NCBI GenBank assembly: GCA_038748065.1
Contig: JBCDJG010000008.1
Location: 35,548 to 99,547 of the forward strand
Source of the DNA: Pseudomonadota bacterium
GTDB lineage: Bacteria; Pseudomonadota; Gammaproteobacteria; Pseudomonadales; Halieaceae
Reading direction: 5' to 3'
Length of the DNA stretch: 64,000 bases
Positions 1 through 64,000 of the stretch are shown in pieces. The translations under genes were made by a program, and so were the position numbers. The notes under the pieces are model-generated. The model was given only the letters and a program-made list of their open reading frames with translations, searched no databases and was not told where the DNA came from. Each line of letters begins with the position of its first letter. Positions within the stretch are counted from its first letter, which is position 1.

Positions 1-7
1 ACCACCC

Positions 8-2245
8 GTGACGCTCTGCAGCGAAGTTGACGACTTTGTTAACCACCTCGATCTTGAAGAGAGTTTTGGCGGCCATACCTGCATCGACTTGATCGCCCGC
101 CTCACGGAGTGTCACTACGAGTATCTCTACGCGCAGCGCTACCTTGTCGGAAAAACCTATAGCGATGAAGGCTACGGCAAGGCCAGAGAGCTTCTAGACA
201 TTGCCATGCTGCATCTTGTCAAAGCCAAGTGGCTGATCGGCGGCATTACGGGCGCTTTCAAAGGTGTTCGTGTCTCCACGGACAAGCACCACGATGCCAT
301 TGCGGGTTGGTCTGCTGCGGAGCAGTCACTGCAGCTGCTCCTCGCCATCAAAGCGGCCCTGCAGGGACAGGGCTCGCTGACGTCTATTGAGGCGACCGCA
401 CCACTTCTTGACCGCGAAGGCACCGAGGTACTGCGCAGTGACGGTTTCCCGGTTGTACCCTCTATTTGCCCCGTGGTCATCGTCAGCGGCTCTGCTTACG
501 CTATGGGCTACCAGTACGCGGAGCAGGTACTCGAAATCTACGGCGATTTCGTCTTTCGTGAATTTGCCGCCCTGCGCTTTACCGATGAGCGACTCAAGAC
601 CATTGGCAAGCACGAAGCGCAGCTGGCCGCTCACACGCCCGAGATTCTCGACATGGTGCGAGGCTGGGCCGACGCGGTGAGCGCATCAGGGCTACCAATG
701 GCCTATGAGAATGTACTGCACATGTGGTGCCCTACTGACGCCCCAGCGCAACAGCCGGACGAAATGCACTGGCCATTCCTGGGCAGCGAATCACTGCTGG
801 CTGCGATGTACTTTGGCCAGCAGGCGTTTATCAACAAAGTGGCGGCCGCCAGCGCGGCGGAGCCTGTCGCAGAGGGTCAGGAATCTCTGGTAGATCGCTG
901 CAGTGGCTTCTGCGCATGGGGCAATGCCACCGTCGACGGTCGTTTGAAGGCAGCATCCACCACCGACCACGACTGCTGGATGCAGGCGACCATCGTTGCC
1001 TACCCGGAAGACGGTAACAACTTCATCTATACGCCTTTCAGCGTGCACGGCGGCTGGATTCCCGGGCTTGGCATCAGCTCCATGGCCGGCCATCCCGGTA
1101 TGAACAACCGCGGTGTGGCTTACGTACATCATGGCGGCGAGATACATGCCATGGAACCCGCTGAGAGCTGGGGCTATGGTGTACCCCGAGGCGCCTGCAT
1201 TTTCCATGGCCTACGCTATGCCAATACCGCCATTGAGGTGCACGACCAGATCATGAGTTATCCCATCGGTAACGTTGCTGCAGGAATGGGCAGCGTCGGC
1301 GGCCAGTGGGCGGACCACGGTAACGGCTATATTTTCGAGAGCCGCTATCGCAGCGAGGAGCACCCGGACGGTCTGGTGCGAACACAGACTTTCGACCACG
1401 AGGGCCGTGGGCACGATATCCTCTACACCGGCAACAGCGCTCTGCACGCGGGTGCGCCCTCCGGTAATCACGGCCACGACGAGGGCGTTCTCAACTACGA
1501 CATCGAACGCGGCTGGCACACCTACGATCCAAGCACCTTCATGCACCCCAACCTGCTCATCGCCTCAGCTCGAATGACAGCGGGGCCCGGTGGTGCGGAG
1601 CGCAACCGTTGCTACTATCGCCTGGCCATACCCGCCTCCGGCGAGATTGACGAGCAGTGGGTAGAACGGCTCTACTGCACCCCGGCTGAGGATGCCCCCA
1701 GCGCGGCGCAAACACCGGGCCGCCAGGCTGACATCATAGCGGGCAAGTATCAGAATAAGGCGAGCCCCGCGCACCGGGGTAACGCCTTCACTGCGATCAT
1801 GTTTCCGGATGACGGTGACCAAGGCACCTATAGCGGCTGCGTCGGCCCCATCAGCTATGATCTGCCCGCTTCCGCGGCAAGCCATGGCTACTTCTATTAC
1901 GATGAAACCAACGCTTACTGGACTATTCGCCTGGCGGACACGCCCATGAAGATGCTCACGGATGCGCGCGCTCGCGCCACAGAGGATGGCGAGCGGGCCA
2001 GGGCACTCATGGCCGACCTGGACAATGACAACCCGGGGACACGCTACTTAAAGAATTTTCTCTCGCAACACACGCAAGCACTCACCGCCGGCGACAAAAC
2101 AGCGGCCGATCTTGAAACGCTGGAAGGAAACCAGCGCATGGCAGGACTGTCCCGCGCACTGCGTCGCTATACCTCGGCGCAGGTCAGGGCGCGCCAGGTA
2201 ATCAATGCCTTTAATGCGACTGAAGCATTGCCTTACTCTCTTTGA
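8..2245 (+). CDS. Peptidase C45 / acyl-CoA:6-aminopenicillanate acyltransferase-like Ntn hydrolase, long form; the frame is open to the window edge so the 5' end may be missing
   Basis: 745-aa ORF. The motif RCSGFCAWGNATVDGRLKAASTTDHD resembles the C45 autoprocessing site (nucleophile Cys, then F..G..T.DG....D). Only short antisense ORFs overlap it. Confidence 0.5.
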   Translation: MTLCSEVDDFVNHLDLEESFGGHTCIDLIARLTECHYEYLYAQRYLVGKTYSDEGYGKARELLDIAMLHLVKAKWLIGGITGAFKGVRVSTDKHHDAIAGWSAAEQSLQLLLAIKAALQGQGSLTSIEATAPLLDREGTEVLRSDGFPVVPSICPVVIVSGSAYAMGYQYAEQVLEIYGDFVFREFAALRFTDERLKTIGKHEAQLAAHTPEILDMVRGWADAVSASGLPMAYENVLHMWCPTDAPAQQPDEMHWPFLGSESLLAAMYFGQQAFINKVAAASAAEPVAEGQESLVDRCSGFCAWGNATVDGRLKAASTTDHDCWMQATIVAYPEDGNNFIYTPFSVHGGWIPGLGISSMAGHPGMNNRGVAYVHHGGEIHAMEPAESWGYGVPRGACIFHGLRYANTAIEVHDQIMSYPIGNVAAGMGSVGGQWADHGNGYIFESRYRSEEHPDGLVRTQTFDHEGRGHDILYTGNSALHAGAPSGNHGHDEGVLNYDIERGWHTYDPSTFMHPNLLIASARMTAGPGGAERNRCYYRLAIPASGEIDEQWVERLYCTPAEDAPSAAQTPGRQADIIAGKYQNKASPAHRGNAFTAIMFPDDGDQGTYSGCVGPISYDLPASAASHGYFYYDETNAYWTIRLADTPMKMLTDARARATEDGERARALMADLDNDNPGTRYLKNFLSQHTQALTAGDKTAADLETLEGNQRMAGLSRALRRYTSAQVRARQVINAFNATEALPYSL

Positions 2246-2286
2246 GTATTGAAGAGCGCACACTAAAGACTAAGGATTAACGAATC

Positions 2287-2769
2287 ATGAGCAATTCAGC
2301 TGAAAGCGTTGGCCGCGCTATACCCATTGAGCGGGTGGTTTCAACCCAGCCCTACATCGTGCGTCGGCGCGTCGCATTCCGCGACTGTGATCCCGCGGGA
2401 ATTGTTTATACGCCGCGCTTTTTGGACCCTATCGCCACCAGCGCCGGCGAACTCTTCATGGCCGAACTGGTTGGCGTCTTCGGGCAGCGCGATGAGCCAC
2501 TCAAAGGCGTCGATTTTCCGGCGAAGGCACTTAGCATGGTCTTTCACAGCCCTGCGCGCCATGGTGACATATTAGATCTGCACGTAGGCTGCGCGCGCAT
2601 CGGCAACACGAGCTTTGATACGCGTGTCGATGCCTTCTCGACTGAGGGTCAGGCCGTTTTCACCTGCACCATGACCGTTGTCTGCATCGACCCCGGCGTG
2701 TACCAGTCTTGCCCCATCCCCGACTACATGCGGGAGAAACTGGCTCCGCATTTAAGGGCGGAATCCTGA
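2287..2769 (+). CDS. 4HBT-type hotdog-fold acyl-CoA thioesterase (YbgC/FadM-like)
   Basis: 160 aa. The N-terminal RRRVAFRDCDPAGIVYTPRFLD signature is typical of 4-hydroxybenzoyl-CoA thioesterase family proteins. It starts 42 nt after the upstream stop. Confidence 0.8.
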   Translation: MSNSAESVGRAIPIERVVSTQPYIVRRRVAFRDCDPAGIVYTPRFLDPIATSAGELFMAELVGVFGQRDEPLKGVDFPAKALSMVFHSPARHGDILDLHVGCARIGNTSFDTRVDAFSTEGQAVFTCTMTVVCIDPGVYQSCPIPDYMREKLAPHLRAES

Positions 2770-2804
2770 GCAGCCCACATCGGTCTCCGTCAGGCTTGCT
2801 GCGG

Positions 2805-4424
2805 CTATAGCCGCGCCACACCAAAGGCATTGGGGCTCAGTGTTCGCTGTCGCGCTTCGCGGCAGGTCGCCAACGCAAAGCCCAGGAACTTACGGGAATC
2901 GCGCGGATCGATAATGCCCTGGTCCAACAGCCGACCCGAGGTATAGAAAATGTTGGACTGCCCGTCAAAGTGATCAATGACGCTTTCGCGCTGTGCGGAC
3001 AGCCGGCCTTCATCAAGCTCGACTCCCTTCCTCTGTGCCGCGACCCGCGCCACGTGGTCCATGGTGCTTGCTGCCTGCTCGCCACCCATCACACCGGTTT
3101 CGGCATTGGGCCAGGCCATCAGAAAATCAGGGTGGTAGCCATGCCCGCACATGCCGTAGTTACCAGCACCGAAGCTGGCACCGATATACAGTGTGATCTT
3201 CGGCACTCGCACGTTGGCTACCGCCTGAATCATCTTTGAGCCGTGTTTGATCATTCCCGACTGCTCCACCTCGGTGCCGACCATGTAGCCCGTGGTATTG
3301 CTCAGGAAAATGACTGGCGTATCCGACTGGTCGCACAGCTGCATAAACTGCGCAGCCTTGGTTGCCCCGTTCGGGTCTATAGGCCCATTGTTGCCGATTA
3401 ACGCACAGCGCTGGCCCATAATGCGGGCGTTCACGCACACGGTGGCCGGGCCATAGCGTGATTTGAACTCCAGAAACATGGAGCCATCAACGAGCCGTGC
3501 AATCAGCTCGCGAACGTCATAGGCTTTTTTGTAATCCGCCGGGATGAGCCCGGCTAACTCATCAATAGCATAGAGCGGCTCGTCAAACTCGAGTCTAGAG
3601 CTGGGCATATCACGATTCCAATCCAGCCCCTGAATAACCTCACGCATGATCTGCAGGCCATGGGCATCATCCTCCGCGAGGTACTCCACCAGGCCTGAGA
3701 CGCTCGCGTGCATTTCACTGCCTCCGAGCTCGCGCTCATCGGGGAGCTCGCCCGTGGCCGCCTGCACCAGCGCAGCACCGGCAAGAGCCGCCAATCCATT
3801 CCTCTTTACCGCTACCACGTAATCACTCATGCCTGGCTGATAAGCCCCACCGGCGGTAGACGGACCGTGCAACAGGGTCAGTGTGGGAATACCCGCAGCG
3901 GAGAGCCGTGCGCGCCAATAGAACATCTCCCCACCCTTGGCCCAGAGCTCGACGGTGTAGGTAAAGAGATTGGCACCGGCACTCTCAACCAGATGCACGT
4001 AGGGCAGCTTGTGCCTGTAAGCCATTTCTGCCGCAGCCACGGCCTTGTGTGGACTGAGTGGCGTGGCGGCGCCTGCATTGATGCCGCTATCGTCCACCAC
4101 GATCATGCAACGCACGCCGCTGACATAACCAATACCGGTTATGATGGACGAGCCAGGAATACTGGTTTCAACGTTGGCATCTTCGACCAGGAAGTTGGCC
4201 ATGTTAAAGAGCTCAAGAAAGGGGCGCCCGGGGTCTAACAACCTCGCCAGACGCTGGCGCGGGGACAGCTGACCACGCTCTTCAAAGCGCGGCCTGCGTT
4301 TCTCAGAAAGCTCAACCGCCCGCGACTCATAACTCCGGAGCAGTTCAACTTTGTGCAGCATATCCTGCCGGTTCTGTTCGAACTCCGCACTCTGCGTATC
4401 GAGGGCGGTCTTGAATACAGCCAT
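2805..4424 (-). CDS. Acyl-CoA carboxylase carboxyltransferase (beta) subunit, methylcrotonyl-/geranyl-CoA carboxylase type
   Basis: 539 aa. The N-terminus (FEQNRQDML..LLRSYESRAVELSEKRRPRFEERGQLSPRQRLARLLDPG) and overall length match MCCase/GCCase beta subunits. Confidence 0.9.
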   Translation of the reverse strand: MAVFKTALDTQSAEFEQNRQDMLHKVELLRSYESRAVELSEKRRPRFEERGQLSPRQRLARLLDPGRPFLELFNMANFLVEDANVETSIPGSSIITGIGYVSGVRCMIVVDDSGINAGAATPLSPHKAVAAAEMAYRHKLPYVHLVESAGANLFTYTVELWAKGGEMFYWRARLSAAGIPTLTLLHGPSTAGGAYQPGMSDYVVAVKRNGLAALAGAALVQAATGELPDERELGGSEMHASVSGLVEYLAEDDAHGLQIMREVIQGLDWNRDMPSSRLEFDEPLYAIDELAGLIPADYKKAYDVRELIARLVDGSMFLEFKSRYGPATVCVNARIMGQRCALIGNNGPIDPNGATKAAQFMQLCDQSDTPVIFLSNTTGYMVGTEVEQSGMIKHGSKMIQAVANVRVPKITLYIGASFGAGNYGMCGHGYHPDFLMAWPNAETGVMGGEQAASTMDHVARVAAQRKGVELDEGRLSAQRESVIDHFDGQSNIFYTSGRLLDQGIIDPRDSRKFLGFALATCREARQRTLSPNAFGVARL

Positions 4425-4563
4425 GCGGCCTGCCTCTTGCTATCCATTGACGCACCCCTAGAGTAGAAAATGCGCTACGCTAAGACATTGATAAAACCGA
4501 ACAGCCAGATGACATAAACGTGCAGCGCAGTAAGCATCCATCTCTTGCGCCAACTAGCCTGTA

Positions 4564-5577
4564 ATGAACACCTATCGGGCGGTCGAAGCCGAAGCCATTC
4601 GTTCTATGCTGTCTGGTGCACTGCGCAACGGTGACAGCTGGGAAAGACTGATAGAGGCAGTGGGAATCAAGCCCTCATTGCTAGGTGAAGAGGCGGCAAC
4701 GCTTGACCCCAGGCATGTTGGCCAGCTTCTGCGCAGTCTGGCGCATCATCTGCAGGATGAGAGCCTGGGGTTTCTCTCGAGGCCAACGCCGCCGGGCACG
4801 CTCGCACTGTGTTTTCATCTTACCGTGAGCTGCTCGACGCTGCGCGAAGCCATCGGCCGGGTCAGCCGCCTCATGGCCGCCATGGGCGATGAATGCGCGC
4901 TCACGCTTTCCGAGCAGGCGAGTGAGGCGAAGATAAGTCTCACCTACAGCAACCCCCACAGGCTCGAATCTGTCGGCTTCACCACCATTTTATTGCTGAT
5001 ACTGCATCGCTGGGCAGGATGGGCAACCGGCAAGACCCTGGTGCTGGACCACGTGAACTTCGCTGATCCCCGACCGTCCTACGACGCCTCGACAGAACTG
5101 GTTTTTTCCTGTCGAAATTACTGGAACAGGGCTGAGAACTCACTGGCATTCAGTCGCCACTATCTGGATTTGCCGGTAGTGAAGAGTGATGGAGACAGCC
5201 GCAATGTGCTGCCCCAGTTCGCGGATAGCCTCGTCTACAAAGCCACATCCGAGCCTAGCCTTTCCGCAAGCATTCAGCGCATTCTGCTGGCCGCTGAGTC
5301 AGCCAGTGACATCACACTGAGAGACGTCGCTGAACGACTGAACATGGGTGATCACAGCATCCGCAGGCGTCTGCGGGAAGAAGGCAACTCCTTCTCACAG
5401 ATTAAAGAGTCCGTGCGTCGGGATACCGCTATCTATCATCTCACCTGCACAGAAACGCCGGTTCAAAACATCGCCTATATTGTCGGCTTTTCGGAGCCCA
5501 GCGCCTTTAACCGAGCCTTCAAGGTGTGGACGGGTGAAACGCCTGGGCGCTATCGCGAGACACATCGGTCGACGTGA
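4564..5577 (+). CDS. AraC family transcriptional regulator
   Basis: 337 aa. The C-terminal HTH ends ..IAYIVGFSEPSAFNRAFKVWTGETPGRYR. It is divergent from the carboxyltransferase gene. Confidence 0.85.
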   Translation: MNTYRAVEAEAIRSMLSGALRNGDSWERLIEAVGIKPSLLGEEAATLDPRHVGQLLRSLAHHLQDESLGFLSRPTPPGTLALCFHLTVSCSTLREAIGRVSRLMAAMGDECALTLSEQASEAKISLTYSNPHRLESVGFTTILLLILHRWAGWATGKTLVLDHVNFADPRPSYDASTELVFSCRNYWNRAENSLAFSRHYLDLPVVKSDGDSRNVLPQFADSLVYKATSEPSLSASIQRILLAAESASDITLRDVAERLNMGDHSIRRRLREEGNSFSQIKESVRRDTAIYHLTCTETPVQNIAYIVGFSEPSAFNRAFKVWTGETPGRYRETHRST

Positions 5578-7639
5578 AACCCGTGCCCGATTCAAGGGCC
5601 CGAATCCAGATCGGCGAAGACCAGGCCCGCTCCTGTATTGTGCGCGGCAAATCCGAGCGCGGCTCAACACCTTCTCGCAATGCATCCCAGGTTGACCAGC
5701 GGCAGCTGGGATTTTCAAGAGCACGCAGGTAGTAAAAGGCATCGACTGATTCGTCGAACTGTGGATCTTGCCACAGCGCCTTCAGCTCCAGCGCGCCGTG
5801 GCCGGGCGAGAGGCCACAGTCTTCAGCGCTAACCCAGGCGCCGTTATCGGGGCAGCGATACGTTTCGGCGTCCACCTTGCCGCCGTCAGAGCAGGCCACG
5901 TCGAAGACTCTCTCAAAGGTCTCCCCATCCTTCTCCCATCCTTTGACGACCTGCAGGCGTTGGAGTGGTGCCGAGTAAGCGTCAGCCACCGCCCACACGA
6001 GGAAGCCCGGGCGCCTACCCGCTTCGGCCCTGAGCTCTGCCCCCATAGCGACGCCGCCGACGTAGGCCTTTCGCACGGCTGCGGGGTCATCCAACAACCC
6101 TTCCTGAAAATCGAGACCGGCAAAGAAACGCAGCTTGATGCGCGGGCCAGAGGTGGCGAAGGTCTCCTTGCGCCTGAAGGCGGCATAGATTGCCTCTCGC
6201 GTATTCTGTTCTGCCCATACACCGGCGAGGCCAGAGGCGCCCCAGTATTCAAAAGTGCTGCTGGCCATATAGGTACGACCGTCTACCTCCTTCACAATGT
6301 CCGGCATCACCCAGCGAGCCAGCGTCCCAATCAACCAGTTCGCCGGTACGGAACCACGGCGGTCGGGCTCGCCGTCTAACAGACCTGCCTTGGAAAAGAA
6401 CCTGTCCTCGCGCTCGGCGCCACCGGCAACGTGGGTATCGGTGGCGGCGACAAGACCGAACTTAAAGGGGTTGGTCACGCCTCTGGCATCCAGCGCCAGG
6501 CCGTTGCGCAAGGCCTCTCGTACATACGAGCCCTGCGGTGAGCTTGCCAGTTTGGTCGCTACTCGATACTCCATGAGCTCGAAGTTGGCCCACTCGTCGT
6601 TTGGCGACAGGCCAGGATGCGTATCAGAGGTCCCCTTAATCTGCGTGATCTCCACGAGCGGCTCGTTGCGCATGCGCTGCTCACCATAGTCATCGTCGAG
6701 TGGATCGCCCGCCCAGTCAGCCAGCGCAAACATCTGTCCATCGGAGCCGTTGGCGTTATGCGGTATCGCCAGGCTCTCAATGCCATTGCGCCGCAAACCA
6801 TCCATCCAGTCCCACAGGCCTTCCGGGTTACGCGAATTCAACCTTGAGAAGGGCACAGCGGGGAGTTTATCGGTGCCGCGAAAAATCACATTGCGATGCA
6901 GATTGCCGCGCGTCCATGTCGAGGATGTGTATTCATAGGCGGCGAAAGTCGTGAAACGGCCAGGGTCATAGGCTTCATCGGCAGCATCAACGGTGTCTGC
7001 CCAGGCTCGGCGCGTGATATCCATGACCATCTGCTGGTCAACTTGTCCGGCGCGTATTTGCTGTACGAGTTCACCCGAGAAAGTCCCGAAAGCTTGAGCG
7101 CGAGGCAGCAGGCTCAGCAGCCCATAATTGTCGGGGGCATTCATACCGTTCATGCTATGGCTCACGGGCAAGCCGCCGAGCTCCGAGCGCGCATCCGCCG
7201 CCTCTTTGGCAACGCCGAAAAACATCGCGTGGTCGGTCACGGCGTAAAAATCCAATGGCCGATCAAGCTGAATTTCATAGCCGGAGGGGTGCAAAATCGC
7301 CTCGCCCTGCGCATAGCGATAGGCATCCCGGGGGGTGGTCACGGTACCGAAGGTATAGGCATCAAAGCTATAGCTTGTGTGAACATGGAGATCGCCAAAG
7401 TAGGCATTTCTCTCCGGGTTGGCGGTGTCACCCGGCCGTGGCGAGCGAAACACCTGCCGCTCGAGCAGGTCAGCCTCGGGCTCCAACATGCGGTTAATGC
7501 GGTCCGCCCCGCTCAAGGTCGATGATTCGTTGCTGCTGATATCAGAAAGGGAGCCCGTGTCGGCTCCACAGGCCGCAAGAGCGAGCAGCAGACTACTGGC
7601 CAGAAAACGGAAAACGAGCACCAACGATTGCCCCCACAC
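5519..7639 (-). CDS. DUF3604 family secreted lipoprotein (PHP-like metal-dependent fold)
   Basis: 706 aa. It has a lipobox (LLLALAAC), a GDLHVHTSYSFDA metal motif and ERAWSSPIW near the C-terminus. Its 3' end overlaps the convergent AraC gene by 59 nt. Confidence 0.75.
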   Translation of the reverse strand: MWGQSLVLVFRFLASSLLLALAACGADTGSLSDISSNESSTLSGADRINRMLEPEADLLERQVFRSPRPGDTANPERNAYFGDLHVHTSYSFDAYTFGTVTTPRDAYRYAQGEAILHPSGYEIQLDRPLDFYAVTDHAMFFGVAKEAADARSELGGLPVSHSMNGMNAPDNYGLLSLLPRAQAFGTFSGELVQQIRAGQVDQQMVMDITRRAWADTVDAADEAYDPGRFTTFAAYEYTSSTWTRGNLHRNVIFRGTDKLPAVPFSRLNSRNPEGLWDWMDGLRRNGIESLAIPHNANGSDGQMFALADWAGDPLDDDYGEQRMRNEPLVEITQIKGTSDTHPGLSPNDEWANFELMEYRVATKLASSPQGSYVREALRNGLALDARGVTNPFKFGLVAATDTHVAGGAEREDRFFSKAGLLDGEPDRRGSVPANWLIGTLARWVMPDIVKEVDGRTYMASSTFEYWGASGLAGVWAEQNTREAIYAAFRRKETFATSGPRIKLRFFAGLDFQEGLLDDPAAVRKAYVGGVAMGAELRAEAGRRPGFLVWAVADAYSAPLQRLQVVKGWEKDGETFERVFDVACSDGGKVDAETYRCPDNGAWVSAEDCGLSPGHGALELKALWQDPQFDESVDAFYYLRALENPSCRWSTWDALREGVEPRSDLPRTIQERAWSSPIWIRALESGTGFTSTDVSRDSAQAFHPSTP

Positions 7640-7728
7640 GGAATCCTGTCTATTGGGGCCGAGTTGTACGCCGTCAGACTCGCGCTTTCAAGCACTCATC
7701 GCATCGTTCGCAGGCTTACCGCGTGGTT

Positions 7729-8532
7729 TCAGGGAACCCATGCGGGCTTGCGCTTCTCCATAAAAGCCTGAAAACCTTCCTGTCCTTCCTCACTTACCAG
7801 GCAATCGGCGAAGGCTCTTGCCGCCTCCTGGACAAAGGTATCGGAGATTCCGGCGCGACCTATGTCGAGTATGTGCTTACTTGCGGCGATCGCGCTGGGG
7901 GAACAGCTGAGCGTATTCTGGACAAGCCTGGCAATTTCATCATCGAGGGCACCAGCGTCTTGTGCAAGGCGATCGGCCATACCCATGTCAAAGGCCTCCT
8001 CGCCATTTATCATGGGCGCCAGCAGCATGAGCTGCCTGGCCCGAGCGAAGCCTATCCGCTGAATGACGTAAGGTGCAATCTGCGCAGCTACCAGGCCAAC
8101 CCGAATCTCTGACAGGCTATATCTGGCATCGCGCGTCGTCACCAGCACGTCACAGGCACAGGCAAGGCCAAAGCCGCCCGCCATGGCCGCCCCCTCGACG
8201 GCAGCGATCGTCAGCTGCGGTAGCTGTTGAACCTCTGTCAGGAAACGCGCGCCATCGCGGCTGAAGGACATGGCCAATTCCCTCGCGTCCTGTCCCATTT
8301 CGCCCATCGAGCGAAACGCCTTGAGATCACCGCCGGCACAGAAAACGCCCCCGCGACCACGCAGCACAACCACACGGACCTCGGCATCCTGTTTGGCCTG
8401 ACGCATTGCCGTGCAAAGTTCCTCACCCATGCGTTGCGTAAGACTATTACGCGCCTCAGGCCGATTGAGCCAGATCGTCAGGCATGGACCCTGCTGTTCA
8501 AATTCAAGAGTGGAATAGGCCGCGTAGCTCAT
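7729..8532 (-). CDS. Enoyl-CoA hydratase/isomerase family protein (methylglutaconyl-/isohexenylglutaconyl-CoA hydratase-like)
   Basis: 267 aa crotonase fold (LNRPEARNSL, VVVLRGRGGVFCAGGDLK). The ATGA start overlaps the stop of the upstream biotin carboxylase gene. Confidence 0.9.
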   Translation of the reverse strand: MSYAAYSTLEFEQQGPCLTIWLNRPEARNSLTQRMGEELCTAMRQAKQDAEVRVVVLRGRGGVFCAGGDLKAFRSMGEMGQDARELAMSFSRDGARFLTEVQQLPQLTIAAVEGAAMAGGFGLACACDVLVTTRDARYSLSEIRVGLVAAQIAPYVIQRIGFARARQLMLLAPMINGEEAFDMGMADRLAQDAGALDDEIARLVQNTLSCSPSAIAASKHILDIGRAGISDTFVQEAARAFADCLVSEEGQEGFQAFMEKRKPAWVP

Positions 8533-10532
8533 ACGTCGCTCTCTTGTGCATTTGAATCTTCGACCAATATGAGCAGGTCGCCCGCGGCTATCTGTGCACC
8601 CGCTCGAGCATTGAGCTGTGTGACCACACCGTCAATGGTGGCGACAAGCACATGCTCCATTTTCATGGCTTCAATTACGGCGAGGGTTTCACCCGCTGCC
8701 ACGCTTTGGCCGACCTCAACCAGGACGTCGACAACACTACCGTGCATCGGCGCGTGGACACCACCATCAGAGAATCCCTCTGCACTGGCCTCAACATTGG
8801 CCAGCTCATTGCGAAACACAGCTGCCGTGCCATCGAGCTGAACATTCACCTCACCGCTATCGCCAAACGCGTAAAAACAGCTCGCTCGAACGTCGCCGCG
8901 CTGGAAGCGCAGGGCTTCTCCATCGTCCTTAATTATTTGGTATGGCTCCGTCGAGCCATCGGAACCTACGGCATAGCGATGCGCCCCCAGCGCTTTGACC
9001 TGCAGGCGCAGTTCTGCCTCTCCTTGCGCGAAAGCGTATTCCCCGCGCAGGTCCTGGCTGCTGTGCCAGCCCTCCAGCGCTGAATCGGGGCCTATTCTGC
9101 CTGCGGTAACAGCCGAACGATGCAGCAGGATGGCACCGAGGGCAGGTAATACCGGGCTGAAGTCGGCTCTCTCGAAAGAGCCGCTGCCGTAGTTGCGCGT
9201 GATAAATGCGGTGGTGACCGGCCCCTCGATGAAGTCCGGCCGGTCGAGAACATCGAGCAGGAACTCACGGTTATTGGTCACGCCAAAAAGACAGGTACTC
9301 TGTAGCGCGTTCCTCAAGCGACGCCGCGCTATGTCTCGATCATCGCCCCAGGCAATAATTTTGGCGATCATCGGGTCATAGAAAGGTGTCACTGACTGGC
9401 CCGAATTCAGCCCGTGGTCCACGCGGATTCCATCGCCCCCGGGGACGCGCCAATGATCGGCACGCCCCGAAGCAGGCAGAAAGCCGTTTTCAGTATCCTC
9501 GGCATAAAGCCGAACCTCTATGGCGTGACCCCGCATATCGACGTCTGACTGTTTCAGCGGAAGCGGGTAACCCTGCGCCACATGAAACTGCAGTGACACC
9601 AGGTCGGTACCCGTCACCATCTCTGTAACCGGGTGTTCGACCTGCAGCCGCGTGTTCATTTCAAGAAAATAGAAGTTGCGGTCCTCGTCGACCAAGAACT
9701 CGACCGTACCAGCGCCAACGTAGTTGATGCTCTTGGCGGCATCCACCGCGGCCTGGCCCATGCGAGCGCGCAGTTCCGGCGTCATCAACGGACTGGGGGC
9801 CTCCTCAACAACCTTTTGGTGACGCCGCTGTACCGAGCAATCTCGCTCACCCAGGTGAATGACATTACCGTGACTGTCACCGAAGACTTGAATCTCAATA
9901 TGCCGCGGATTAAGCACTGCTTTTTCCAGGATGAGTTCCCCTGAACCAAATGCACTTTCCGCTTCAGAGCGCGCTGACTGAATCGCCCCCCGCAACTCCT
10001 CGGGGGCCCGAACCAGCCGCATACCTCGACCGCCACCACCTGCCGTGGCCTTCACCATAATGGGTACACCAATCTGGCCACCCTGCTCTATCAAGGTGTC
10101 GTCGGACTGGTCGAGTCCCTCGTAGCCAGGAATACAGGGCACCCTCGCCGCGATCATTCGCCGCTTGGATTCGCCCTTATTGCCCATCACGCGGATTGCG
10201 TCAGCGCTTGGCCCGATAAATTGAATACCCGCCGCCTCGCAGGCAAGTGCGAAGTCGGGGTTTTCTGACAAAAAACCGTAGCCAGGGTGAACCGCCTGGG
10301 CGCCGGTCACCCTCGCCGCCGATAGAATTTTTTCGATATCGAGGTAGGAATCTTTAGCGGGAGCCGCGCCGATGTTCACGGCCTGATCGGCCAACTCGAC
10401 GTGCGGCGCATCGGCATCCGCGTCGGAGAAGACCGCGATAGTTCGATAACCCTGCTGCCTCGCTGAGCGAATCACCCTGAGCGCTATCTCGCCGCGGTTA
10501 GCGACGAGGATACTGTCAAACTGCGGCATCAA
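8529..10532 (-). CDS. Acyl-CoA carboxylase alpha subunit (biotin carboxylase + biotin carboxyl carrier domain)
   Basis: 667 aa. It has the ATP-grasp biotin carboxylase N-terminus (ILVANRGEIALRVIRSA), a C-terminal lipoyl/biotinyl domain and the EAMKME biotinylation motif. Confidence 0.95.
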   Translation of the reverse strand: MMPQFDSILVANRGEIALRVIRSARQQGYRTIAVFSDADADAPHVELADQAVNIGAAPAKDSYLDIEKILSAARVTGAQAVHPGYGFLSENPDFALACEAAGIQFIGPSADAIRVMGNKGESKRRMIAARVPCIPGYEGLDQSDDTLIEQGGQIGVPIMVKATAGGGGRGMRLVRAPEELRGAIQSARSEAESAFGSGELILEKAVLNPRHIEIQVFGDSHGNVIHLGERDCSVQRRHQKVVEEAPSPLMTPELRARMGQAAVDAAKSINYVGAGTVEFLVDEDRNFYFLEMNTRLQVEHPVTEMVTGTDLVSLQFHVAQGYPLPLKQSDVDMRGHAIEVRLYAEDTENGFLPASGRADHWRVPGGDGIRVDHGLNSGQSVTPFYDPMIAKIIAWGDDRDIARRRLRNALQSTCLFGVTNNREFLLDVLDRPDFIEGPVTTAFITRNYGSGSFERADFSPVLPALGAILLHRSAVTAGRIGPDSALEGWHSSQDLRGEYAFAQGEAELRLQVKALGAHRYAVGSDGSTEPYQIIKDDGEALRFQRGDVRASCFYAFGDSGEVNVQLDGTAAVFRNELANVEASAEGFSDGGVHAPMHGSVVDVLVEVGQSVAAGETLAVIEAMKMEHVLVATIDGVVTQLNARAGAQIAAGDLLILVEDSNAQESDV

Positions 10533-10672
10533 TCACCCTCTGCATACTGATGGCTTGGCGCTGATCAAGGCCAGGAAATCCTGGCCCTAGGCCTTCACGA
10601 CACTGCACAGGGTAGAAACTGCGCCTGCTAATCTCATTGACAGAAACAGACTTTGAGTTGACGTTTTATTGA

Positions 10673-12958
10673 CTAGAAGCTGTACTCCAGTTCCAGGCCA
10701 AGCTGCCGGGGTCGGCTGAAGTTGCGCCCCCTCACTAAGGAGGGCACTACGCTGACTTCGCCCGAGCTGAAGCTCACCAGTTCGCGGTTAATGCCCGTGA
10801 AGAATTCCTCATCGAAGAGGTTGATGACGAACAGCGACGCCTTTAGCTTGATCCACTCGTAGCCCAAACGCGCGTTAACCTGCCAGTAACTGTCTGTGGC
10901 ATTAGCCTCCAGATTTTCGATATCGCTATAAGTGCTGCCCCGGTAGTTGGCGTTGAAAGAGGCCATTAGACCACCCTCAGAGCGATAGGCTGCACCGAAG
11001 GTTGCCGTCCAGTTGGGCGCTGCCAGGAATTCGTTACCCGCGAGGTTGTCAAAGCCTGACACGCCGGGCAGTGGCTCTTGATTCTCATCCACCGCATAAG
11101 GGAAATCGGTAAATTCCGTCTCGACATAGCCCAGGGCAAAGTACATATCCAAGGCGCTGCTGAATACATAATCGAGCCTGACTTCAGCGCCATAGAGCTC
11201 TGATTCGCCGGCATTCAGGGTAATGAATTCGTTCAGCGTAGTGCCTTCAGGTATGCGAACCTGCTGATCTTCCCAGTCTGCAAAGAACACGTTAGCGTTC
11301 AAGGTCAAATCGCCATCCAGCCAGAGCGAACGGAAGGCCAGCTCGTAGTTGGTCAGGAACTCTGGGTCAAACTCGACGTTCTCTTCACCAACAGTACTAA
11401 CACCGCCTGCCCGATATCCCCGAGACACGGCGAAGGAGAAAGACCTGGACTCATCCATGTCGTAGACCACGCTTGCCCTTGGCAAAAATGCGCTGTAGTC
11501 AGTGTCCAGCGGATCGGACGAGGAGCTGGAAAGAATAAGGCTGCAGGGCAGTGTCACCGTACCCCCTACAGTTGCACTACAGGGCTCCTCGGAAAATGAA
11601 ACATCGACCTGATCGCCGGAGTCATCCAGCTTTTCGTAGTCATAACGCGCGCCGATACCGACACTCCAGCGCTCATTCAGGCGATAGACAAGGTCACCAT
11701 ACAGTGCCCAATTTTCTACATCGCGCGTTCTCGCGGCATTCCTGACAAAGGTGATGCCTGGAGGCGTCGTTTCTACGCCAAAGCCGGTCGGATCAATAAG
11801 CAGCCCGGCATTTTGCTCGGTTGTTTCGTCGAAATAGTACGCGCCCAGCCAGCCTGTCAGGCTGTCGTAGTCAAAGTGAAATCGAAGGTCCATGGAGTAG
11901 GTTTCATCTTCGCGGAGATCGACACCTGCGCCAGCCCCGAAGCTGGTAATTTCTCTTTCCACGTCCTCGTAGCTTCCGACAAACGCCAGATACCAGTGGT
12001 CGTCCAACACGTACTGTGTGTCCAGAATATAGCGCGTGTTTTCGTACTCGTTTTCACCGCTGCGCGCATCGTAGTCAACCAGATCAAAGGGGTCGAAGGA
12101 TGCCGCCTCCGGTGTATCGTCGTCCGGTGCGATGACCCGCGTGCCATTGCCCGAGCTAAAAAAGTCGGTGTAGTTGATGATCAGTTCAGCACGCAGGCCC
12201 GCTATCGCAGCGGGCTCAAACAATAGCTTTGCCCTGGCTTGGGTAGAATCATTCCGCTGATTGTCCACGAGATTTACGGCGTTGAAGCCGTCATAGTCTT
12301 CTTCACGGTAGTCATAGCTGAGACGGTAGGCGAGCTGGTCATCGACAATAGGGCCGGTGATCATCGCAGAGCCCTGCCAGGTGTCATCGCTGGCACCCAG
12401 CGCCCTCACTTTCCCGCCAAACTGGTATTCAGGATCCGCCGTCTTGGCAACAATAGCCCCCGCCAGTGCATTGCGTCCCTGTGTCGTGGCCTGCGGGCCG
12501 AGCAAGATCTCGACCTGATCCACGTCCCACAAGTTGAAGACAATGCCAGAGCCCTCCGCCGACAGCGGCGCACCGTCGATGTAGGTGTTAATGGTACGGC
12601 CGCCGCTATTATTGAGGCCGCTGGAGTAAATACCCCTGAGGGAAACACCCCGCAGGCCGGCGTTAGTATCGATGGTGACATTGGGCGAGCGCAGCAGGAC
12701 CTCTTCCAGCTTGAACAGCGCCTGCTCTTCAAACTCAGCGCCAGTAAACACCGCCACCGAGTCGTAGGTCTCCTGGATGGAAATGCCACGCTTGGTACCG
12801 TAGACCAGCACTTCCTCCAACACCGCTTGTTCCGACGCGGCACCAGACTCCTGTGACCATGAGCTGCCAGTAAAGGCAAGCATGGCGACGCCGCTGGCTA
12901 GAACATATCTCAGTCTGTGAACTCGATTGAAACCGTCTGATCTGTCCGCTGTGTCCAT
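10673..12958 (-). CDS. TonB-dependent outer membrane receptor
   Basis: 761 aa with a signal peptide, a plug region (LEEVLVYGTKRG) and a C-terminal ..GLELEYSF terminal aromatic. Confidence 0.9.
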   Translation of the reverse strand: MDTADRSDGFNRVHRLRYVLASGVAMLAFTGSSWSQESGAASEQAVLEEVLVYGTKRGISIQETYDSVAVFTGAEFEEQALFKLEEVLLRSPNVTIDTNAGLRGVSLRGIYSSGLNNSGGRTINTYIDGAPLSAEGSGIVFNLWDVDQVEILLGPQATTQGRNALAGAIVAKTADPEYQFGGKVRALGASDDTWQGSAMITGPIVDDQLAYRLSYDYREEDYDGFNAVNLVDNQRNDSTQARAKLLFEPAAIAGLRAELIINYTDFFSSGNGTRVIAPDDDTPEAASFDPFDLVDYDARSGENEYENTRYILDTQYVLDDHWYLAFVGSYEDVEREITSFGAGAGVDLREDETYSMDLRFHFDYDSLTGWLGAYYFDETTEQNAGLLIDPTGFGVETTPPGITFVRNAARTRDVENWALYGDLVYRLNERWSVGIGARYDYEKLDDSGDQVDVSFSEEPCSATVGGTVTLPCSLILSSSSSDPLDTDYSAFLPRASVVYDMDESRSFSFAVSRGYRAGGVSTVGEENVEFDPEFLTNYELAFRSLWLDGDLTLNANVFFADWEDQQVRIPEGTTLNEFITLNAGESELYGAEVRLDYVFSSALDMYFALGYVETEFTDFPYAVDENQEPLPGVSGFDNLAGNEFLAAPNWTATFGAAYRSEGGLMASFNANYRGSTYSDIENLEANATDSYWQVNARLGYEWIKLKASLFVINLFDEEFFTGINRELVSFSSGEVSVVPSLVRGRNFSRPRQLGLELEYSF

Positions 12959-13145
12959 TACGCTCTACTCCTTAACGCTAAGAGATCCAACACGAAAACA
13001 AGAAACGCGCTCTTGGTAACGCGTCTCATTCGCATCAGATTAGTTCGCGCGCTAAGGGAGCAGAAACAACAATTTCAGATAGGTAACAGTCGCCGTTAGG
13101 GTTGAAGAGGGCTTGACGTTGACGAGTGTCGAGCGTTTTAAAGGT

Positions 13146-14351
13146 CTAAAAAATCTCGAAAAGACCAGCAGCGCCCATGCCGCCACCGATGCACATGGTG
13201 ACTACGCCCCACTTTGCACCTCTGCGCCGGCCTTCCAGGAGAATATGGCCGGCGCAGCGCGCCGCCGTCATACCATAAGGGTGGCCCATGGCGATGGAGC
13301 CTCCATTGACATTGCAACGATCAGGATCGATTCCCAACTGATCACGGCAGTACAGGAACTGGCTGGCAAAGGCCTCGTTCAGCTCCCACAGGTCGATGTC
13401 GCTCACGGAGAGGCCCGCTCGCTTAAGAAGTTTTGGTACGGCAAACACGGGTCCAATGCCCATCTCATCCGGTTCGCACCCAAGCACGGCGTAGTCTCGC
13501 AAAGCCCCCAGGGGCTCAAGACCAGCGGAAGCCGCCGCTGTTGCATCCATGACAATACTGGCGCTCGCGCCATCCGCCATCTGGCTGGAGTTGCCGGCGG
13601 TAACGTAGCTACCCTGCTTGACCTGTTGGCCATCGGCAAACACCGGCATCAGTCCGGCCAAGTCCGCAAGGCTTGTCTGCGGCCGGTTACATCCGTCACG
13701 ATCGACGAGAACGTCCTCAAAGCGCTCCTCACCAGATTCAGCATCAAGCGTTTTCCACTGCGCTCGCAAAGGCACAATCTCGTCTCTAAAATGGCCCGCC
13801 TGCTGTGCCGCTGCCGTGCGCTGCTGGCTGATCAACGACCATTCATCCTGTGCCTCCCTGCTGACGTCATAGCGCTCGGCGACCACTTCGGCAGTCTCCA
13901 GCATTGACATCCACAGCGCGGGCTTGGTCTCCAGCAGATTCGCCTCAACGGCATGAGTCATATTGAAACCGCCACCGAACTGCACGAGGGATATCGACTC
14001 CACGCCGCCCGCTGCCATCAACGCTTCGCAGCCGCTATTCACTCGCTGCGTCGCCAGCGCCAAAGCTTCCAATCCAGACGCGCAGCCTCGACTGACTGTC
14101 AGGCCCGCAGTGGTCACGGGGCAACCAGCGGCGATGGCCGCGTTCCTGGCAACGTTAAATCCCGTAGCGCCCTCGGGGAAACCGCAGCCCATCACAACAT
14201 CGTCGATGCGCTCAGTCGCAATACCCGCCCGACGCGCGGCATGCGCTACCGCGTGGCCCGCAAGCGCGGCGCCGTGGGTGTTATTAAAGAAACCTCGACC
14301 AGCCTTGGCCAGCGCCGTACGCGCCGTGGAGACAATGACGGCTTCTGCCAT
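13146..14351 (-). CDS. Acetyl-CoA C-acyltransferase (thiolase)
   Basis: 401 aa. It shows the thiolase signatures VSRGCASGL (active Cys), NEAFASQ and a C-terminal GGGMGAA. Confidence 0.95.
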
Positions 14352-14416
14352 GGTTGCGTTACCTTTTGAAGTTATGTGCTTGAGTGGTGATTTCCGCCGC
14401 TGGCCCTTTGACCGGA

Positions 14417-15769
14417 TCAGCCTCGCTGCGCCGCCAGTAGCTGGCCAAAGTCCCCGCTACCATAGCGGTACAGGCAGGCTGCGAGAAACACGCTGCCAGT
14501 CAGGACAATCGTCAAGGAAAGCCCTAGCTTTGCCTCATCCGCAAACAGGAAGTCGGTGATCATGGCAACGATAAGCGGGCCACAGCCGTAGGCCACCAGT
14601 GCAATAGCGATCGTCATCAAGGCCGCCATGGTGGCCCGCATGTTACCCGGCGCTATCGCCTGTAATGCAGCAATCGATAGGGTCTGAGTCATGAAGGTAG
14701 CAAAGGTCCCCAGGGCAGCAAGCACTACAAGACCGGTTACGGAAGGCATGATTGGGGCCAGTCCGAAAGGCAGGAAGCCAACAAAACATGCTATGGACGC
14801 GAGCCTGACATAGCTTTCATAGCTACCCTGTCGAAGCATCCGGTCTCCGAGCCAGCCCCCGAGCAAGGCCGACATAACACCCGGAAAGACCAGTGCCGAT
14901 ACGATCCATAGCCCCGCCTCTTCCGGCATGATGCCGAAGTTGCGCTCAAACAGTGCCGGTAGCCATGTCGATGCTGAAGCCGCGCCGAGCTGTACCGCGG
15001 TCACGCCTCCAAGTATCGCAATGTAAACACGCTTGTTCGCCCCCATGAATGACAGGACGCTGCCGAAGTCAGGCGAAAGCTCAGCTGGCGCTAACCTCCG
15101 CCGGGGCTCCTTAACGGTGACCAGAAACAGCAGCGCCAGCAGGACCCCGGGCAAGCCGACGATGTAAAAGACCACCTGCCAGTTGAATATCACACCGACA
15201 AAGGGCACCTCGAGACCCTCGGGCCAGGTTCTCGCCGACCATCCGATCAGCAGGCCACCGATGGAAAATGCCATTAAGGCGCCAAGCAATGAGCCAACGC
15301 TGAACACCGACATCGCCCGACCAAGCGACTCCTCGGGTACCTCATCGGCAATCATGGATTGGCCGCAGGGTACGATGGCGCCCTCTCCAACCCCCACGCC
15401 CATGCGTGTCACGAAAAGCTGGGCGAAGTTCTGCGCGGCGCCCGCCGCCGCCGTAAACAGGCTCCATAGGATGGCGCCCACCGTCAGGATATTGCGACGA
15501 TTAAAACGGTCCGCCAGGCGCGCTATCCAGAACCCACAAAGCACGTAAAACAGGGAAAAACTAAAGCCCGCCAACAGACTGACTTGAACATCACTCGCGC
15601 CGAAATCCCGCTTGATGGATTCGATCATGAGATTGAGTACGAAACGGTCAATATTAGCCACCAAATACAAAATGGCGACCATCCAGACCAGATACCAGTT
15701 GCTACGGGTGATGACGGCGTCTCCTGGTATTGCCAGTGCTGCGCTAAAATCAGGACGCGATCTTGGCAA
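14417..15769 (-). CDS. MFS transporter
   Basis: 450 aa with about 12 hydrophobic segments and an MFS loop motif ([13 protein letters not shown]). The ORF-track start at 15769 is a TTG and overlaps the upstream gene by 20 nt, so the start is uncertain. Confidence 0.8.
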
Positions 15770-17867
15770 CCGTGACCGGTGTGCCCGACGCGGCTGCGCA
15801 GGCAGTCATCTCGTCAACGCGTTGCTCATCAGTCAGGTCATTCACGGAGACGCCCGGCCGTTGCGTGGCAATTGATAGACGAGTATCACTGGCACTGTCA
15901 AAATCGCCCCGCTTATGGCCCCAACCGTAGGGCAGACTGACCACGCCGGGCATCATGTCACGGGTGCCTTCGACCACGACCTCGAGTTGGCCGGTGCGGC
16001 TGGTAACGCTGACCTCGTCACCGTCGCAAAGACCCCGCTCTTCCATATCAACAGCGTTCATATGCAATACGCAACGCTCCCGTCCCTTCATCATACTGTC
16101 GGCGTTGTGATACCAAGCGCCAATCGACTTCAGATCCCTGCGGGAAATCAGCTTGAGCGAATCGGTGGCACGCGCCTGTTCGAACAGTGCCTTTTCAAGG
16201 CGCTGGATTTCGTCCATGTACGTGGCCTGCCCACAGTCGATACCCTGGCCGGGCTTGAGAACATTGATGTTCTCAAAATCAACCGGCGTTGGCGTCTGCT
16301 CGCCCATGTCGTATCCGTGAGGGTGCTCGCGAAGAATATCGAGGGACAGTCCCATCGGACCCTTTTTCAGCAAAGCATCAATCGTCGCCATTGCGCTCTC
16401 CTGAGGCTGGTAATCCCGGCCAAGATGGCGGGCGAGCGCGTTACCGAGCCCATTTAGGACTTCCCAGTCGTAGAGTTCACCATCCGGCTTAGCCACGGCG
16501 GCTGGCCCGAACTGCGCTACCTTGCGCAGGGGCGCGTTGTAGGAAAAGGTGGGAAACAGGTCGTGAGCCAGGGCGGAGGTATTGGGCAGAATAATGTTCG
16601 CAAAGCGGCTCGTCTCATTCACGAAAATGTCCATTGCGACCATGTATTCGAGCGAAGCGAAGGCTTCTTCCACCTGTCTGCCGTTTGGCGCTGTGAGCAC
16701 CGGGTTGCCCGCGATACTGATAAAGGCACGTATCTGACCCGGCCCCGGCGTCAGAATTTCCTCAGCCATAGTCACGATGGGCAACTCATTGCCCATCGAA
16801 GGCAAACCACGAACGCGCGAGTGGCGAGAACCCGGCAGGCCAATCATATTACTGGCCAGCTCAAAGAACGCAGAGCCCAGAGCGGTCTGGAAAAAGAAGT
16901 TTCCGCCGGGCCGGTTAAGATTATTGGATACCGCTGATAGCATCAGCAGTAACCAGCAGGTCAGGCCACCAAAATCCTGGATACAGGTGCCGAGCCTGCC
17001 GAAGGTGCAGGCGGTCGGGGCGTTCATGTATTCGCTCGCGATTCGTCGGATGACGTCCGCCGGAATGCCCGTCACGGGAGCGACGCGCTCAGGTGAGAAG
17101 GCGGCTGTATGCTGTCGCAAAACATCGAGATTCTTGAGGGCCGGATCGAACGAAACCGGCATACGCAGGATTTCGTGATACATCGCCAGGAGGAAGGCCG
17201 AGTCCGTTCCAGGGCTGATGAAAAGGTGTTCATCTGCTGCTTTAGCGGTCTCTGTTCGGCGCGGGTCAATGACAACAACCTTGCCGCCACGGCGGCTGAT
17301 GTCACGGATGCGTTGCTTCATGTTCGGGCCGCTGAAGCCACTGCTATTGGAGACAGCCGGGTTGCCGCCAATGATCAGGAAGAAGTCAGTCTTTTCGAGA
17401 TCCGGGTAAGGTTCTCGACCACCATAGAGGTTGAAACCGGCGATATGCTGCGGCAGAAAATCGATGGAGTTAGGCGAGAAAAAAGGGGGCGCCTCAAACA
17501 TGCCATAAAAATTGTTCAGGCCGGTGTGTAAGCCCGTCATCAGAGCAGCGCCCTGCCCTGCGAAAAGCCCCAGAGCGCTATGGCCGTCGCGTTTCACCAC
17601 ACGGGCGATGCCCGCCGCCGCTTCTTCGAAGGCCTCCTCCCAGGAAACCTCCTCCCAGTCATTCCCTTTGCGCCTGAGTGGCTGGCGCAAGCGATCCTCG
17701 TCCTCGTGCAGGTCCTTAAGAGCGGTGGCCTTGGGGCAGATAAAGCCTTTACTGAGTGGGTCGTCCTTATCGCCGCGGACCTTGATGACATTGTCATTGT
17801 CGTCGGTGCTTATCTCAACACCACAGTGAGCCTGGCAGAGATGGCAGTAGCGGAAGGTAGATTTCAT
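15750..17867 (-). CDS. Molybdopterin (MGD) oxidoreductase, cytoplasmic formate-dehydrogenase/BisC-like family
   Basis: The N-terminal CHLCQAHCG Fe-S motif and the family length fit this call, and there is no Tat signal. I prefer the ATG at 17867 (MKSTFRY) because a GGAGGA lies 4-9 nt upstream; the ORF track starts at 17885. Confidence 0.85.
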   Translation of the reverse strand: MKSTFRYCHLCQAHCGVEISTDDNDNVIKVRGDKDDPLSKGFICPKATALKDLHEDEDRLRQPLRRKGNDWEEVSWEEAFEEAAAGIARVVKRDGHSALGLFAGQGAALMTGLHTGLNNFYGMFEAPPFFSPNSIDFLPQHIAGFNLYGGREPYPDLEKTDFFLIIGGNPAVSNSSGFSGPNMKQRIRDISRRGGKVVVIDPRRTETAKAADEHLFISPGTDSAFLLAMYHEILRMPVSFDPALKNLDVLRQHTAAFSPERVAPVTGIPADVIRRIASEYMNAPTACTFGRLGTCIQDFGGLTCWLLLMLSAVSNNLNRPGGNFFFQTALGSAFFELASNMIGLPGSRHSRVRGLPSMGNELPIVTMAEEILTPGPGQIRAFISIAGNPVLTAPNGRQVEEAFASLEYMVAMDIFVNETSRFANIILPNTSALAHDLFPTFSYNAPLRKVAQFGPAAVAKPDGELYDWEVLNGLGNALARHLGRDYQPQESAMATIDALLKKGPMGLSLDILREHPHGYDMGEQTPTPVDFENINVLKPGQGIDCGQATYMDEIQRLEKALFEQARATDSLKLISRRDLKSIGAWYHNADSMMKGRERCVLHMNAVDMEERGLCDGDEVSVTSRTGQLEVVVEGTRDMMPGVVSLPYGWGHKRGDFDSASDTRLSIATQRPGVSVNDLTDEQRVDEMTACAAASGTPVTVAKIAS

Positions 17868-17881
17868 CGTTCCTCCAGGAC

Positions 17882-18529
17882 TCAATGCTGCACCACATCG
17901 ACAAAGGGTAGCCCCCGCGCCGTGGCAATATCGATCTTAAACATCTTCTCGGCGATGGAGGTGTAATACTGCGGCCTTGCCACATCAGTTGAAGGCAGGT
18001 GAATGACACCCGACTTCAGTCCCTCGCGCGGGTAGCCAATCTCATCGAGGCCCCTCTGCTCTACAAAAATCTGGAACGCGTGCTGTGCATCTTCATCCGT
18101 GAGCGTTCCGTCAACATAGGCCGCCTCTACCAGCAATCCGTTAGGATCGAAGGTATAAATAGAATACATCCAGTCCTTGTGATGGCTCGACTCCATAACC
18201 TCAAGGCCGTGTGCCAGCCAACGATCACGCATGGCATCCAGACCCTCTCGGTCGCCGGCCTCCCAGGCCACGTGGACGTAGGAGGGCCCAAGACCCATCG
18301 CTGCTGCGATATCCGTCTGTGCCTCGCGATGAGCCTTGGCGCCGAATGCGTTAAGGTCGTAGAAGGCAAGATAGGCGCCATCGCCAGTATCGTAGAAGCA
18401 GTGCTTGTACTTGTTGCCCCGCGTATCGTCCGCTTCAATACCGACCAGTTTGAAACCCATCGCCTGGGTGTAAAAAGCGTGGGTAAGTGCTGGGTCATGC
18501 GTACTCAATGCCAGGTGATTCAGGGCCAC
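17882..18529 (-). CDS. VOC (glyoxalase / extradiol dioxygenase) family protein
   Basis: Two VOC-like halves (LNHLALST.., HVAWEAG..). I prefer the GTG at 18529, preceded by GGAGAG with a 5-nt spacer; the ORF track starts at 18580. Confidence 0.8.
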   Translation of the reverse strand: MALNHLALSTHDPALTHAFYTQAMGFKLVGIEADDTRGNKYKHCFYDTGDGAYLAFYDLNAFGAKAHREAQTDIAAAMGLGPSYVHVAWEAGDREGLDAMRDRWLAHGLEVMESSHHKDWMYSIYTFDPNGLLVEAAYVDGTLTDEDAQHAFQIFVEQRGLDEIGYPREGLKSGVIHLPSTDVARPQYYTSIAEKMFKIDIATARGLPFVDVVQH

Positions 18530-18774
18530 TGTTTCTCTCCAGACTCTTTTACATGTGCGGCGGTAATGACAAGCCAGCACAGGCTTGGGTATTAGCGGCT
18601 CACTATATCCAAAAAGTACGATCTTCAGTCACGCAAAAAAACACTAGCGACTATTCGATCTGTTTCTACTTCCGACAAGACATGGAAGCCATAGTCGTTA
18701 TCGGCTCTTTTTGTTTCTTGAGGGAGGGGCGCGGTCCTTACCATGGCGATCACCAACTGAAGAGGTGCATAGCA

Positions 18775-20454
18775 ATGCAAGGCGTGAAGAACCCCATACC
18801 CGGTGTCGTCTACCCGAAAAACGAAGACCTGGCGCATTACCTATCGCAGGGCCCGCTAGGTGAAGAGACTCTGATCGAAGCGCTCATGAAGGCTATGACG
18901 CAGTGGGCAGACCGGGTAGCGATCTTCGCGCCGGACGACAGCATTACCTACGGCAAATTGGATCAGGTCTCGGACTGTTTCGCTGGCGCGCTCATTGATC
19001 TCGGGCTGGAGCCCTGTGAGCGGGTCGTGTTCCAGGTCGCCAACAGCATCGAGTTAGTCATCGCAATCGTGGCGTGTTGGAAGGCTGGCCTGATACCGCT
19101 ATGCACCCTCGCAGCGCACCGCGATCAGGAGATTTCCTACCTTGCCAGGCATGCGGGTGCCAGCGCCCATTTTATTGGCATTGAAGATAACTTCGATTTC
19201 GCCAGCTTCGCCGCATCGATTGCAGCAAAAACGCCAACGCTCAGACATACCGTTGTCATCAGGGGCGATGGGCCCGACTCGCTTCTACACATGCGCGCCA
19301 TGATCGAGTCCCAGGACCGGAAGAGCGCTCGCCAGCGTATTGCGCAGATCGAGCGTGACCCATTCCAGGCCACTGTGTTTCAACTGTCCGGCGGTACCAC
19401 GAGCATCCCCAAGATCATTCCGCGCTTCAGCAACGAGTATCTTTACAACATGCGAGCCGTGGCCGAGCGCTTACAGTACAGCGAGGATACCGTGACCTTC
19501 ATGCCACTGCAGGTCATCCATAACGCGGCGATGGCCTGCGTCATATTTCCGACCCTGCTCAGCGGAGGCAAAAGCGGCGTAAGCCCCGCCGCAGACCCGG
19601 TGACCGTGTTCCAGATGCTCACGGAGCACAAGCCGACACACTTCGGTGTCATGGGCGCCGCGCTCTCCCGCATGAAGCAGGCAGGCATCGTAGACCTGCT
19701 GCCGCTTGATCAGGTGACCGCGGTGATGAGCCCGGGCGCCGCACGCCAGACGGAGGAAGTACTCGGCGTACCGGGTATTAATCTGTTCGGCATGACGGAG
19801 GGTTTAATCGCCGCCTGCGCGCCCACCGACCCCGCTGAAGCGAGGGCCAACACCATCGGCCGCCCGGTATCGGAATGGGACGATGTAAAGATACTGGCGC
19901 CCGGAACAGAACAGGAGCTGCCAGCCGGCGAAATCGGGGAAATGGTCTCGAAAGGCCCCTATACCTTCTGCGGCTATTTCAATGCGCCAGAGCGGAACGC
20001 CGAAGCCTTCACCACAGGCGGCTACTACCGGTCTGGCGACCTGATGCGTACCGTGCTCATCGACGGCAGGCAGTACTACAGTTTTGAAGGGCGCCTCAAG
20101 GATGTCGTAAGTCGTGGCGGCGAGAAAATCAACTGCGCAGAAGTTGAACGCGTGGCCAGCCTGCACCCCGGCATCGCCGATATTATGATCGTCGCAATGC
20201 CGGATCCGGACTATGAAGAGCGTGCCTGCGCCTTTATTATCGCCAGTGGTGAGAGAGACGTACCAGATGTTACAACACTGAAGAATTTTCTTGTGGATCA
20301 AGGCCTGGCGAAATACAAGTGCCCGGAGCGTGTCGAAGTCATCGACGCCTTCCCGGTGACGGACTCAGGCAAGCCCAGCAAACCCATGCTACGTGAACTC
20401 ATCAGCGAGAAGCTGGCGGCAGAAGTACAGACAGAGGCTGAAGCGACCCTATGA
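18775..20454 (+). CDS. Aryl-acid adenylating enzyme, EntE/DhbE-like (2,3-dihydroxybenzoate-AMP ligase family)
   Basis: FQLSGGTTSIPKIIPR (AMP-binding core), GYYRSGDL and GRLKDVVSRGGEKINCAEVE are present. The ATG at 18775 has GAAGAGG upstream; the ORF-track N-terminal extension from 18487 overlaps the divergent promoter. Confidence 0.9.
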   Translation: MQGVKNPIPGVVYPKNEDLAHYLSQGPLGEETLIEALMKAMTQWADRVAIFAPDDSITYGKLDQVSDCFAGALIDLGLEPCERVVFQVANSIELVIAIVACWKAGLIPLCTLAAHRDQEISYLARHAGASAHFIGIEDNFDFASFAASIAAKTPTLRHTVVIRGDGPDSLLHMRAMIESQDRKSARQRIAQIERDPFQATVFQLSGGTTSIPKIIPRFSNEYLYNMRAVAERLQYSEDTVTFMPLQVIHNAAMACVIFPTLLSGGKSGVSPAADPVTVFQMLTEHKPTHFGVMGAALSRMKQAGIVDLLPLDQVTAVMSPGAARQTEEVLGVPGINLFGMTEGLIAACAPTDPAEARANTIGRPVSEWDDVKILAPGTEQELPAGEIGEMVSKGPYTFCGYFNAPERNAEAFTTGGYYRSGDLMRTVLIDGRQYYSFEGRLKDVVSRGGEKINCAEVERVASLHPGIADIMIVAMPDPDYEERACAFIIASGERDVPDVTTLKNFLVDQGLAKYKCPERVEVIDAFPVTDSGKPSKPMLRELISEKLAAEVQTEAEATL

Positions 20455-21806
20455 AACGCGCCATGATTGCAGCCGCCCTGGCGCTCGCGGCTGGCGCCGT
20501 CTACTGGATCGATCTTAAGGCGCAGCGCATAGGCTTCGCCATGTCGAAGATGGTTTGCAGCGAGATGTTCGTTGCCGGGAGAAGCTTTGAAGACCTGGCG
20601 GCCAATGATCTGCCCTTTCTTTCGCCCGCCACAAAGCACCTGAGCATCAACATCGATGAGGCCACGCGCTCCGTGTCCGTGAGCATCTTTGGCCTTGGCA
20701 AAACCGAGATGAGTCATCACCCTGTCCTTGGCTGTGCAGATAAAACAGCGAGGGCGCGCCTGGCCGCGATCCCGCTTGATAGCAGCACTGTCAGACCGCA
20801 TGCCTTTGAGGATGTCTCTGAGCGCTTCCCGGTGACCAATAAGCTGGTTTCCTCGGCTATGAAGGACCAGGAGCAAACGCGCCATAGGGCAATTGTTGTG
20901 CTTTACAAAGGCGAGTTGGTGGCAGAGCACTACGCGCCGGGCTTCGATGCCAGCGTGCGCTTCTGGAGCCATTCCATGGCCAAGTCAGTGAATGCAACGC
21001 TACTCAGCATCGCTGATCAGCAGGGCCTTCTGTCACTGGATGGTGGCGCGCTTGTACCGGAATGGGGGGCCAACGACAAGCGCTCCCGGATCACCCATCG
21101 CCACCTCACCGATATGGCGAGCGGCCTGGATTTCCAAGAAGACTACGAACTCTTCTTCGGTGATTTTTTCGAGATGATGCTAGCCGGGGATACGGGCCAT
21201 TTCGCGGCGGGTCTTGATCTCGCTCACACCCCGGGAGAGCGCTGGTTTTACTCGAGCGCGGATTCCAACCTTGCCGCTCGAGCGCTGGCGCTGGCCCTGG
21301 GCCAGCAGGGCACCAGCACGCAGGCCTTTGCCCACCGCCATCTCTTTGCGCCGCTCGGCATAACCAGCGCGGTCCTGGAGTTCGATACCGCGGGCACTTT
21401 CGTCGGCTCGAGCTTTATGTATGCAACTGCCATGGACTGGGCCCGGTTGGGCCAGGCCTATCTTCAGAATGGCCAGTGGCAGGGGCAGCAGATCATCCCC
21501 AGGGCTTGGGTAGAAGGTATACAAATGCCCCTGGCAAGCTCGGCGGGCACGTATCGGCACGGTATGTGGCTCAATCGACAGGAGCCCGAGGGACGATGGC
21601 CAAACCTGCCGCCAGATACCTTTAACTTTGATGGCAACCAGGCACAGTACGTGGCCGTCATTCCCTCGATGGACATCGTTATTGCGCGACTCGGCCAGAC
21701 CCAGCCAAAGTACTGGCGCGACGTGCGCCGTTTTCTCGGCGAGCTGGCGCTCTCGGTTACGGCGGAAGCTGCCCCACAGGATGCCCTGGCCCGCGCGCGC
21801 AAGTGA
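20451..21806 (+). CDS. Serine hydrolase, beta-lactamase (class C / esterase) family
   Basis: 451 aa. It has an SxxK motif (SMAK in WSHSMAKSV) and a YSS/YxN-like motif (WFYSSADSN). The ATGA overlaps the ligase stop, so the two are probably co-translated. Confidence 0.8.
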   Translation: MKRAMIAAALALAAGAVYWIDLKAQRIGFAMSKMVCSEMFVAGRSFEDLAANDLPFLSPATKHLSINIDEATRSVSVSIFGLGKTEMSHHPVLGCADKTARARLAAIPLDSSTVRPHAFEDVSERFPVTNKLVSSAMKDQEQTRHRAIVVLYKGELVAEHYAPGFDASVRFWSHSMAKSVNATLLSIADQQGLLSLDGGALVPEWGANDKRSRITHRHLTDMASGLDFQEDYELFFGDFFEMMLAGDTGHFAAGLDLAHTPGERWFYSSADSNLAARALALALGQQGTSTQAFAHRHLFAPLGITSAVLEFDTAGTFVGSSFMYATAMDWARLGQAYLQNGQWQGQQIIPRAWVEGIQMPLASSAGTYRHGMWLNRQEPEGRWPNLPPDTFNFDGNQAQYVAVIPSMDIVIARLGQTQPKYWRDVRRFLGELALSVTAEAAPQDALARARK

Positions 21807-21823
21807 GGCGAGCAACGCGAGTG

Positions 21824-22759
21824 TCAGAGTCGGTCTAGCTGCGCCTCAACAATGCCACGAAACCATTGGTGTTCCGGGTCTGCATCAAAAGCGCTGTTCC
21901 AGATCATGCCAAAATTGAATTCAGGCCACTCAAACGGCAACTCCATAATCTCCAGTGCCAGCTGTTCTGACATTCTCTGCGCCTGACGGTGTGGCACTAC
22001 CGCCAAAACATCGGCAGAGCGTAGGCCATAAAGCATGGCAGAAAGCGATGTGAACTCGCCGGCCGCCTTCAGTTTTATGCCAAGGCCAGCGCCAATCTCC
22101 TTGGTCGGCTGACCATATACGGTACCTAAGGCCGGGCTGTATTCCAGGAATTCCGATGACTGGAAGTCCTCGAGGCTGATTGAACCACCATATTTCCCGG
22201 TGTCGGCTCGCGCCACTACCACCAGGCGGTCGGTAAAGCTCGCTTTGGATTGGAGAGCACCAGAGCCGACCTTCGACACGGTCGGCTCGATGGCCCCGAT
22301 GATGAGGTCAAGGTGACCGGAACGCATGCGGTCAAAGGTGTCTGGTTGCACGCAGGAAAAGGTGACCCGGGTATTGGGCGCTTCAGAAGACACGGCTGCG
22401 ATCAGCTTATCGGACAGCGATTCGATAACCAGGTCGGGACTAACCAGTGTGAAGTTCTTCTCCAACTCTGCTGGCTCAAAGCGTACGTCTTCCGCCAGTG
22501 ATTCGATCGACTCGATAATATCCTCGATGGGGTCAAGCAGGCTTTCGGCGCGGCGGGTCAATAGCATCCGACGACCAGAGCGCACCAGCAGATCGTCCTG
22601 AAAGGCATAGCGAAGTCGGCCAAGGGAGGCGCTGACCGCTGACTGGGTCAGGCCCATCTTTTCACCAACACGGGTGGTGTTGGGCTCCTTCAATAACTCG
22701 CGCAGAATGTAGAGCAGGTTGAGATCTATGCGGCGCATGGCAGACTGCCTGAGTTGCAA
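21824..22759 (-). CDS. LysR family transcriptional regulator
   Basis: 311 aa with an N-terminal wHTH (IDLNLLYILRELLKEPNTTRVGEKMGLTQSAVSASLGRLR). Confidence 0.9.
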   Translation of the reverse strand: MQLRQSAMRRIDLNLLYILRELLKEPNTTRVGEKMGLTQSAVSASLGRLRYAFQDDLLVRSGRRMLLTRRAESLLDPIEDIIESIESLAEDVRFEPAELEKNFTLVSPDLVIESLSDKLIAAVSSEAPNTRVTFSCVQPDTFDRMRSGHLDLIIGAIEPTVSKVGSGALQSKASFTDRLVVVARADTGKYGGSISLEDFQSSEFLEYSPALGTVYGQPTKEIGAGLGIKLKAAGEFTSLSAMLYGLRSADVLAVVPHRQAQRMSEQLALEIMELPFEWPEFNFGMIWNSAFDADPEHQWFRGIVEAQLDRL

Positions 22760-22845
22760 GACGGATAAGAGGGACCTTCACAGCAATATATTAGCGCTGC
22801 GAGCCCTAGCTGTCACGAATCTGGGCCCGGGCTAGCGCGAGGTCT

Positions 22846-23574
22846 CTAGGCGACGAAGGACGACCACACATAATACGTGCACAGTGATAGCAGCGGCACG
22901 GTATTGAGCATGTGCATACTGGGGGGCATAAGCCAGCGATAAACGCTGAAAGGCGTGTAGCGTTTGCTCAGCGCAAGCACAAGGCCCAGCACAAAGTGAT
23001 TAACCAGGCACATCCATACCGGAAAAATCGACTCCCCAATAAACACAAGATAGGAAAAAAGACAGGAGCCCAAAAACTGCATCGCCAGCACGGCCGTGGG
23101 AAACGGAGTCCAGATCGCCAAAGCTGTGCTGAAAAAGTCGTTGACGACTTCGCGCTGCTCGCCTTGCGCAGGCAGCTTATCCCGGGCATGGTTGATCTCG
23201 TTCAGCACGCCAAACAGGGTATGTGAAACAACCCCGTAGACCATCATGCCACCGAGTAGCAGAGCCGTAATGCCGGCCCACCAGATTCCAGCGGGCAATA
23301 AGCCGACAAAGACAGTAACGAAGCCCAGGCTGCAGGGTAGCAGCGCAAGGCCGCCAACGATCGACGCCCAGTAGCGGCGCTGGCGTGAAATCCCGACACC
23401 GCTGGTTTCCAGATAGCTCACCCACGCGCCTTCAACACCGCTCATATCAAACGCTTTGCCCTCGGCAGAGAGGGGGCGCGTCCAACCTATCCAGTCGGTA
23501 ATCATTACCGTTGCGGAACCAAGTACGCCGAGCACACCGAGCGCACAAACAAACAAAGCTGTTTCAGGGGTCAT
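22846..23574 (-). CDS. Polytopic membrane protein of unknown function
   Basis: 242 aa with about 7 hydrophobic segments. I recognise no family motif. Confidence 0.5.
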   Translation of the reverse strand: MTPETALFVCALGVLGVLGSATVMITDWIGWTRPLSAEGKAFDMSGVEGAWVSYLETSGVGISRQRRYWASIVGGLALLPCSLGFVTVFVGLLPAGIWWAGITALLLGGMMVYGVVSHTLFGVLNEINHARDKLPAQGEQREVVNDFFSTALAIWTPFPTAVLAMQFLGSCLFSYLVFIGESIFPVWMCLVNHFVLGLVLALSKRYTPFSVYRWLMPPSMHMLNTVPLLSLCTYYVWSSFVA

Positions 23575-23757
23575 GGGCGGGGCTCATACCAGTTTTTTTA
23601 GGAGCTTCTAGGATGCTCATATTAGGGCAAGCGTCGGCGGCCAAGGAAACAAAAGATTCCCGTCACACTCATGCTCCGAATTCATGCTTGACCCTTCCGG
23701 CTCACTCACCTAGTTTGCAAGCCTTTAGCGACCCCATCACTTGAGAGTCTTGCTCAA

Positions 23758-24693
23758 ATGCCCCTTCCACCCCTCGACAACATCAACACCGTAGCGGTCA
23801 TCGGTTGCGGCTCCATCGGAGCGGGCTGGGCAGCCCAATTTCTCCTCAAAGGTATTAAGGTCAAGGCCTATGATCCGGACCGAGACCGTGAGCATGCGCT
23901 TCGCGCAACGCTTGACAGGGCCCTGGACCTGCTCGCAACGGATCCGGACATCGCTGCTCAGGCACAAAACAGTCTGACCTTTTGCGCAAGCATGTTGGAG
24001 GCTATTCAGGGCGCTCAATTCGTGCAGGAATGCGTGCCTGAGCGTCTCGATCTCAAGCATGCCACGCTGGCAGAGATTGATGCACTTTGCTCGCCAGATA
24101 TTGTCGTCGCCTCATCCACATCCGGAATCACGGCGAGCCGGCTGCAGAGCGCCTGCGCGCAGCCGAGTAGGCTAGTTGTCGGCCACCCCTTTCACCCCGT
24201 CTATCTCGTGCCGCTGGTCGAGGTCGTCGGTGGCGCCCTGACCAATCCAGTCGTGCTGGATTGGAGCATGGCTTTCTATCGACAGATCGGTAAGTCGCCC
24301 TTGCTCTGCCGCGGGGAAATCCAGGGCCACATCGCAAATCGGCTACAAACCGCAGTCGCCGAAGAGGCTTTGCGGCTGATTGACGCCGGCATTGCCAGCA
24401 CAGCGGACATCGACCAGGCGGTGACCGACGGTCCGGGATTTCGCTGGAGCACCATAGGGCCGATGCTGACCTGGCACCTGGCCTCATCAAAAGGCATTGA
24501 AGCCGTTATGGAAGGCGAGTTCGGCTTCAGCTTGGACGAAATTGACTGCCTGTCGCATACCGACGGTGGCAAATCGTTAACCGAGAAAGTCGTCCAGAGC
24601 AGCAAGCAGCAGGTCGCAGGTCAGTCGCGGGCGCAGCTCGAGGATCAGCGTGATCGCTTCCTGGCGAAGCTCTTGACCCTTCGGCAAGACTAG
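23758..24693 (+). CDS. 3-hydroxyacyl-CoA dehydrogenase family / L-carnitine dehydrogenase-like NAD-dependent dehydrogenase
   Basis: 311 aa with a Rossmann motif (VAVIGCGSIGAGWAAQF) and the C-terminal domain typical of 3HCDH proteins. Confidence 0.8.
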   Translation: MPLPPLDNINTVAVIGCGSIGAGWAAQFLLKGIKVKAYDPDRDREHALRATLDRALDLLATDPDIAAQAQNSLTFCASMLEAIQGAQFVQECVPERLDLKHATLAEIDALCSPDIVVASSTSGITASRLQSACAQPSRLVVGHPFHPVYLVPLVEVVGGALTNPVVLDWSMAFYRQIGKSPLLCRGEIQGHIANRLQTAVAEEALRLIDAGIASTADIDQAVTDGPGFRWSTIGPMLTWHLASSKGIEAVMEGEFGFSLDEIDCLSHTDGGKSLTEKVVQSSKQQVAGQSRAQLEDQRDRFLAKLLTLRQD

Positions 24694-24849
24694 CCTGCGC
24701 CTATCAGGCTTTCTGATTACTGGGATGTGAAAGATTTATTATTATCTTTACGTTAAGCTTGTTAGCGTTGTCGCCGGTTGCCTTTGTTCAAAACAGGTCA
24801 AGACAACGGCAGCCACAGACAGAAGCCGATAGAGACAAGAGAATCCAAC

Positions 24850-27534
24850 GTGCCCAGACTACTCCAAAATATCCCTTTGCTCTTACCTGTATGCCTTGGC
24901 CTCAGCACCCTGTGTTTAGCCCTGGGCACCGCGAGGGCAACAGCCCAGGGCCTGCCAGAGGTGATGGGCATCAATGCCCCAGGGCAAGGTAAACAGAACA
25001 GCTCCGCCAGCGCGATTCCCGCGAGTGCCTACGACAGCCAGCGAGACATGTTCGCCAACCTGCTGCAGGCGGCACCTTCGCTGGAGGACGACGAGGCGCT
25101 ATTGGCATTTTACCGGCCTATGTCCTTCGAGCCGCTGGCCGAGGAAGACATTGGCAGCCGCGTTCGCCCCCGCAAGGATGTGGAAATCGTGCGCGATCGC
25201 ATTCACTGGGTGCCACGCGTTCGCGGTGAAACGCGGGAAGCAGCCATGTTCGGCGCGGGCTACGCACGTGCCCAGGATCGCCTGTGGCAGATGGACGTGA
25301 ACAGGCATATCTGGCGTTCACGCCTGATCGAGATTCTCGGGCGTGGAGACAACAATGAGCATCTTGAGCAGGATCTCATGACGGCCCAGCGCAACGACTA
25401 TAGCGAGGCTGAACTACAAGCCATGTTTGATCAGCTGGACGAGCGCTTCGGCGAGTGGGGCGCGCTGGTACAGAGTGATCTGGCAGCCTATGTCGCCGGC
25501 ACCAATGCCTTTATCGCTGAAGTTCTGGCCGAAGAAAGTCTGCTGCCGGCGGAATACAAGGCGCGCGCCATTCAACCCGGTCAGTGGAGGGTAACAGACT
25601 ACATTGCCGAAGCCGCCCATTCTTCCATGTCCTACAGAACGGGCACCGGCAAACTCTTGGGGCCGCGCGAAGTGGGCAATGCGCGCTTGCTGCAGCAGCT
25701 ACAGGCCAAATACGGCGAAGAGGCCGGCTATGCGGTCTTTCGCGACATGCGCAATCGAGACGATGCCGACGTACAGACGGTTCACCCAACGCGCAGGGCT
25801 GTTAACCTCGACCAGGACGACCCCAGGGCGCTGGCGCTGCCGGATCTCGGCTCCTATGAGGCTTTGCATCCGCTGGAGGGCTTCACCGCAGGCTATCGCT
25901 TGAAAGCGGAAGCGGATTCAGGCCGTTCTAACGCCCTGCTCGTGGATGGCCGATTCACCACAAGCGGGCGTCCAATCTCGGTACAGGGCCCGCAGGACGG
26001 CTTTGCCTACCCCCACTTCTATAACTCAGAGATACAGATTGTCGGGCCCGACCTTGCCGCTCACGGCATACTGGAGCTCTATGGCCCCTACCCTTTCAAC
26101 GGCGGTCGCGGCGCCACCTTTGCCGCCTCACTGACATCACAGTACACCGATACCGCCGACACCTTCGTATTGAAGCTCTGCGATGACAGCGCTGGCCAAA
26201 GCAGTGACGCTCCGACACACTACGTCTACCGCGGCGAGTGTATCCCCTTCGATAAGATCACACGCGAGCGACAGGCCCTGGGTGAAAGCAAGGCTATCAC
26301 CCTGCGCACCCTGCGCTCCGTCTATGGGCCAGTCATCGGCCGCGCCACCGTCGATGGCGAGCCGGTCGTACTGACCCAGGCGCGCTCCACCTGGTTTCAG
26401 GAGGTCGGGTCACTCATCGGCTACGCACAACTGGCGACGCCCTCGGCCAGCGAGTCCGCCGCCGATCTCGTCAACGCCATTGAGTTTGTGTCGAATCAGC
26501 TGGCGCATTATTTCGTCAACAAGGATGCAATCGCCTTCGCTGAAGGGAGTTTCGTGCCCCTACGCGCCAAGGGAGTCAGTGGCGACTTCCCGGTGTGGGG
26601 CAACGGCGACTGGGACTGGCAGGGTTTTGATCCTGACACCCACAGCTACGACCGCGTGCCTTTCTCTATGCATCCGCAGGCAATCAATCCCGCGAGCGGC
26701 GTGATTGCCTCCTGGAACAGCCAGATGGCACCAGGATGGTCAATCGCCGACAACAAGTGGACCTTCGGCTCCTTCCACAGAAACATGGCCCTGGAGCGCG
26801 AGTTAGCCAAGGTGCTCGCCGAGGGCAAGGCCTCCCAGGCCGATATCGTGAGGGCACATACGCTAGCCCAGGTCCTGGACGTAACCTGGGCCTCGCTATG
26901 GCCACGGGTCAAACCCATGATCGGTGAAACAAAGCAATCACGACTGCAGGAAGCTCTGTCGCTTCTTGACGACTGGGTCGAGGCTGGCGCCTACCGGGCG
27001 GACTTCGACGGTGATGGCTTCAACGAACACGGCGCAGCCCTTCACCTTGCCGATGCCTGGCGCAGCAGCCTGTCCCATCGCTACTACGACGTAATTTTTG
27101 GCGCGGCCATCGTCGCCGAGGCCGGGGAGCGCAACAATCTCCCGCCCCTGGTGCCGCATGGGGTGGCGAGTTCGCCGTCGACGCCGGCAACCCTTTGGCA
27201 AAACCCCCTTATGAAAGATCTCGCCTTTTATCTGGATTTGCCGCGCCGGGGTGATCTATCTCGTCGGTACTGCGGGTCAGGCAAGGCGGCCGACTGTCGC
27301 GCCTTGTTGATCGACAGCCTGTCAGAGGCCATCGATCGCAGAAGCGAGGTACTGGGCCAGAACTTCAGCGCCTGGCGCATGCCATCGGTCTGTCGCGATG
27401 AATGCAAAAAGGGGCCTCTCGGTGAAGCCTATCTGCAGATCGAGTTTACGGCGACCGATAAGGCACCTGCCATCGCTCCTATTCCCTGGCAAAACAGGCC
27501 CACCTTTGAGCTGACGGCCAGCTTCGATGACTAG
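24850..27534 (+). CDS. Penicillin/AHL acylase family Ntn hydrolase (peptidase S45), secreted
   Basis: The signal peptide starts at the GTG at 24850 (VPRLLQNIPLLLPVCLGLSTLCLALGTARA). The GRSNALLVDGRFTTSGRP beta-subunit N-terminal Ser nucleophile context is present. The ORF track starts at 24778. Confidence 0.85.
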   Translation: MPRLLQNIPLLLPVCLGLSTLCLALGTARATAQGLPEVMGINAPGQGKQNSSASAIPASAYDSQRDMFANLLQAAPSLEDDEALLAFYRPMSFEPLAEEDIGSRVRPRKDVEIVRDRIHWVPRVRGETREAAMFGAGYARAQDRLWQMDVNRHIWRSRLIEILGRGDNNEHLEQDLMTAQRNDYSEAELQAMFDQLDERFGEWGALVQSDLAAYVAGTNAFIAEVLAEESLLPAEYKARAIQPGQWRVTDYIAEAAHSSMSYRTGTGKLLGPREVGNARLLQQLQAKYGEEAGYAVFRDMRNRDDADVQTVHPTRRAVNLDQDDPRALALPDLGSYEALHPLEGFTAGYRLKAEADSGRSNALLVDGRFTTSGRPISVQGPQDGFAYPHFYNSEIQIVGPDLAAHGILELYGPYPFNGGRGATFAASLTSQYTDTADTFVLKLCDDSAGQSSDAPTHYVYRGECIPFDKITRERQALGESKAITLRTLRSVYGPVIGRATVDGEPVVLTQARSTWFQEVGSLIGYAQLATPSASESAADLVNAIEFVSNQLAHYFVNKDAIAFAEGSFVPLRAKGVSGDFPVWGNGDWDWQGFDPDTHSYDRVPFSMHPQAINPASGVIASWNSQMAPGWSIADNKWTFGSFHRNMALERELAKVLAEGKASQADIVRAHTLAQVLDVTWASLWPRVKPMIGETKQSRLQEALSLLDDWVEAGAYRADFDGDGFNEHGAALHLADAWRSSLSHRYYDVIFGAAIVAEAGERNNLPPLVPHGVASSPSTPATLWQNPLMKDLAFYLDLPRRGDLSRRYCGSGKAADCRALLIDSLSEAIDRRSEVLGQNFSAWRMPSVCRDECKKGPLGEAYLQIEFTATDKAPAIAPIPWQNRPTFELTASFDD

Positions 27535-27564
27535 GGGAGCTCTGATCGCCGTGCGGACGATACG

Positions 27565-27684
27565 CTAAAGAACAAGCTGCCAACTCCAGATATAGATGCC
27601 CAAGCCCAGCGCTGCCAAGGAAAGCCAGCGAATGGTGGCCACCAGGAGTTCACGCTGCTCCCTCTGTTTTTTTGAGATCAGCAT
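27565..27684 (-). CDS. Candidate 39-aa single-pass membrane micro-protein (MLISKKQREQRELLVATIRWLSLAALGLGIYIWSWQLVL)
   Basis: It is not in the ORF track because it is under 60 aa. Its ATG overlaps the stop of the upstream 166-aa ORF (GCATGCTGA). It has a basic N-terminus, one hydrophobic helix, and a GGGAG about 10 nt upstream. Confidence 0.3.
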   Translation of the reverse strand: MLISKKQREQRELLVATIRWLSLAALGLGIYIWSWQLVL

Positions 27685-28178
27685 GCCTCGCGCACTCCCA
27701 CCAGTTGCAGCTCTGGCCAGCCGGACAGCGTAAGCCCCGCACCGATCAACTCGCTTCCGAATTCGCCGGCGACGGCCACGACGTCACGCCGCTGCTCCTC
27801 ATGCACAAGTCCCCTGGCCAGGCGAGCGGTGAAACGTGGGCGATGCCCCTGGCCACTTAGCGCAACAAGTCGCACCAGCGCCAGTTCGTCGCGAGCAAGT
27901 TTGCGTTCGCCCGGTGGCCGAATCTCGATTCGACGTCGCGCCCCGCGTGCTACCAACGTCATAAAATGGTGGCACGGGGTAGCGGCCGACTGACAGTCGG
28001 CTTCTTCGAAGCGCCGGCGCAAATCACACACGGTACAACGACCATAGTGGGCAGACTGAACCCACTGTCGCAGACTCCAGGCGCAGAGGTATGCGCCGGC
28101 TGACAAATCTCTGGTACTCAGCTCGGGTGCTGCAAAGCTGCTGGTCGGAGTTGGACTGAGCGCGAACTGTCTGCGCAT
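27678..28178 (-). CDS. Cys-rich hypothetical protein, probably Fur-regulated
   Basis: 166 aa with a cysteine pattern C..(15)..CxxC..(10)..C..(6)..CHH. A near-consensus Fur box lies 54-72 nt upstream. I recognise no family. Confidence 0.55.
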   Translation of the reverse strand: MRRQFALSPTPTSSFAAPELSTRDLSAGAYLCAWSLRQWVQSAHYGRCTVCDLRRRFEEADCQSAATPCHHFMTLVARGARRRIEIRPPGERKLARDELALVRLVALSGQGHRPRFTARLARGLVHEEQRRDVVAVAGEFGSELIGAGLTLSGWPELQLVGVREAC

Positions 28179-28231
28179 GCTACCTGCCTTGATATGCCGG
28201 GTGATGAGAGATGACAGGAAGCCGCCTCCCT

Positions 28232-28250
28232 GCTAATGAGAATCATTATC
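28232..28250 (-). promoter_or_regulatory. Fur box (ferric uptake regulator operator)
   Basis: GCTAATGAGAATCATTATC matches the 19-bp consensus GATAATGATAATCATTATC at 17/19 positions. It lies in the 179-bp intergenic region upstream of the 166-aa ORF. Confidence 0.65.
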
Positions 28251-28357
28251 AATAAAGGGGCGGTGTTTTGCAAATAATTTTCTGCATAACCTTCACACAG
28301 TGCGTGCGAAGGAGTCAGGAGCTCGGCCGCAATGAGCGACAGCCCGGCATTGAGGAT

Positions 28358-29344
28358 CTAGTCAGACGCGTGCTTGGAAGATGGCAGCGGATAGCAATCG
28401 AGGTCATCCGCGAAGGCCACGTCACCGGCATAAAACTCACGAATAACCCCGAGCGTCTCAGACGTCCTGCCCAAAGTCCGCTGCATGCGATGCGACAAGA
28501 CCACCTGCTTTACCCCGGACTGCGCCGCTACGCGGCCTATCTCGTCAGGCGGCATATGCAGTTGACGCGCGGCGCCGCTCGCTCCCTCAGGCACCGCGTT
28601 GTGAGCCACCAGTACATCAGCACCCTGGCTCAGACGGGACAATGCATTGCCGCGGTTGCTGGTGTCGCCGCTGAATACAAGGCCGCTACCTGCGATATCG
28701 ACACGCCAGGCCAATGCCGGTAGAGGTCCATGATGGACAGGGATGGCGGCAATCTCGATACCGTCTGTGAGCTCGACGCGCGTTAGCTCGATCGGCTCAA
28801 GGGCAACGTCGACGGCTTTGATCAGGAAACCCTGAGCTGCCCGCTGCTGGTCTGCGTCTGCAGCAAGGTAATCGCTGAGGTAAGGATAGATGCCCTGCTC
28901 GCCAATCAGACCGGCGATAAATGCGCTGGCGGCTGGCATCCTGGCATTACCTGCTGGACCATAGACAGGCAGCGCCTTACGCCGGCCCGAGAAGTAACTC
29001 CCCTTGACGAGGGCCGCAAAATCACTGCTATGGTCCGTATGGAAATGGGTGAAAAGCACGGCGTCCAGATCGTTGATCGACGCACCCGCTTGCTCAAAGC
29101 GCAGGCTGCTGCCGCTGCCTGCATCAACCATCAAGACACTGCGGCCCTGCCACCAGATCAGGTAGCTGGAGGATGCGCGCCCGTCATCCAGCTCTGGCCC
29201 GCCGGAGCCTAAGACTTGCAGCGCAAGTTCAGCCTGCTGGCCGCAGGGGGCGCCTTGCGCGGACCAGGTATTGAGCGATGCGCCAAGGCAAAGCCAGCCC
29301 AACACAGTGATTCTTGCGATGAACTCGCACCCGCTTGCGCCCAC
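28358..29344 (-). CDS. MBL-fold metallo-hydrolase, secreted
   Basis: 328 aa with the HxHxDH motif (FTHFHTDHSSD) and an N-terminal signal-like segment. The start is a GTG. Confidence 0.8.
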   Translation of the reverse strand: MGASGCEFIARITVLGWLCLGASLNTWSAQGAPCGQQAELALQVLGSGGPELDDGRASSSYLIWWQGRSVLMVDAGSGSSLRFEQAGASINDLDAVLFTHFHTDHSSDFAALVKGSYFSGRRKALPVYGPAGNARMPAASAFIAGLIGEQGIYPYLSDYLAADADQQRAAQGFLIKAVDVALEPIELTRVELTDGIEIAAIPVHHGPLPALAWRVDIAGSGLVFSGDTSNRGNALSRLSQGADVLVAHNAVPEGASGAARQLHMPPDEIGRVAAQSGVKQVVLSHRMQRTLGRTSETLGVIREFYAGDVAFADDLDCYPLPSSKHASD

Positions 29345-29392
29345 TTCGCCTCCCCATTCGCCGTGACCCGACTATTGAAGATCAAGTGCGCC

Positions 29393-29432
29393 GCTTAGGG
29401 CAAGCCCGCATTGCTTAGGGCAAGCCCGCATT
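29393..29432. repeat. Perfect 20-bp tandem duplication (GCTTAGGGCAAGCCCGCATT x2)
   Basis: Read directly from the sequence in the divergent intergenic region between the MBL hydrolase and PepSY genes. Confidence 0.9.
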
Positions 29433-29533
29433 TAGGATGAACAGTTCTTGTGCGAGGTAGCATCGAGCACCCCATAGGCCAAAGCCACAGATCGCTGTAA
29501 ACTTTCAGGCGCTTTCGTACAGGCAATACCGCG

Positions 29534-30763
29534 GTGAGACGTAAACTCTGGTTTAACTGGCACAGCTGGGCCGGCTTCAAATTCAGCATCTTGATGAGCT
29601 TTGTGCTCATCACTGGCACGCTCGCCACGGTCTCGATGGAGATCGATTGGTTGGTAAACCCTGCGCTGCGCGCGCAGCACGGGCAGCCAGACAGCATAAA
29701 CTGGGGGGAGATCCACGCTAGCGCGCGCGCGGCCTACCCCAACAGCGAGCTGATGTTCATGTCCGCGCCCTATGCGCCCTGGTTCAACGCCGAAGTAACC
29801 GCCAGGGATACACAGGACAAGCCCTTCCGCATTTATGTCGACCCGGTCACCCACACCGTCACCGGTGACGGGCCATGGAATAATTGGCAGCGTTTTTTCC
29901 GCCAGACACATCGGCACCTGATGCTGCCGACCCAGATTGGCATCACTATCGTCGGCCTGCTGGCGATCCCGCTGTTCATCTCTTTCTTTTCCAGCTTTTT
30001 CATTTACAAGCGCTGGTGGCGAGGCTTCTTCAAGTGGCCGCAGCGCGAGACGACACGCTTTCGGGCCAACCCCGTGCGCAGGTCCCGCAGCTTCTGGGGA
30101 GACATGCACCGTATACTGGGCATCTGGAGCCTGTGGTTCATTTTCCTGATGGCCGTTACCGGCAGCTGGTATCTTGTGGAACGCTGGGGCGGGGCGGCTG
30201 GTTTCGAGCGGATTGGCGGGGAGACTCTCCCGCCCCAGGTGACGGTGTCCGGCGAGCGTCTGAATCAGCTGGCAGCTGTTGCGAAAGCGCAGTACCCCCA
30301 GCTGGACATCCAACACATCCGTCTCAATACGCAAGAGAATGCTCACATCATGTTCCAGGGCGAGGCCGAAGCGGTGCTGGTACGGCCACGGGCCAACCAG
30401 GTCGCGATTCTGGCGGGCTCTGGCGAAGTGGTCGATATTCGACGCGGTCATGAACTGAGCGTCCATCAACGAATATCGGAAATGGCTGATCCGCTGCATT
30501 TTGGCACTCTAGCCGGCACACCAACGCGAATTATCTGGTTTCTCTTCGGGATCATGATGAGTGCACTGTCATTAAGCGGTATGTATCTCTTTGGGCTACG
30601 GATCGCACGTGCCGAAAAACTACCGGTGAGCCAGCCACCCTCTGTGGCCTGGCGCCTGAGCTGGCGCGATCTGGGTATCGCCTTCCGCTGGACGACAACA
30701 ACACTGGTGTTCGTCACCCTGGCGCTCGGCGCGGTCCTATTCACTATTGAGCCACTCGCCTGA
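29534..30763 (+). CDS. PepSY-associated TM helix protein (PiuB/FoxB-like putative siderophore/iron reductase family)
   Basis: 409 aa. The N-terminus RRKLWFNWHSWAGFKFSILMSFVLITGTLA is typical of the family, and conserved His residues sit in the TM helices. The start is a GTG. The 355-aa antisense ORF was rejected. Confidence 0.85.
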   Translation: MRRKLWFNWHSWAGFKFSILMSFVLITGTLATVSMEIDWLVNPALRAQHGQPDSINWGEIHASARAAYPNSELMFMSAPYAPWFNAEVTARDTQDKPFRIYVDPVTHTVTGDGPWNNWQRFFRQTHRHLMLPTQIGITIVGLLAIPLFISFFSSFFIYKRWWRGFFKWPQRETTRFRANPVRRSRSFWGDMHRILGIWSLWFIFLMAVTGSWYLVERWGGAAGFERIGGETLPPQVTVSGERLNQLAAVAKAQYPQLDIQHIRLNTQENAHIMFQGEAEAVLVRPRANQVAILAGSGEVVDIRRGHELSVHQRISEMADPLHFGTLAGTPTRIIWFLFGIMMSALSLSGMYLFGLRIARAEKLPVSQPPSVAWRLSWRDLGIAFRWTTTTLVFVTLALGAVLFTIEPLA

Positions 30764-30774
30764 GGGAACACGCC

Positions 30775-31266
30775 ATGAGAATTGCGCTACTGCCGTTCAT
30801 CTTACTGCCCGTCTTGATCGCTCACGCTGAGGTCGTCAGGCTCTCTGAACCGGTGGAGGTCGGGGAAGGCTACGAGGTCTTCGGCGCACCGATGCCTGAT
30901 AAGCGTGCTGCACCCAGCCTCGTGGAGCGCATTGAGTCTGGCAAATTCAGCAGCAACGAAAGCCTGCGAGTGAGCACGCAAATTGCTCAGGTCTGCCAGA
31001 AGAAGGGCTGTTTCTTCATTGCAAGCGAAGGCGATGCCTGGGCCAGGGTGACCTTCCGCGACTACGGATTTTTCTTGCCCACCGACAGCACGGGTAAAGC
31101 GGTGACGCTCGAAGGTGAGCTCTCAACTCGCCTACTTTCGCCAGAAGAGGCCGCTCACTACGCCGCGGATTTAGGAGAAGACCCTGATACCGCCGAGGTG
31201 CCCGGCTTCGAATACAACATCGTTGCCACGTCGATCATTGTCTACGATAGCCAAGCTGGCGACTGA
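30775..31266 (+). CDS. DUF4920 domain protein, secreted
   Basis: 163 aa with a signal peptide and the VCQKKGCFF motif typical of DUF4920. It starts 11 nt after the PepSY stop. Confidence 0.7.
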   Translation: MRIALLPFILLPVLIAHAEVVRLSEPVEVGEGYEVFGAPMPDKRAAPSLVERIESGKFSSNESLRVSTQIAQVCQKKGCFFIASEGDAWARVTFRDYGFFLPTDSTGKAVTLEGELSTRLLSPEEAAHYAADLGEDPDTAEVPGFEYNIVATSIIVYDSQAGD

Positions 31267-31323
31267 TCAACGCTTGGAACCTTGCCCATGTATCACGGGC
31301 AGGAACGCGACAGGAGAGTAAGC

Positions 31324-32445
31324 ATGAGCCACCAGACGGAGAGCCGACGGGCATTACGCGAGTTCATTGACCTGCTGGAAGAGGTTGATACCCGCTGGGC
31401 CAGCGAAGAATGGAATCTGCACAGCGAAGGTGACATCGCTGCAGCCCACCGCGCCCTGATGCATCTGATCGACGGCGGGATAGGCACGATGTTTGAGAAT
31501 GACCCCGCCGCGCCCGTGATGCGCCAGATCGTGACGCCGACGCGAAAGTTCACCGGTGACAACGCCGACGCCATATATTTTGATGCGCCTGTCAGCGCCG
31601 ATTACGAGTACCTGGTTCGCGGCAACATGAACGGTGCCGTATACGTCTCCATCACACTGGAGGAAGGCACCGAGGATGGCTCTTTGGGCACGCGAGCCGC
31701 TGACATCATCAACGACAGTCAATTCGACACCGACAACAGCGGCAACTTCGAGATCCGTCTGGGTGGCGCACCCAGCGAGCGCAACCACATGCCGCTGACC
31801 GCCGGGGCATCGCGCATCACCACGCGGCATTACTACGAAAACGCCGTTTGCGCGGCGAAGGATCCGGATGCGATCCCCAGCCTGAGCATCTCCGTACTCA
31901 ATCGGCCAGCGTCACCCCCTCCGCCAGATGACCTCAGCATCGCGGCGGGTATTCGCCGGGCCGCCCAATTTGTGCGCACCCGAACCATCGGCATGCCGCC
32001 AATGGCGCAGACTGCCGGGCAGTTCCCCTTTCTTTCCATCACGCCGAACGAATTTCCGACCCCCTGCCCTCCGGGCGACCTCGGGCTCTCGGCGATCGAT
32101 GCAGCCTACTCGATGGCGCCCTATTTCCTTGGCCCTGACGAAGCCCTGGTAATCACAGGTCGCTGGCCCGCATGTCGCATGGCCAACGTGTGCTTGTGGA
32201 CGCGCTTTCAGCAAACCTATGACTACGCGACACGGCAGGTATCACTCAACCGCGCACAAACGCAACTCGAGAGCGACGGTAGCTTTCGTATGGTGTTGGC
32301 TCACCGCGATCCGGGCTGCCCCAACTGGCTCGATACCGAAGGCCGTCCCTTGGGTATTGTGTTCTGGCGCTACTTCTTGCCGGAGGGGGCTGTTGCCACG
32401 CCACAGGCGCGCGTTGTGCCATTCGGGGAGCTTGCGGCGACTTAA
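31324..32445 (+). CDS. DUF1214-like hypothetical protein
   Basis: I prefer the ATG at 31324 (MSHQTE), preceded by AGGAGA. The C-terminal region (NWLDTEGRPLGIVFWRYFLP) resembles DUF1214 proteins. Confidence 0.55.
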   Translation: MSHQTESRRALREFIDLLEEVDTRWASEEWNLHSEGDIAAAHRALMHLIDGGIGTMFENDPAAPVMRQIVTPTRKFTGDNADAIYFDAPVSADYEYLVRGNMNGAVYVSITLEEGTEDGSLGTRAADIINDSQFDTDNSGNFEIRLGGAPSERNHMPLTAGASRITTRHYYENAVCAAKDPDAIPSLSISVLNRPASPPPPDDLSIAAGIRRAAQFVRTRTIGMPPMAQTAGQFPFLSITPNEFPTPCPPGDLGLSAIDAAYSMAPYFLGPDEALVITGRWPACRMANVCLWTRFQQTYDYATRQVSLNRAQTQLESDGSFRMVLAHRDPGCPNWLDTEGRPLGIVFWRYFLPEGAVATPQARVVPFGELAAT

Positions 32446-32623
32446 GCCCTGATCAGCTTATCTGTCTCACCACACGGGAGACTATCAAGAGAGTAAATCT
32501 CGCGGGGGTGCTTGCTCTTGCTCGGGCGCGCTCGAACGCGCTCGAACAGCAGGCCCCTTGCAGCAAATGCCAAGGGGTATTAGGATTATCTCACCGTTAA
32601 GACACCCCTGGTCGCCATAGACA

Positions 32624-34288
32624 ATGTCTATCCTGCTCAATCTGCTCAAATGGTCGGTGCGCGGCCTGATCGTGCTGGTTGCGCTTCTCTCGTGCCTGCT
32701 GGTTGTGCTCTATATCGGCGCGCAGCAGTATCCTGAGCCCGGCGGTGAGCCACTAAACAAGCTCCTGCTGACCAATGTCACGGTGATCGACGTCAAGAGC
32801 GGCGAGCTTCTGCCCGAACGGGCCATTCGAATACAGGATGGCAAGATCACCGGCATAGAGCCGGCGAGCACCGCCGAGGCAATGGGCGGTGAAACCACGC
32901 GCGACATGCGGGGCGCCTACGCCATGCCCGGCATGTGGGACATGCACGCGCACCTGGGGCATTTCGCGCTTTACACCGCTGCGCCCGTCACCGCCATGAA
33001 CGGCGTCCTGTATGTCCGGGAATTGGGCTCCGACTGCCTCGGCCAGGGCTGTGCATTTGGTCAAACCATCGAGGAATCCCGCATGATTCAGCGCTGGGCA
33101 GAGCAAGGCACGATACTGTCGCCCATTTTCAGTGAACTGGCCAGCTTCCATATAGCCGGCCGGCGCAAAGGCTACGACGGGCGTTATGGTTACCCGCGGG
33201 AACCGGCTTACCTGGTGCCGACAACGGCCGCTGAGGGTGCAAGGCTTGTGGAGCACATCGCCGATCGGGGCCTGGATTTCATCAAAACCTATAACAGTGT
33301 CGAGCCGGAGGCATATCGCGCCATGCTGCAGTCCGCTTCGCAAAAAACGCTCTACATCGGCGGCCACGTGCCGCGTGGTATCTCACTGGTCGAGGCCGTC
33401 ACCACCGGCCACCGTAGCGTCGAGCATGCGCGGCAGCTGCCGATCGCCTGCAGCCCACTCGGTATGGAATACGTGACTGCCTACGGCGATTGGGCGAGCA
33501 GCGAGGACGAACGTGACGCGCCACCGCTCGACAAGCGCTACGCAGATATTGTGGCGAGCTATGATCCGGCACTGTGCGACGAGGTCATTACCCAGTGGGC
33601 GGCCGTAGACAGCTACTACGTACCCACGCATATTACCCGGCGCGCTGAGGCGGTCGTGCACACCCGGGAATACGAGAGCGACCCGCGCCTCAAGTACGTG
33701 CCGGACGCGGTCGTCTCCACAAGCTGGGCCAACCAGGCAGAGAGCTATGGCGAGCAGTTCAGCGAATTCCCAGAGGATGGCCAGGCTTATTACGACTTCT
33801 TTGAGCATACCGTGCAGCTCACTGGTCGCGCCTACCGAGGCGGTGTCAAAGTCCTGCTGGGCACCGATGTGGGCGATATGCTGGTGTATCCGGGTTTCAG
33901 CTTTGTGGAGGAAGCGATGACTTTCGCTGACGGCGGGATTCCCAACGCAGATATCCTCAGGATCGCAACGCTGGACGCGGCAGTCTTTTCCGGGATGGCA
34001 GAAGAACACGGCAGCATAGAGTCGGGCAAGGCGGCTAACCTGTTCTTCGTCGCAAGCAATCCCCTGGAGGACATCAGCGCTCTCGCGGACATCACGGCGC
34101 TGTACTACCAGGGTGCCTTCTACGATGAGGCGGCCAGGGAAGCGGTGCTGGCTGAAGCCGCAGAAAACGCAGCTGGGGCGACCTTCTATCTGAGACACAC
34201 CTGGCACTTTCTCGATGGCATCATCAAAGGGCTGGGAGCCGATCATGCGGGTGACAGTGAGCCGCTTACCGTCCACCCCGGCCTTTGA
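32624..34288 (+). CDS. Amidohydrolase superfamily protein with N-terminal membrane anchor
   Basis: 554 aa with a TM/signal anchor, an HxH metal motif (GMWDMHAHL) and a late GTD.. / ..D motif region. Confidence 0.8.
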   Translation: MSILLNLLKWSVRGLIVLVALLSCLLVVLYIGAQQYPEPGGEPLNKLLLTNVTVIDVKSGELLPERAIRIQDGKITGIEPASTAEAMGGETTRDMRGAYAMPGMWDMHAHLGHFALYTAAPVTAMNGVLYVRELGSDCLGQGCAFGQTIEESRMIQRWAEQGTILSPIFSELASFHIAGRRKGYDGRYGYPREPAYLVPTTAAEGARLVEHIADRGLDFIKTYNSVEPEAYRAMLQSASQKTLYIGGHVPRGISLVEAVTTGHRSVEHARQLPIACSPLGMEYVTAYGDWASSEDERDAPPLDKRYADIVASYDPALCDEVITQWAAVDSYYVPTHITRRAEAVVHTREYESDPRLKYVPDAVVSTSWANQAESYGEQFSEFPEDGQAYYDFFEHTVQLTGRAYRGGVKVLLGTDVGDMLVYPGFSFVEEAMTFADGGIPNADILRIATLDAAVFSGMAEEHGSIESGKAANLFFVASNPLEDISALADITALYYQGAFYDEAAREAVLAEAAENAAGATFYLRHTWHFLDGIIKGLGADHAGDSEPLTVHPGL

Positions 34289-34319
34289 GCAATCGCTTCT
34301 CCTTCGCGACCTTCAGCCG

Positions 34320-35153
34320 CTAGACAGCAGGGCTAAGCCCGTGATCCACATAACCCAGTGCGGCGAGCCGCTCGAGCTGCGCCGAACTAAAATCGTCCTG
34401 CCAGGGTTTTTGCCGATAGCGACCCACTGATGACGGCGATTTAACCAAGCCCGCGAGGCGATCCAGCTCACTCTCACCTGCCGGAATTGCCAAAAATCCC
34501 AGTATACGAGCGATTTCCTGCCGGGGTTCTTCACAAAGATCCTCAAAGCGAATCACCAACATGCGGCCGTTCATTCGCTCGGCGGCAACCTCGCGGGCAC
34601 GTTCGTTCGCGCGCAGCCAATATTCCAACATGACTTGCGGCGCCACCGAATCATCTTCCACGTAACGCAGCTCAACGCCCAGGCTCGGGCCCCAGTTCTT
34701 GACCTGGTTCTGATTGCCTGAGTAGGCCATGTCCATGCCGTTACGCACGAGGTGCAGGTACTGGAAACCCGGGAAAAAATCAGCTAACTCTGCAAGCCAG
34801 TGAAAGGTGCCGGGCACCTTCCAGCCAGCGCGGCCAGCAAGGCCCAGGTTTTCGCGCCGGGCGAGCAACAGGCCTTCAAAGGCATGAAGAATATTAGGTA
34901 ACAGCGTGTCTCGCCCGTGCTTTGCCAACATCGTCGGTGACAGCAGCTTTTGCCAGGGCGGCCATTCGTAGGCATCACCCGCTTCATTCAATGGGCTGGC
35001 CATGGCGACACCGGCCTGGGAGAGAATTTGCAGAAGCAGCCGGGTACCGCTGCCGCCTACGGCGCCGACGCCAATAGGATCAGGAAGGAGGCTGGCCGAC
35101 GTGCCGCGGTAACTGCAATCGCCATCCAGAACTGCTTGATAAGCCGGTAGCAT
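34320..35153 (-). CDS. Sulfotransferase family protein
   Basis: 277 aa with a PAPS 5'-phosphosulfate-binding loop-like motif (GVGAVGGSGTRLL) and a later R..S region (HLVRNGMDMAYS). Confidence 0.7.
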   Translation of the reverse strand: MLPAYQAVLDGDCSYRGTSASLLPDPIGVGAVGGSGTRLLLQILSQAGVAMASPLNEAGDAYEWPPWQKLLSPTMLAKHGRDTLLPNILHAFEGLLLARRENLGLAGRAGWKVPGTFHWLAELADFFPGFQYLHLVRNGMDMAYSGNQNQVKNWGPSLGVELRYVEDDSVAPQVMLEYWLRANERAREVAAERMNGRMLVIRFEDLCEEPRQEIARILGFLAIPAGESELDRLAGLVKSPSSVGRYRQKPWQDDFSSAQLERLAALGYVDHGLSPAV

Positions 35154-35285
35154 GTGTAAGACAACAGAGCAGGACCTGGTGAAGTGCGTCGCATTTTACT
35201 CGCTCAGGGTATTGGCTACCACCATGACAGCTGCCGGCCGCGGGCGCGAGGCAGGCTGACATCTGCGCGCGAGCAGCCCCGTCGC

Positions 35286-35504
35286 CTAATCGACCTCTAT
35301 AAGACGGATCACCCGGTTTGGACAGTAATCGACAGCGTCTTGAACTTTTTCCCGCAGTGCATCGCCCGGCCTGGCCGTCTTGACTTTAACCTTCGGATAG
35401 CCGGTGTCCATCTCCACGACCTCGAACACCTCGGGGCACTCTTCGGTGCAGACACCGTGACCCTGACACAGCATCATATCGACCTTGATGCGATACCCAG
35501 CCAT
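35286..35504 (-). CDS. Small [3Fe-4S]/[4Fe-4S] ferredoxin (P450 redox partner type)
   Basis: 72 aa with CQGHGVCTEECPEVF plus a distal CP. It begins 9 nt downstream of the P450 stop. Confidence 0.85.
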   Translation of the reverse strand: MAGYRIKVDMMLCQGHGVCTEECPEVFEVVEMDTGYPKVKVKTARPGDALREKVQDAVDYCPNRVIRLIEVD

Positions 35505-35513
35505 ATTGGACTC

Positions 35514-36890
35514 CTAGGCGCTCCGCTTTCGATACTTGAGCACGCAGGGCTCCGCCGGCCGCAGGATCAGTGAAGGCATGATCTCGGCGTAGGTCTCGGA
35601 TGGCCCGGCGAGTTCAAACTCATACTGACTGAGCAAGACCGAGAAAATCACCTTGACCTGCAGCATCGCAAAGGCATTGCCGACGCACTTGCGCTGGCCG
35701 CCGCCGAAGGGGATGAGTGCGAAGGGGTTTTCCGGGTTCGGGCGATAGGGGTCGAAGGTCTCGGCATCGGGGAACTCGGCATCCAGGCGGTGCGCAACGT
35801 AAGGGCAAAGCATGACATTTTTGCCCTTCTCAATGATGTGGCCCTTATATTCGAAGTCCTCAATAACTCGCCGTGTGATGGTATTAAGCGGCGGATGTAC
35901 GCGTAGGGTCTCGCGGATAAAGCCGTCCATCAGCTTCATACGGCGCAGGGATTTCACATCCAGATCGCCCTCCGCCTGCTCATGCGCCTGCTCAATTTCA
36001 GCAACCAGTTCAGCGGCCAACCCAGGATTGCGCGCCAGTTCTACCAGAACCCAGGCCGCCGTGTTGGCGCTGGTGTGGTGACCCGCGAACATAAACCACA
36101 CAATCATGCCGGCGATCTCGCGCGTTAAAAGATGCCTGCCGTCAGCATAGGTCGCATCCATGTACACCTGGAGGAGATCGGGGTGCACTTCCTTATTTGA
36201 ACGACGTCGCTCTACCCGTTCGGAGATCAACTCTTCGAGTCGAGCGCGCGCTGCGTCGCGCGCCTCGTACGCCGCCTTCTGTGCATTGGGGTCCTGCAGG
36301 CCCGCTGCGTCCGCCGCCGCGCCCAGCGTGTGATAGAGGTCCGAAAACTCTTCTGTCAAGGAATAGCGAAAATCAGAGCCCAGCAGGCAGTGTGTCGACG
36401 TCTTGATAGTAAGATCGGTAAAGCCCTCATAGAAATCCATCTCACCGGCTTCATCCCAGTGCGACACCCAGTCGCGCACCTCGCGCGCGATAATTGGCGC
36501 ATAGTGATTCATCTTTTCGCTGGACAGTCCGCGAGAGTGCATGCGCAGCTGCTGCCGCTCGACATCCAAGGGCGCGCCGTACTGAATGCCCTTACCAAAG
36601 ATGGGCACCATGAACTGATAGGCCTCACGCGCGCAGACCTTCTCATCGTCAACACGGAAAACGGCCTCGTGAGCTTCTGGCCCCACCATGAGCACCGTAT
36701 TGATGCCCCCCATGTCGAACTCCGCCAGCTCTCCACATTCCTTGTACGCTCTCTGCAGGAAATACGCCGGGTGCTCGCAGAACTCGGGGAAATGCCCACC
36801 CGCTTCAGGGGCCAGAGCTCCGCTCACAAAGGGCAGGCCACCGGCGCGGACTGCCGTTGCGTCTTTAGTACTCATATCGGTAGCACTCAT
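35514..36890 (-). CDS. Cytochrome P450, CYP51 (sterol 14-alpha-demethylase)-like
   Basis: 458 aa. It has the heme loop FGGGQRKCVGNAF, the I-helix MFAGHHTSANT and the ExxR motif in RETLRVHPP. From memory, the C-terminal MLQVKVIFSVLLSQYEFELA closely resembles M. tuberculosis CYP51. Confidence 0.85.
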   Translation of the reverse strand: MSATDMSTKDATAVRAGGLPFVSGALAPEAGGHFPEFCEHPAYFLQRAYKECGELAEFDMGGINTVLMVGPEAHEAVFRVDDEKVCAREAYQFMVPIFGKGIQYGAPLDVERQQLRMHSRGLSSEKMNHYAPIIAREVRDWVSHWDEAGEMDFYEGFTDLTIKTSTHCLLGSDFRYSLTEEFSDLYHTLGAAADAAGLQDPNAQKAAYEARDAARARLEELISERVERRRSNKEVHPDLLQVYMDATYADGRHLLTREIAGMIVWFMFAGHHTSANTAAWVLVELARNPGLAAELVAEIEQAHEQAEGDLDVKSLRRMKLMDGFIRETLRVHPPLNTITRRVIEDFEYKGHIIEKGKNVMLCPYVAHRLDAEFPDAETFDPYRPNPENPFALIPFGGGQRKCVGNAFAMLQVKVIFSVLLSQYEFELAGPSETYAEIMPSLILRPAEPCVLKYRKRSA

Positions 36891-36947
36891 GCGGGACTCC
36901 CGGGCTCAAGGCCAAGCAAAAACATTTCACTACAAATCTTTTAGCAG

Positions 36948-36985
36948 TATAATTTCGAGCCTGACCTCACAGCAAGGAAGGTCAG
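36948..36985 (+). promoter_or_regulatory. Candidate TetR-gene promoter: TATAAT hexamer (36948-36953) followed by a 7-bp inverted repeat CTGACCT-N11-AGGTCAG (36961-36985) spanning the RBS
   Basis: Read directly from the sequence. It lies in the 96-bp divergent P450/TetR intergenic region. Confidence 0.3.
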
Positions 36986-36986
36986 T

Positions 36987-37676
36987 ATGAACACTGCCAT
37001 GGTACAAATAAATCTGCTGTGGCGCTCCGTTAACCGTCAGGGTACCCGCGGCATGCCTGTTAAACCGGCTCCTTCTACTTCAGATATAGATGCTCTCGGG
37101 CGTCAGGCTGCCAAGAGCAAAGCCACCCAGGATGCCATTCTCCGCGCGGTCATTGGGCTAATCAATGAGGAGGGCTTCGCCGCCGCCAGTTCCACGCGCA
37201 TTGCTAAACGCGCAGGTGTGACCTGGGGCGCGGTACAGCACCATTTCGGCAGTAAGGAAGACATTCTCGAGGAGGTGCTACAACTCTCACACAGCAAGTT
37301 TCACGAAACGCTGAGCGCCAAGCGCTTTACCACAGGTAGCGCAGACGGCCGCGTATCGAAGTATATCGATGCGGCCTGGCAGCACTACCAGGGCGAGGAA
37401 TACATGGCGACCCTGGAAATCCTGCTCGCCACCCGGGGCCACGGCAAGGATTACCACGATCTTTCCATTAGCAGCAGCCGGGCTCAGCATCTGGCCCTCG
37501 GCCGTCGCATTTTCCACGACAGCAAAGCCTCAGACAAAAAGCTGGGAGAAGCCATTTATATCGTGCACTGCATGCTGACGGGCATCCTGGTTGAAATGGC
37601 GCTCGAGCCTGACAGCTTTGGCGCTGGGGTCTTCATTAAACACACCAAGCGTGTCGTGTCAGAGCTGCTGTACTGA
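36987..37676 (+). CDS. TetR family transcriptional regulator
   Basis: 229 aa with the HTH region ILRAVIGLINEEGFAAASSTRIAKRAGVTWGAVQHHFGSKEDIL. AAGGAAGG lies upstream of the ATG. Confidence 0.85.
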   Translation: MNTAMVQINLLWRSVNRQGTRGMPVKPAPSTSDIDALGRQAAKSKATQDAILRAVIGLINEEGFAAASSTRIAKRAGVTWGAVQHHFGSKEDILEEVLQLSHSKFHETLSAKRFTTGSADGRVSKYIDAAWQHYQGEEYMATLEILLATRGHGKDYHDLSISSSRAQHLALGRRIFHDSKASDKKLGEAIYIVHCMLTGILVEMALEPDSFGAGVFIKHTKRVVSELLY

Positions 37677-37680
37677 AACT

Positions 37681-39666
37681 ATGAGCCATCGTCGAACTTT
37701 CATATACCCTCTTGCTTTCATCTTCGCCCTGACGCTTGCCGCCTGCAGCGCTGACTCAGGCCTCGACTACAGTGGGCCAACAGCGGAGTGGGCACACTTT
37801 GGTGGCGACCAGGGCGGGCAGCGCTACTCACCGCTAAATCAGATAAGGGCTGAGAACGTCGGAAAGCTGGAGATCGCCTGGGTATACAACACGGGGGACG
37901 TATCCGCCGGCGCCGAAACACACGGCCCGACAGCCTTTCAGGCAACGCCCCTGGTGGTAGACGACAGCATGTACGTCTGCACCCCTTTCAGTCGGGTCAT
38001 CGCACTGCACCCGGAAACTGGCGAAGAGCAATGGACCTTCGATCCCAAGGCTGACCTGAGCGGCATCTACACCCCCACCTGCCGCGGCGTTGCCTATTGG
38101 CGAGGCTCTGGCGAAGAGCCCTGCAGCCGAAGAATCCTGACTACCACGCTGGACGCGCGGCTGATTGCACTCGACGCCGGCAGCGGCGAAGTCTGCCGCG
38201 GCTTCGGCACGAACGGTGAAGTCAACCTGCTGAACAACCTCGGCGATATCCGCCTAGCAGAGTACTATCCGACCTCTGCTCCTTTAGTCATCAACGATCT
38301 CGTGGTGACAGGCGCTTTCGTGATGGATGGCCAGCGCGTAGATGCACCGCCCGGCGTGGTCCGCGCCTTTGACGTTAGGACGGGGGAACTGCGCTGGGCC
38401 TTTGACCCTGTGCCGCCTGATATGGACCCGGTGACTGCTGAGGAGGCCATTGCCGGCGCTGATTTTACTCGAGCAACACCTAACACCTGGGGCACGATTT
38501 CTGCCGACGCAGAACGCGGCATCGTCTTCCTCCCCACCGGCGGTTCCCAGCCGGATCACTACGGTGGTAGCGAGCGCGGCAATATGGACACACTCGGCAC
38601 CTCCGTGATCGCGCTGGAAGCCCGCAGCGGCGAACGCATCTGGCACTTTCAAACGGTGCACCATGACCTCTGGGACTGGGACGTAGCCGCGCAGCCGGTG
38701 ACTTTTGAGCACAAGGGTGCCACGCCGGGACTGATTGCGGCGACCAAAATGGGCCATATCTTTTTGTTGCACCGGGAAACCGGCCAGCCCTTGTTCCCAG
38801 TGGAAGAGCGTCCGGTACCAGCAACACGGGTTCCCGGCGAGTATTCCGCGGCGACACAACCCTTCCCGACTCTGCCCGCACCACTTCATCCCGCCGCATT
38901 GACTGAAGACGACATCTGGGGCGTCTTTCCCGGGGACCGGGACGCCTGCCTGGAACGCTTCCGGGAGTTTAACTACCAGGGCATCTTTACGCCGCCTCCG
39001 CTCAACGGTACCGCATTACTCTGGCCCGGTATCGGTGGCGGCGTGAACTGGGGCTCAGTCTCGGTCAATCCAGACACTAATATCATGCTGGTTAACTCCA
39101 TGCGTGTGCCCTACACCGTTAAGCTCATCCCTCGAGAGAATGCGGACACCCTCGACGGCAGCGACCTGGTCGGCGCGAATCCGCAGGAGGGCACAGACTA
39201 CGTAGTGATCCGCGGCAGCTTCCTCTCTCCCAACAATACGCCCTGCACGGCTCCGCCCTGGGGCGTGCTCACGGCCATCGACCTCGATAGCGGGGCGACT
39301 CTCTGGGAGCAGCCATTGGGCAACCTGGAGACACTGTCGCCTCTCGGCGTGGGTCGCTTTCTGGATTGGGGCACGCCCAACACCGGCGGCACACTGCAAA
39401 CTGCGAGTGGACTGGTATTCGTTGCCGCTACCCTGGATGGTTATATTCGCGCCTTCGATACCGTGAGTGGCGAGCGGCTCTGGCAGCAAAAGCTGCCCGC
39501 ACCCGCTCAGGCCACGCCGATCACTTATCGCCTGGGCAAAGACAGCAAGCAATACATCGCCATCGCCGCTGGCGGGCATGGCCCCTTGGCCTACGCCGCC
39601 CTGGGCCCTGAGCGGCTTGGCGAACTGCTGGGCGATGCCATTGTCGCTTTCAAGCTGCCGGATTAG
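37681..39666 (+). CDS. PQQ-dependent dehydrogenase (glucose/quinate/shikimate-type beta-propeller), lipoprotein
   Basis: The ATG at 37681 gives MSHRRTFIYPLAFIFALTLAAC (lipobox). Repeated W-containing propeller motifs are present (AWVYNTGD, EQWTFDP, LRWAFDP, RIWHFQT, TLWEQPL, RLWQQKL). Confidence 0.85.
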   Translation: MSHRRTFIYPLAFIFALTLAACSADSGLDYSGPTAEWAHFGGDQGGQRYSPLNQIRAENVGKLEIAWVYNTGDVSAGAETHGPTAFQATPLVVDDSMYVCTPFSRVIALHPETGEEQWTFDPKADLSGIYTPTCRGVAYWRGSGEEPCSRRILTTTLDARLIALDAGSGEVCRGFGTNGEVNLLNNLGDIRLAEYYPTSAPLVINDLVVTGAFVMDGQRVDAPPGVVRAFDVRTGELRWAFDPVPPDMDPVTAEEAIAGADFTRATPNTWGTISADAERGIVFLPTGGSQPDHYGGSERGNMDTLGTSVIALEARSGERIWHFQTVHHDLWDWDVAAQPVTFEHKGATPGLIAATKMGHIFLLHRETGQPLFPVEERPVPATRVPGEYSAATQPFPTLPAPLHPAALTEDDIWGVFPGDRDACLERFREFNYQGIFTPPPLNGTALLWPGIGGGVNWGSVSVNPDTNIMLVNSMRVPYTVKLIPRENADTLDGSDLVGANPQEGTDYVVIRGSFLSPNNTPCTAPPWGVLTAIDLDSGATLWEQPLGNLETLSPLGVGRFLDWGTPNTGGTLQTASGLVFVAATLDGYIRAFDTVSGERLWQQKLPAPAQATPITYRLGKDSKQYIAIAAGGHGPLAYAALGPERLGELLGDAIVAFKLPD

Positions 39667-39678
39667 ACATCGCTACAG

Positions 39679-40734
39679 CTAGAGACCTAAGGCCTCGCGG
39701 TGGGGTAGCAGCATCTTATAATTGTGGGCGATCGCATCAGAGCCCTCACCACCCTGTATCGATGCTGTCTGCAGCTGATTCTTGACCCAGGTGTACTCTG
39801 CCCAGTTGCCACCGCCGGTAACCACGATCTCCATTTCGGCATTTTGCGCGCCCATCGCACTGGCAAGGCCTGAACCAATGGCTGACAGACTGGAAAAGCC
39901 CGCGTCAGGGTTCTCTTCCAGTTCTTTCTGAGCCTCCTCCATACGCTTGGTTAGACGCTCTTGAGCCGCTCGGGTTTTGTCCCTGACCTCTAGCTGGTAT
40001 TTGAGCTGGTCGCGCGTGATACGGCCATCATCGGGAGGCGAGTACGTGGCCGCCGTGGCCTGCTCCATGATCTGCCCCTGGCGCTGCATATAGCCAACCA
40101 CGCCGGACCCTTGCTCACTGAAGGTGCCGCTATCCGGGTTGCCCGCCATGCCATAGGGATCAGGTGACTGCCCCACATTCAACAGGGCGCCTAGACTGGC
40201 ATTGATAATGATCACACCCAGCAGCGATAGAATAAAATGCAGCACGCGCTTGCCGTCCGGCACCGACAGTGCCAGAGGCATAAGCCGATACAAGTAGACC
40301 AGCGACAAAATCCCGCCGGCCAAGGCAAGCAGGGGCCCTATGAAAGGCACAATGAGAGACGCCACACTACCCGCGACCCCGGGAATAGCCGCCAGCGAAA
40401 ACGCTGCAAAGGCATTGCTCGTGTTAGCCGTACCGCCCAGGGCGCCCGCTAATAGCGAGAAAATAAAGGCGCCGATGACTATCCCAAATGCCGCGCTGAC
40501 CAGCGAGAAAATCAAAGTCGAGAAGAAACCACCGCCGAAGGCACCTCCGAAGATGGCGCTAAGAAGCGCAGCCAACACCGCATATACGACGATCAGCGGG
40601 CCGGTTAATAACTTAGCCGTATCCTGCCAGGGTATGCCCTCGGCAAAGTGCTGCTGCCAGGCCTGCACGGGGTCGAGCAGTCCCTGCTTGAACAAACCTA
40701 CGGTGCGTTGTGCGTCCATACTCATCGATACCAT
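39679..40734 (-). CDS. Yip1-like polytopic membrane protein with C-terminal soluble extension
   Basis: 351 aa with Gly/Ala-rich TM helices in the first 200 aa or so, then a charged coiled region. The family call is tentative. Confidence 0.5.
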   Translation of the reverse strand: MVSMSMDAQRTVGLFKQGLLDPVQAWQQHFAEGIPWQDTAKLLTGPLIVVYAVLAALLSAIFGGAFGGGFFSTLIFSLVSAAFGIVIGAFIFSLLAGALGGTANTSNAFAAFSLAAIPGVAGSVASLIVPFIGPLLALAGGILSLVYLYRLMPLALSVPDGKRVLHFILSLLGVIIINASLGALLNVGQSPDPYGMAGNPDSGTFSEQGSGVVGYMQRQGQIMEQATAATYSPPDDGRITRDQLKYQLEVRDKTRAAQERLTKRMEEAQKELEENPDAGFSSLSAIGSGLASAMGAQNAEMEIVVTGGGNWAEYTWVKNQLQTASIQGGEGSDAIAHNYKMLLPHREALGL

Positions 40735-40870
40735 TCCTTGTCTGAATCTTCCGGTCGCTTCTCAGTCTAGCGTGCGTAGCGATATCCGCCATCGTTTCGT
40801 AAGTGGCGGCCTACAAGCGTGCTTGCCTATACTGACAACTACATCAAAAAACGACCTGACGTAGGCATTT

Positions 40871-42064
40871 ATGATGACCGATACCCCACCTTCGCCCCTC
40901 ACTCCCTTTCTGCAGCCAGGCGAAGAACTGTTGTGGACCGGCGAGCCCGACCGTGAAGTGATGCTTAAGACACTCGGCAAGCGCAAGCAAGGGCTCTTTG
41001 TACCCCTTGTCGCCGCAGCCGTTGTTGGCATCTTTGTTTGGGCAAACTGGGAAACGGTTGCAGACCTCGAAATCACCGGTCTTCCCGTATCCGCCGATTC
41101 ATTTCTCCCGCTCGTTGGCGCCGCTGCCTTCATCGGTCTGATTTTTTTCCTGCGGCGCGGTTCAGACCGCGGGCACGTCGAATCTCTGTTTTATGGCATC
41201 ACCGATCAACGCGTGCTGATTGTCCGTAAAGCGGAGCTCTACGAAGCGGTTACGCCTGACAAAATGCAATGGGTGAAGCTGGAAGACAGGCTAGGCGCCA
41301 AGGGTCATCACGACATTATCTGGGACAAACGCCGCATCCCGGGATCACAGGAAAATCCGACACCGCTGCAAATCGAGCAATCAAGGATTGGTTTCAAGGC
41401 GCTCGCGGATGGCCCGGCCGTTATGGCGCAAATCGAGGCGTGGCGGGATAAACACCGCGCCGCTGCCGATCAAGTCGCGCGTGCGGCGCTCGAGGCACTC
41501 GAGTCGGATCCCGGCCACCCTCGCCTTGCGCACCCGCGCCTTTCTTTTTCCCTACCCACGCCGGCTGGCTGGGAGGTCACTGTCAGGATAAAAAAGGTTG
41601 TGTTTGGCAAAACGGGTGTCGATCTGAATGCTGACAAATGGACATCCCCAGAGCGCACCGGGGATTGGAACGTCATCCGGCTGCGCAATGTCGCGGCGAA
41701 TGCCGAGGTGATGTTGGAGGTGGCTGAGAGCAAACCGGTCGCCACCTATGATTCAATGGCAGACCCTAGCGTTCCGGGCTTCATCAAAAAGGTGATGCAG
41801 GTTGTGGATAGCGATAAGCACGTAACCCTCAACGGGCTCGATGGATTTCGCGTGGATGTCGCGCTGAGTGGTGCAGGCCAAACCGAAATGGCGCTTGGCC
41901 AGAGCTCAGACCTGGTAAAAAGCACCATGCGCCAGTACGTGTTCCACGACGGCATGTTCCAGTACTACATGACGGCCACCTGGCCCAGCGATAACGACAC
42001 GCAGGCTGCGACCTGCCAGGCCATCATGGATCGGGTCAGCTGGTGCCCCACCCTGACCGCGTGA
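40871..42064 (+). CDS. Membrane-anchored bacterial PH-domain (YdbS/YdbT-like) protein with unknown C-terminal domain
   Basis: 397 aa. The LQPGEELLWTGEPD start, two TM helices and ITDQRVLIV fit the bPH_2 pattern. The remainder is unrecognised. Confidence 0.5.
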   Translation: MMTDTPPSPLTPFLQPGEELLWTGEPDREVMLKTLGKRKQGLFVPLVAAAVVGIFVWANWETVADLEITGLPVSADSFLPLVGAAAFIGLIFFLRRGSDRGHVESLFYGITDQRVLIVRKAELYEAVTPDKMQWVKLEDRLGAKGHHDIIWDKRRIPGSQENPTPLQIEQSRIGFKALADGPAVMAQIEAWRDKHRAAADQVARAALEALESDPGHPRLAHPRLSFSLPTPAGWEVTVRIKKVVFGKTGVDLNADKWTSPERTGDWNVIRLRNVAANAEVMLEVAESKPVATYDSMADPSVPGFIKKVMQVVDSDKHVTLNGLDGFRVDVALSGAGQTEMALGQSSDLVKSTMRQYVFHDGMFQYYMTATWPSDNDTQAATCQAIMDRVSWCPTLTA

Positions 42065-44445
42065 ACACTCGGCGCCAACCCTATTTACTGCTTTTCGGCC
42101 TGCTCGCAATGTGTGCCACACGGGCTCACGCCGAGCTGGAAGAAGTCATCGTCACAGCACAAAAACGCCAGCAGTCACTCGTTGACGTGCCCGCCTCCAT
42201 TACGGCCTTCAGCGCTCGGGACATTGAGGAGTCGCGCATGCAGCGTTTCAGTGACTATGCGCTGCGCTCTCCCAACGTGAGCTTCAGCAACCCCTCGGGT
42301 GACCGCTCCGACGTGCGTTTCTCCATCCGAGGTATCGGCCCAATCTCACGCGGCGGTGTGGGTAACTCGGTCGGCATCTACCTGGATGAATTCAATATCG
42401 CGCCCAACCTGCTGGCGCGTACCGTAGATACGCAGTTGCAGGAAGCCGAGCGCATCGAAGTCCTGCGCGGGCCCCAGGGCACCTTCTTTGGTCGCAACAC
42501 CGTTGGGGGCGCCGTCTCCATTACCAGCATCAAGCCGGATTTGGAGGCTGTCTCCGGCCACATTCAGGGTGACCTCTCGAGCTGGGATTCACTGGGCGCG
42601 CAGGCGGCGCTGAATCTACCTGTTAGTGAGGACATCGCCATCCGGCTTTTGGGCTACTACGACGAGAGCGACGGCTTCCTTGACCAGGCCGGTTCCCACT
42701 CGGAAGCCAACGCCAGCGAAAATAAAGGCATACGCGCCGCTCTCGCCTGGCAGCTCACGCCGACGTCCCGCCTGGATGTGTCTGTTTCACACTCTATACA
42801 GGAGCAAGAGCTGCCAAGCTTTCTGCCCACAGGCGATAACAGTGAATCCATCGCCCTGCTGGAAACGCTGGTGAGCGCCATTGCCGGCCAGGACCTGAAT
42901 ATCAGTGACATCGCCGGGCTGATCGGGGCAGACGAGCCGACGCCCAGCGGGGTCTATCCCGATAACACGGGTAAGATAAATACAGATATCGGCGCCCCCA
43001 GCGAGAACGAAACCACCATCATCACGGCACGCTGGCTGCACAGCTTCCAACAGGTGGATCTGACGCTCGTAGGTGGTTACATCGACAATCGCTACGACAT
43101 CGATGGCGAAGGTGACTTCTCCAACAATCCCTCATTTACCGTCGATCGCGAGATAGACTTCGACGCCTTCAGCCTGGAGGGCCGCTTGAACGGTGAAGTC
43201 GGCAAGCTAAGCTGGCTGGCGGGCCTTTACTACGGCGAGGACGAGGTCGAACAGCGGCAAAGCACCGATCATCTGACGACCGACCCCTTCGCGACTAACC
43301 CACTGCCCATAGGCATCAGCCCCTTCGACCTGGCCTTCCTCTGCATCGGCGGTGCATCCGGGGTGCCGGGCTGCCCCACCGAGGCCGCTCCCGGGTTCCA
43401 GCCCTACTTCATCGGTATCAACGACAGCTTCGGCCTGTGGGAAAACGTCCGCTTCGGCAGCGAAGTAGAATCGACCGCTCTGTTCTTCGATACCAGCTAT
43501 GCACTGAACGAGCGCTGGGAAATCAGTCTCGGCGGACGCTACACCCATGAAGACGTCAGTGGCTTTCGCATCGAAGGCCCGCTGGCGGACCCTTTCGCAC
43601 CCCGCGTTAGCAACCCGGGCTCCTCAGACAGCTTCAACGACTTCTCCCCGCGCTTCGCCGCCGTCTACCAGCTGACTGAAGAGATCAACCTGTACGGCAC
43701 GGTTGCGCGCGGCTTTCGCTCAGGCGGGCCTAACCCGGTCCCCGACGACCCGGATACGCCCGCCGATGAAGGTAACTTTGATCCGGAAACCATCACCAAT
43801 TACGAACTGGGACTGAAAGGGTCTCTGCTGGGCGGTAAGCTGCGCGGCGGCCTATCGATCTTCTACATGGATTGGCAGGATATTCAGGTGAGAACCCAGG
43901 ACCCGCTGACCCAGCGGCAGTTCATTCAAAACGCCTCCGAAGCCGAGAGTGCCGGAGCCGAGATTGAAGTGGCCTGGCTCGCGACCGAGGCTCTCCGTAT
44001 CAGCATGAGCTACGGCTATCTCAACGCCGAGTTTGGCGACTACGAAGACGCCGTAACCCTCGACGGCGAACGCATCGACGCCACGGGCAACACCCTACCC
44101 AACACGCCCGAGCATACGGCATCCCTGCTGGCGCGCTACCAGTTGCCCAACATCCAATCGGGCTCATCCACGGTCACGTCGCATCTACAAGCGGAGTACA
44201 GCTACATGGACGACCTGCAAACCGACATCGCCAACAACCCCGGTCGCCTGAACGAGGACTATACCCTGTTGAATCTGCGCTTTGGCGCAACGGCCGGTCG
44301 GTATAGCCTGCAGGTATTCGTCGAAAATGCCCTGGGCGAAGACTATCGCTTCGGCACAAACAGCCTCGAAACCTATCTCAGCGGGACGCAGTCCGCTGTC
44401 GGTGAAGGCCGGCGCTATGGCCTACGCCTGCGTGCGAGCTTCTGA
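42061..44445 (+). CDS. TonB-dependent outer membrane receptor
   Basis: Signal peptide, plug (LEEVIVTAQKRQQS) and C-terminal ..GLRLRASF. The GTG at 42061 overlaps the upstream stop (GTGA); an alternative GTG lies at 42043. Confidence 0.9.
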   Translation: MNTRRQPYLLLFGLLAMCATRAHAELEEVIVTAQKRQQSLVDVPASITAFSARDIEESRMQRFSDYALRSPNVSFSNPSGDRSDVRFSIRGIGPISRGGVGNSVGIYLDEFNIAPNLLARTVDTQLQEAERIEVLRGPQGTFFGRNTVGGAVSITSIKPDLEAVSGHIQGDLSSWDSLGAQAALNLPVSEDIAIRLLGYYDESDGFLDQAGSHSEANASENKGIRAALAWQLTPTSRLDVSVSHSIQEQELPSFLPTGDNSESIALLETLVSAIAGQDLNISDIAGLIGADEPTPSGVYPDNTGKINTDIGAPSENETTIITARWLHSFQQVDLTLVGGYIDNRYDIDGEGDFSNNPSFTVDREIDFDAFSLEGRLNGEVGKLSWLAGLYYGEDEVEQRQSTDHLTTDPFATNPLPIGISPFDLAFLCIGGASGVPGCPTEAAPGFQPYFIGINDSFGLWENVRFGSEVESTALFFDTSYALNERWEISLGGRYTHEDVSGFRIEGPLADPFAPRVSNPGSSDSFNDFSPRFAAVYQLTEEINLYGTVARGFRSGGPNPVPDDPDTPADEGNFDPETITNYELGLKGSLLGGKLRGGLSIFYMDWQDIQVRTQDPLTQRQFIQNASEAESAGAEIEVAWLATEALRISMSYGYLNAEFGDYEDAVTLDGERIDATGNTLPNTPEHTASLLARYQLPNIQSGSSTVTSHLQAEYSYMDDLQTDIANNPGRLNEDYTLLNLRFGATAGRYSLQVFVENALGEDYRFGTNSLETYLSGTQSAVGEGRRYGLRLRASF

Positions 44446-45132
44446 GTCGGCCAGCACGAAGCGCTGGTGGTTAAACGCCCAAATCACAATAAAGGCATAG
44501 GCGCTGACGAGGTGCCAGAGCGCATGCAGCGGTATGAAGGGATAGACGATCTTCTCATTGCTCGCCGAGGCCAGCAGCATCCCGAGAAAGAACAGCAAAA
44601 GCGCCAGTAGTAATAAAGGCCTCGCCTTGAGCGGAATGCGGCCCCAGTTGCGCGCGAACAAACCCACGTTCAACCAGGAAAAGGCAATCAGCCAGGTTTC
44701 ACCCGGGTAAAAGCCCCCCCAATCACCCAGCGGTATCGCCAGAAAGCGCGGGGTAGAAGGCAACCTGTCGTAGTAGTGCCAGCCCACCCCTATCAGCATA
44801 AGCACGGTTAACAGCGGCACCGCCCAGCGCCGCGTATCCCGACCATAAAAATCCCCAAGAATCGCAATGCCCATAGCCCAGGTCACCACGATATTGCTGC
44901 CCGTATCGAGGAAGCTCCAGAACCAGCGCTCGCCCCAGACCGGATTGGTTTCGCCAAAGCCGTGCAGGGTTACCGTAAAGATACCCGTTACCAGGATCAT
45001 CCAGTAGGCGAACACCCAGCGCGCAGGCTGCGGGTGCATGAGTTTGGTCAGCAGAAGCGGCAGGATGCCAGAAAATAGGGTCGCAAAGCCTGTGACTGTA
45101 TTCGCAAGGCCATAGTTGGGCAGGTTTTCCAT
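44422..45132 (-). CDS. Alkaline ceramidase-like (PF05875-type) 7-TM hydrolase
   Basis: 236 aa. The motifs NTVTG near the N-terminus, TLHGFGE, FLDTGSN and C-terminal PLHALWHLVSA parallel the Zn-binding His/Asp positions of ACER-type ceramidases, as far as I recall them. Confidence 0.5.
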   Translation of the reverse strand: MENLPNYGLANTVTGFATLFSGILPLLLTKLMHPQPARWVFAYWMILVTGIFTVTLHGFGETNPVWGERWFWSFLDTGSNIVVTWAMGIAILGDFYGRDTRRWAVPLLTVLMLIGVGWHYYDRLPSTPRFLAIPLGDWGGFYPGETWLIAFSWLNVGLFARNWGRIPLKARPLLLLALLLFFLGMLLASASNEKIVYPFIPLHALWHLVSAYAFIVIWAFNHQRFVLADSEARTQA

Positions 45133-45166
45133 AGGTCGCCCATGCTACCAGATCAGGCACAGTCGT

Positions 45167-46189
45167 CTAAGCGACCCCAGAGGCGGATTCAAACCAGCGC
45201 AGATAGGCGGTACGCGTGAGACCCTGTTGATTGTCTACTTCGCCCGCGTCGCTATTCGCTTCAGCGAAGCCTTTACCGAGCACCTGCTTCGGCGCCACCC
45301 CGAATTCAGCGCTGAAACCTCGTGAAAAGGAGCTGGGTTCGTCAAAGCCCCAAACGGCAGCAATTTCTCCGACCCGGGTATTACTGGGGTCGGCACGCCA
45401 AAGATCTGCATAGCAGCGCTCCATGCGCAGCCGAGAGATGTAACGCCGCACACCACCCAAGGGCTGGAAAAGCCGATAAACGGTACTGCGCGACACCTTG
45501 AAATGCCGACACAGTTCCTCCGTATCTACCGGCCCAATCAGCCGCGTGCTGAGATATTGCTGCATTGCGCCCAACGTCGGGCGCTGCTGTGCCTCAGCCC
45601 CGGGGCTCCACAATTTATCAAGGCTGGCGAGCAAGGCCTCACATAAGGTCTGGGCTTCTGCCAGTGTAACTCTGGGCAACTCCTCTTCGATCAGACTCCA
45701 GAGTGCAGCCATCGTTCGACCCACCGGTTCGCTGAGGGGCAGCGAGAGCACCGGGTTTACTCCCGATAGGTAGGCCCCCGCGGACAAATAGTGACGAGGA
45801 ATTACTATCGAACGCAGGGCCATGGCACTGGCTTCTGAATCAAAGGGCTGCGCCCAGTCTCGCAGGTAAAGGTGCCCGGGTACCAATCGCAGGCGCTGGT
45901 GATCCATAACCACCCGCTCTTCACCTTCGAGTTGCTGGTGCAACACCAAGAAGTCGGCGCGCCTCCCACGCAGGTGACGTGCCCCGCGAGTAAACCGCAT
46001 GGGGGAGAATCGGCTTTGATTAAACAACAGTTGATCAACCCGGTAGCCCTGCGAGCGAGCTAGAAGATCGGCCGGCGGCCCTAATGGCGCTACCTGATAG
46101 ATCGCCGCAGTGAGCTGCCGGAGCGCAGCCAGGCGTTCACCCTTCGGTAGCTGCCCGGAATCAAAAACATCGCTGGGGACCTGCTCCAT
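45167..46189 (-). CDS. AraC family transcriptional regulator
   Basis: 340 aa with a C-terminal HTH (ELCRHFKVSRSTVYRLF ... IAAVWGFDEPSSFSRGFSAEFGVAP). Confidence 0.85.
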   Translation of the reverse strand: MEQVPSDVFDSGQLPKGERLAALRQLTAAIYQVAPLGPPADLLARSQGYRVDQLLFNQSRFSPMRFTRGARHLRGRRADFLVLHQQLEGEERVVMDHQRLRLVPGHLYLRDWAQPFDSEASAMALRSIVIPRHYLSAGAYLSGVNPVLSLPLSEPVGRTMAALWSLIEEELPRVTLAEAQTLCEALLASLDKLWSPGAEAQQRPTLGAMQQYLSTRLIGPVDTEELCRHFKVSRSTVYRLFQPLGGVRRYISRLRMERCYADLWRADPSNTRVGEIAAVWGFDEPSSFSRGFSAEFGVAPKQVLGKGFAEANSDAGEVDNQQGLTRTAYLRWFESASGVA

Positions 46190-46215
46190 GGGCGGCTACT
46201 CTCAAGGGACGGCGT

Positions 46216-47409
46216 TTATCTACTCCAGCGGCGTCTGAGCGCGCGCAGACTCAGGCCGCAGAGGCCAGCGCTCAACACTAACATCGTCCACGCTTGGCCT
46301 AAAGGAATAGGTTCAATGCGGGCTTCGCCGGCTGAACCGGGTGGCGGGTCGATGTTGCGCACGAGGACTTCCGACATTTCCACCACGGTATAGACAATAT
46401 CGATGGGACTGCCATCGGCGAGCCTGCCGACAACCGTACCCCCATCCCCGCCCGGGTTAAGGGTATTGGTGAGCCCACTACCAACCACGGTCACAATTGA
46501 GCCCTCATCAAGGGACCACAACGCCCCCGGAGGAAACTCCCCACCGCTCACAGTAAATCCTGGGGCCTCACTGATTCGTAGGGCGACCGCGCCAACAGCC
46601 GGCTGGAAAATCCCACCACTGATCTCACCTTGACTCTCGTCGATGAAGAACAACGGAAAACGGCTAACGCCGCCACTCGCCGGTGACCCACCAATAAACG
46701 TACCGCCAGTGACCTGCACCGGACCATCAATGGCTACGGCTGTAGCACGGGTACCGTCGGCGTTCAGGCCACCACTGAAGGTGCCGCCGCTGATCTGCGT
46801 ACTGACAAGCGGACCACCCGCATCAAGCCCTACGGAACCGTCGGCAATACCACCGATGCCGTTACCGCCGCTAATTGAGCCCATCGTTACCAGGGTATTG
46901 CATCGGTCGGAGACAATGCCTGCACCCGCGCTGAAATCGATTTGCGCATTTCCCCCGACGATCACACCGCCATTGACCTCAAGCGAGCAGGCAGAAGCCA
47001 CGGGCCGTAGCCGAATCCCAACGCCACCAGTACCCAGGACATTGTTATTGTCACCACCTCGCACATTACCGTCGTTAACGATAACCGCAGTATCGACACC
47101 GCCGATACCCGCACCGGCCTCACCACCGCCAACACTATCATCACCGCCACGAATCGTGCCGCCATTGAGCAAAATGACACTATCGCCGCTGACACTCACC
47201 GCGGTGATCGCATTGGCCATGGCGGGGGCTTGCGCGGCACTCCCTGCCTGGAAATCAACCGTGGTGGCATTGGACACCAGCACATCAGCAAGTGGAGTCG
47301 TCACGGTATTGACCGCGCCGTTGTCAAACACCGTTTGCGCCTGTGCATTACTGACCCCAAGCAAACAAAGGGCGACGGCCAGCCTGCAGCAGAAAAAAGT
47401 GCGGTTCAC
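46216..47409 (-). CDS. Secreted glycine-rich beta-helix repeat protein with C-terminal IPLG / hydrophobic helix / Arg-rich sorting-type tag
   Basis: 397 aa with a signal peptide and repeated xxGGxhxGG coils (NGGTIRGGDD, NDGNVRGGDN, VNGGVIVGGN, ISGGTFSGG, VTGGTFIGG, ISGGIFQP, VSGGEFPPG). The tail is PIPLGQAWTMLVLSAGLCGLSLRALRRRWSR. The start overlaps the upstream stop by 4 nt. Confidence 0.7.
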   Translation of the reverse strand: MNRTFFCCRLAVALCLLGVSNAQAQTVFDNGAVNTVTTPLADVLVSNATTVDFQAGSAAQAPAMANAITAVSVSGDSVILLNGGTIRGGDDSVGGGEAGAGIGGVDTAVIVNDGNVRGGDNNNVLGTGGVGIRLRPVASACSLEVNGGVIVGGNAQIDFSAGAGIVSDRCNTLVTMGSISGGNGIGGIADGSVGLDAGGPLVSTQISGGTFSGGLNADGTRATAVAIDGPVQVTGGTFIGGSPASGGVSRFPLFFIDESQGEISGGIFQPAVGAVALRISEAPGFTVSGGEFPPGALWSLDEGSIVTVVGSGLTNTLNPGGDGGTVVGRLADGSPIDIVYTVVEMSEVLVRNIDPPPGSAGEARIEPIPLGQAWTMLVLSAGLCGLSLRALRRRWSR

Positions 47410-50400
47410 TGCCTCGAATCCCGTGTGCGAAGTGTATTAGCGCCAAGGCTCATCAAAAGCATAAGTAGCATCAACGTTACAGCTCCCCCAAGCGGAATGG
47501 ATTGCGGCAGGAAGAAGCGACTCAAATCCTCGTTCACGGTGAGGCGCAGCACGTCCTGCCCCCCTTCGTTAACCACCTCAAGCGACGCGGCATCAGGTGG
47601 CGCGCCGATGAAACGGAAGTTCATCCCACTGCCCGAAAGGCCACCGGGATCGGTGCGCAGCACGTCCAGGATCTGCCCCTCTGGGGCGGGATAATTGATC
47701 TGCACAATGACCTCGCCATTGATCGTCGCTGTATTGGCATCAATGGCCGCATAGCGCCCCGGCTGACCCAGGTTCTCGCGCGTGGCCCGCGTTGGTCCTT
47801 CGGCGACCAGCACAATGCGGCCATCCGGGCCAACCTGCAGGTCATCGGTACGAATATAGCTCGGATTCAGTGATGCCTCGGCATCCATCGGCAGGCTGGC
47901 GGGATTCTGCAGGCCAATCTCAAGCAGCGGCGTATCGAGGGCCGCGTTGGTGAGGCCCAGCCGGGCGGTGACCAGGCTATCGGCATTGGTGCCATCATCG
48001 GTATACAGCCCAACCACCACTGACTCGCTAACATCGGCGGTGGTGTCTTCAAGCAGCAGGCGGCCGTCGACTATTGCCACCGCATCATTGTCCTTGAGCT
48101 CCGCCTCGGCGATTTCAACACCCGCTGCGACAAGCGTGCTGCCTGTGATGCTGAGAAGCGCCGTCCCCCGGCCAATCGAAGTTTCCGAAACCTCAACCCG
48201 GCTTACTTTGATCTCATCAACTTCCATCTCGCTATCGGTAAAACTAGCGCGCCCAGTGCCGTCAGTCACACCGCCTTCGGTGTTATCGATTCGCATCAGA
48301 GACAAATCAACGGGCGCAAGAGCGCTGGATTCGATTCGCGAGCGGCTCACGGTCAGTTCCACGAGCGAAGGAAGGACTTGCGCACCTGCGGCTTGCGCTT
48401 CGCAGAGCCCAACCTGAAGTTGAACCGCACCTGAACCTAAGCCGTTGTTGAGAAACAGGGAGTCTTCGACTGTGACGTTGACCACGGCTGATGCCAATCC
48501 GTTCTCACCATCAACGTCCGCGTTAAACAGGTTAATCCCGTCTCCGAAGGTGACATGGCGCAGTTCGGCAGTCGCCGAGGCCTCCGCAGTAGTGTTGGAA
48601 CCAAATGCATCAGGGTCTCCAATTAGCAATTCAGTGTCGAGTGTTACACCAGTCAAACGGACAGTCGCTTGGCTCGATCCCCGCGAGTTCGCCGCGTTCA
48701 TGTTGGCGGACGCAATGACGATTTGGCCTCCGCCGCTGAGAACCGCGTCGTCGTCCACCACCAGCTCAGCAACGGCACTGGCAACCGCGCCCGTGTCAGC
48801 CTCCTCGATCAGAACATAGCCTACGCGAGTGAAATCTCCTGTATCGAACTCACCCCCGCTTACCGTCAGTTGGCCCTCAGCAGTCCCTGGGGAGTAGGCT
48901 GCTCCAATACTCGTGATCCCCGGGTTGGGAACCGGTGGAAGGGGTTCTGTTTCGGAGGAACCTGGAGAGCGGAACGTGGTATCGATCAAGGTGGCGCCGC
49001 CCACTGAGGCACCGCCCCCCGCATAACCTGGGCGCAAGACGCCGATCTGAAGGTTGGCTGTGGGCAGGATTTCAACGCCATCGGTCTGCAGACTGCCGCT
49101 GCCGCCATCCACGCCGATGTCAATTTGATAAGCGTTTAGCGGCTCAGGGGCCGACGCGCCACTCGCCTGGGCTTCGCCGCCATTGTTCACCAAAGCTGGC
49201 TCACCGCCAGAAGGTACTCGGTTACCACTCCAGTTGGCAGGGTTAAACCAGTCATCGCTACCACTATTGGTCCACTCGGCGGTTGATGGGGCACCGGTGA
49301 GTTCGAGAATGTACTTCTCCACGCCTGCATCGACTTCAAAACCCGTGGTCGCCGTGAACCCCGGGTTCAAGTTGCGTAACTCGACCGTGGCAAAATCCCC
49401 GCTCAAGCCATCAGCGCTGGCGCTGTTGATCAGCTCAAAACGTGCCGGGCCCTCGGGAATGAAGTCAAAGTCGACAACCAAGGTGCCATCCAGGGTGGCG
49501 CTGCCGACGTCGATGGCACCGTAGTCCCCACTGGCGTCAAACGATACGCCACCTCGCTTTGTCGAGCCCCCGTTGAGCACCACGGTGGCGCCGGGGCCGA
49601 GGTTCATCGTGTCGAACAGAGACAGCCAATGATCGTTGCGCATGAGCCCGCTGCCTACGCCGCTGCCGTTGCTAAAACCGATATTGATGGTACGGGCGCT
49701 CAGGCCCTCCGCCGTGAGAACTGTTCCGGTCGCATCGCCACTGCCGTTGCTGATGCCGATGTCGATCTGGTCAAAGCGGCCAAAAGAGGCCCGGCCTGAG
49801 CCGGATTGCCGGCTGAGATCAATCACCCCGACCGCAGAACCGCTACCATCGCTGACGCCAATCTGGGCGCTGCCGGTCGCGGCATCAGCACGTAGGAATG
49901 AGTCGCCTGTAAGCTCGCCATCGGCATGACCGGCGCCCGTGGCGACGCCGACGGACAGACTGCGGATATCAACGGAGGACTCCAGCTCGGATACGCGGGC
50001 GGTGGCCTGACCATCCCCACGGCTCACCCCCACCTCCAAGCGATCCAGCCTATCAATATCAAGTGTCGGCACCGCAACGGTCGCATCGGCCTGCCCGGTG
50101 CTCTCAGCGACCCCAAACTGTGCAATGGAAAACCTGGGCAACACTAGTCTCAAGTCTGCAGACTGAACGTTACCGTCGATCATAACGCGCCCGTCAGCAT
50201 CGCCAGCAGCGTTAGAGACCCCCACCCGAAGCGGCGTGCCAGCAACACCTAAATCCAGAATGCTCGCGTCTGTATCGAAGCGCAGCACACCCAGCGAAGC
50301 TGCGGTGCCAGAGTTGGTCACGCCAACGTTGACACCCTCTGTGGCAAGCAAGTCCCGGCTGAAGAAATCGGCAAACAGGACAGCTCCCTCGCCACCATCC

Positions 50401-50681
50401 ACCCCGACAAGTAGGTTGCGCACCGTGACATCAACGGCATTGGCACCAAAAACCGCCGTGCCGCCGTTATTAATCGTGGCGTCCATGCCGGCTGAAGGCA
50501 GCGCGTTAGGTGTCCAATTTAGTGGCGCGAACCAGTCGCCTTCGCCGGGGTTGTTCCATTCCTGCGCGCCGGCCGATGCCGCGGCCAGTGCAGTGAGCAG
50601 CAGTGTGCAAGCACGTTTTGTAATCAGTGTGCGTTTATTTGAGCTTAGTCCAAGTGAGAGAGCGTTCTGAAGAAGAGTCAC
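47406..50681 (-). CDS. Large secreted two-module beta-helix repeat protein with the same C-terminal IPLG-type tag
   Basis: 1091 aa with a GTG start and a signal peptide. The module head is duplicated (EWNNPGEGDWFAPLNWTPNALP.. and EWTNSGSDDWFNPANWSGNRVP..). About 8 periodic (V/I)G(V/I)SNGSGxAxG coils are present. The tail is SIPLGGAVTLMLLMLLMSLGANTLRTRDSRQ. Confidence 0.75.
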   Translation of the reverse strand: MTLLQNALSLGLSSNKRTLITKRACTLLLTALAAASAGAQEWNNPGEGDWFAPLNWTPNALPSAGMDATINNGGTAVFGANAVDVTVRNLLVGVDGGEGAVLFADFFSRDLLATEGVNVGVTNSGTAASLGVLRFDTDASILDLGVAGTPLRVGVSNAAGDADGRVMIDGNVQSADLRLVLPRFSIAQFGVAESTGQADATVAVPTLDIDRLDRLEVGVSRGDGQATARVSELESSVDIRSLSVGVATGAGHADGELTGDSFLRADAATGSAQIGVSDGSGSAVGVIDLSRQSGSGRASFGRFDQIDIGISNGSGDATGTVLTAEGLSARTINIGFSNGSGVGSGLMRNDHWLSLFDTMNLGPGATVVLNGGSTKRGGVSFDASGDYGAIDVGSATLDGTLVVDFDFIPEGPARFELINSASADGLSGDFATVELRNLNPGFTATTGFEVDAGVEKYILELTGAPSTAEWTNSGSDDWFNPANWSGNRVPSGGEPALVNNGGEAQASGASAPEPLNAYQIDIGVDGGSGSLQTDGVEILPTANLQIGVLRPGYAGGGASVGGATLIDTTFRSPGSSETEPLPPVPNPGITSIGAAYSPGTAEGQLTVSGGEFDTGDFTRVGYVLIEEADTGAVASAVAELVVDDDAVLSGGGQIVIASANMNAANSRGSSQATVRLTGVTLDTELLIGDPDAFGSNTTAEASATAELRHVTFGDGINLFNADVDGENGLASAVVNVTVEDSLFLNNGLGSGAVQLQVGLCEAQAAGAQVLPSLVELTVSRSRIESSALAPVDLSLMRIDNTEGGVTDGTGRASFTDSEMEVDEIKVSRVEVSETSIGRGTALLSITGSTLVAAGVEIAEAELKDNDAVAIVDGRLLLEDTTADVSESVVVGLYTDDGTNADSLVTARLGLTNAALDTPLLEIGLQNPASLPMDAEASLNPSYIRTDDLQVGPDGRIVLVAEGPTRATRENLGQPGRYAAIDANTATINGEVIVQINYPAPEGQILDVLRTDPGGLSGSGMNFRFIGAPPDAASLEVVNEGGQDVLRLTVNEDLSRFFLPQSIPLGGAVTLMLLMLLMSLGANTLRTRDSRQ

Positions 50682-50720
50682 AGCCTAGGGCGCCTCGGAT
50701 TGTCGATCACGGTGCGCCTA

Positions 50721-50787
50721 AGTATATTTTCCTGACCCGTTGCAGCGTTTGACGCTGCGTCTCAATTCAGTTGCCGCTGCGTCTCAA
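50721..50787 (-). promoter_or_regulatory. Candidate promoter of the 1091-aa gene: -10-like TATACT (minus strand, 50721-50726) with two perfect 13-bp direct repeats CGCTGCGTCTCAA (50753-50765 and 50775-50787; 22-bp period) over the -35 region
   Basis: Read directly from the sequence in the 152-bp gap between the OmpA-family stop and the 1091-aa start. Confidence 0.35.
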
Positions 50788-50833
50788 AATCGCGCATCCG
50801 AGCGTAATGCCGGCGATGCCGAGCCTATCACGT

Positions 50834-51826
50834 CTACTGAGCGACGATCTCAACGCGGCGATTGAGTGCTCGCCCTTCTTCGCTGTCGTTAGACGCCAGG
50901 GGGGCAGCAGGACCGATGCCAACCGCTCTCAAACGATCTACAGCCACCGCGTGTTCGTTCACCAGCGCATCAACCACCGAGGCTGCGCGCTCGCCCGATA
51001 AGCCCAGGTTGTAGTCATAGGCACCCTGACTGTCGGTATGCCCAACCACCAGCACCTTCAGCTCCGGGCTGTTAACCAGGGCCTTGGCTATTTCTGATAC
51101 GGCGTCCGTCGAGTCGGGGGTGAGGGTGGAACTGTCGAACTCGAACTGTATGCCATAGAGCGATACCGACCCGGTTCTCTGTATCTCATCGAGCATCTCA
51201 TCTGCGGAGACGAAGGTCAGTGTCGGCTCGAAGTCTTCGATCTCCAGAACCTCAAGATGAATCATCGGCTGATTTCTAATCGCCGTCATTCCGGTCACTA
51301 TGTAGGTGCTCAGCATCGAGACATGGTAGAGGGAATCTCCCTTGATGATCGTGCCGTAAAGGTAGACGGGGTCACGATAGTCACTGGGCAGAATGTACAG
51401 CGACAGGCTATTTCTGAAGGTGACAGGAATACGGTTGCTTTCTTCCCAGATGACGCCACGGGCAAGCTTGGTGTGGCAGTCTTTGCGCGAGCAAGACCAG
51501 ATCGGCTCAAACTCACCAAACTCGGCAAAGGCCAGCTCATAGTTGCGCAGGATCTGCAGTGTTGTCTGGTCAGACTGCCCCATATAGATAATGCGCGTGC
51601 GCTTTCCTTCGGGCTGGGAAAGCTTGGGCTTGGCGCCCTCCATCTCAGTGACAAATAGCCCTTGGTCGAACTGTTTGTAGTCATAGCCAACAATGTAGGT
51701 ACCAGTCACGCGAGGCATCTCCGCGTAATCGCTACTACCGGGCATATCGGCATCCTGAGCAGTGGCATAGCCCGATACAACAAACGCCAGAACAAGCGTG
51801 GCTCTTACGGTCTGTATGATATTCAT
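50834..51826 (-). CDS. OmpA-family peptidoglycan-binding protein with N-terminal DUF4892-like domain
   Basis: 330 aa with a signal peptide and a C-terminal OmpA_C motif (LVVGHTDSQGAYDYNLGLSGERAASV ... NRRVEIV). Confidence 0.85.
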   Translation of the reverse strand: MNIIQTVRATLVLAFVVSGYATAQDADMPGSSDYAEMPRVTGTYIVGYDYKQFDQGLFVTEMEGAKPKLSQPEGKRTRIIYMGQSDQTTLQILRNYELAFAEFGEFEPIWSCSRKDCHTKLARGVIWEESNRIPVTFRNSLSLYILPSDYRDPVYLYGTIIKGDSLYHVSMLSTYIVTGMTAIRNQPMIHLEVLEIEDFEPTLTFVSADEMLDEIQRTGSVSLYGIQFEFDSSTLTPDSTDAVSEIAKALVNSPELKVLVVGHTDSQGAYDYNLGLSGERAASVVDALVNEHAVAVDRLRAVGIGPAAPLASNDSEEGRALNRRVEIVAQ

Positions 51827-51882
51827 ACTGTTATCAGTCTCCTCTTCGGTATTTCCAAGCTCGTTTAGCTTGCATGCTGGAA

Positions 51883-54800
51883 CTAGTTTCTCGAAAGCAG
51901 CTGGTTTCTGAAGTTGGGGAAGTAGCGCTCCACCAATTCCAGATCCATATAGTTGGAGAGCCAGGTCTTTGTATTGGCGTCGTAGTACACGTAGTTCTTA
52001 TGTTCGAGCATCTTTTGCATGAAGAAATCGGCGTCAAGCCACCTGCCCCAGCGATCTGGGTCGATCAAGAGACTCTCCCGCCTCAAACTATTCACACCAT
52101 GATTCCCGGTGCTCATCTGGTCAATGATCCTCCCCAGTCCCAACAGGTCTTCGGTTGGAGAGCCAAAATCATGAATTCGATCCAGATCTAGCAGGCCCGC
52201 CTCCCAATACAGCCCCCTGCGAAAGAAATACACATTGCCCAAATGGACGTCCTCCCAGATCAGGTTTGCCTCCGCAAGCTTCTTGAATAACCTGAGCATG
52301 GCGTGCTGGTATGCACGAGGCAGTCTCTTCATCTGAGGATCCAGTCCGGCGATCTGAAATCCCCTCATCACGTAACCACTCGCGCTTGTTTCCGAGCGCA
52401 CGCGCCGATACTTGATGGTCCTGGCGCCATCAGGGAGTCGCTCCTGTAGAGCGAAGACCAGCTCATTTCCCTTAGTGGATCCAAACTTCCTGAGCGTTTG
52501 GCGACCTTTTCCCATAACAGCGAGGTGCGGGATATCTGCCGCGGCCAGCTTCTGGGAGGTTTCAATCGTCTGCTCGACATCCTCAATGGCCTGGTCGGGG
52601 CCCTTTCTGGCTTTATACAGTTTCGCAATGACATCGCGCCGCCCCTGAATCTCATGGACCACCGCGGCAGAACCTTCACCAAGACGAGCGCCAAGCGCCA
52701 GTGATTCTTGTTGACCGCCGGCGGCATTCCTGGCGTCGAGCTGTAGGCCGTCCCCGCTTTCTCCGGGGAACCACAAGGGGCGCTCTGTGGTGATGACTCT
52801 CTCATCATCCAATACCGTACCCATCTCCTTGAAGCGGCTAACCTCCTCATCCCACCACCTCGCGCTATCCAGGTTCCGAAGCTGAATTTCATCCTGCAGG
52901 GCCTGCCCCACTCGCTGCGCCCTCGTCAGCAGACCCTCGGGCAGAAAACGATTGAACGCTGCCTGATCTGCTTCATCGAAGATACTCATGACCGCGATCA
53001 AGCGATCGTGCTCCTCCCGAGTGAGCAGTCGAAATGCATCCAGCCCGCCCGCTTCCACAGTGTCCAGCAGTTGGTTGAGAACCCTGGCGTCATCAATGCT
53101 CTGAATCTGCGCGGGCGTCACTAGCGCCTGTGGAGGCACCGGGATGATGGGCGCAGCCCCGTCGCTGACGGCGGGAAACATGTCCTTTATCGGCGAGCTA
53201 AAATAGGTCAGATTCTTCGCGCTCAACCTGAAGGCCTGGCCAAAGGCGATCGCCTCCGCCGAGAAGCCGATGACACCGGCTGAGATTTCTGCGACCAGCA
53301 TCCAGCCGGGCTTCTGCTTGGCAACAGCATCGTCGAATCGTTCATGCGACAACACGCCCAGCGTGCCCCGCGCAAATCTCACCTCATCTCTCTGGGCGAT
53401 GTATTGACCCCACTTGCGATAGACAGAATCGCTTAGGGCCATACTCTCGCCGATCAGCGCCGCCGCGCGAAGCCCTACAACACCCGAGTTGGCGGCATAG
53501 GGTGTCGTTCTGATCACAAAGGCGACAGCGGGCCCAGAAGCGACAACGGAAAGCCCTGTAATCACAGCGATGACTACATCCTTCTCGGCGTCCTGGAGAT
53601 CATCTGCAAACTGCAGCTCGCTGAGCTTCTGCTCGATGCTGTTCATATGATTCCGGCCCAAATCTTCCGGTACCCACCAGGTGTCATTTCCGATTGTCTC
53701 GAGCCGTACAAGATCAGGAATGATTGGCTTTTTCAGGGGCTCGACATAGGAGCCGATGATCTCCATTAACTCGCGCAGGTCTTCAACATCCGTGCCGGCT
53801 AGCTTCTCTAGAGCATCCCTGACATGACTTTCCAGGGACCTGGCGGCGGCCTGCGCCAGCGTGCTTTTGTCCTGCTCGTATCCCCCAAGGCTTTGCTGTA
53901 CAAACACCTCGGCACTGGCTGCGCCCAGGGTGCTCGCTTCGACGCCGTCGATTTCGATCGGCAGTGAAAAGATGGCTGCGTCTCTGAATCTCAGCGCCGG
54001 GCCAACCGTCTCCTCCCACCATCGATTGGCGGCATCCGGATCTGAGAGCTCACGGCTCTGAGCTTCAAGACCTGCAAGTTGATCCTCCAGCTGATTCATC
54101 AACTCGTCGCGCAGCAAGAGCATCGACGCGTAATCACCCAGGGTCACCATCACGTCTGAATTATTCCAGCTACCGCCCGCATCAATCTCACCGACCAGGC
54201 GCGTGGTGGGCGTGCTCCGATCAACCCGAATCTGCGCCATCCGTCCTGCCTCGGAGAAGGCGTTCCACCAGGAATGATCGACGTCTTCAGGTGCCCTGGT
54301 CACTGCGTAGGCTCTAACGGGCGCAACGATAGGGGTGGACACAGGCAGTGAAACAAAAAGCTCGTATCCGGCGGGTAGATTCAGCGTTTTGTTCGTATCT
54401 GCATTCATTTTCCCAATTACAGCAGCGGGCGAGCGATAGACTTCGCTGCGGAACACAATCCCTTCTGCTCCAGCCACTCGCTTCAGATTCACGCTGGAGC
54501 TGCCCTCTACACTCAGTCGTTCGGCTTGCTCCGCAACCGGGTCCCAGCGGGCTATGCTGACGTCCAAAACGTCTTGATTGATGTCGTGGTCCAGTTCAAC
54601 CTCGAAGGCGAAGTGATCGCTTTCGAAGATCGTATTGAGTGGAATAAACGACCCATCAGGTAACGCGCGCACCACGCGCAAATCGGCATAGGCCGCCGGC
54701 CGATTCGGGGAACGGCCATATACCCAGGTAACGACTTGACCTGCCAGCTTGAACTCATACACGCCGGGCATGGCGCCCTTTCTTGGACTGGCTTCGATTT

Positions 54801-55833
54801 GTACGAGATCAAATTCATTTACCAGGTCAAATGCCGTCTCAACATCGACCCCTCTGGATCGCAGCTTTCCGAAATAGACGTCACTTAATGACTCTCCCCT
54901 CCGCTGCGGCAGCTTGAAAGGGTTTGCCGGTGTGAACGTCGTCAGGATCTCATAGTCCATCCAGCCCGCTTCGAACTCCAGTTCCGGATAACGTGTTAGC
55001 TTGGCGATGCCCTCGCCCATGACATAAAGGATTCTCGGGTCCCTATGCATATTGCTGCGAACTTCCTCGGGCAGGTTGATCACCGCCCCCAAGACCGAGA
55101 TGATCCTCGAGGTACGCCTTCCTTCCACGTCGGGGTAGACGGTGATAACAGGCTCCGAATCCGGCCATTCAATGGCAAGCGGTTCAAACCACGGCGTCAT
55201 ATCCAGCCGGGCCTGCTCGCCACTGACCGGGTCAATCTCGAGTATCTTTGCACTTTTAAGAAAATCATCGAGCTGAGACGGGGAACCGGGCCCGTCTTTG
55301 ACATCGAGCACACCATCCGCGAGCTCTGCCCAGGCTTCCCATGCAAACTCCCGCTCCTCTTGCTTGGCCACGTCCAGGAAGGTGAAAGCGTGAGCCGCAA
55401 GTTCCTCCCGTTGCTGAATGAGCTTGCTCGCGATGTCCCTATAACCCGGCGCTCCCGGCACCTCATCCCGCAGCAAAGCCAGGTAACGTCTGGCGGTGTC
55501 CAACTCAAGCTCCCAGTGCAGCTCGATGACCTCCATGGCAATCTCTTCCTGCTCGGGGGTGACCAGTTGTCCCGCCCCCGGTGCGTCATTTAAGGATGCC
55601 CTGATCGCTGCCAGCTTGCGGTTAGCCTGCTCAAGCGGCCTCATGACTTCCTGGCCTTTCAAGCGACCCTCGAAGTCCCGCTCCCAAATCGATTCCGACC
55701 TCTCCAGATAGGCATCGAACACGTCGACCAGAGTCGGCAGCAGCTTCAAGAGCTCGGCATTGGTAGACTGGGCTGCTGCGGCAGCCGCCAGCCAGAAAAG
55801 CGGTAGAACGAGAACGGCGCGGAAAACGCTCAC
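51883..55833 (-). CDS. 1316-aa envelope protein: signal peptide, unrecognised domain of about 730 aa, TM segments, C-terminal protein-kinase-like (APH/choline/Kdo-kinase type) domain
   Basis: GTG start with the signal MSVFRAVLVLPLFWLAAAAAAQS. The hydrophobic segments DVVIAVITGLSVVASGPAVAFVI and GWMLVAEISAGVIGFSAEAIAFG map to nt 53239-53580. The C-terminal motifs are LGEGSAAVV, VIAKLYK, WEDVHLGNVYF and LLDLDRI. Confidence 0.65.
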   Translation of the reverse strand: MSVFRAVLVLPLFWLAAAAAAQSTNAELLKLLPTLVDVFDAYLERSESIWERDFEGRLKGQEVMRPLEQANRKLAAIRASLNDAPGAGQLVTPEQEEIAMEVIELHWELELDTARRYLALLRDEVPGAPGYRDIASKLIQQREELAAHAFTFLDVAKQEEREFAWEAWAELADGVLDVKDGPGSPSQLDDFLKSAKILEIDPVSGEQARLDMTPWFEPLAIEWPDSEPVITVYPDVEGRRTSRIISVLGAVINLPEEVRSNMHRDPRILYVMGEGIAKLTRYPELEFEAGWMDYEILTTFTPANPFKLPQRRGESLSDVYFGKLRSRGVDVETAFDLVNEFDLVQIEASPRKGAMPGVYEFKLAGQVVTWVYGRSPNRPAAYADLRVVRALPDGSFIPLNTIFESDHFAFEVELDHDINQDVLDVSIARWDPVAEQAERLSVEGSSSVNLKRVAGAEGIVFRSEVYRSPAAVIGKMNADTNKTLNLPAGYELFVSLPVSTPIVAPVRAYAVTRAPEDVDHSWWNAFSEAGRMAQIRVDRSTPTTRLVGEIDAGGSWNNSDVMVTLGDYASMLLLRDELMNQLEDQLAGLEAQSRELSDPDAANRWWEETVGPALRFRDAAIFSLPIEIDGVEASTLGAASAEVFVQQSLGGYEQDKSTLAQAAARSLESHVRDALEKLAGTDVEDLRELMEIIGSYVEPLKKPIIPDLVRLETIGNDTWWVPEDLGRNHMNSIEQKLSELQFADDLQDAEKDVVIAVITGLSVVASGPAVAFVIRTTPYAANSGVVGLRAAALIGESMALSDSVYRKWGQYIAQRDEVRFARGTLGVLSHERFDDAVAKQKPGWMLVAEISAGVIGFSAEAIAFGQAFRLSAKNLTYFSSPIKDMFPAVSDGAAPIIPVPPQALVTPAQIQSIDDARVLNQLLDTVEAGGLDAFRLLTREEHDRLIAVMSIFDEADQAAFNRFLPEGLLTRAQRVGQALQDEIQLRNLDSARWWDEEVSRFKEMGTVLDDERVITTERPLWFPGESGDGLQLDARNAAGGQQESLALGARLGEGSAAVVHEIQGRRDVIAKLYKARKGPDQAIEDVEQTIETSQKLAAADIPHLAVMGKGRQTLRKFGSTKGNELVFALQERLPDGARTIKYRRVRSETSASGYVMRGFQIAGLDPQMKRLPRAYQHAMLRLFKKLAEANLIWEDVHLGNVYFFRRGLYWEAGLLDLDRIHDFGSPTEDLLGLGRIIDQMSTGNHGVNSLRRESLLIDPDRWGRWLDADFFMQKMLEHKNYVYYDANTKTWLSNYMDLELVERYFPNFRNQLLSRN

Positions 55834-55840
55834 AGCCCGT

Positions 55841-57508
55841 TCACTCGCTGTCTCCTGCGTTGCCTAGACCCCAGCGCTTCTCCAGGTCGTAGCGCCAGGC
55901 GATGTCAGACATCATTCTGTTTTTTTGTTCCGCACTCCTGGGACTGGACAGAATGTTATCTCTGAGGACCGCCGTCTCATCGATGAACGCACGCATTCGT
56001 TCGGCCATGACGCTCGCGGGGCTGCCAAAGGGGCCATCGGGCGCCTTCAGCATAGACACCGACAGATACACGTTTACCTCCAGTTGATCCCACCCGGAGG
56101 ACGGAACGTCTGCAGGGCTGCCCGCCGGATACATGAGCGTCATCTCTCGAATCAGCCTATCCGCGCCCTTCTCCTGGCTGCTGGCGCTCCCCCAGTACGC
56201 GGCGTTCATCAAGCCAACCTGGCATTCGGCCCAGGCCATACTGTCCCTACCGCCACTGGGAAAGCGCCACAGATAGTCTGACAACTCTTCAAGGAAAGTC
56301 GATTCGGCCTCGCTGGCTGCGTCAAACAGCTCGGCCACTAGCTGCTGAGTGTTCTCAGTGAGGTCCACGCGATCCAGCGAGCGAGGGTCCGGCCTTTCTG
56401 TTCCTACGCAATAGGCATTAGCCTGTGCAGGCACGTAAGCCAGCTTCGAATAAACGACCGGATCGGTCAGGTCGAGCGCCCGGAGTAGGTCAATTCTGAC
56501 ATCCGCCACGTCAGAAGGATCAACCGAGGATTGAGGTTTGCCCAAGTCAAACCGTCCTTCGGGCCTGCCTTCAGGATAACGCGCCACGGCCGCCTCGAGT
56601 TCGCTCAAGTAGCGCGCTATCGCTGACGGTTCGTCCGCGGCCACCAGCAATTGCCACGCCTTGCGCACATCGGGTGGATCGTAAAGATAGCCAGCTCCCG
56701 GCGCTGCGGGCGCGATGAGGGGGCTCAGTTTTGTAGCGTTCCGCGCTTTTCGGCTTCGTTCAGACTCTGCAGCCTGCTCGCCCAACCATTCAAGGTTTGC
56801 CTGCGTCCAGGCACGCAGCAAGGCCAGTGCTGCTCGATCGAAGCCTGTTTCAAGAATACGGTTGCGCCGATTCATGGCAACGGTCCAAACCAGCTGGTTC
56901 AGGGCAATATCAAAGTTCCCAAAGTGGCCGTATTCCGACCAGGTACCGCCATGGCCTTCAAAGGCCTGTAATTCAACATCATCGTGCCGCTGATTCAACA
57001 ACCATCGAAGCCCAGCTCCCGCATACAGCAGGCCGGCGGTTTCCGCATCACCGTCTAGGATGGCATTCATCACCATCTGAGCATGCCGTCGACCACCAAT
57101 GCGAACACCCTCTGGCGGCATACCGAACATGATCGCCAGGTCACGCAATGTGTCAGGCTCGTTGACAATAGTGGCGGGGAAGTGGATGCCCAGGCTGACC
57201 GGCGGGGAAACCTCCCCTGAGGCCAGGTCATAGAACACCAGCTTGTACTCCTTGATGCCTCTCCCGGGTCGATCTGGCCACTGCTCTACGATAACTGTTG
57301 CAGAGGGGCCCAGTGGATAGTCTTTAAAAGTCTGCGGGTCGATTTGTTCCTGCAGCTGCTTGACCTGTTCTGGTCCCGCGTATGGCAGGCTCAACAAATC
57401 TGCAAAAACCGGCGTCACAATGAAAGAAAAAAAACTCGCTAGCGCCGCACATGGCCGGCGTCTGGCGGGTCGGTAGTCCATTGAAAAGAAGAGAATTTTC
57501 TTCGCCAT
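55841..57508 (-). CDS. Secreted 555-aa protein of unknown function
   Basis: The ATG at 57508 (MAKKILFF..) is preceded by GGGGGAAAG and followed by a signal-like segment ALASFFSFIVTPVFA. Its stop lies 7 nt before the start of the 1316-aa gene. The ORF track starts at 57592. Confidence 0.65.
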   Translation of the reverse strand: MAKKILFFSMDYRPARRRPCAALASFFSFIVTPVFADLLSLPYAGPEQVKQLQEQIDPQTFKDYPLGPSATVIVEQWPDRPGRGIKEYKLVFYDLASGEVSPPVSLGIHFPATIVNEPDTLRDLAIMFGMPPEGVRIGGRRHAQMVMNAILDGDAETAGLLYAGAGLRWLLNQRHDDVELQAFEGHGGTWSEYGHFGNFDIALNQLVWTVAMNRRNRILETGFDRAALALLRAWTQANLEWLGEQAAESERSRKARNATKLSPLIAPAAPGAGYLYDPPDVRKAWQLLVAADEPSAIARYLSELEAAVARYPEGRPEGRFDLGKPQSSVDPSDVADVRIDLLRALDLTDPVVYSKLAYVPAQANAYCVGTERPDPRSLDRVDLTENTQQLVAELFDAASEAESTFLEELSDYLWRFPSGGRDSMAWAECQVGLMNAAYWGSASSQEKGADRLIREMTLMYPAGSPADVPSSGWDQLEVNVYLSVSMLKAPDGPFGSPASVMAERMRAFIDETAVLRDNILSSPRSAEQKNRMMSDIAWRYDLEKRWGLGNAGDSE

Positions 57509-57695
57509 CTTTCCCCCAAATCCCCCTGATCTGAGTTGCCGCAAATGGACGCTGTGCAACCAATATAGGTCATGTTGGATACAGCTGCACACGTGCCGCT
57601 AACTGGCAAGCTTTCCCCCACAGACGCCGCATGCCGTTGGCAATCCCTGTATCATCCGGCAAGCTACCGCCTGATCGACCAACGGAGAACGCCGC

Positions 57696-58574
<879 letters not shown>

Positions 58575-58675
58575 AAGCCTCAGTTTCCAGCGCCTGACGA
58601 GAGCTAGCCTCGGAGACCCGCACCCGGAACACAGCCACCATAGACAGGCTGATTTCGCGGGGTTATAAAGATGCC

Positions 58676-59695
58676 ATGGATTCCTCGCTATCAGTTCCCG
58701 TTTTTCTCGAACCCGAGTCAACATCGGTGAGGCCGACAAGGCTGTCAATCGAACCCTGCACGCACTGCCAGCTGGCTTGCCCGGGTTGTCCGAATACGGA
58801 CCTTGGCCACCCGCCCGGCATGGGCTGGGGGCGTCTCAGATACGATGATTTCGCTGCCTTGCTCAACACGAACCCACAGTTGGACTACGTGAAGTTCGAT
58901 TGCTTCGGCGAGGCATTCCTCAACAAAGAACTCCCAGCCATGCTGGAATTGGGCGCCAAGCGAGGTATTCGGTTCAGGATCACCTCCGCCAACTTCAACT
59001 ATATCTCCGAGCAAACCATCAATGCCTTGGTATCTTGCCAGGTAGAGCGCATATCGGTCGCGATCGACGGCATCAGCCAGGCCAGCTATGGGGAGTACCG
59101 GCGCGGCGGCAATCTGGAGACGGTGCTGGAAAACATCCGCAAGCTCAATGCCGCGAAGCAGGCAGCAGGGAGCGAATTGCCGCATCTTGAGTGGCTATGG
59201 GTTGTATTCGGGCACAATCAGCACGAGATCGGTGAGGCCAGGCGCCTGGCTGAGGAGTTGGGCATGACCTTTCGCGCCAAGATGCAGTGGGACGAGAGCT
59301 ACTCACCTATCCGGGACCGAGAACAGCTGGAGCGAGAACTCGGCTGGATAGCCACGGATCGCAAAGAGCTTGCCAGCTCTACCGGACGCGACTACATGGC
59401 AGATGTCTGCCACCAGCTGTGGCTAGAGCCCAAAATCAACTGGGACGGCAAAGTACTCGGCTGCTGCTGGACCCAGGAGGGCTTTGAATCCAATGCCTTT
59501 GAGGAAGGCTACCTGGAAGCGGTTAATGGCGACAAGATCAGCTACGCTCGCGCCATGCTGCGCGGCGAAGCACCGCCCCGTGACGACATACCCTGTAGCC
59601 GCTGCCCACAGTACCTGGGTAGAGCGCGGTCGGGCACCTTCATCAGCACCGAGGAACTCGAGGCCGGACGAAAAAGTATCGGCGCACCTGGTTAG
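58676..59695 (+). CDS. Radical SAM enzyme with Cys-rich (SPASM/twitch-like) C-terminal region
   Basis: 339 aa with CxxxCxxC (CQLACPGC). The C-terminal cysteines are C..(16)..CC and CSRC. Confidence 0.8.
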   Translation: MDSSLSVPVFLEPESTSVRPTRLSIEPCTHCQLACPGCPNTDLGHPPGMGWGRLRYDDFAALLNTNPQLDYVKFDCFGEAFLNKELPAMLELGAKRGIRFRITSANFNYISEQTINALVSCQVERISVAIDGISQASYGEYRRGGNLETVLENIRKLNAAKQAAGSELPHLEWLWVVFGHNQHEIGEARRLAEELGMTFRAKMQWDESYSPIRDREQLERELGWIATDRKELASSTGRDYMADVCHQLWLEPKINWDGKVLGCCWTQEGFESNAFEEGYLEAVNGDKISYARAMLRGEAPPRDDIPCSRCPQYLGRARSGTFISTEELEAGRKSIGAPG

Positions 59696-59698
59696 CCC

Positions 59699-61222
59699 TC
59701 AATCCATTAGATACTTACGCGCCATGGCTCCGGGCGAGTCGCGCTTCTCAACGAGTCGATAGTTGCTGTCCAGGTAACGCAGAAATTCTGCCTCTGGCTC
59801 GAGGTGCGCTGACAGATACCAGAAACCGTTGGCCTTCTGTGCTGATAGAAAGCTCAGGAGGTCATCCACATCCTCTGTCTGGCCAGCGAGCTTTACCGCT
59901 TTGTTCGAAGAGTCGAAGGCCTTGAAGTAATAATCAAAGTACCTCGGGTTGTGGGCGTAAAAAACAATCGGCAATGGCGTTGCGGGTCCGTCTGTCTGAA
60001 GGACAAAGGCTGCAGTCTCGCGGAACTGTGTCTTTTTAATCGAGCTGTAATAGCCGCCGTCTGCGAGCAAGGCATGCGAGAAGGCAAGCAAGACGGCGAT
60101 CGGCCAAAGCGCCCCAAATACAGCAGGCTGCATCAGGCGCATGCCGCGCACGAGTATTAAGTAGCTGGGTGCGAGCAGAATAATAAGATTGCGCATGGTA
60201 ACCACCGGGTGCGACATCAGTGACTGCATGTAAGAGGCGATAAAGGGCGCGATTAGCCAAAGCAGGATGAGCAGATCCGGCTCGCTCAGCGCTTCTGGCC
60301 GCCATCCCGCCTTCGACCAACGGCGAACAAAGTGTCGGCAAAAATGAGTCAAAAACACAAGGTAGGGGACCAGGATCAACAGCATCTGCCAGCCCTGCAT
60401 CAGCGGGAATGCGAACTCGGCATAGCCCACTAGCATGCCCAGCAGGGTGGGTTCTTCTATCCAGCTGCTCGTGCGCGAAGTGAACTGGGAGACCATTGTC
60501 GGAATCCAGGGCAGGTATGCAGCGATAACCAGGAAACAGAGTAAGGACCACCTCGACAGGGCTCGAAGCCCATGGAAACACAGCGCCAAAAACGTGTAGC
60601 CCATCAGCAGCACGACCAACAGAAGGCCAAAATAGTGTAAATACGCCGTCGCCACAGCGGCGACGAGATACATTACCGCTGCAGTCTTTGACAGCGGACG
60701 GTTATGCTTCAATTCATCAAGCAACTGGACCCAGTAGTAAACCAGGGCGATCGAGCCCAGCAGCAGGAAAGCGTAAGGCCTTGCTTCCTGGCTGTAGTAA
60801 AGGGCAGGCCAGGAGAGGGCCATTAAGGCCGCGACAGCCAAACCCGTTGCCTTGTCATAGAGCCGACGGCCCAACAAGGCCGCAAAGAAGACCGCCAGCA
60901 CGCCCGCCAGAACAGATGGCGCACGTAAGGCCAGCTCAGAATCGCCAAAGCTTCGAATCTGCAGGTTCAGTAGAATGAAGTAGCCCGGAGGATGAACATC
61001 GCCACTGATTCTCCGGATCGCTTCGTCAATACCACCCACGTGGGTCCGCGCCCAACTCGAGAGCTCATCATTCCACAGCGATTCGGCGTCTAGCTCCCAA
61101 ATCCGTAAGACGGCAGAGAGCATCAAAATAGCGAATAAAACGCCGCTGAACGGTGAGAGCTGGGATCGAATGCGTGCTCCGACTGAGCTATAGCCTTCGT
61201 CGACAGGCTCAGGTGGGAGCAT
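59699..61222 (-). CDS. GT-C fold glycosyltransferase, family 39 / ArnT-PMT-like
   Basis: More than 10 TM helices and a first-loop acidic motif (ESLWNDELSSWA). I prefer the ATG at 61222 (MLPPEP); the ORF-track extension to 61405 would overlap the upstream gene by 197 nt. Confidence 0.75.
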   Translation of the reverse strand: MLPPEPVDEGYSSVGARIRSQLSPFSGVLFAILMLSAVLRIWELDAESLWNDELSSWARTHVGGIDEAIRRISGDVHPPGYFILLNLQIRSFGDSELALRAPSVLAGVLAVFFAALLGRRLYDKATGLAVAALMALSWPALYYSQEARPYAFLLLGSIALVYYWVQLLDELKHNRPLSKTAAVMYLVAAVATAYLHYFGLLLVVLLMGYTFLALCFHGLRALSRWSLLCFLVIAAYLPWIPTMVSQFTSRTSSWIEEPTLLGMLVGYAEFAFPLMQGWQMLLILVPYLVFLTHFCRHFVRRWSKAGWRPEALSEPDLLILLWLIAPFIASYMQSLMSHPVVTMRNLIILLAPSYLILVRGMRLMQPAVFGALWPIAVLLAFSHALLADGGYYSSIKKTQFRETAAFVLQTDGPATPLPIVFYAHNPRYFDYYFKAFDSSNKAVKLAGQTEDVDDLLSFLSAQKANGFWYLSAHLEPEAEFLRYLDSNYRLVEKRDSPGAMARKYLMD

Positions 61223-62234
61223 CAGCGCGAGTTTCCGCCGGGCGCTTCTCGTCCAGCCGGTCGGACAGTTCGGGGGGCAGAAGTAAGGGCTCTTCCTCCC
61301 GCCGCTGCCGAAAATAGTCCACAACGAAAGACCGCATCTCGGGTTTGTCTGTGGACCACTGCCAGCAGCCCTGTTTGTGCAAGGAAATATCTCGCACAGG
61401 GTCAAAGTCGAATTGGTGGAATCCGAGATAGCGGTGCGCGTACCGTTTGTTCATTACGCTACCGTGCGCCAGGTGGAAGGCGGTGCCGTCTATGAAACCT
61501 ACACGGCCTCCCACACGCCGGTAAAGCTCATCCCCCCACGCCAGATAGCTGCCCCACATCGAAGCGTCGAACTGGTAGGCCGCAAGAAAATCCTGTCCGC
61601 GGCCGTAAACGGCGGACAGAAAAGCCCTGTCGCCGGAGCCGAGAATCAGCCTGTCATAAAGGCCCAGGTCGGCGATAAGCTCCCGTCTCGCAGCCCAGGC
61701 AAAACCCGGAACCGAGCCATTCGCCTCGGAAACGCCGCACCCGGTAAATATGCGCTCTGCAATCACCGGGTCTTCGAGCACAGCGACTGCGGCGTGCAGG
61801 TGGCGATGGGTTTGCGAGCTTTCTGGCAGGATTTCGCAGAATTGATGAAAGGGCTGAATCAATCTGTAAGACTGCAGAGCTTCCCTGGCACGCGCAGCCC
61901 ACCCAGGTTCCTCAAAAACAATGTCACAGTCCAGCCAGGCAACGTAACGGCATTCGGCCCCAAGGGCAGCGAGGCCGATGTTCAGGAGCCTCTCCTTCTG
62001 CCACATGACATCGCCGCCGCGTACCTGAATAAGAATCTCCGCCGCGCCTTCGTCGAGCTGGAACGGGTCATCACCGAAGGCGAGTTCTACACAAACTAAG
62101 GGTACTTCCAGGCGCTCGCGGAAAATGCGGTAGTTGCTCAATCTGGACGGGTATCTCGCGGGATTGAACAGGCAGGTGACGGCCCAGAAATCAGAACAAT
62201 TGCGCTCCGACGCCCTGTAATTAACGACCCGCAC
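61209..62234 (-). CDS. Hypothetical GT-A-like glycosyltransferase (DxD motif)
   Basis: The GTG at 62234 is preceded by GGAGG with a 5-nt spacer. WLDCDIVF is a DxD-like motif. I do not recognise the family with confidence. Confidence 0.45.
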   Translation of the reverse strand: MRVVNYRASERNCSDFWAVTCLFNPARYPSRLSNYRIFRERLEVPLVCVELAFGDDPFQLDEGAAEILIQVRGGDVMWQKERLLNIGLAALGAECRYVAWLDCDIVFEEPGWAARAREALQSYRLIQPFHQFCEILPESSQTHRHLHAAVAVLEDPVIAERIFTGCGVSEANGSVPGFAWAARRELIADLGLYDRLILGSGDRAFLSAVYGRGQDFLAAYQFDASMWGSYLAWGDELYRRVGGRVGFIDGTAFHLAHGSVMNKRYAHRYLGFHQFDFDPVRDISLHKQGCWQWSTDKPEMRSFVVDYFRQRREEEPLLLPPELSDRLDEKRPAETRADAPT

Positions 62235-62354
62235 GGGCGCCTCCTTGCCTTCCAGAAATCCCAACGCGCGTTCACGTTAACACAAGAGAAATACACGACC
62301 CAAGCAGCCGCGAGCCAGGGACCAGGCGCTGCCAAGGTTGAGGGAAGATCGATT

Positions 62355-62376
62355 TATGGGACACTTATGTTCCATA
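62355..62376 (+). promoter_or_regulatory. Imperfect inverted repeat TATGGGACA-N4-TGTTCCATA in the AT-rich region upstream of the Rieske oxygenase gene (candidate operator)
   Basis: Read directly from the sequence. The arms match at 8 of 9 positions. It lies 54-75 nt upstream of the ATG at 62430. Confidence 0.3.
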
Positions 62377-62429
62377 TAATCGAAAGTGTGTTATGATACG
62401 TATGTGTTTCATATTTAGAGGCCACTGCC

Positions 62430-63545
62430 ATGAACCTGACTGAGAATCTCGCCCACATCGCACAGCAAAACGCCGGTAAGGCCGAAGCCCTTCCCTTTCA
62501 CTACTATCACGACCCCCGGATGCTGGAGGCAGAGCAACAGCACGTGTTCAGCGACGACTGGGTCTTCTGCTGCACGGAAGCTGATATACCGAGGGCGGGG
62601 GATTACCTCACGCTAACTATCGCCAATGAGCCCATCGCGGTGCTGCGCGGCCAGGATGGCTCGCTACGCGCGCTATCCAACGTCTGCCGCCACCGAGGTG
62701 CTGTATTGCTAACAGGCGCCGGCAACACCGATCGGCTGCGCTGCCCTTTCCACGCCTGGACCTACGCCGATGATGGGCAGCTAATGGCGATCCCCTTCGA
62801 TGTGGACAAGCGCGTCAGCAAGGAGGAACACTGCCTGCCCAGTTTCAACATAGAGAGCTGGCTGGGTCTTGTATTTGTTAGCCTAAATCCTGCAGCGCCA
62901 CCGCCGGCAGAGCGCTTTGGCGGCCTTGAGCAGTACTACGCGCGCTATCAGATCGAGACCTTCAGCCACGCCTCCCCGATCGAGGTACAACACTGGCAGG
63001 CTAACTGGAAAGTGGTGCTGGCCAACTTCGTTGAGGGTTACCACTTTTTCGCCGTCCATGAGAACAGCGTCGAACCAGCGGCGCCCACGCGGGACTGCTT
63101 CTACGTTGACGGCGGCAAAGACTGGTCTGTCACCGGCGGCAAACAGCTTGGCGATCCCGAATCGCTGGCGGACTGGCTATTAGGCAAGGCCGCAGAGTCA
63201 CAATTCCTGTCAATCTGCATGCCCCCCAACTTCGTCTGCAACCTGTACGAGGGCTACTTAACCTGGGCTCGGGTTCTGCCAGCTGGGCCGGATAGCTGTG
63301 AGGTTGTCACCGGCACAATAAGCGCTGTGGCCTTTGAGGAGAGTCGCGCGGAAAGAGCCATTTACGAAAAGATCTTCGACGAGGACCGCGCGATCTGCGA
63401 ACGCGTGCAACGGGGTGTCCGCAGCAGCCATTCTCGCGGCGGCGTGCTGGTGGACATGGAGCGCGCAGTAGTGGACTTCCACCAGTACTGGGCGCATCAG
63501 CTCAGTAAGCCAAAAGCATCTGGCAGGCTGCAGACAGGGCTATGA
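62430..63545 (+). CDS. Rieske [2Fe-2S] aromatic ring-hydroxylating oxygenase, alpha subunit
   Basis: 371 aa with the Rieske motif CRHRG..(18)..CPFHAW and a mononuclear iron region (EGYHFFAVHE). Confidence 0.9.
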   Translation: MNLTENLAHIAQQNAGKAEALPFHYYHDPRMLEAEQQHVFSDDWVFCCTEADIPRAGDYLTLTIANEPIAVLRGQDGSLRALSNVCRHRGAVLLTGAGNTDRLRCPFHAWTYADDGQLMAIPFDVDKRVSKEEHCLPSFNIESWLGLVFVSLNPAAPPPAERFGGLEQYYARYQIETFSHASPIEVQHWQANWKVVLANFVEGYHFFAVHENSVEPAAPTRDCFYVDGGKDWSVTGGKQLGDPESLADWLLGKAAESQFLSICMPPNFVCNLYEGYLTWARVLPAGPDSCEVVTGTISAVAFEESRAERAIYEKIFDEDRAICERVQRGVRSSHSRGGVLVDMERAVVDFHQYWAHQLSKPKASGRLQTGL

Positions 63546-63839
63546 CTAAAGCGCTATCTGAGCGGTCGAGTACCCCGCCATGACATCACCGCACACCGGA
63601 TAGATCACCTCCATGTGCGCGCCGTGGCTGGAGTAGGCGAGGAAATCCTCGGGAGAATCGAAGGTCGCATGCACCGCGATGCCCGCGTTGCCCTCCAGCA
63701 GCGAGAGGTCGAGCCCAGCACGGAAGTCGCGAATTTCCGCTATATGGTCGGGCAAGGTTTGAAAGGCGGCAAGGACCGCCGCTTTTTGCGCATCCGTTGT
63801 GCCTGCCTTGAAATCGATAAGGGTTACGTGCTGGATCAT
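63546..63839 (-). CDS. Dabb (stress-responsive A/B barrel) domain protein
   Basis: 97 aa. The MIQHVTLIDFKAGTT start is typical of Dabb proteins. Its stop abuts the Rieske stop with no gap. Confidence 0.85.
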   Translation of the reverse strand: MIQHVTLIDFKAGTTDAQKAAVLAAFQTLPDHIAEIRDFRAGLDLSLLEGNAGIAVHATFDSPEDFLAYSSHGAHMEVIYPVCGDVMAGYSTAQIAL

Positions 63840-64000
63840 GCGGCGTCCACCTTGTTCTTTTTCGTGGCCACTTCCGCTTCATGCTCGGCGATTGCCTGGT
63901 TGATACCACCCATGTAGGCATCCATAAAGCGATCTGCGTTACCGGAGGCCCACTCGATAGATGCCGTGCGATTGGCGTTACTGTGCTGAAATCGCGGCAT
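63836..64000 (-). CDS. 3' end of an unidentified gene running off the window
   Basis: The minus-strand frame is open from the window edge to a TGA that overlaps the Dabb ATG (ATGA). The translation ends ..INQAIAEHEAEVATKKNKVDAA. Confidence 0.35.
   Translation of the reverse strand: MPRFQHSNANRTASIEWASGNADRFMDAYMGGINQAIAEHEAEVATKKNKVDAA

What the first reader, a model, noticed from the sequence alone, without database searches (positions are those of the whole stretch)
34320..37676. CYP51-like P450 + ferredoxin + sulfotransferase string with divergent TetR in a proteobacterial context
The P450 shows CYP51 hallmarks: the AGHHTS I-helix, the FGGGQRKCVG heme loop, and a C-terminal block MLQVKVIFSVLLSQYEFELA that is very close to my memory of M. 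tuberculosis CYP51. As in the mycobacterial Rv0764c/Rv0763c pair, it is followed immediately by a small ferredoxin gene. A sulfotransferase follows 132 nt downstream on the same strand, and a TetR regulator is divergent. No sterol, hopanoid or squalene cyclase genes are present in the window. The substrate is therefore open, and a hydroxylated or demethylated and then sulfated lipid or terpenoid is one plausible product.
Basis: partly seen in the sequence, partly recalled or inferred. Interest (0 to 1): 0.6.

Follow-up and report, generated by a model that had tools for sequence, protein, structure and literature searches.

The report
Repressor-controlled CYP51 and ferredoxin pair
A marine bacterium that cannot make sterols carries a repressor-controlled sterol-demethylase-type P450 with its own ferredoxin, most likely for processing sterols taken up from outside; the neighbouring sulfotransferase gene is next to it only in this one genome.

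Summary
The four genes exist exactly as described. The P450 (35514-36890, minus strand) is a real but divergent CYP51-family member. Its best solved relatives are Methylococcus and Mycobacterium CYP51, and a tree places it inside the CYP51 radiation. The next gene encodes a [3Fe-4S] ferredoxin of the Rv0763c type.

The pair is conserved in 18 of 18 related Halieaceae loci and is under strong purifying selection. A TetR palindromic operator controls it. That operator occurs only twice in the 5.1 Mb genome; the second copy lies in front of a luciferase-like monooxygenase/Dabb operon that sits next to cyp51 in relatives.

No squalene or oxidosqualene cyclase was found in this genome or in 121 Halieaceae genomes. 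All 26 CYP51-positive genomes carry KshA-type steroid oxygenases. All 26 also carry a divergent homologue of the recently described bacterial 8,14-sterol reductase, with its catalytic residues retained.

The sulfotransferase is absent from all 18 related loci, has no conserved neighbours anywhere, and is closest in fold to tyrosylprotein sulfotransferases. The "string" is therefore not a conserved unit.

Halieaceae CYP51s are already listed in the literature. This is a new member of a known ferredoxin-linked CYP51 module, probably acting on exogenous 14-methyl sterols.

The parts
35514..36890 (-). cyp51: divergent CYP51-family P450 (458 aa) of a marine gammaproteobacterial subclade
   Evidence: PDB hits 7jj1/6mcw (M. 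capsulatus CYP51) E 1e-104 and 1e9x (Mtb CYP51) E 9e-89. It is 41.7% identical to the M. capsulatus enzyme. Tree clade support is 99/100 inside the CYP51 ingroup. dN/dS is 0.06-0.08.
35286..35504 (-). Cognate [3Fe-4S] ferredoxin (72 aa), motif C13-x2-H16-x2-C19...C61-P62, translationally coupled to cyp51
   Evidence: Pfam Fer4_15 and Fer4_13. Best PDB hits are 8AMP (Mtb Fdx Rv0763c) and the ferredoxin domain of 6mcw CYP51fx. The motif is as defined in PMC9868604. It is adjacent to cyp51 in 18 of 18 loci.
36919..36942 (.). Putative TetR operator, palindrome AAAACATTT-N6-AAATCTTTT, directly downstream of the cyp51 -10 box
   Evidence: It lies in a conserved block in 11 aligned intergenic regions. 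It is unique in the window (expected 0.01). There are only two perfect matches in the 5.1 Mb genome. It recurs upstream of cyp51 and of the luciferase-like monooxygenase gene in relatives.
36946..36975 (-). Putative cyp51 promoter: -35 TTGCTG (36970-36975) and -10 TATACT (36946-36951), 18-nt spacer
   Evidence: CTTG and TATA(A/C)T columns are conserved across 11 loci. Sequence read. Function is inferred.
36987..37676 (+). Divergent TetR-family repressor. The real start is possibly M23 at 37053, because orthologues align only from about residue 30.
   Evidence: TetR_N E 2e-12. It is 62-74% identical in 16 of 18 loci and adjacent and divergent in 10.
34320..35153 (-). Strain-specific neighbour: PAPS-type sulfotransferase (277 aa). 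Not part of the conserved module.
   Evidence: Pfam Sulfotransfer_3 and Sulfotransfer_1. Absent from 18 of 18 loci. No conserved context. AlphaFold model pLDDT 95; closest fold is TPST1/2 at TM 0.55-0.64.
37730..39666 (+). PQQ-dependent dehydrogenase, a frequent neighbour of the module. The start is approximate.
   Evidence: PF01011 E 2e-221. TIGR03074 family, 696 bits, below its cut-off. Present within 8 kb of cyp51 in 14 of 18 loci.
63546..63839 (-). Dabb (stress-responsive A/B-barrel) protein, 97 aa, second gene of the co-regulated operon
   Evidence: It is 62-71% identical to the Dabb gene that follows the ferredoxin gene in relatives.
63836..64000 (-). 3' end of a luciferase-like monooxygenase gene (399 aa; it runs out of the window to C8:100582). 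Its promoter carries the second operator copy at C8:100598-100621, about 1.05 kb beyond the window end.
   Evidence: It is 81-82% identical to the monooxygenase next to cyp51-fdx in relatives. Operator match. ORFs.

Best explanation
This is a TetR-repressed two-gene operon. It encodes a divergent CYP51-family sterol 14alpha-demethylase-type P450 and its dedicated [3Fe-4S] ferredoxin. It belongs to the bacterial lineage of ferredoxin-fused or ferredoxin-linked CYP51s.

The host is a Halieaceae bacterium that has no squalene or oxidosqualene cyclase but carries many steroid-catabolism-type oxygenases. The enzyme therefore most likely acts on sterols taken up from the environment, such as lanosterol-, cycloartenol- or other 14alpha-methyl sterols of algae, sponges or methanotrophs.

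Proposed sequence of events:
1. A sterol-like ligand releases TetR from the palindrome that overlaps the cyp51 promoter.
2. The ferredoxin passes electrons to the P450, which removes the 14alpha-methyl group and leaves an 8,14-diene.
3. [quoted passage not shown]
4. The product enters ring degradation by KstD- and KshA-type enzymes.

A luciferase-like monooxygenase/Dabb operon carries the same operator and belongs to the same regulon.

Shown: family membership, gene linkage, conservation, operator duplication, co-occurrence, and absence of sterol synthesis. Inferred: the substrate, the 14-demethylase chemistry, TetR binding, and the catabolic purpose.

The sulfotransferase is a neighbour in this genome only. 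It is not part of the module.
For: Family membership:
- All top PDB matches are CYP51.
- The ML tree separates the 69 ingroup rows from four other P450s (support 89/95). The query sits in a 99/100 clade beside the Methylococcaceae, actinobacterial and eukaryotic CYP51 clades.
- The I-helix AGHHTS, the B'-helix Tyr and the beta1-4 Arg are kept.

Ferredoxin and linkage:
- The ferredoxin is of the Rv0763c type.
- cyp51-fdx is adjacent in 18 of 18 loci.
- dN/dS is 0.06-0.08 with dS saturated.

No sterol synthesis:
- No squalene cyclase in the genome and none in 121 Halieaceae genomes.
- Only weak partial squalene-epoxidase hits, 37 bits at best, against 281 bits for a real one.

Steroid context:
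- Six KshA_C oxygenases in the genome.
- KshA is present in 26 of 26 CYP51-positive genomes against 61 of 95 others (p = 5e-5).
- A KstD-family flavoprotein lies next to the module in relatives (E 6e-182 to NF009478).
- A Halieaceae isolate grows on cholesterol (PMC5790920).

Reductase partner:
- The 175-aa NTF2 protein matches the 8,14-Bsr family by hhalign at 99.1% probability, E 8e-19.
- It keeps Y37, Y43, Y80, D133 and D136, and has Y78->F, a change shown to be neutral.
- It occurs in 26 of 26 CYP51-positive genomes against 30 of 95 others (p = 3e-11).
- It is directly adjacent to cyp51 in G009 and G083.
- Lee et al. 2026 (PMC13277303) show that ferredoxin-linked CYP51s co-evolve with 8,14-Bsr.

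Operator.
Against: - No biochemical data exist for any member of this subclade.
- The heme-bulge His, which Lamb et al. 2021 call invariant in all CYP51s, is Arg in all 51 sequences that are at least 62% identical to the query.
- The B'C-loop signature reads G(V/I)QYGAP instead of GVVFDA. Substrate or chemistry may therefore have shifted.
- The tree backbone is unresolved.
- The NTF2 homologue also occurs in 30 genomes without CYP51, and in this genome it is unlinked.
- A complete 9,10-seco pathway in this genome was not verified. The KstD and KshA matches are below NCBIfam equivalog cut-offs.
- Co-occurrence tests are not corrected for phylogeny.
Confidence: 0.6

Rival explanations
1. In this strain cyp51-fdx and the sulfotransferase form one transcription unit. 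It oxidises or demethylates a lipid or sterol and then sulfates it, giving a sterol or terpenoid sulfate.
For: The sulfotransferase is on the same strand, 132 nt downstream. No terminator-like site or separate promoter is predicted in the gap, and the gap RNA is no more structured than shuffled sequence (z = +1.15). The sulfotransferase model is confident, and the GGSGTR and RxGxDxxYS motifs are conserved. A bacterial cholesterol sulfotransferase exists as precedent: BT_0416 (PMC9417993).
Against: The adjacency is unique to this genome: 0 of 18 loci have it. The closest homologue is on another contig from that genome's cyp51. There are no conserved neighbours and no P450 next to any homologue. 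There is no co-occurrence (p = 0.37). The fold is closest to tyrosylprotein sulfotransferases and CurM-type domains (TM 0.55-0.64), with steroid sulfotransferases more distant (TM about 0.4). The gene sits exactly at a synteny breakpoint.
Confidence: 0.1
2. The subclade has left sterol chemistry. It is a CYP51-derived P450 that oxidises another hydrophobic substrate, such as a non-steroidal terpenoid or hydrocarbon. The luciferase-like monooxygenase, PQQ dehydrogenase and aldehyde dehydrogenase carry the oxidation further.
For: A residue reported as invariant in CYP51 (the heme-bulge His) is replaced, and the B'C substrate-contact loop is altered throughout the clade. Neighbours in relatives include a PQQ dehydrogenase, an aldehyde dehydrogenase, a luciferase-like monooxygenase, and thiolase, ChsH2-like and acyl-CoA synthetase genes. 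The window also carries an acyl-CoA carboxylase, thiolase and acyl-CoA synthetase catabolic block.
Against: The I-helix His-Thr-Ser proton-relay signature specific to CYP51 is intact. Co-occurrence and occasional adjacency with an 8,14-sterol-reductase homologue that keeps its catalytic residues point to an 8,14-diene product. A KstD-family enzyme is a conserved neighbour. CYP51-positive genomes are nested inside KshA-positive genomes. Arg at the heme-bulge position is the usual residue in other P450s, so it need not change function (general P450 knowledge).
Confidence: 0.22
3. It is an evolutionary leftover of lost sterol biosynthesis with no current role.
For: Lamb et al. 2021 propose that CYP51 genes in non-sterol producers are retained from sterol-making ancestors. 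The distribution in the family is patchy: 26 of 121 genomes.
Against: The ORFs are intact and 72-81% identical across many genera. dN/dS is below 0.1 with saturated dS. The promoter and operator are conserved and the operator is duplicated. No Halieaceae genome has a cyclase, so there is no recent sterol-making ancestor.
Confidence: 0.04

Closest known systems
Ferredoxin-linked bacterial CYP51 with 8,14-sterol reductase (8,14-Bsr): Methylococcus capsulatus CYP51fx and the M. tuberculosis Rv0764c/Rv0763c/Bsr cluster (Lee, Giner & Welander 2026, PMC13277303; Lamb et al. 2021, PMC7947880)
   Same: A CYP51-family P450 with a CXXHXXC...CP [3Fe-4S] ferredoxin immediately downstream. An NTF2-fold Bsr homologue with conserved pocket residues is present in the genome. 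The host does not make sterols and has steroid-catabolic genes, as in mycobacteria. A TetR regulator is nearby.
   Different: Identity is only 38-42%, in a separate, well-supported marine gammaproteobacterial clade. The heme-bulge His is replaced by Arg and the B'C loop is altered. The Bsr partner is a divergent paralogue family (about 29% identity), unlinked here. A second operator places a luciferase-like monooxygenase/Dabb operon in the regulon. No activity has been tested.
Halieaceae CYP51 entries in Table 1 of Lamb et al. 2021 (Parahaliea mediterranea, Halioglobus japonicus)
   Same: The Parahaliea mediterranea protein (locus L017, protein P0176) is 78-79% identical to this P450. It has the same F/Y marker residues as listed there.
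   Different: That paper only lists the sequences. It reports no context, partner, regulation or distribution analysis.
Bacteroides thetaiotaomicron cholesterol sulfotransferase BT_0416 (Le et al. 2022, PMC9417993)
   Same: It is a PAPS-dependent bacterial sulfotransferase and a precedent for bacterial sterol sulfation.
   Different: Homology to BT_0416 itself was not tested. No PDB chain matches the sulfotransferase by sequence. BT_0416 lies beside PAPS-synthesis genes, whereas the sulfotransferase here has no conserved neighbours. Its fold is closest to tyrosylprotein sulfotransferases.

Membership tests
CYP51 (sterol 14alpha-demethylase P450 family) | At least 40% identity to a named family member (P450 nomenclature rule) | tested here: met
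   41.7% to M. capsulatus CYP51 (PDB 7jj1) and 37.6% to M. tuberculosis CYP51. This is borderline.
CYP51 (sterol 14alpha-demethylase P450 family) | Closest characterised proteins are CYP51s, well separated from other P450 families | tested here: met
   The top 56 PDB sequences are all CYP51-type, E 1e-104 to 1e-43 (one, 9wat, is deposited only as cytochrome P450). The first other family, CYP46A1, appears at 1.5e-27.
CYP51 (sterol 14alpha-demethylase P450 family) | Phylogenetic position inside the clade spanned by verified bacterial and eukaryotic CYP51s | tested here: inconclusive
   It lies inside the 69-row ingroup against 4 outgroup P450s (89/95). However, the backbone among the major clades (query clade, Methylococcaceae, Actinomycetota, eukaryotes) is an unresolved polytomy.
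CYP51 (sterol 14alpha-demethylase P450 family) | I-helix signature -AGHHTS- with the family-specific His of the proton relay | tested here: met
   FMFAGHHTSANT is present in the query and in 39 of 40 close orthologues.
CYP51 (sterol 14alpha-demethylase P450 family) | B' helix / B'C loop signature YxxF/L/IxxPxFGxxVxF/YD | tested here: inconclusive
   The query reads AYQFMVPIFGKGIQYGAP. Y, F, P, FG and Y are kept. The signature's final Asp is Gly, and Gln stands where reference CYP51s have a second Val, throughout the clade. The signature as written here is from memory.
CYP51 (sterol 14alpha-demethylase P450 family) | Three heme-propionate ligands said to be invariant in all CYP51s: B'-helix Tyr, beta1-4 Arg, heme-bulge His (Lamb et al. 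2021) | tested here: not met
   Tyr (Y91) and Arg (R340) are present. The His is Arg (FGGGQRKCVG) in the query and in all 51 sequences at least 62% identical to it.
CYP51 (sterol 14alpha-demethylase P450 family) | Catalyses three-step removal of the sterol 14alpha-methyl group | not testable with these tools
   This needs enzyme assays or heterologous expression.
Ferredoxin-linked CYP51 / 8,14-Bsr module (Lee et al. 2026) | Cognate ferredoxin fused to or adjacent to CYP51 | tested here: met
   The ferredoxin gene starts 9 nt downstream. It is adjacent in 18 of 18 loci.
Ferredoxin-linked CYP51 / 8,14-Bsr module (Lee et al. 2026) | An 8,14-Bsr (NTF2-fold) homologue co-occurs and keeps Y37, Y43, Y78, Y80, D133 and D136 | tested here: met
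   The C17 175-aa protein matches by hhalign at 99.1% probability, E 8e-19. All six positions are conserved, or changed Y78->F, which is neutral. It is in 26 of 26 CYP51-positive genomes and adjacent to cyp51 in G009 and G083. It is not adjacent in this genome.
[3Fe-4S] P450 ferredoxins of the Mtb Fdx (Rv0763c) type | CXXHXXC(X)nCP cluster motif; about 70 aa single-cluster protein | tested here: met
   The motif is C13QGH16GVC19...C61P62. Best PDB hit is 8AMP at E 1e-7. The motif definition is in PMC9868604.
De novo bacterial sterol biosynthesis cluster | Oxidosqualene cyclase and squalene epoxidase in the genome | tested here: not met
   PF13243 gives 0 matches in the genome and no genuine cyclase in 121 family genomes. 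PF08491 gives only partial hits of 37 bits or less.
PAPS-dependent sulfotransferase acting in a CYP51 operon | Sulfotransferase fold and PAPS-binding motifs | tested here: met
   Pfam matches are above cut-off. GGSGTR and R137-x-G-x-D-M-A-Y-S are invariant or nearly invariant in 36 homologues. Model pLDDT is 95, and all top fold hits are sulfotransferases.
PAPS-dependent sulfotransferase acting in a CYP51 operon | Conserved linkage or co-occurrence with cyp51-fdx | tested here: not met
   It is in 0 of 18 loci. There are no shared neighbours. Fisher p = 0.37.
TetR-family repressor with palindromic operator | N-terminal TetR HTH; inverted-repeat site overlapping the regulated promoter | tested here: met
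   TetR_N E 2e-12. A conserved 9-N6-9 palindrome lies next to the -10 box. It has two genome-wide copies and recurs in relatives. Binding itself is untested.

The most novel reading that the evidence does not exclude
The Halieaceae-type CYP51 subclade forms an undescribed catabolic "sterol-nucleus editing" regulon. Its parts are the P450 (heme-bulge Arg, altered B'C loop), its own paralogous 8,14-reductase-like NTF2 partner, and a TetR regulon that also covers a luciferase-like monooxygenase, a Dabb protein and, in relatives, a KstD-family flavoprotein. The regulon would let marine steroid degraders remove the 14alpha-methyl group of algal, sponge or methanotroph protosterols, so that these otherwise blocked molecules can enter the 9,10-seco pathway. 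In this one strain a TPST-like sulfotransferase may have been captured into the operon.
Probability: 0.3. Interest if true: 0.55.

Novelty: new member of a known kind. Interest (0 to 1): 0.33.

Why it matters
More than a thousand bacteria carry CYP51 without making sterols. The role of these "orphan" enzymes, including the M. tuberculosis one, is a long-standing open question.

This locus adds a clean comparative case. Within one family, CYP51-positive genomes are nested inside genomes with the reductase-like partner, and those are nested inside genomes with KshA. No genome has a cyclase. A small, sharply defined TetR regulon controls the genes. Together these argue for processing of imported 14-methyl sterols rather than a relic function.

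Cultured relatives are available for testing: Parahaliea mediterranea DSM 21924, P. maris and Sediminihaliea albiluteola. If the reading is confirmed, it bears on how 4-methyl and 14-methyl sterol biomarkers turn over in the sea.

The sulfated-lipid idea, which gave the finding its original interest, is not supported.

Tried and rejected
- **Sulfotransferase linkage.** I looked for the gene in 18 orthologous loci, in 121 family genomes, and in the contigs of three metagenomic homologues. No linkage appeared. A sequence search against PDB found nothing. The fold search gave tyrosylprotein sulfotransferase-like neighbours, not steroid sulfotransferases.
- **Co-transcription by RNA reads.** Only promoter and terminator scans and an RNA fold of the gap could be done, and they were uninformative.
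- **Wide alignment for locus search.** The first 14-sequence alignment was too diverse to give search patterns. A 6-sequence alignment worked.
- **First tree.** In the quick 133-row tree, one outgroup P450 was drawn into a clade related to PDB 9wat, so rooting was unreliable. I rebuilt it with 73 rows and four outgroups. The backbone is still unresolved.
- **Foreign origin of the sulfotransferase.** Its GC (0.589) and GC3 (0.633) are like its neighbours', so composition gives no sign of recent foreign origin.
- **KstR identity of the TetR.** There is only a weak NCBIfam hit (E 0.002), so I did not claim it.
- **Relic hypothesis.** Rejected on dN/dS.
- **Operator in paralogue loci.** The operator is absent from L123-L126, so it is specific to the orthologue group.

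Full report
**Observation.**
- A 458-aa P450 at 35514-36890(-).
- A 72-aa ferredoxin at 35286-35504(-).
- A 277-aa sulfotransferase at 34320-35153(-).
- A divergent 229-aa TetR at 36987-37676(+).

All four pass Pfam cut-offs: p450 8e-65, Fer4_15 3e-12, Sulfotransfer_3 3e-14 and TetR_N 2e-12. The ferredoxin ATG lies 9 nt after the P450 stop, and a GGAG overlaps that stop. The sulfotransferase ATG lies 132 nt after the ferredoxin stop. The quoted motifs are present. The C-terminal block matches M. tuberculosis CYP51 at 13 of 20 positions.

**What the P450 is.** Among solved structures the best matches are M. capsulatus CYP51fx (7jj1/6mcw, E 1e-104) and mycobacterial CYP51 (7tef and 1e9x, about 1e-89). 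Eukaryotic CYP51s follow. The first non-CYP51 family appears only at 1.5e-27. Identity is 41.7% to the Methylococcus enzyme and 37.6% to the M. tuberculosis enzyme.

I built a careful maximum-likelihood tree of 73 proteins. The set comprised named genome loci, 50%-identity cluster representatives, the two PDB sequences transcribed from tool output, and four non-CYP51 P450s. The tree separates the outgroup from a 69-row ingroup (support 89/95). The query falls in a 99/100 clade of marine gammaproteobacterial sequences. Neighbouring clades are Methylococcaceae (96/96), Actinomycetota plus Spirochaetota including Mtb CYP51 (100/94), myxobacteria, and eukaryotes (100/100). The eukaryote clade was labelled through PDB look-ups. 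The backbone between these clades is unresolved.

Public sources already name many close homologues "sterol 14-demethylase". Lamb et al. 2021 list Halieaceae CYP51s, including Parahaliea mediterranea, whose protein is 78-79% identical to this one.

**How it departs from the family.** The I-helix AGHHTS, the B'-helix Tyr and the beta1-4 Arg are kept. The heme-bulge His is not. Lamb et al. state that this His is invariant in all CYP51s. It is Arg in the query and in all 51 sequences at least 62% identical to it. The B'C loop reads G(V/I)QYGAP instead of GVVFDA. Arg is the usual residue at this position in other P450s (general knowledge), so heme binding is not in doubt. The subclade is nevertheless a divergent one.

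**Organism and sterol synthesis.** Related loci are all from Halieaceae: Haliea, Parahaliea, Sediminihaliea and Litorirhabdus. The 5.1 Mb genome has no squalene or oxidosqualene cyclase. Its squalene-epoxidase hits are only weak and partial, 37 bits at best, against 281 bits for a true enzyme next to Methylococcaceae cyp51. None of 121 Halieaceae species genomes has a genuine cyclase. De novo sterol or hopanoid synthesis is therefore excluded for the family.

**Conservation and context.**
- In 18 orthologous loci, cyp51 is 67-81% identical and the ferredoxin gene is always adjacent.
- The TetR is present in 16 of the 18 loci and is adjacent and divergent in 10.
- A PQQ dehydrogenase lies within 8 kb in 14.
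- The sulfotransferase is in none.
- dN is 0.13-0.19 with saturated dS, giving dN/dS of about 0.06-0.08 where it can be computed.

Between the ferredoxin gene and the PQQ dehydrogenase gene, relatives carry three further genes:
- a Dabb protein;
- a luciferase-like monooxygenase;
- a flavoprotein that best matches 3-ketosteroid delta-1-dehydrogenase models (E 6e-182, below the equivalog cut-off).

Other relatives embed the pair among thiolase-like, ChsH2-like OB-fold and acyl-CoA synthetase genes. In this genome the Dabb and monooxygenase orthologues (62-82% identical) lie 26 kb away, at the right-hand end of the window.

**Regulation.** Aligning 11 TetR|cyp51 intergenic regions shows three conserved elements: a -35-like CTTG, a TATA(A/C)T box, and immediately after it the palindrome AAAAnATTT-N6-AAATnTTTT. 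In the window this palindrome is at 36919-36942. It is unique there, with 0.01 matches expected by chance.

In the whole genome the degenerate pattern has exactly two perfect matches. One is this site. The other is C8:100598-100621, between a TAGAAT box and the ribosome-binding site of the monooxygenase-Dabb operon. Relatives show the same two positions. This defines a small TetR regulon made up of cyp51-fdx and monooxygenase-Dabb. Ligand-gated expression of this kind is typical of catabolic or detoxifying functions.

**The missing third component.** Lee, Giner and Welander (2026) showed two things. First, ferredoxin-fused or ferredoxin-linked CYP51s form their own clade. Second, that clade co-evolves with an NTF2-fold 8,14-sterol reductase (8,14-Bsr), which converts the 8,14-diene product of CYP51.

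In my loci a roughly 200-aa family sits directly after cyp51fx in 30 Methylococcaceae and actinobacterial loci. Its invariant residues fall at the paper's numbering: Y43, Y78, Y80, D133 and D136.

This genome has one distant homologue, 175 aa, at C17:88678-89205. Profile-profile comparison gives 99.1% probability, E 8e-19. Y37, Y43, Y80, D133 and D136 are conserved. Y78 is replaced by Phe, a change the paper found neutral.

Distribution across 121 Halieaceae genomes:

| Protein | Genomes with it |
|---|---|
| CYP51 | 26 |
| NTF2 reductase-like protein | 56, including all 26 with CYP51 |
| KshA-type Rieske oxygenase | 87, including all 56 with the NTF2 protein |

Fisher tests give p = 3e-11 (CYP51 against NTF2), 5e-5 (CYP51 against KshA) and 3e-12 (NTF2 against KshA). 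They are not corrected for phylogeny.

In genomes G009 and G083 the NTF2 gene is directly adjacent and divergent to a cyp51 of the query's clade. G083 also has a second cyp51 paralogue, 48% identical, paired with a canonical Bsr that is 41-43% identical to the Methylococcaceae and actinobacterial proteins. The two CYP51 lineages in the family therefore each have their own reductase-type partner.

**Steroid catabolism.** The genome has six strong KshA_C matches and KstD-family flavoproteins. It also has an Rv3520c-family F420/LLM oxidoreductase above its cut-off. Holert et al. 2018 predicted steroid degradation in Halieaceae and isolated a cholesterol-degrading member. I did not verify a complete 9,10-seco pathway here.

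**The sulfotransferase.**
- Its family is a small set of about 270-aa marine proteins.
- The closest genome homologue (65% identical, G015) is on a different contig from that genome's cyp51.
- Five genomic and three metagenomic contexts share no neighbours with each other or with this locus, and none has a P450.
- Co-occurrence with CYP51 is null (p = 0.37).
- The gene sits at the synteny breakpoint next to the ferredoxin gene.
- A confident model (pLDDT 95) is closest to tyrosylprotein sulfotransferases and the CurM and olefin-synthase sulfotransferase domains (TM 0.55-0.64). Cytosolic steroid sulfotransferases are more distant, at about TM 0.4.
- No terminator or promoter is predicted in the 132-nt gap, so read-through in this strain is possible.

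**Verdict.** The CYP51/ferredoxin/TetR reading is right, and it can now be tied to the published ferredoxin-linked CYP51 / 8,14-Bsr module. The most likely function is inducible processing of exogenous 14-methyl sterols in a steroid-degrading, non-sterol-making marine bacterium.

The locus is a new, divergent member of a known kind. What is new here:
- the clade-wide loss of a supposedly invariant His;
- the paralogous reductase partner;
- the nested distribution across the family;
- the two-operator regulon.

Earlier notes from this scan on other genomes reached similar general ideas about TetR-gated, ferredoxin-linked CYP51s. I treated them as leads only.

Noticed in passing
G000 contig C8:100598-100621 (about 1.05 kb beyond the window's right end); the genes reach into the window at 63546-64000: A second perfect copy of the cyp51 operator palindrome lies between a TAGAAT box and the ribosome-binding site of a luciferase-like monooxygenase/Dabb operon. 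That operon sits next to cyp51-fdx in relatives but is 26 kb away in this genome.
   Followed up: yes
G000 contig C17:88678-89205 (outside the window): [quoted passage not shown] It occurs in all CYP51-positive Halieaceae genomes and also in 30 genomes without CYP51, so it may have a wider steroid role.
   Followed up: yes
L123 (G083:C1:3450000-3468000): One Halieaceae genome carries two cyp51 paralogues about 6 kb apart. One is paired with a canonical 8,14-Bsr and a TetR. The other is paired with the divergent NTF2 type.
   Followed up: partly
window 2805-24693: A catabolic block holds acyl-CoA carboxylase subunits (carboxyltransferase 2805-4424, biotin carboxylase 8529-10532), DUF3604 (5519-7639), a TonB receptor, a thiolase, an MFS transporter, a molybdopterin oxidoreductase, an acyl-CoA synthetase and a 3-hydroxyacyl-CoA dehydrogenase. 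A DUF3604 gene also lies directly after cyp51-fdx in Parahaliea maris (L010).
   Followed up: no
window 62430-63545 (+): A Rieske ring-hydroxylating oxygenase alpha subunit (371 aa) lies next to the Dabb/monooxygenase operon. Its best NCBIfam match is the glycine betaine monooxygenase type, far below cut-off.
   Followed up: no
window 36961-36985: A perfect 7-bp inverted repeat, CTGACCT-N11-AGGTCAG, brackets the ribosome-binding site just before the annotated TetR start. Orthologues align only from about residue 30, so the true TetR start may be M23 at 37053.
   Followed up: no
window 37730-39666 (+): A PQQ-dependent dehydrogenase (glucose/quinate/shikimate-like family, below cut-off) stays within 8 kb of cyp51 in 14 of 18 genomes, although its position relative to cyp51 keeps changing.
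   Followed up: partly
G000 contigs C51, C44, C32, C5, C22, C19: There are six KshA_C-type Rieske oxygenase paralogues in one genome. The one on C22 lies in a cluster whose orthologues flank cyp51 in L019 and L023.
   Followed up: partly

Follow-up and report, generated by a model that had tools for sequence, protein, structure and literature searches.

Two adjacent genes in the 64-kb stretch of DNA analysed here (the window) encode putatively secreted proteins of 1091 and 397 residues whose C-termini look alike, raising the question of whether the common tail acts as a sorting signal and, if so, whether it belongs to a known class or to a class of its own. The features that bear on this question are as follows.

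47406-50681 (-): gene for the 1091-aa protein, an open reading frame for a predicted secreted protein with two tandem beta-helix modules and a sorting-type tail
50565-50681 (-): putative signal-peptide region of the 1091-aa protein, aa 1-39, ending ...LLLTALAAASAGA ahead of QEW
47487-47498 (-): signature IPLG ahead of the tail helix in the 1091-aa protein (aa 1062-1065)
47430-47486 (-): hydrophobic tail helix of the 1091-aa protein, aa 1066-1084, GAVTLMLLMLLMSLGANTL; modelled as helical at 1066-1079
47409-47429 (-): basic tail end of the 1091-aa protein, aa 1085-1091, RTRDSRQ
46216-47409 (-): gene for the 397-aa protein, an open reading frame for a predicted secreted Gly-rich repeat protein with a sorting-type tail
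47338-47409 (-): putative signal peptide of the 397-aa protein, aa 1-24, MNRTFFCCRLAVALCLLGVSNAQA
46297-46308 (-): signature IPLG ahead of the tail helix in the 397-aa protein (aa 368-371)
46246-46293 (-): hydrophobic tail helix of the 397-aa protein, aa 373-388, AWTMLVLSAGLCGLSL; helical at 370-383 in a low-confidence model
46219-46245 (-): basic tail end of the 397-aa protein, aa 389-397, RALRRRWSR
45167-46189 (-): AraC-family regulator (Pfam AraC_binding_2 and HTH_18), 26 nt downstream of the 397-aa gene on the same strand

As described earlier, the start of the 397-aa gene overlaps the stop of the upstream 1091-aa gene by 4 nt (GTGA). In L045, a full-length ortholog of the AraC-family protein, 55% identical, adjoins that of the 1091-aa gene, and the AraC-family protein is probably the regulator of the locus. 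The layout that the preliminary description gave for both tails also holds: IPLG is followed by a hydrophobic run of some 16-19 residues and then by clustered Arg in ...QSIPLGGAVTLMLLMLLMSLGANTLRTRDSRQ of the 1091-aa protein (nt 47409-47501) and in ...EPIPLGQAWTMLVLSAGLCGLSLRALRRRWSR of the 397-aa protein (31 residues at nt 46219-46311; the span 46219-46317 first reported for it amounts to 33 codons, a trivial slip). Read from the sequence, both proteins combine this tripartite layout at the extreme C-terminus with an N-terminal region that resembles a signal peptide (..LLGVSNAQA before Q and ..AAASAGA before QE), and no third open reading frame within the window has such a tail. The A[GH]AQ[ED]W junction of the 1091-aa protein is conserved in its ortholog P0004, in comparison with which I1062 and P1063 are invariant as well, and the N-terminus of the 397-aa protein aligns with that of its relative P0002. 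Among the real genes of the window, the tail helix of the 1091-aa protein has the highest C-terminal hydrophobicity.

The two genes had been regarded as paralogs, a view that we abandon, as no similarity between the two bodies is detectable. With unrelated bodies, and with only 40% identity between the DNA stretches that encode the tails, the shared tail is a module rather than a remnant of duplication; an identical tetrapeptide in register beside the helix would be expected by chance at a frequency of ~1e-4.

What the tails are attached to differs between the two proteins. Each module of the 1091-aa protein opens with the motif W.N.G.GDWF.P.NW...NNGG.A (aa 42-76 and 470-504), and its AlphaFold model (pLDDT 77.8) found autotransporter passenger beta-helices as all of its top PDB matches in Foldseek, with probabilities ≤0.97 and low TM-scores. 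The 397-aa protein consists of eight Gly-rich repeats of ~25 residues ('v.GG.i.GG'), and its single-sequence structure was poor (pLDDT 42). The label 'beta-helix', originally given to both, is thus supported by AlphaFold and Foldseek for the 1091-aa protein and is only plausible for the repeats of its neighbour. A sequence search of the PDB with either body gave nothing meaningful. The 1091-aa protein has neither an autotransporter Pfam domain nor a C-terminal beta-barrel, its model ending in a single helix; since its body is a passenger-like beta-helix without such a barrel, another route to the surface would be needed.

When the tails were compared with curated sorting-signal models, neither was accepted by any model of NCBIfam or Pfam, while the positive controls do fire. 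The preliminary description had likened the tails to several classes and especially to IPTL-CTERM: this is the nearest known class, but no curated IPTL-CTERM, PEP-CTERM, VPLPA-CTERM or GlyGly-CTERM model was passed (cutoffs of 20.5 bits for TIGR04174, 20.8 for PF18203, 20.7 for PF07589 and 25.35 for TIGR03370). The native tails had no match at E≤10 to the IPTL-CTERM models (TIGR04174 and PF18203), a synthetic IPTL consensus, as control, reaching 47.6 bits. The IPTL signature abutting the helix (IPTLxxWG) is replaced by IPLG in the window, where one of the two tails, that of the 397-aa protein (IPLGQAW), has its Trp in register with that of IPTLxxW. The only NCBIfam match of the native 397-aa tail was a weak one of 14 bits to positions 35-63 of the model 'midcut-by-XrtH'; changing IPLG to AAAA abolished it, and the IPTL consensus matched positions 34-64 of the same model at 37.8 bits. 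The native 1091-aa tail had no NCBIfam match at all. With LG changed to TL in register, the 397-aa tail passed the TIGR04174 cutoff at 22.7 bits; with IPLGG changed to IPTLS, the 1091-aa tail reached 18.2 bits and stayed below it. Derivation of IPLG from IPTLG by loss of Thr was rejected, insertion of Thr giving 13.1 bits or no match, and substitution in register is preferred.

The other classes fit less well. PEP-CTERM model PF07589 gave 11.4 bits, below its cutoff, on the helix and basic part only, and TIGR02595 did not match the window tails (the control, P0002, passes), from which the Pro-Glu-Pro motif is absent. The VPLPA-CTERM model TIGR03370 likewise did not match them, and GlyGly-CTERM had no NCBIfam match at E≤10, GG being present in one of the two tails. 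On tail profiles built in this analysis (window-type, with n=6 tails, IPTL and PEP), true IPTL tails scored 12-18 bits against the window-type profile, as opposed to PEP tails, whose median was 2. The greatest similarity of the window tails is to IPTL-like models. When the window-type profile was built without the two window tails, they scored 1.9 and 9.9 bits on it, and the cohesion of these IPLG tails with the IP[IV][ND].PL tails of relatives is weak.

Relatives of the two bodies provided a further line of evidence. Those of the 1091-aa protein are rare, with only 170 among 1.84e9 representatives, and among 153 relatives of its body, 55 end in a helix-plus-basic tail. Known signals occur among them at this very position: ~31 tails are PEP-CTERM, one is VPLPA-CTERM (the distant homolog P0008, ending IPLPAGAWLLL...RRKR, 45.6 bits on TIGR03370) and three are bona fide IPTL-CTERM (P0037, P0042 and P0095, with 32, 25.9 and 27.3 bits on TIGR04174 for a cutoff of 20.5, and 39-41 bits on PF18203). 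The 397-aa protein has a sole non-self relative among 5.8e9 proteins, P0002, which is 37% identical and has a PEP-CTERM tail. The closest relatives of the 1091-aa body have the window-type layout, with IPIN in P0004 (46-49% identical), IPVD in P0017 (55%), VPVN in P0012 (40%) and VPAL in P0014/L002; across the orthologs [IV]P.. is kept beside the helix while the helix sequence drifts. We consider this swapping of tags at one position the best evidence that the tail is a sorting signal. The tag is less private to the two proteins than was first thought: variants exist in orthologs from other metagenomes and in one Wenzhouxiangellaceae MAG (JANQPN01), but no further instance of IPLG itself came to light. 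A search of a metagenome collection with the pattern IPLG[QG]A[WV]T[ML] returned 117 raw matches, of which 0 were confirmed; a word-indexed search with the tail alignment gave 13 candidates, none of which scored, and an alignment of P0003 (a window protein) with P0004 found no relatives among metagenome contigs. In the metagenome sample of one relative, two tagged proteins lie on contigs of matching composition (TNF r 0.97).

As to the enzyme, a Pfam scan of all long open reading frames and an NCBIfam scan of unassigned membrane proteins bore out the earlier statement that a sorting enzyme is absent from the window. Its 64 kb contain no gene for an exosortase, rhomboid or sortase, no exosortase lies closer than 10 kb to any of the relatives examined, and the contexts of P0004, P0012, P0017, P0154, P0037 and L002 hold no exosortase in reach and no more tagged open reading frames. 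A 236-aa polytopic protein (44422-45132) was considered and rejected, having no exosortase or rhomboid signal and a faint ceramidase-like match only. To call the processing enzyme unknown, as had been done, is nevertheless an overstatement, as the curated library ties IPTL-like motifs to exosortase H through the model 'midcut-by-XrtH'. Because of this tie, the natural candidate is an exosortase of the XrtH type, encoded outside the window in another part of the genome, and the tail is probably processed by such an enzyme. The putative link between IPTL and XrtH is one that we take from the names of curated models; IPTL-CTERM, XrtH and exosortase H are not mentioned in the literature searched.

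We therefore favour, giving it slightly better than an even chance, the explanation that the tails are a lineage-specific variant of exosortase-type sorting signals, with IPTL-CTERM as nearest class, on Sec-exported beta-helical adhesin-like proteins; most likely, the tail is not a new kind of system. The N-terminal signal peptide would take each protein across the inner membrane, in which the C-terminal helix would remain, so oriented that the Arg cluster faces the cytoplasm and IP[LIV][GND] lies at the periplasmic surface. An exosortase-family polytopic membrane cysteine protease/transpeptidase, likeliest an XrtH-like one encoded outside the window, would then recognise the motif, cut off the helix and pass the protein on for surface display, and the adjacent AraC-type regulator would probably control the two genes as an operon. 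That the tail is cut, which enzyme cuts it and where the proteins end up are inferred in this scheme.

The alternative that survives best, although we think it rather unlikely, is a separate class, IP[LIV][GND]-CTERM, with an enzyme of its own (from a new subfamily of exosortases, or else an intramembrane protease of another kind), whose likeness to IPTL would be generic. Different exosortase subfamilies are known to go with different flavours of signal (bioRxiv 10.1101/2023.06.07.544157), and Pfam and NCBIfam, whose IPTL, PEP and VPLPA models fire on the cousins, miss the window-type tails. In leave-one-out comparisons each such tail scored 7.7-38.5 bits on the profile of the others, higher than on the IPTL or PEP profiles built here, and the tails of P0004, P0012 and P0017 also have in common '.PL[AV]L', which is missing from IPTL tails. 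However, the six known instances are heterogeneous and all but one sit on a single body family; two substitutions in register suffice to make one window tail pass IPTL-CTERM, intermediates fall just below the TIGR04174 cutoff (19.9 bits for P0012 and 20.4 bits for P0090), and none of the loci shows a candidate enzyme. In its strongest form, this alternative would confine the IP[LIV][GND] class to rare, probably marine Gammaproteobacteria with a dedicated enzyme, the present proteins and their orthologs being its first recognised substrates, a proposal that strikes us as equally improbable.

Less likely still, the tail might serve as a permanent, uncleaved anchor tethering beta-helix proteins to the inner membrane on its periplasmic face, IPLG acting as a helix-capping or turn motif. 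A hydrophobic helix and a positive-inside Arg cluster suffice for stop-transfer, and both the rejection of the tails by all curated signal models and the lack of a processing enzyme in the window are in keeping with this idea. It does not readily explain, however, why (i) large adhesin-like beta-helical bodies, which make little sense if bound in the periplasm, should carry such a tail; (ii) homologous bodies bear recognised cleavable signals at exactly the same position; (iii) [IV]P.. persists across orthologs despite the drift of the helix; and (iv) two unrelated bodies have IPLG in register, which is improbable without selection. That the tails are decaying relics of IPTL- or PEP-CTERM, the exosortase having been lost from the lineage, with no sorting function or an anchoring one only, would accord with the sub-threshold scores, the variation of the motif among close relatives (IPLG, IPIN, IPVD, VPVN and VPAL) and the rarity of the family, but we consider it very unlikely, as orthologs of 40-55% identity and the two unrelated window bodies all keep [IV]P, the length of the helix and the basic cluster, where motif loss or early stops would be expected of a relic.

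In annotation pipelines, C-terminal sorting signals are called by narrow HMMs, and tails just below a cutoff silently become 'hypothetical'. Here, a rare family of beta-helix adhesins has PEP-, VPLPA- or IPTL-CTERM, or an IP[LIV][GND] tail that no model covers, swapped in and out of a single position, which amounts to a natural experiment on the co-evolution of signal and sortase specificity, and the window-type tails could serve as seeds to widen the IPTL-CTERM model or to define a sister model. The biological stakes are modest: at issue is how two adhesin-like proteins of an uncultured lineage come to be displayed on the surface.

In light of known systems, the predicted right-handed beta-helix of the 1091-aa body resembles the passengers of Type V autotransporters (pertactin, Hbp and Ag43), although it shares no sequence similarity with them and has a single helix and Arg cluster in place of a beta-barrel translocator. 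The tails share an [IV]PL start with VPLPA-CTERM but have neither PA nor the GAW/GWLLL continuation. With the PEP-CTERM/exosortase systems (XrtA/XrtB; TIGR02595, PF07589) they have in common the tripartite logic and the type of cargo, and canonical VPEP tails end most relatives of both bodies; unlike these, the window tails have no Pro-Glu-Pro, and neither an EPS nor an exosortase locus is nearby. They differ from IPTL-CTERM in their signature, which is IPLG here and IPIN, IPVD, VPVN or VPAL among relatives, and in that the native tails fall below both curated cutoffs or give no match. Akin to IPTL-CTERM, however, they lie at the extreme C-terminus, with an [IV]P-led four-residue motif followed by ~3-4 residues, a helix and an Arg cluster, on surface proteins with a putative signal peptide whose own body family includes true IPTL-CTERM cousins.

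Two adjacent reverse-strand genes encode proteins of 1091 and 397 residues that both end in IPLG, a hydrophobic helix and an arginine cluster, an arrangement noted in the preliminary description and borne out by the ORFs and codon positions:

47406-50681, reverse strand: ORF of the 1091-aa protein
47487-47498, reverse strand: IPLG codons of the 1091-aa protein
46216-47409, reverse strand: ORF of the 397-aa protein, GTG start
46297-46308, reverse strand: IPLG codons of the 397-aa protein

The C-termini read ...QSIPLGGAVTLMLLMLLMSLGANTLRTRDSRQ (1091-aa protein) and ...EPIPLGQAWTMLVLSAGLCGLSLRALRRRWSR (397-aa protein), and both N-termini are signal-peptide-like. The 4-nt overlap described earlier is confirmed as GTGA, the start of the 397-aa gene lying on the stop of the 1091-aa gene, and the tail coordinates first proposed hold in general, with a trivial slip for the 397-aa tail. 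A six-frame scan of the window revealed no third ORF with motif, helix and basic tail. The same tetrapeptide in register would be expected about 1e-4 times, and we rejected a recent duplication as the source of the common IPLG, because no similarity between the bodies could be detected (best BLASTP E = 1.4), the DNA encoding the tails shows 40% identity and 8 of 32 tail residues are in common; with no body similarity, the two genes are not the paralogs that had been assumed.

Both bodies had been called beta-helices, a label that is supported by modelling for the 1091-aa protein and only plausible for the 397-aa protein. The 1091-aa model, built with a six-sequence alignment (mean pLDDT 77.8), is all-beta with a single C-terminal helix at 1066-1079, and its top PDB matches by Foldseek are all right-handed beta-helix autotransporter passengers (Hbp, pertactin, EspC, IgA1 protease, Ag43, Hap; probability at most 0.97), with the low global TM-scores that are expected for long solenoids. 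Two copies of a motif that opens a module, W.N.G.GDWF.P.NW..(V)P...D.A.(I)NNGG.A, are present (aa 42-76 and 470-504), so this protein consists of two beta-helix modules in internal tandem. The same motif also begins PEP-CTERM proteins of Planctomycetota, Verrucomicrobiota and other phyla. Glycine makes up 18% of the 397-aa protein, in which a ~25-aa 'v.GG.i.GG' repeat occurs eight times; the single-sequence model of this protein (pLDDT 42) was too poor for use.

NCBIfam and Pfam models were run on full-length proteins and on tails alone, and the window tails fail every curated class tested (IPTL-CTERM, PEP-CTERM, VPLPA-CTERM, GlyGly-CTERM, LPXTG and other signal models). Two weak matches were obtained, both with the 397-aa tail: NF033207 'midcut-by-XrtH' (XrtH, exosortase H) at positions 35-63 (14 bits, E 0.035) and Pfam PEP-CTERM on the helix only (11.4 bits). 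As positive controls, a synthetic consensus IPTL tail reached 47.6 bits with TIGR04174 (IPTL-CTERM) and 37.8 bits with that midcut-by-XrtH segment, the VPLPA-CTERM model gave the relative P0008 45.6 bits, and the relative P0002 passed PEP-CTERM. The suggested placement among IPTL-CTERM/PEP-CTERM-type signals is partly supported: it stands for architecture and nearest class and fails for curated membership, neither tail being accepted by the IPTL-CTERM or PEP-CTERM models.

Apart from itself, the 397-aa body has a single relative, P0002 (37% identity), among 5.8e9 proteins; P0002 bears a canonical PEP-CTERM at the end equivalent to the 397-aa tail. (It runs on for some 25 residues beyond its Arg cluster, with a DevA-like ABC ATPase fragment (TIGR02982 match at aa 299-340); this looks like a gene-call fusion or frameshift in the metagenome contig.) An exhaustive HMMER scan of 1.84e9 representatives gave only 170 relatives of the 1091-aa protein. 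A helix and basic tail were present in 55 of the 153 examined, about 31 of these being VPEP-type PEP-CTERM; P0008 carries VPLPA-CTERM, and P0037, P0042 and P0095 carry true IPTL-CTERM (TIGR04174 scores of 32, 25.9 and 27.3 bits; the two run against PF18203 reached 39-41 bits, and PF18203 is also precomputed for P0037). Loci of farther relatives (Planctomycetota, Verrucomicrobiota, other phyla) have PEP-CTERM ends too. The tag is not strictly private to the two window proteins, as had been proposed, for its layout is the tail of the closest relatives of the 1091-aa protein: P0004 (46-49% identity; AIPINQPLALLL..RRG), P0017 (55% over the C-terminal 240 aa; PIPVDHPLVLAAL..RR), P0012 (40%; EVPVNPPLALAIL..RRR) and P0014 (locus L002, a Wenzhouxiangellaceae MAG; AVPALQNTALLIM..RR). 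At one position on homologous bodies, recognised exosortase-type signals and this window-type tail are interchangeable. This swapping is the strongest argument for a common function. Many members of the 1091-aa body family end instead in ...[FL]F.DGFE plus acidic residues, some running on into GFESGD.S.WS (P0005, P0010, P0013, P0016, P0026, P0059, P0078, P0124; P0045, P0121 and P0126 are listed alongside); such an end might serve as another kind of C-terminal signal, or it might be a linker at a domain boundary.

Exosortase subfamilies are known to differ in the flavour of signal they act on, the motif lying directly against the helix (Haft, bioRxiv 10.1101/2023.06.07.544157). In the mechanism that we consider likeliest, with slightly better than even confidence, both proteins would be exported by Sec through their N-terminal signal peptides, and the C-terminal helix would serve as a transient anchor whose Arg cluster stays in the cytoplasm. 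An enzyme of the exosortase family, most plausibly one resembling XrtH and encoded at another locus, would read the IP.. motif on the inner membrane's outer face, and removal of the helix would leave beta-helical, adhesin-like proteins displayed on the surface. The candidate XrtH link is drawn from curated model names in NCBIfam, which tie IPTL-type signals to XrtH; within the library searched, no paper names that link.

Among the rivals, a distinct sorting class with its own enzyme is rather unlikely, an uncleaved anchor doubtful and a decaying relic improbable.

As to the nearest known class, in local HMM tests, with IPTL and PEP profiles made from tails collected here, a leave-one-out profile of the other window-type tails (IPLG, IPIN, IPVD, VPVN and VPAL) scored each tail above the IPTL or PEP profiles (7.7-38.5 bits); on the window-type profile true IPTL tails reached 12-18 bits and PEP tails a median of 2.1 (maximum 11.1). 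With both window tails left out, these scored only 1.9 and 9.9 bits, and the cohesion of the group is modest. Replacing IPLG by AAAA abolished the midcut-by-XrtH match of the 397-aa tail, which therefore requires the motif, helix and arginines alone being insufficient, and the L002 and P0017 tails match the same segment (17.1 and 15.2 bits). Besides the helix-only PEP-CTERM match, the IPTL-like part of the XrtH-midcut model is the only curated signal touched by the native tails. On TIGR04174, whose cutoff is 20.5 bits, in-register replacement of LG by TL let the 397-aa tail pass with 22.7 bits, and IPLGG to IPTLS brought the 1091-aa tail to 18.2 bits; inserting a single Thr, as if IPLG were an IPTL-type motif short of one residue, gave only 13.1 bits or no match, so the relation is one of in-register substitution. 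The tails of P0012 (19.9 bits) and P0090 (20.4 bits) are intermediates just under the same cutoff.

For exosortase processing, the enzyme would be supplied from outside the neighbourhood, in which these further genes lie:

44422-45132, reverse strand: 236-aa polytopic membrane protein, no family assigned, two genes downstream
45167-46189, reverse strand: AraC-family regulator (AraC_binding_2 + HTH_18), adjoining the tagged genes
50834-51826: OmpA-C-like peptidoglycan-binding protein, between the tagged pair and the next two genes
51883-55833, reverse strand: 1316-aa protein, upstream of the tagged pair
55841-57592, reverse strand: 583-aa protein, upstream of the tagged pair

Neither Pfam scans of all long ORFs nor NCBIfam scans of the unassigned membrane proteins detected an exosortase, rhomboid, sortase or CPBP-type protease in the window, in keeping with the preliminary description, and the 10 kb around each of the placed relatives (loci L001, L002, L043, L044, L045, L046) likewise lack an exosortase. 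A look-up of the window's own proteins gave no record of them elsewhere. The 236-aa protein, with only a faint ceramidase-like match (E 0.014), found no support as a hidden processing enzyme; it has an H..WH-type motif at its end and 'AIPLGDW' within. The 1316-aa and 583-aa proteins gave no Pfam or NCBIfam match at all; the N-terminus of the former is signal-like, and two hydrophobic segments lie within that protein. The AraC-type protein probably regulates the tagged locus, since its linkage with the 1091-aa gene is conserved: a 55%-identical full-length ortholog, in divergent orientation, adjoins that gene's ortholog in another metagenome (L045, 8687-9706). L043 and L045, which carry VPVN-tailed P0012 and IPIN-tailed P0154, both come from ENA sample ERZ27277079. 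In L001 and L045 a second paralog follows the ortholog, its tail lost at the contig end. The contigs of P0012 and P0154 may come from one genome (GC 0.625 and 0.606; tetranucleotide correlation 0.97), and this near-identical composition hints at several tagged substrates per genome.

Compared with known systems, the 1091-aa protein, as modelled, has the beta-helix passenger in common with autotransporters, and domain scan and structure model show no autotransporter barrel in it. The IPTL-CTERM signature is replaced by IPLG in the window tails, and a heterogeneous IPTL-like flavour that scores below threshold describes the tail best.

What the first reader, a model, noticed from the sequence alone, without database searches (positions are those of the whole stretch)
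50834..57508. Uncharacterised three-gene envelope module: secreted 555-aa protein, 1316-aa TM protein with kinase-like tail, OmpA-family protein
Three co-directional minus-strand genes are separated by only 7 and 56 nt, so they are probably one transcript. All three products carry N-terminal export signals. I recognise no family for the 555-aa protein or for the first 730 aa or so of the 1316-aa protein. The third product anchors to peptidoglycan through an OmpA_C domain. This combination looks like an envelope-spanning sensing or signalling assembly that I cannot match to any described system. Parts of the block are lower in G+C than their surroundings. Hand counts of 60-nt lines give 48% at 51901, 43% at 51961 and 45% at 54361, against 65% at 9001, which hints at foreign origin.
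Basis: partly seen in the sequence, partly recalled or inferred. Interest (0 to 1): 0.8.

Follow-up and report, generated by a model that had tools for sequence, protein, structure and literature searches.

The report
Undescribed membrane kinase with secreted partner
The three genes are real, and the core is a conserved, unnamed pair: a large exported membrane protein ending in an intact protein-kinase-like domain, plus a secreted partner protein. The peptidoglycan-binding OmpA-type protein is added only in this lineage, and the module most likely senses something in the cell envelope and signals inward by phosphorylation.

Summary
Three co-directional minus-strand ORFs (555, 1316 and 330 aa) lie 7 and 56 nt apart, each with an N-terminal export signal, and the third has an OmpA_C domain.

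The "kinase-like tail" is real. A 26-sequence family profile hits PDB protein kinases (NleH1 E=1.5e-6, Aurora A 5e-6). G-loop Gly, K1071, D1195, N1200 and D1216 are invariant. The AF2 model matches RIO, WaaP, Bud32, OspG, NleH and HopBF1 folds.

The 1316-aa protein belongs to an unnamed family: 288 cluster representatives among 1.84 billion proteins. None of the six members scanned full length has a Pfam match. The conserved core is a juxtamembrane helical domain, a hydrophobic region and a C-terminal kinase-like domain. The ectodomain model (pLDDT 81) has no PDB fold match.

A homologue of the 555-aa protein sits next to or near the kinase gene in 9 of 11 informative loci, in varying gene order, so the pair is the real unit. 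The OmpA gene follows only here and in one relative (55% identity). The foreign-origin hint is weak: GC is 56.9% against 58.6%, and GC3 is normal.

Best reading: a receptor-type transmembrane kinase with a periplasmic co-sensor, analogous in layout to YfiR-YfiN-YfiB. Substrate, signal and membrane topology remain untested.

The parts
55841..57508 (-). Gene 1: secreted partner protein, 555 aa, no known family. Conserved motifs: NExDTLxDL, GxRRH, GGTW, LEPGFERAA, DPSE.
   Evidence: ORF. No Pfam, NCBIfam, PADLOC or PDB-sequence match. Homologues at 24-34% identity to it lie beside the kinase gene in L001, L009, L010, L012 and L013. More distant homologues are in L004 (hhalign 98.2%, E=4e-14), L015 and L017.
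57401..57508 (-). Signal peptide of gene 1 (aa 1-36, predicted cut VFA|D)
   Evidence: Hydrophobic segment aa 21-39, KD 1.86. D37 is invariant and opens the first conserved block, after variable hydrophobic N-termini, in six homologues. The NCBI start (P0003, 517 aa) omits it.
51883..55833 (-). Gene 2: 1316-aa receptor-like membrane protein with a C-terminal protein-kinase-like domain
   Evidence: ORF. Identical to NCBI 'hypothetical protein AAGI11_05060' from a Pseudomonadota MAG. Family of 288 representatives with E<=1e-3.
55771..55833 (-). Signal peptide of gene 2 (aa 1-21)
   Evidence: KD 2.05 over aa 3-21, ending AAAAAQ. 86 of 119 full-length family members have a comparable N-terminal hydrophobic stretch.
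53581..55770 (-). Extracytoplasmic region (aa 22-751): helical bundle (22-~195), beta-sandwich domains (~197-564) and a juxtamembrane helical domain 'N4' (565-745)
   Evidence: AF2 model, mean pLDDT 80.9. Foldseek against PDB gives no hit below E=0.012, only generic tandem beta-sandwich adhesin resemblance. N4 is conserved family-wide, while the regions before it are detected consistently only in the close subfamily and patchily elsewhere.
53230..53580 (-). Hydrophobic membrane region (aa 752-868) with up to three helices (752-775, 783-803, 844-868) and the family-wide motif [RK]FAxGxxxVLGxxR (aa 819-832)
   Evidence: Hydropathy. A821 is invariant in 34 sequences. Modelled as long helices, with pLDDT 84-93 for helices 2 and 3. 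The number of true membrane spans is not resolved.
52834..53100 (-). Helical linker domain between membrane and kinase (aa 912-1000; motif VExGGLxAFRxL)
   Evidence: AF2 helices, pLDDT 72-95. Conserved in the close subfamily.
51886..52743 (-). Protein-kinase-like domain (aa 1031-1316). G-loop LGEGSAAVV (1051-1059), K1071 (52621-52623), D1195 (52249-52251), N1200 (52234-52236), D1216 (52186-52188).
   Evidence: G1054, K1071, D1195, N1200 and D1216 are invariant in 26 diverse members. Family profile against PDB: NleH1 1.5e-6, Aurora A 5e-6, PLK4 1e-5 among the 60 best hits listed. In the AF2 model most 10-residue blocks of this part have pLDDT >=84, and the residues sit on the canonical elements. 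Foldseek: RIOK3, WaaP, PRPK/Bud32, OspG, NleH2, HopBF1.
50834..51826 (-). Gene 3: 330-aa exported OmpA-family protein. Signal peptide aa 1-23, uncharacterised N-domain aa 24-220 with conserved C112/C117, OmpA_C aa 226-328 (50843-51151).
   Evidence: Pfam OmpA 4.6e-20. PDB YiaD 3e-20. NCBIfam hits (YiaD, PA1041, YfiB and others) are all below their cut-offs and cover only the C-terminal domain. A full-length orthologue at 55% identity follows the kinase gene in L010/L011.

Best explanation
This is a receptor-type transmembrane kinase module.

Gene 2 encodes a Sec-exported, type-I-like inner-membrane protein. Its N-terminal ~730 residues lie outside the cytoplasm: a helical bundle, beta-sandwich domains and a juxtamembrane helical domain. 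A conserved hydrophobic region crosses the membrane. Its C-terminal ~290 residues form a catalytically intact protein-kinase-like domain in the cytoplasm.

Gene 1 encodes a periplasmic protein made in step with the kinase protein (7-nt gap here, 4-nt overlap in five of the relatives). It probably binds the ectodomain as a co-sensor or regulator.

In this lineage gene 3 adds a periplasmic, peptidoglycan-binding OmpA-type protein. It would tie the assembly to the cell wall, or report on the wall's state.

A signal in the envelope would change the ectodomain-partner interaction, be passed through the conserved membrane and juxtamembrane segment, and switch the kinase, which then phosphorylates a cytoplasmic target. 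The layout (periplasmic protein, inner-membrane signalling enzyme, OmpA-like protein, in that gene order) parallels YfiR-YfiN-YfiB, with a kinase in place of the diguanylate cyclase.

Shown: gene structure, export signals, kinase-like fold with intact catalytic residues, family membership, and pair conservation.

Inferred: topology, complex formation, signalling direction, and a protein (rather than sugar or lipid) substrate.
For: - Kinase domain: five catalytic-signature residues are invariant in 26 diverse members. The profile hits PDB kinases at 1e-6 to 1e-5. The confident AF2 model puts K1071 on beta3, D1195/N1200 after alphaE and D1216 after beta8. Foldseek top hits are all PKL folds.
- Export: signal peptides on all three proteins and on 86 of 119 full-length family members.
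- Receptor-like pattern of conservation: the juxtamembrane domain, membrane region and kinase are conserved family-wide, while the regions before N4 are detected consistently only in the close subfamily.
- Partner linkage: a homologue is adjacent upstream in 7 loci, adjacent downstream in L004, and one gene further downstream in L017. That makes 9 of 11 informative loci, at kinase identities down to about 26%.
- Trio: it recurs in L010/L011 with unrelated flanking genes.
- Coupling: no terminator-like site in the 7-nt or 56-nt gap.
- Analogy: the YfiBNR mechanism is described in PMC4887326 and PMC4655355.
Against: - Topology is unresolved. Hydrophobic helices 2 and 3 are only moderately hydrophobic (KD 0.5-1.9) and carry conserved charges. 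In most relatives helices 1 and 2 are contiguous. A two-span topology would place the kinase outside the cytoplasm, where there is no ATP.
- No substrate, phosphatase, FHA protein or regulator is consistently encoded nearby.
- Structural neighbours include sugar and lipid kinases (WaaP). Weak Pfam signals are to YrbL, APH and Kdo rather than Pkinase, so a non-protein substrate is possible.
- No physical evidence for a partner-ectodomain complex.
- L003 and L008 lack a detectable partner.
- The OmpA protein is absent from most loci.
Confidence: 0.55

Rival explanations
1. Envelope-biogenesis kinase. The C-terminal domain phosphorylates a sugar or lipid-linked envelope precursor at the inner face of the membrane, as WaaP and KdkA do for LPS core. 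The large exported region and the partner act as scaffold or coupling to an extracytoplasmic assembly step rather than as a sensor.
For: WaaP is the second-best structural match (E=1.3e-4). Sub-threshold Pfam hits among 26 family kinase domains are to Kdo/WaaP (2), APH (2) and YrbL (4), and none to Pkinase. The window context is rich in envelope genes: a PMT_2 glycosyltransferase at 59699-61405 and secreted beta-helix-like proteins downstream.
Against: The best sequence-profile hits are protein kinases, namely NleH1, Aurora A and PLK4. No glycosyltransferase, flippase or LPS gene is conserved beside the pair in other loci. The variable ectodomain with a conserved kinase fits receptors better.
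Confidence: 0.15
2. Exported toxin or effector. The protein leaves the cell. The hydrophobic helical region is a translocation (pore-forming) domain that delivers the NleH/OspG/HopBF1-like kinase into a target cell's cytosol. The 555-aa protein is a secreted binding or chaperone component.
For: The closest solved sequence relative is the effector kinase NleH1. OspG, NleH2 and HopBF1 give the highest target-normalised TM-scores (0.56-0.63). There is a Sec signal plus an internal, only moderately hydrophobic helical hairpin. Some relatives appear to carry extra enzyme-like C-terminal modules, or two kinase domains; this rests on reading motifs in P0019, P0016 and P0020, without a domain search.
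Against: No secretion-system genes are conserved nearby. The kinase end is the conserved part and the N-terminal end the variable part, the reverse of polymorphic toxins. No small immunity-type gene follows. The first hydrophobic helix (KD 2.03 over 24 residues) would act as a stop-transfer anchor during Sec export. The ectodomain shows no fold similarity to known toxin delivery or receptor-binding domains.
Confidence: 0.1
3. Chance adjacency: three unrelated envelope genes that merely sit next to each other, with no joint function.
For: The OmpA gene is missing from most loci that carry the pair. OmpA_C proteins are very common.
Against: The pair is conserved in 9 of 11 loci, with overlapping or near-overlapping reading frames. 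The same trio, in the same order and with a full-length 55%-identical OmpA protein including its unusual N-domain, recurs in L010/L011 with different neighbours.
Confidence: 0.05

Closest known systems
Bacterial Hanks-type receptor Ser/Thr kinases (PknB, PrkC, StkP)
   Same: A membrane protein that couples an extracytoplasmic sensor region to a cytoplasmic kinase with G-loop, beta3 Lys, catalytic Asp/Asn and a DFG-type Asp. Envelope or cell-wall sensing is the usual role (established knowledge).
   Different: The orientation is reversed: here it is signal peptide, then sensor, then membrane, then C-terminal kinase. The kinase domain does not match Pfam Pkinase at all. There are no PASTA or other known sensor domains. 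There is an obligate secreted partner.
Minimal or atypical PKL kinases: NleH1/2, OspG, HopBF1, RIO, Bud32/PRPK, WaaP/Kdo kinase
   Same: These are the best sequence (NleH1, E=1.5e-6) and structural (RIOK3, WaaP, PRPK, OspG, NleH2, HopBF1) neighbours of the C-terminal domain. The catalytic motif D-x-H-x-G-N is of the APH/RIO/Kdo type.
   Different: Those are small soluble proteins or type III effectors without an export signal, ectodomain or membrane region. Identity is only 12-18% and E-values are modest. This domain also has a family-specific C-terminal extension (DADFFMQKMLEHK...YFPxFR).
YfiR-YfiN-YfiB (TpbB) tripartite envelope signalling system
   Same: Same gene order and same cast: periplasmic protein, inner-membrane signalling enzyme with a periplasmic domain, and an OmpA/Pal-like peptidoglycan-binding protein (PMC4887326, PMC4655355). 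The OmpA_C domain of gene 3 gives a sub-threshold NCBIfam YfiB hit (84.9 bits against a cut-off of 128).
   Different: No sequence homology outside OmpA_C. The output is a kinase, not a GGDEF cyclase. The partner is about three times larger than YfiR. Gene 3 has no lipobox and has a 200-aa extra domain. The OmpA component is dispensable in most lineages. The analogy is an inference and was not tested.
Eukaryotic receptor kinases (RTKs, plant RLKs)
   Same: The topology: cleaved signal peptide, large ectodomain, membrane anchor, juxtamembrane segment and C-terminal kinase.
   Different: No homology beyond the PKL superfamily. The host is bacterial and the kinase is a minimal atypical type.
SrfA of the SrfABC system (PKL-like domain, TM, lipocalin domain)
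   Same: Another recently noted bacterial membrane protein with a kinase-like domain, encoded with partner proteins (bioRxiv 10.64898/2026.09.18.752743).
   Different: In SrfA the kinase-like domain is N-terminal, lacks kinase motifs and is proposed to be convergent, and the protein has no signal peptide. The architecture and partners are different.

Membership tests
Protein-kinase-like (PKL) superfamily | Gly-rich loop, beta3 Lys, catalytic-loop Asp and Asn five residues apart, and a metal-binding Asp (DFG position) | tested here: met
   G1054, K1071, D1195, N1200 and D1216 are invariant in 26 diverse family members. K, D, N and D are also invariant in 34 sequences.
Protein-kinase-like (PKL) superfamily | Bilobal kinase fold | tested here: met
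   In the AF2 model most 10-residue blocks across the domain have pLDDT >=84, with an N-lobe of five strands plus alphaC and a helical C-lobe. The 12 Foldseek hits with E<=1e-3 are all kinase folds. This is a predicted structure, not an experimental one.
Protein-kinase-like (PKL) superfamily | Significant profile similarity to known kinases | tested here: met
   Family profile against PDB: NleH1 1.5e-6, Aurora A 5.1e-6, PLK4 1.3e-5.
Hanks-type Ser/Thr kinases (Pfam PF00069 Pkinase) | Match to the Pkinase model above its gathering score | tested here: not met
   No Pkinase hit for the window protein at E<=0.1, for five relatives, or for any of 26 isolated kinase domains at E<=1.
NleH/OspG/HopBF1 effector kinases | Small (~170-300 aa) soluble minimal kinase delivered by type III secretion | tested here: not met
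   The domain is the C-terminus of a 1316-aa protein with a Sec signal and membrane region. Structural identity is only 13-18%. No T3SS context appeared among the genes scanned at 45-62 kb.
Kdo/WaaP lipopolysaccharide kinases (PF06293) | Match to the family model; LPS-core gene context | tested here: not met
   Only 2 of 26 domains give sub-threshold hits (best E=0.021). WaaP is a structural neighbour, but no LPS-core genes are conserved nearby.
OmpA family (gene 3) | OmpA_C peptidoglycan-binding domain | tested here: met
   PF00691, 72.2 bits against a cut-off of 27.2. Aligns end to end with YiaD, OprF, Pal and YfiB C-domains.
YfiB / Pal / YiaD lipoproteins (gene 3) | Lipobox Cys after the signal peptide; full-length match to the equivalog model | tested here: not met
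   No Cys near the cleavage site (ATA|QD). All NCBIfam equivalog scores are below their cut-offs and confined to the C-terminal ~100 aa.
YfiBNR-type tripartite signalling system | Periplasmic regulator binds both the inner-membrane enzyme and the OmpA-like protein | not testable with these tools
   Only gene order and predicted locations are comparable.
Anti-phage defence systems (PADLOC) | Match of the large proteins to a defence-system model | tested here: not met
   No hit for the 555-aa or 1316-aa protein. Only generic MotB/ZorB-type hits to the OmpA_C domain.

The most novel reading that the evidence does not exclude
The family is a previously unrecognised class of bacterial receptor kinases. 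It has a eukaryote-like type-I topology, a minimal RIO/NleH-like catalytic domain and an obligatory secreted co-receptor. It would form a separate transmembrane phospho-signalling route, alongside two-component and Hanks-type systems, in Planctomycetota and some Pseudomonadota. In this lineage it is wired to peptidoglycan through a dedicated OmpA-type protein.
Probability: 0.4. Interest if true: 0.75.

Novelty: new variant of a known kind. Interest (0 to 1): 0.6.

Why it matters
Bacterial transmembrane signalling is usually credited to histidine kinases, chemoreceptors, ECF/anti-sigma pairs, c-di-GMP enzymes and Hanks-type kinases.

Here a family of several hundred sequence clusters has no Pfam or NCBIfam model in any member scanned and is annotated 'hypothetical'. 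It joins a large fold-novel exported region to an intact atypical kinase and travels with a dedicated secreted partner.

If it is a receptor kinase, it adds a new input-output design. It also gives the minimal NleH/OspG/HopBF1-like kinases, so far known mainly as effectors, a possible housekeeping relative in free-living bacteria.

The finding is directly testable: four point mutants, one topology reporter and one pull-down. The limits are that everything beyond fold and conservation is inference, and that the organisms are uncultured MAGs.

Tried and rejected
1. Word-indexed homology searches gave almost nothing: two, one and one hits. They wrongly suggested an orphan. The exhaustive HMMER search was needed (after two failed submissions).
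2. The search for related loci on 185,579 species genomes found only two loci. The metagenome scan gave five loci.
The partner's fold therefore remains unknown. The profile against PDB and Pfam gave only noise.
4. Rosetta-stone test: no partner-like region is fused inside any of the 152 family proteins.
5. Upstream ~500-aa genes in L003 and L008 were tested as divergent partners and rejected (hhalign probability <1%; iterated profile).
6. Foreign origin or a genomic island is not supported. There are no tRNA genes in the window, GC3 is normal and the GC deficit is small.
7. Defence-system membership is rejected.
8. The two downstream genes (1091 and 397 aa) were considered as further members of the module. 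They are not conserved next to the trio in L010/L011.
9. Topology by hydropathy and charge bias across 34 relatives was inconclusive.
10. Literature searches found no description of this architecture. The library is limited, so absence there is not proof.
Full report
**Observation.**
The three ORFs exist as described, all on the minus strand: 55841-57508 (555 aa from ATG 57508; the open frame extends to a GTG at 57592), 51883-55833 (1316 aa) and 50834-51826 (330 aa). The gaps are 7 and 56 nt.

No terminator-like site lies in either gap. A GAGGAGA ribosome-binding site precedes the third gene. The second gene starts 7 nt after the stop of the first, with no convincing Shine-Dalgarno sequence at normal spacing, which suggests translational coupling.

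All three products begin with export signals. For the first gene, NCBI's annotation (P0003, 517 aa) starts 38 codons further in and loses the signal. Six homologues all have a short, variable hydrophobic N-terminus followed by an invariant Asp that opens the first conserved block.

The OmpA_C domain of the third protein is solid: Pfam 4.6e-20, PDB YiaD 3e-20. That protein has no lipobox and carries an unassigned 200-residue N-domain.

**Composition.**
The block is 56.9% G+C against 58.6% for the window. Third-position G+C of the three genes is within about 1.2 SD of the 43 genes in the window. There are no tRNA genes in the window. I see no real evidence of foreign origin.

**The large protein is not an orphan.**
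Pfam, NCBIfam and PADLOC give nothing for the 555-aa and 1316-aa proteins. The word-indexed search of 5.8 billion proteins found only the protein itself (a Pseudomonadota MAG, 'hypothetical protein') and one Planctomycetota relative at 35% identity.

An exhaustive HMMER profile search of 1.84 billion cluster representatives changed the picture. It found 288 representatives at E<=1e-3, 156 at <=1e-10 and 32 at <=1e-30, mostly 1300-2600 aa long. None of the five relatives scanned full length has any Pfam match.

Segment-wise profiles show which parts are conserved across the family: a helical domain next to the membrane (aa 561-745), the hydrophobic region (746-880) and the C-terminal domain (1041-1316). 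The regions before aa 561 are detected consistently only in about seven close relatives and patchily elsewhere. Of 119 full-length members, 86 have an N-terminal signal-like segment.

**The kinase-like tail is real.**
- In an alignment of 26 diverse C-terminal domains, exactly five columns are invariant: a G-loop glycine (G1054), K1071, D1195, N1200 and D1216. These are the beta3 lysine, the catalytic Asp and Asn five residues apart (EDVHLGN, the D-x-H-x-G-N form typical of APH/RIO/Kdo-type kinases) and the DFG-position Asp.
- A profile of this alignment hits solved kinases: NleH1 at 1.5e-6, Aurora A at 5e-6 and PLK4 at 1e-5. In total 641 chains score E<10, and the 60 best listed are NleH1, Aurora A and PLK4.
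- An AF2 model of aa 740-1316 (34-sequence alignment, mean pLDDT 78, most blocks of the kinase part at pLDDT >=84) places these residues on the canonical elements.
- Its best Foldseek matches in the PDB are RIOK3, WaaP, PRPK/Bud32, ROP kinases, VRK, OspG, HopBF1, NleH2 and Rio1 (E 1e-4 to 3e-3).
- No member matches Pfam Pkinase. The only sub-threshold Pfam signals are YrbL, APH and Kdo, which I recall as fellow members of the kinase clan.

The domain is therefore a distinct, probably active, family within the protein-kinase-like superfamily. It is nearest to the 'minimal' atypical kinases and is not a Hanks-type kinase.

**The exported region is fold-novel at the level I could test.**
The AF2 model of aa 22-880 (mean pLDDT 81) shows four parts: an N-terminal helical bundle, a beta-sandwich region, a helical juxtamembrane domain and long hydrophobic helices. 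Foldseek against the PDB gives nothing better than E=0.012, namely generic tandem beta-sandwich resemblance to streptococcal adhesins.

**The conserved unit is a pair.**
A 530-547-aa homologue of gene 1 (24-34% identical to it, 27-47% among themselves) lies immediately upstream of the kinase gene in L001, L009, L010/L011, L012 and L013/L014. In all of these except L012 it overlaps the kinase gene by 4 nt.

With an iterated partner profile, more distant family members also have a partner:
- L004: the partner is directly downstream (hhalign 98.2%, E=4e-14; its kinase is 26% identical to the window's).
- L015: upstream of P0012 (E=3e-52).
- L017: one gene beyond P0016 (E=3e-32).

Two loci with long flanks (L003, L008) have no detectable partner. 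That makes nine of eleven informative loci, across at least two phyla, with rearranged gene order. This is strong evidence of a functional pair. The partner itself matches no Pfam family or solved structure by sequence. I could not model it with an alignment.

**The OmpA gene is a lineage-specific addition, but not an accident.**
A 330-aa protein that is 55% identical over its full length, including the unusual N-domain with two conserved cysteines, follows the kinase gene in L010/L011. This is the closest relative (kinase 45%, partner 34% identical), and there the flanking genes are unrelated to those of the window. The other loci have no OmpA gene.

**Mechanism.**
The best-supported reading is a receptor-type transmembrane kinase. 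It has an exported sensor region with a stoichiometric periplasmic partner, a conserved membrane and juxtamembrane transmission segment (motif [RK]FAxGxxxVLGxxR, with A821 invariant), a helical linker and a cytoplasmic kinase. In this lineage an OmpA-type protein links the assembly to peptidoglycan.

The gene order and cast parallel YfiR-YfiN-YfiB. In that system an OmpA/Pal-like protein sequesters a periplasmic repressor of an inner-membrane enzyme (PMC4887326, PMC4655355). This is an analogy from the literature, not a tested homology.

**Main weakness: topology.**
The first hydrophobic helix is clearly membrane-like (KD 2.0). The second and third are moderate and carry conserved charges, and in most relatives the first two are contiguous. 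One or three spans put the kinase in the cytoplasm. Two spans would put it outside. I favour a cytoplasmic kinase because an intact ATP-dependent active site is conserved.

**Rivals.**
- A WaaP-like kinase for envelope glycolipids (rank 2).
- An exported toxin whose hydrophobic hairpin delivers an NleH-like kinase into target cells.

Several points argue against the toxin reading: the kinase end is conserved while the N-terminal end varies, the strong first helix would act as a stop-transfer anchor, no secretion or immunity genes are conserved nearby, and the ectodomain shows no toxin-like fold.

**Novelty.**
The kinase superfamily, OmpA_C domains and tripartite envelope signalling are all known. 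What appears undescribed is the family itself, its architecture (signal peptide, novel ectodomain, membrane region, C-terminal minimal kinase) and its dedicated secreted partner. The six members scanned full length have no curated family model, the source annotations read 'hypothetical protein', and three literature searches found no description. I rate it a new variant of a known kind, with interest 0.6.

Noticed in passing
window 46216-50681 (minus strand): Two further genes lie directly downstream of the trio (1091 aa and 397 aa, overlapping by 4 nt). They encode signal-peptide proteins rich in Gly/Ala/Ser/Thr/Val with a repetitive, beta-helix-like look and no Pfam or NCBIfam match. Both end in the same tail: I-P-L-G, a hydrophobic helix, then a basic cluster (…SIPLGGAVTLMLLMLLMSLGANTLRTRDSRQ; …EPIPLGQAWTMLVLSAGLCGLSLRALRRRWSR). 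This looks like a PEP-CTERM/IPTL-CTERM-type sorting signal of an unassigned kind.
   Followed up: partly
window 57394-57508: The public annotation of gene 1 (517 aa, AAGI11_05065) starts 38 codons downstream of ATG 57508 and so removes the signal peptide. Comparison with six homologues supports the longer form.
   Followed up: yes
L001 6736-8016; L009 4946-7648; L012 3202-5997: In three Planctomycetota-like loci a Hanks-type Pkinase gene lies one to three genes upstream of the partner-kinase pair, on the same strand. ECF sigma factor genes are also close in L001 and L009. This could be a signalling cascade, or simply the high density of such genes in these genomes. L001 and L009 may share synteny.
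   Followed up: no
P0019 (2633 aa), P0016 (1891 aa), P0020 (1717 aa): Some family members seem to carry extra C-terminal modules. P0019 has two kinase-like domains (the second read by eye from its WEDGHFYN and AGVLDHGR motifs) and, between them, a segment with a nucleotidyltransferase-like GS…DxD motif. P0016 and P0020 end in a region with a DGHHR/EGHHR motif reminiscent of ParB/sulfiredoxin-type domains. Pfam finds nothing in them, and these readings are by eye only.
   Followed up: no
L017 7501-9810: In the P0016 locus an uncharacterised 769-aa gene sits between the kinase gene and the partner homologue, overlapping the kinase gene by 4 nt. It may be a third component in that lineage.
   Followed up: no
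window 50745-50761 (minus strand), in the 152-nt gap after gene 3: A 6-bp GC-rich hairpin (GCAGCG-TCAAA-CGCTGC) follows the OmpA gene but has no T-run. It is unclear whether transcription stops here or continues into the 1091-aa gene.
   Followed up: partly
window 50834-51826, aa 24-220 of gene 3: The N-terminal domain of the OmpA-type protein has conserved EGKRTRIIY and RNY…FGE…SC…C motifs and two invariant cysteines. It has no Pfam or PDB sequence match and is conserved at about 50% identity in L010. It may be the part that contacts the kinase or partner proteins.
   Followed up: partly
window 45167-46189 (minus strand): An AraC-family regulator (HTH_18 plus an AraC_binding_2-like domain; best NCBIfam resemblance FeaR, below cut-off) ends the same-strand run of genes downstream of the module. 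It may regulate this region.
   Followed up: no
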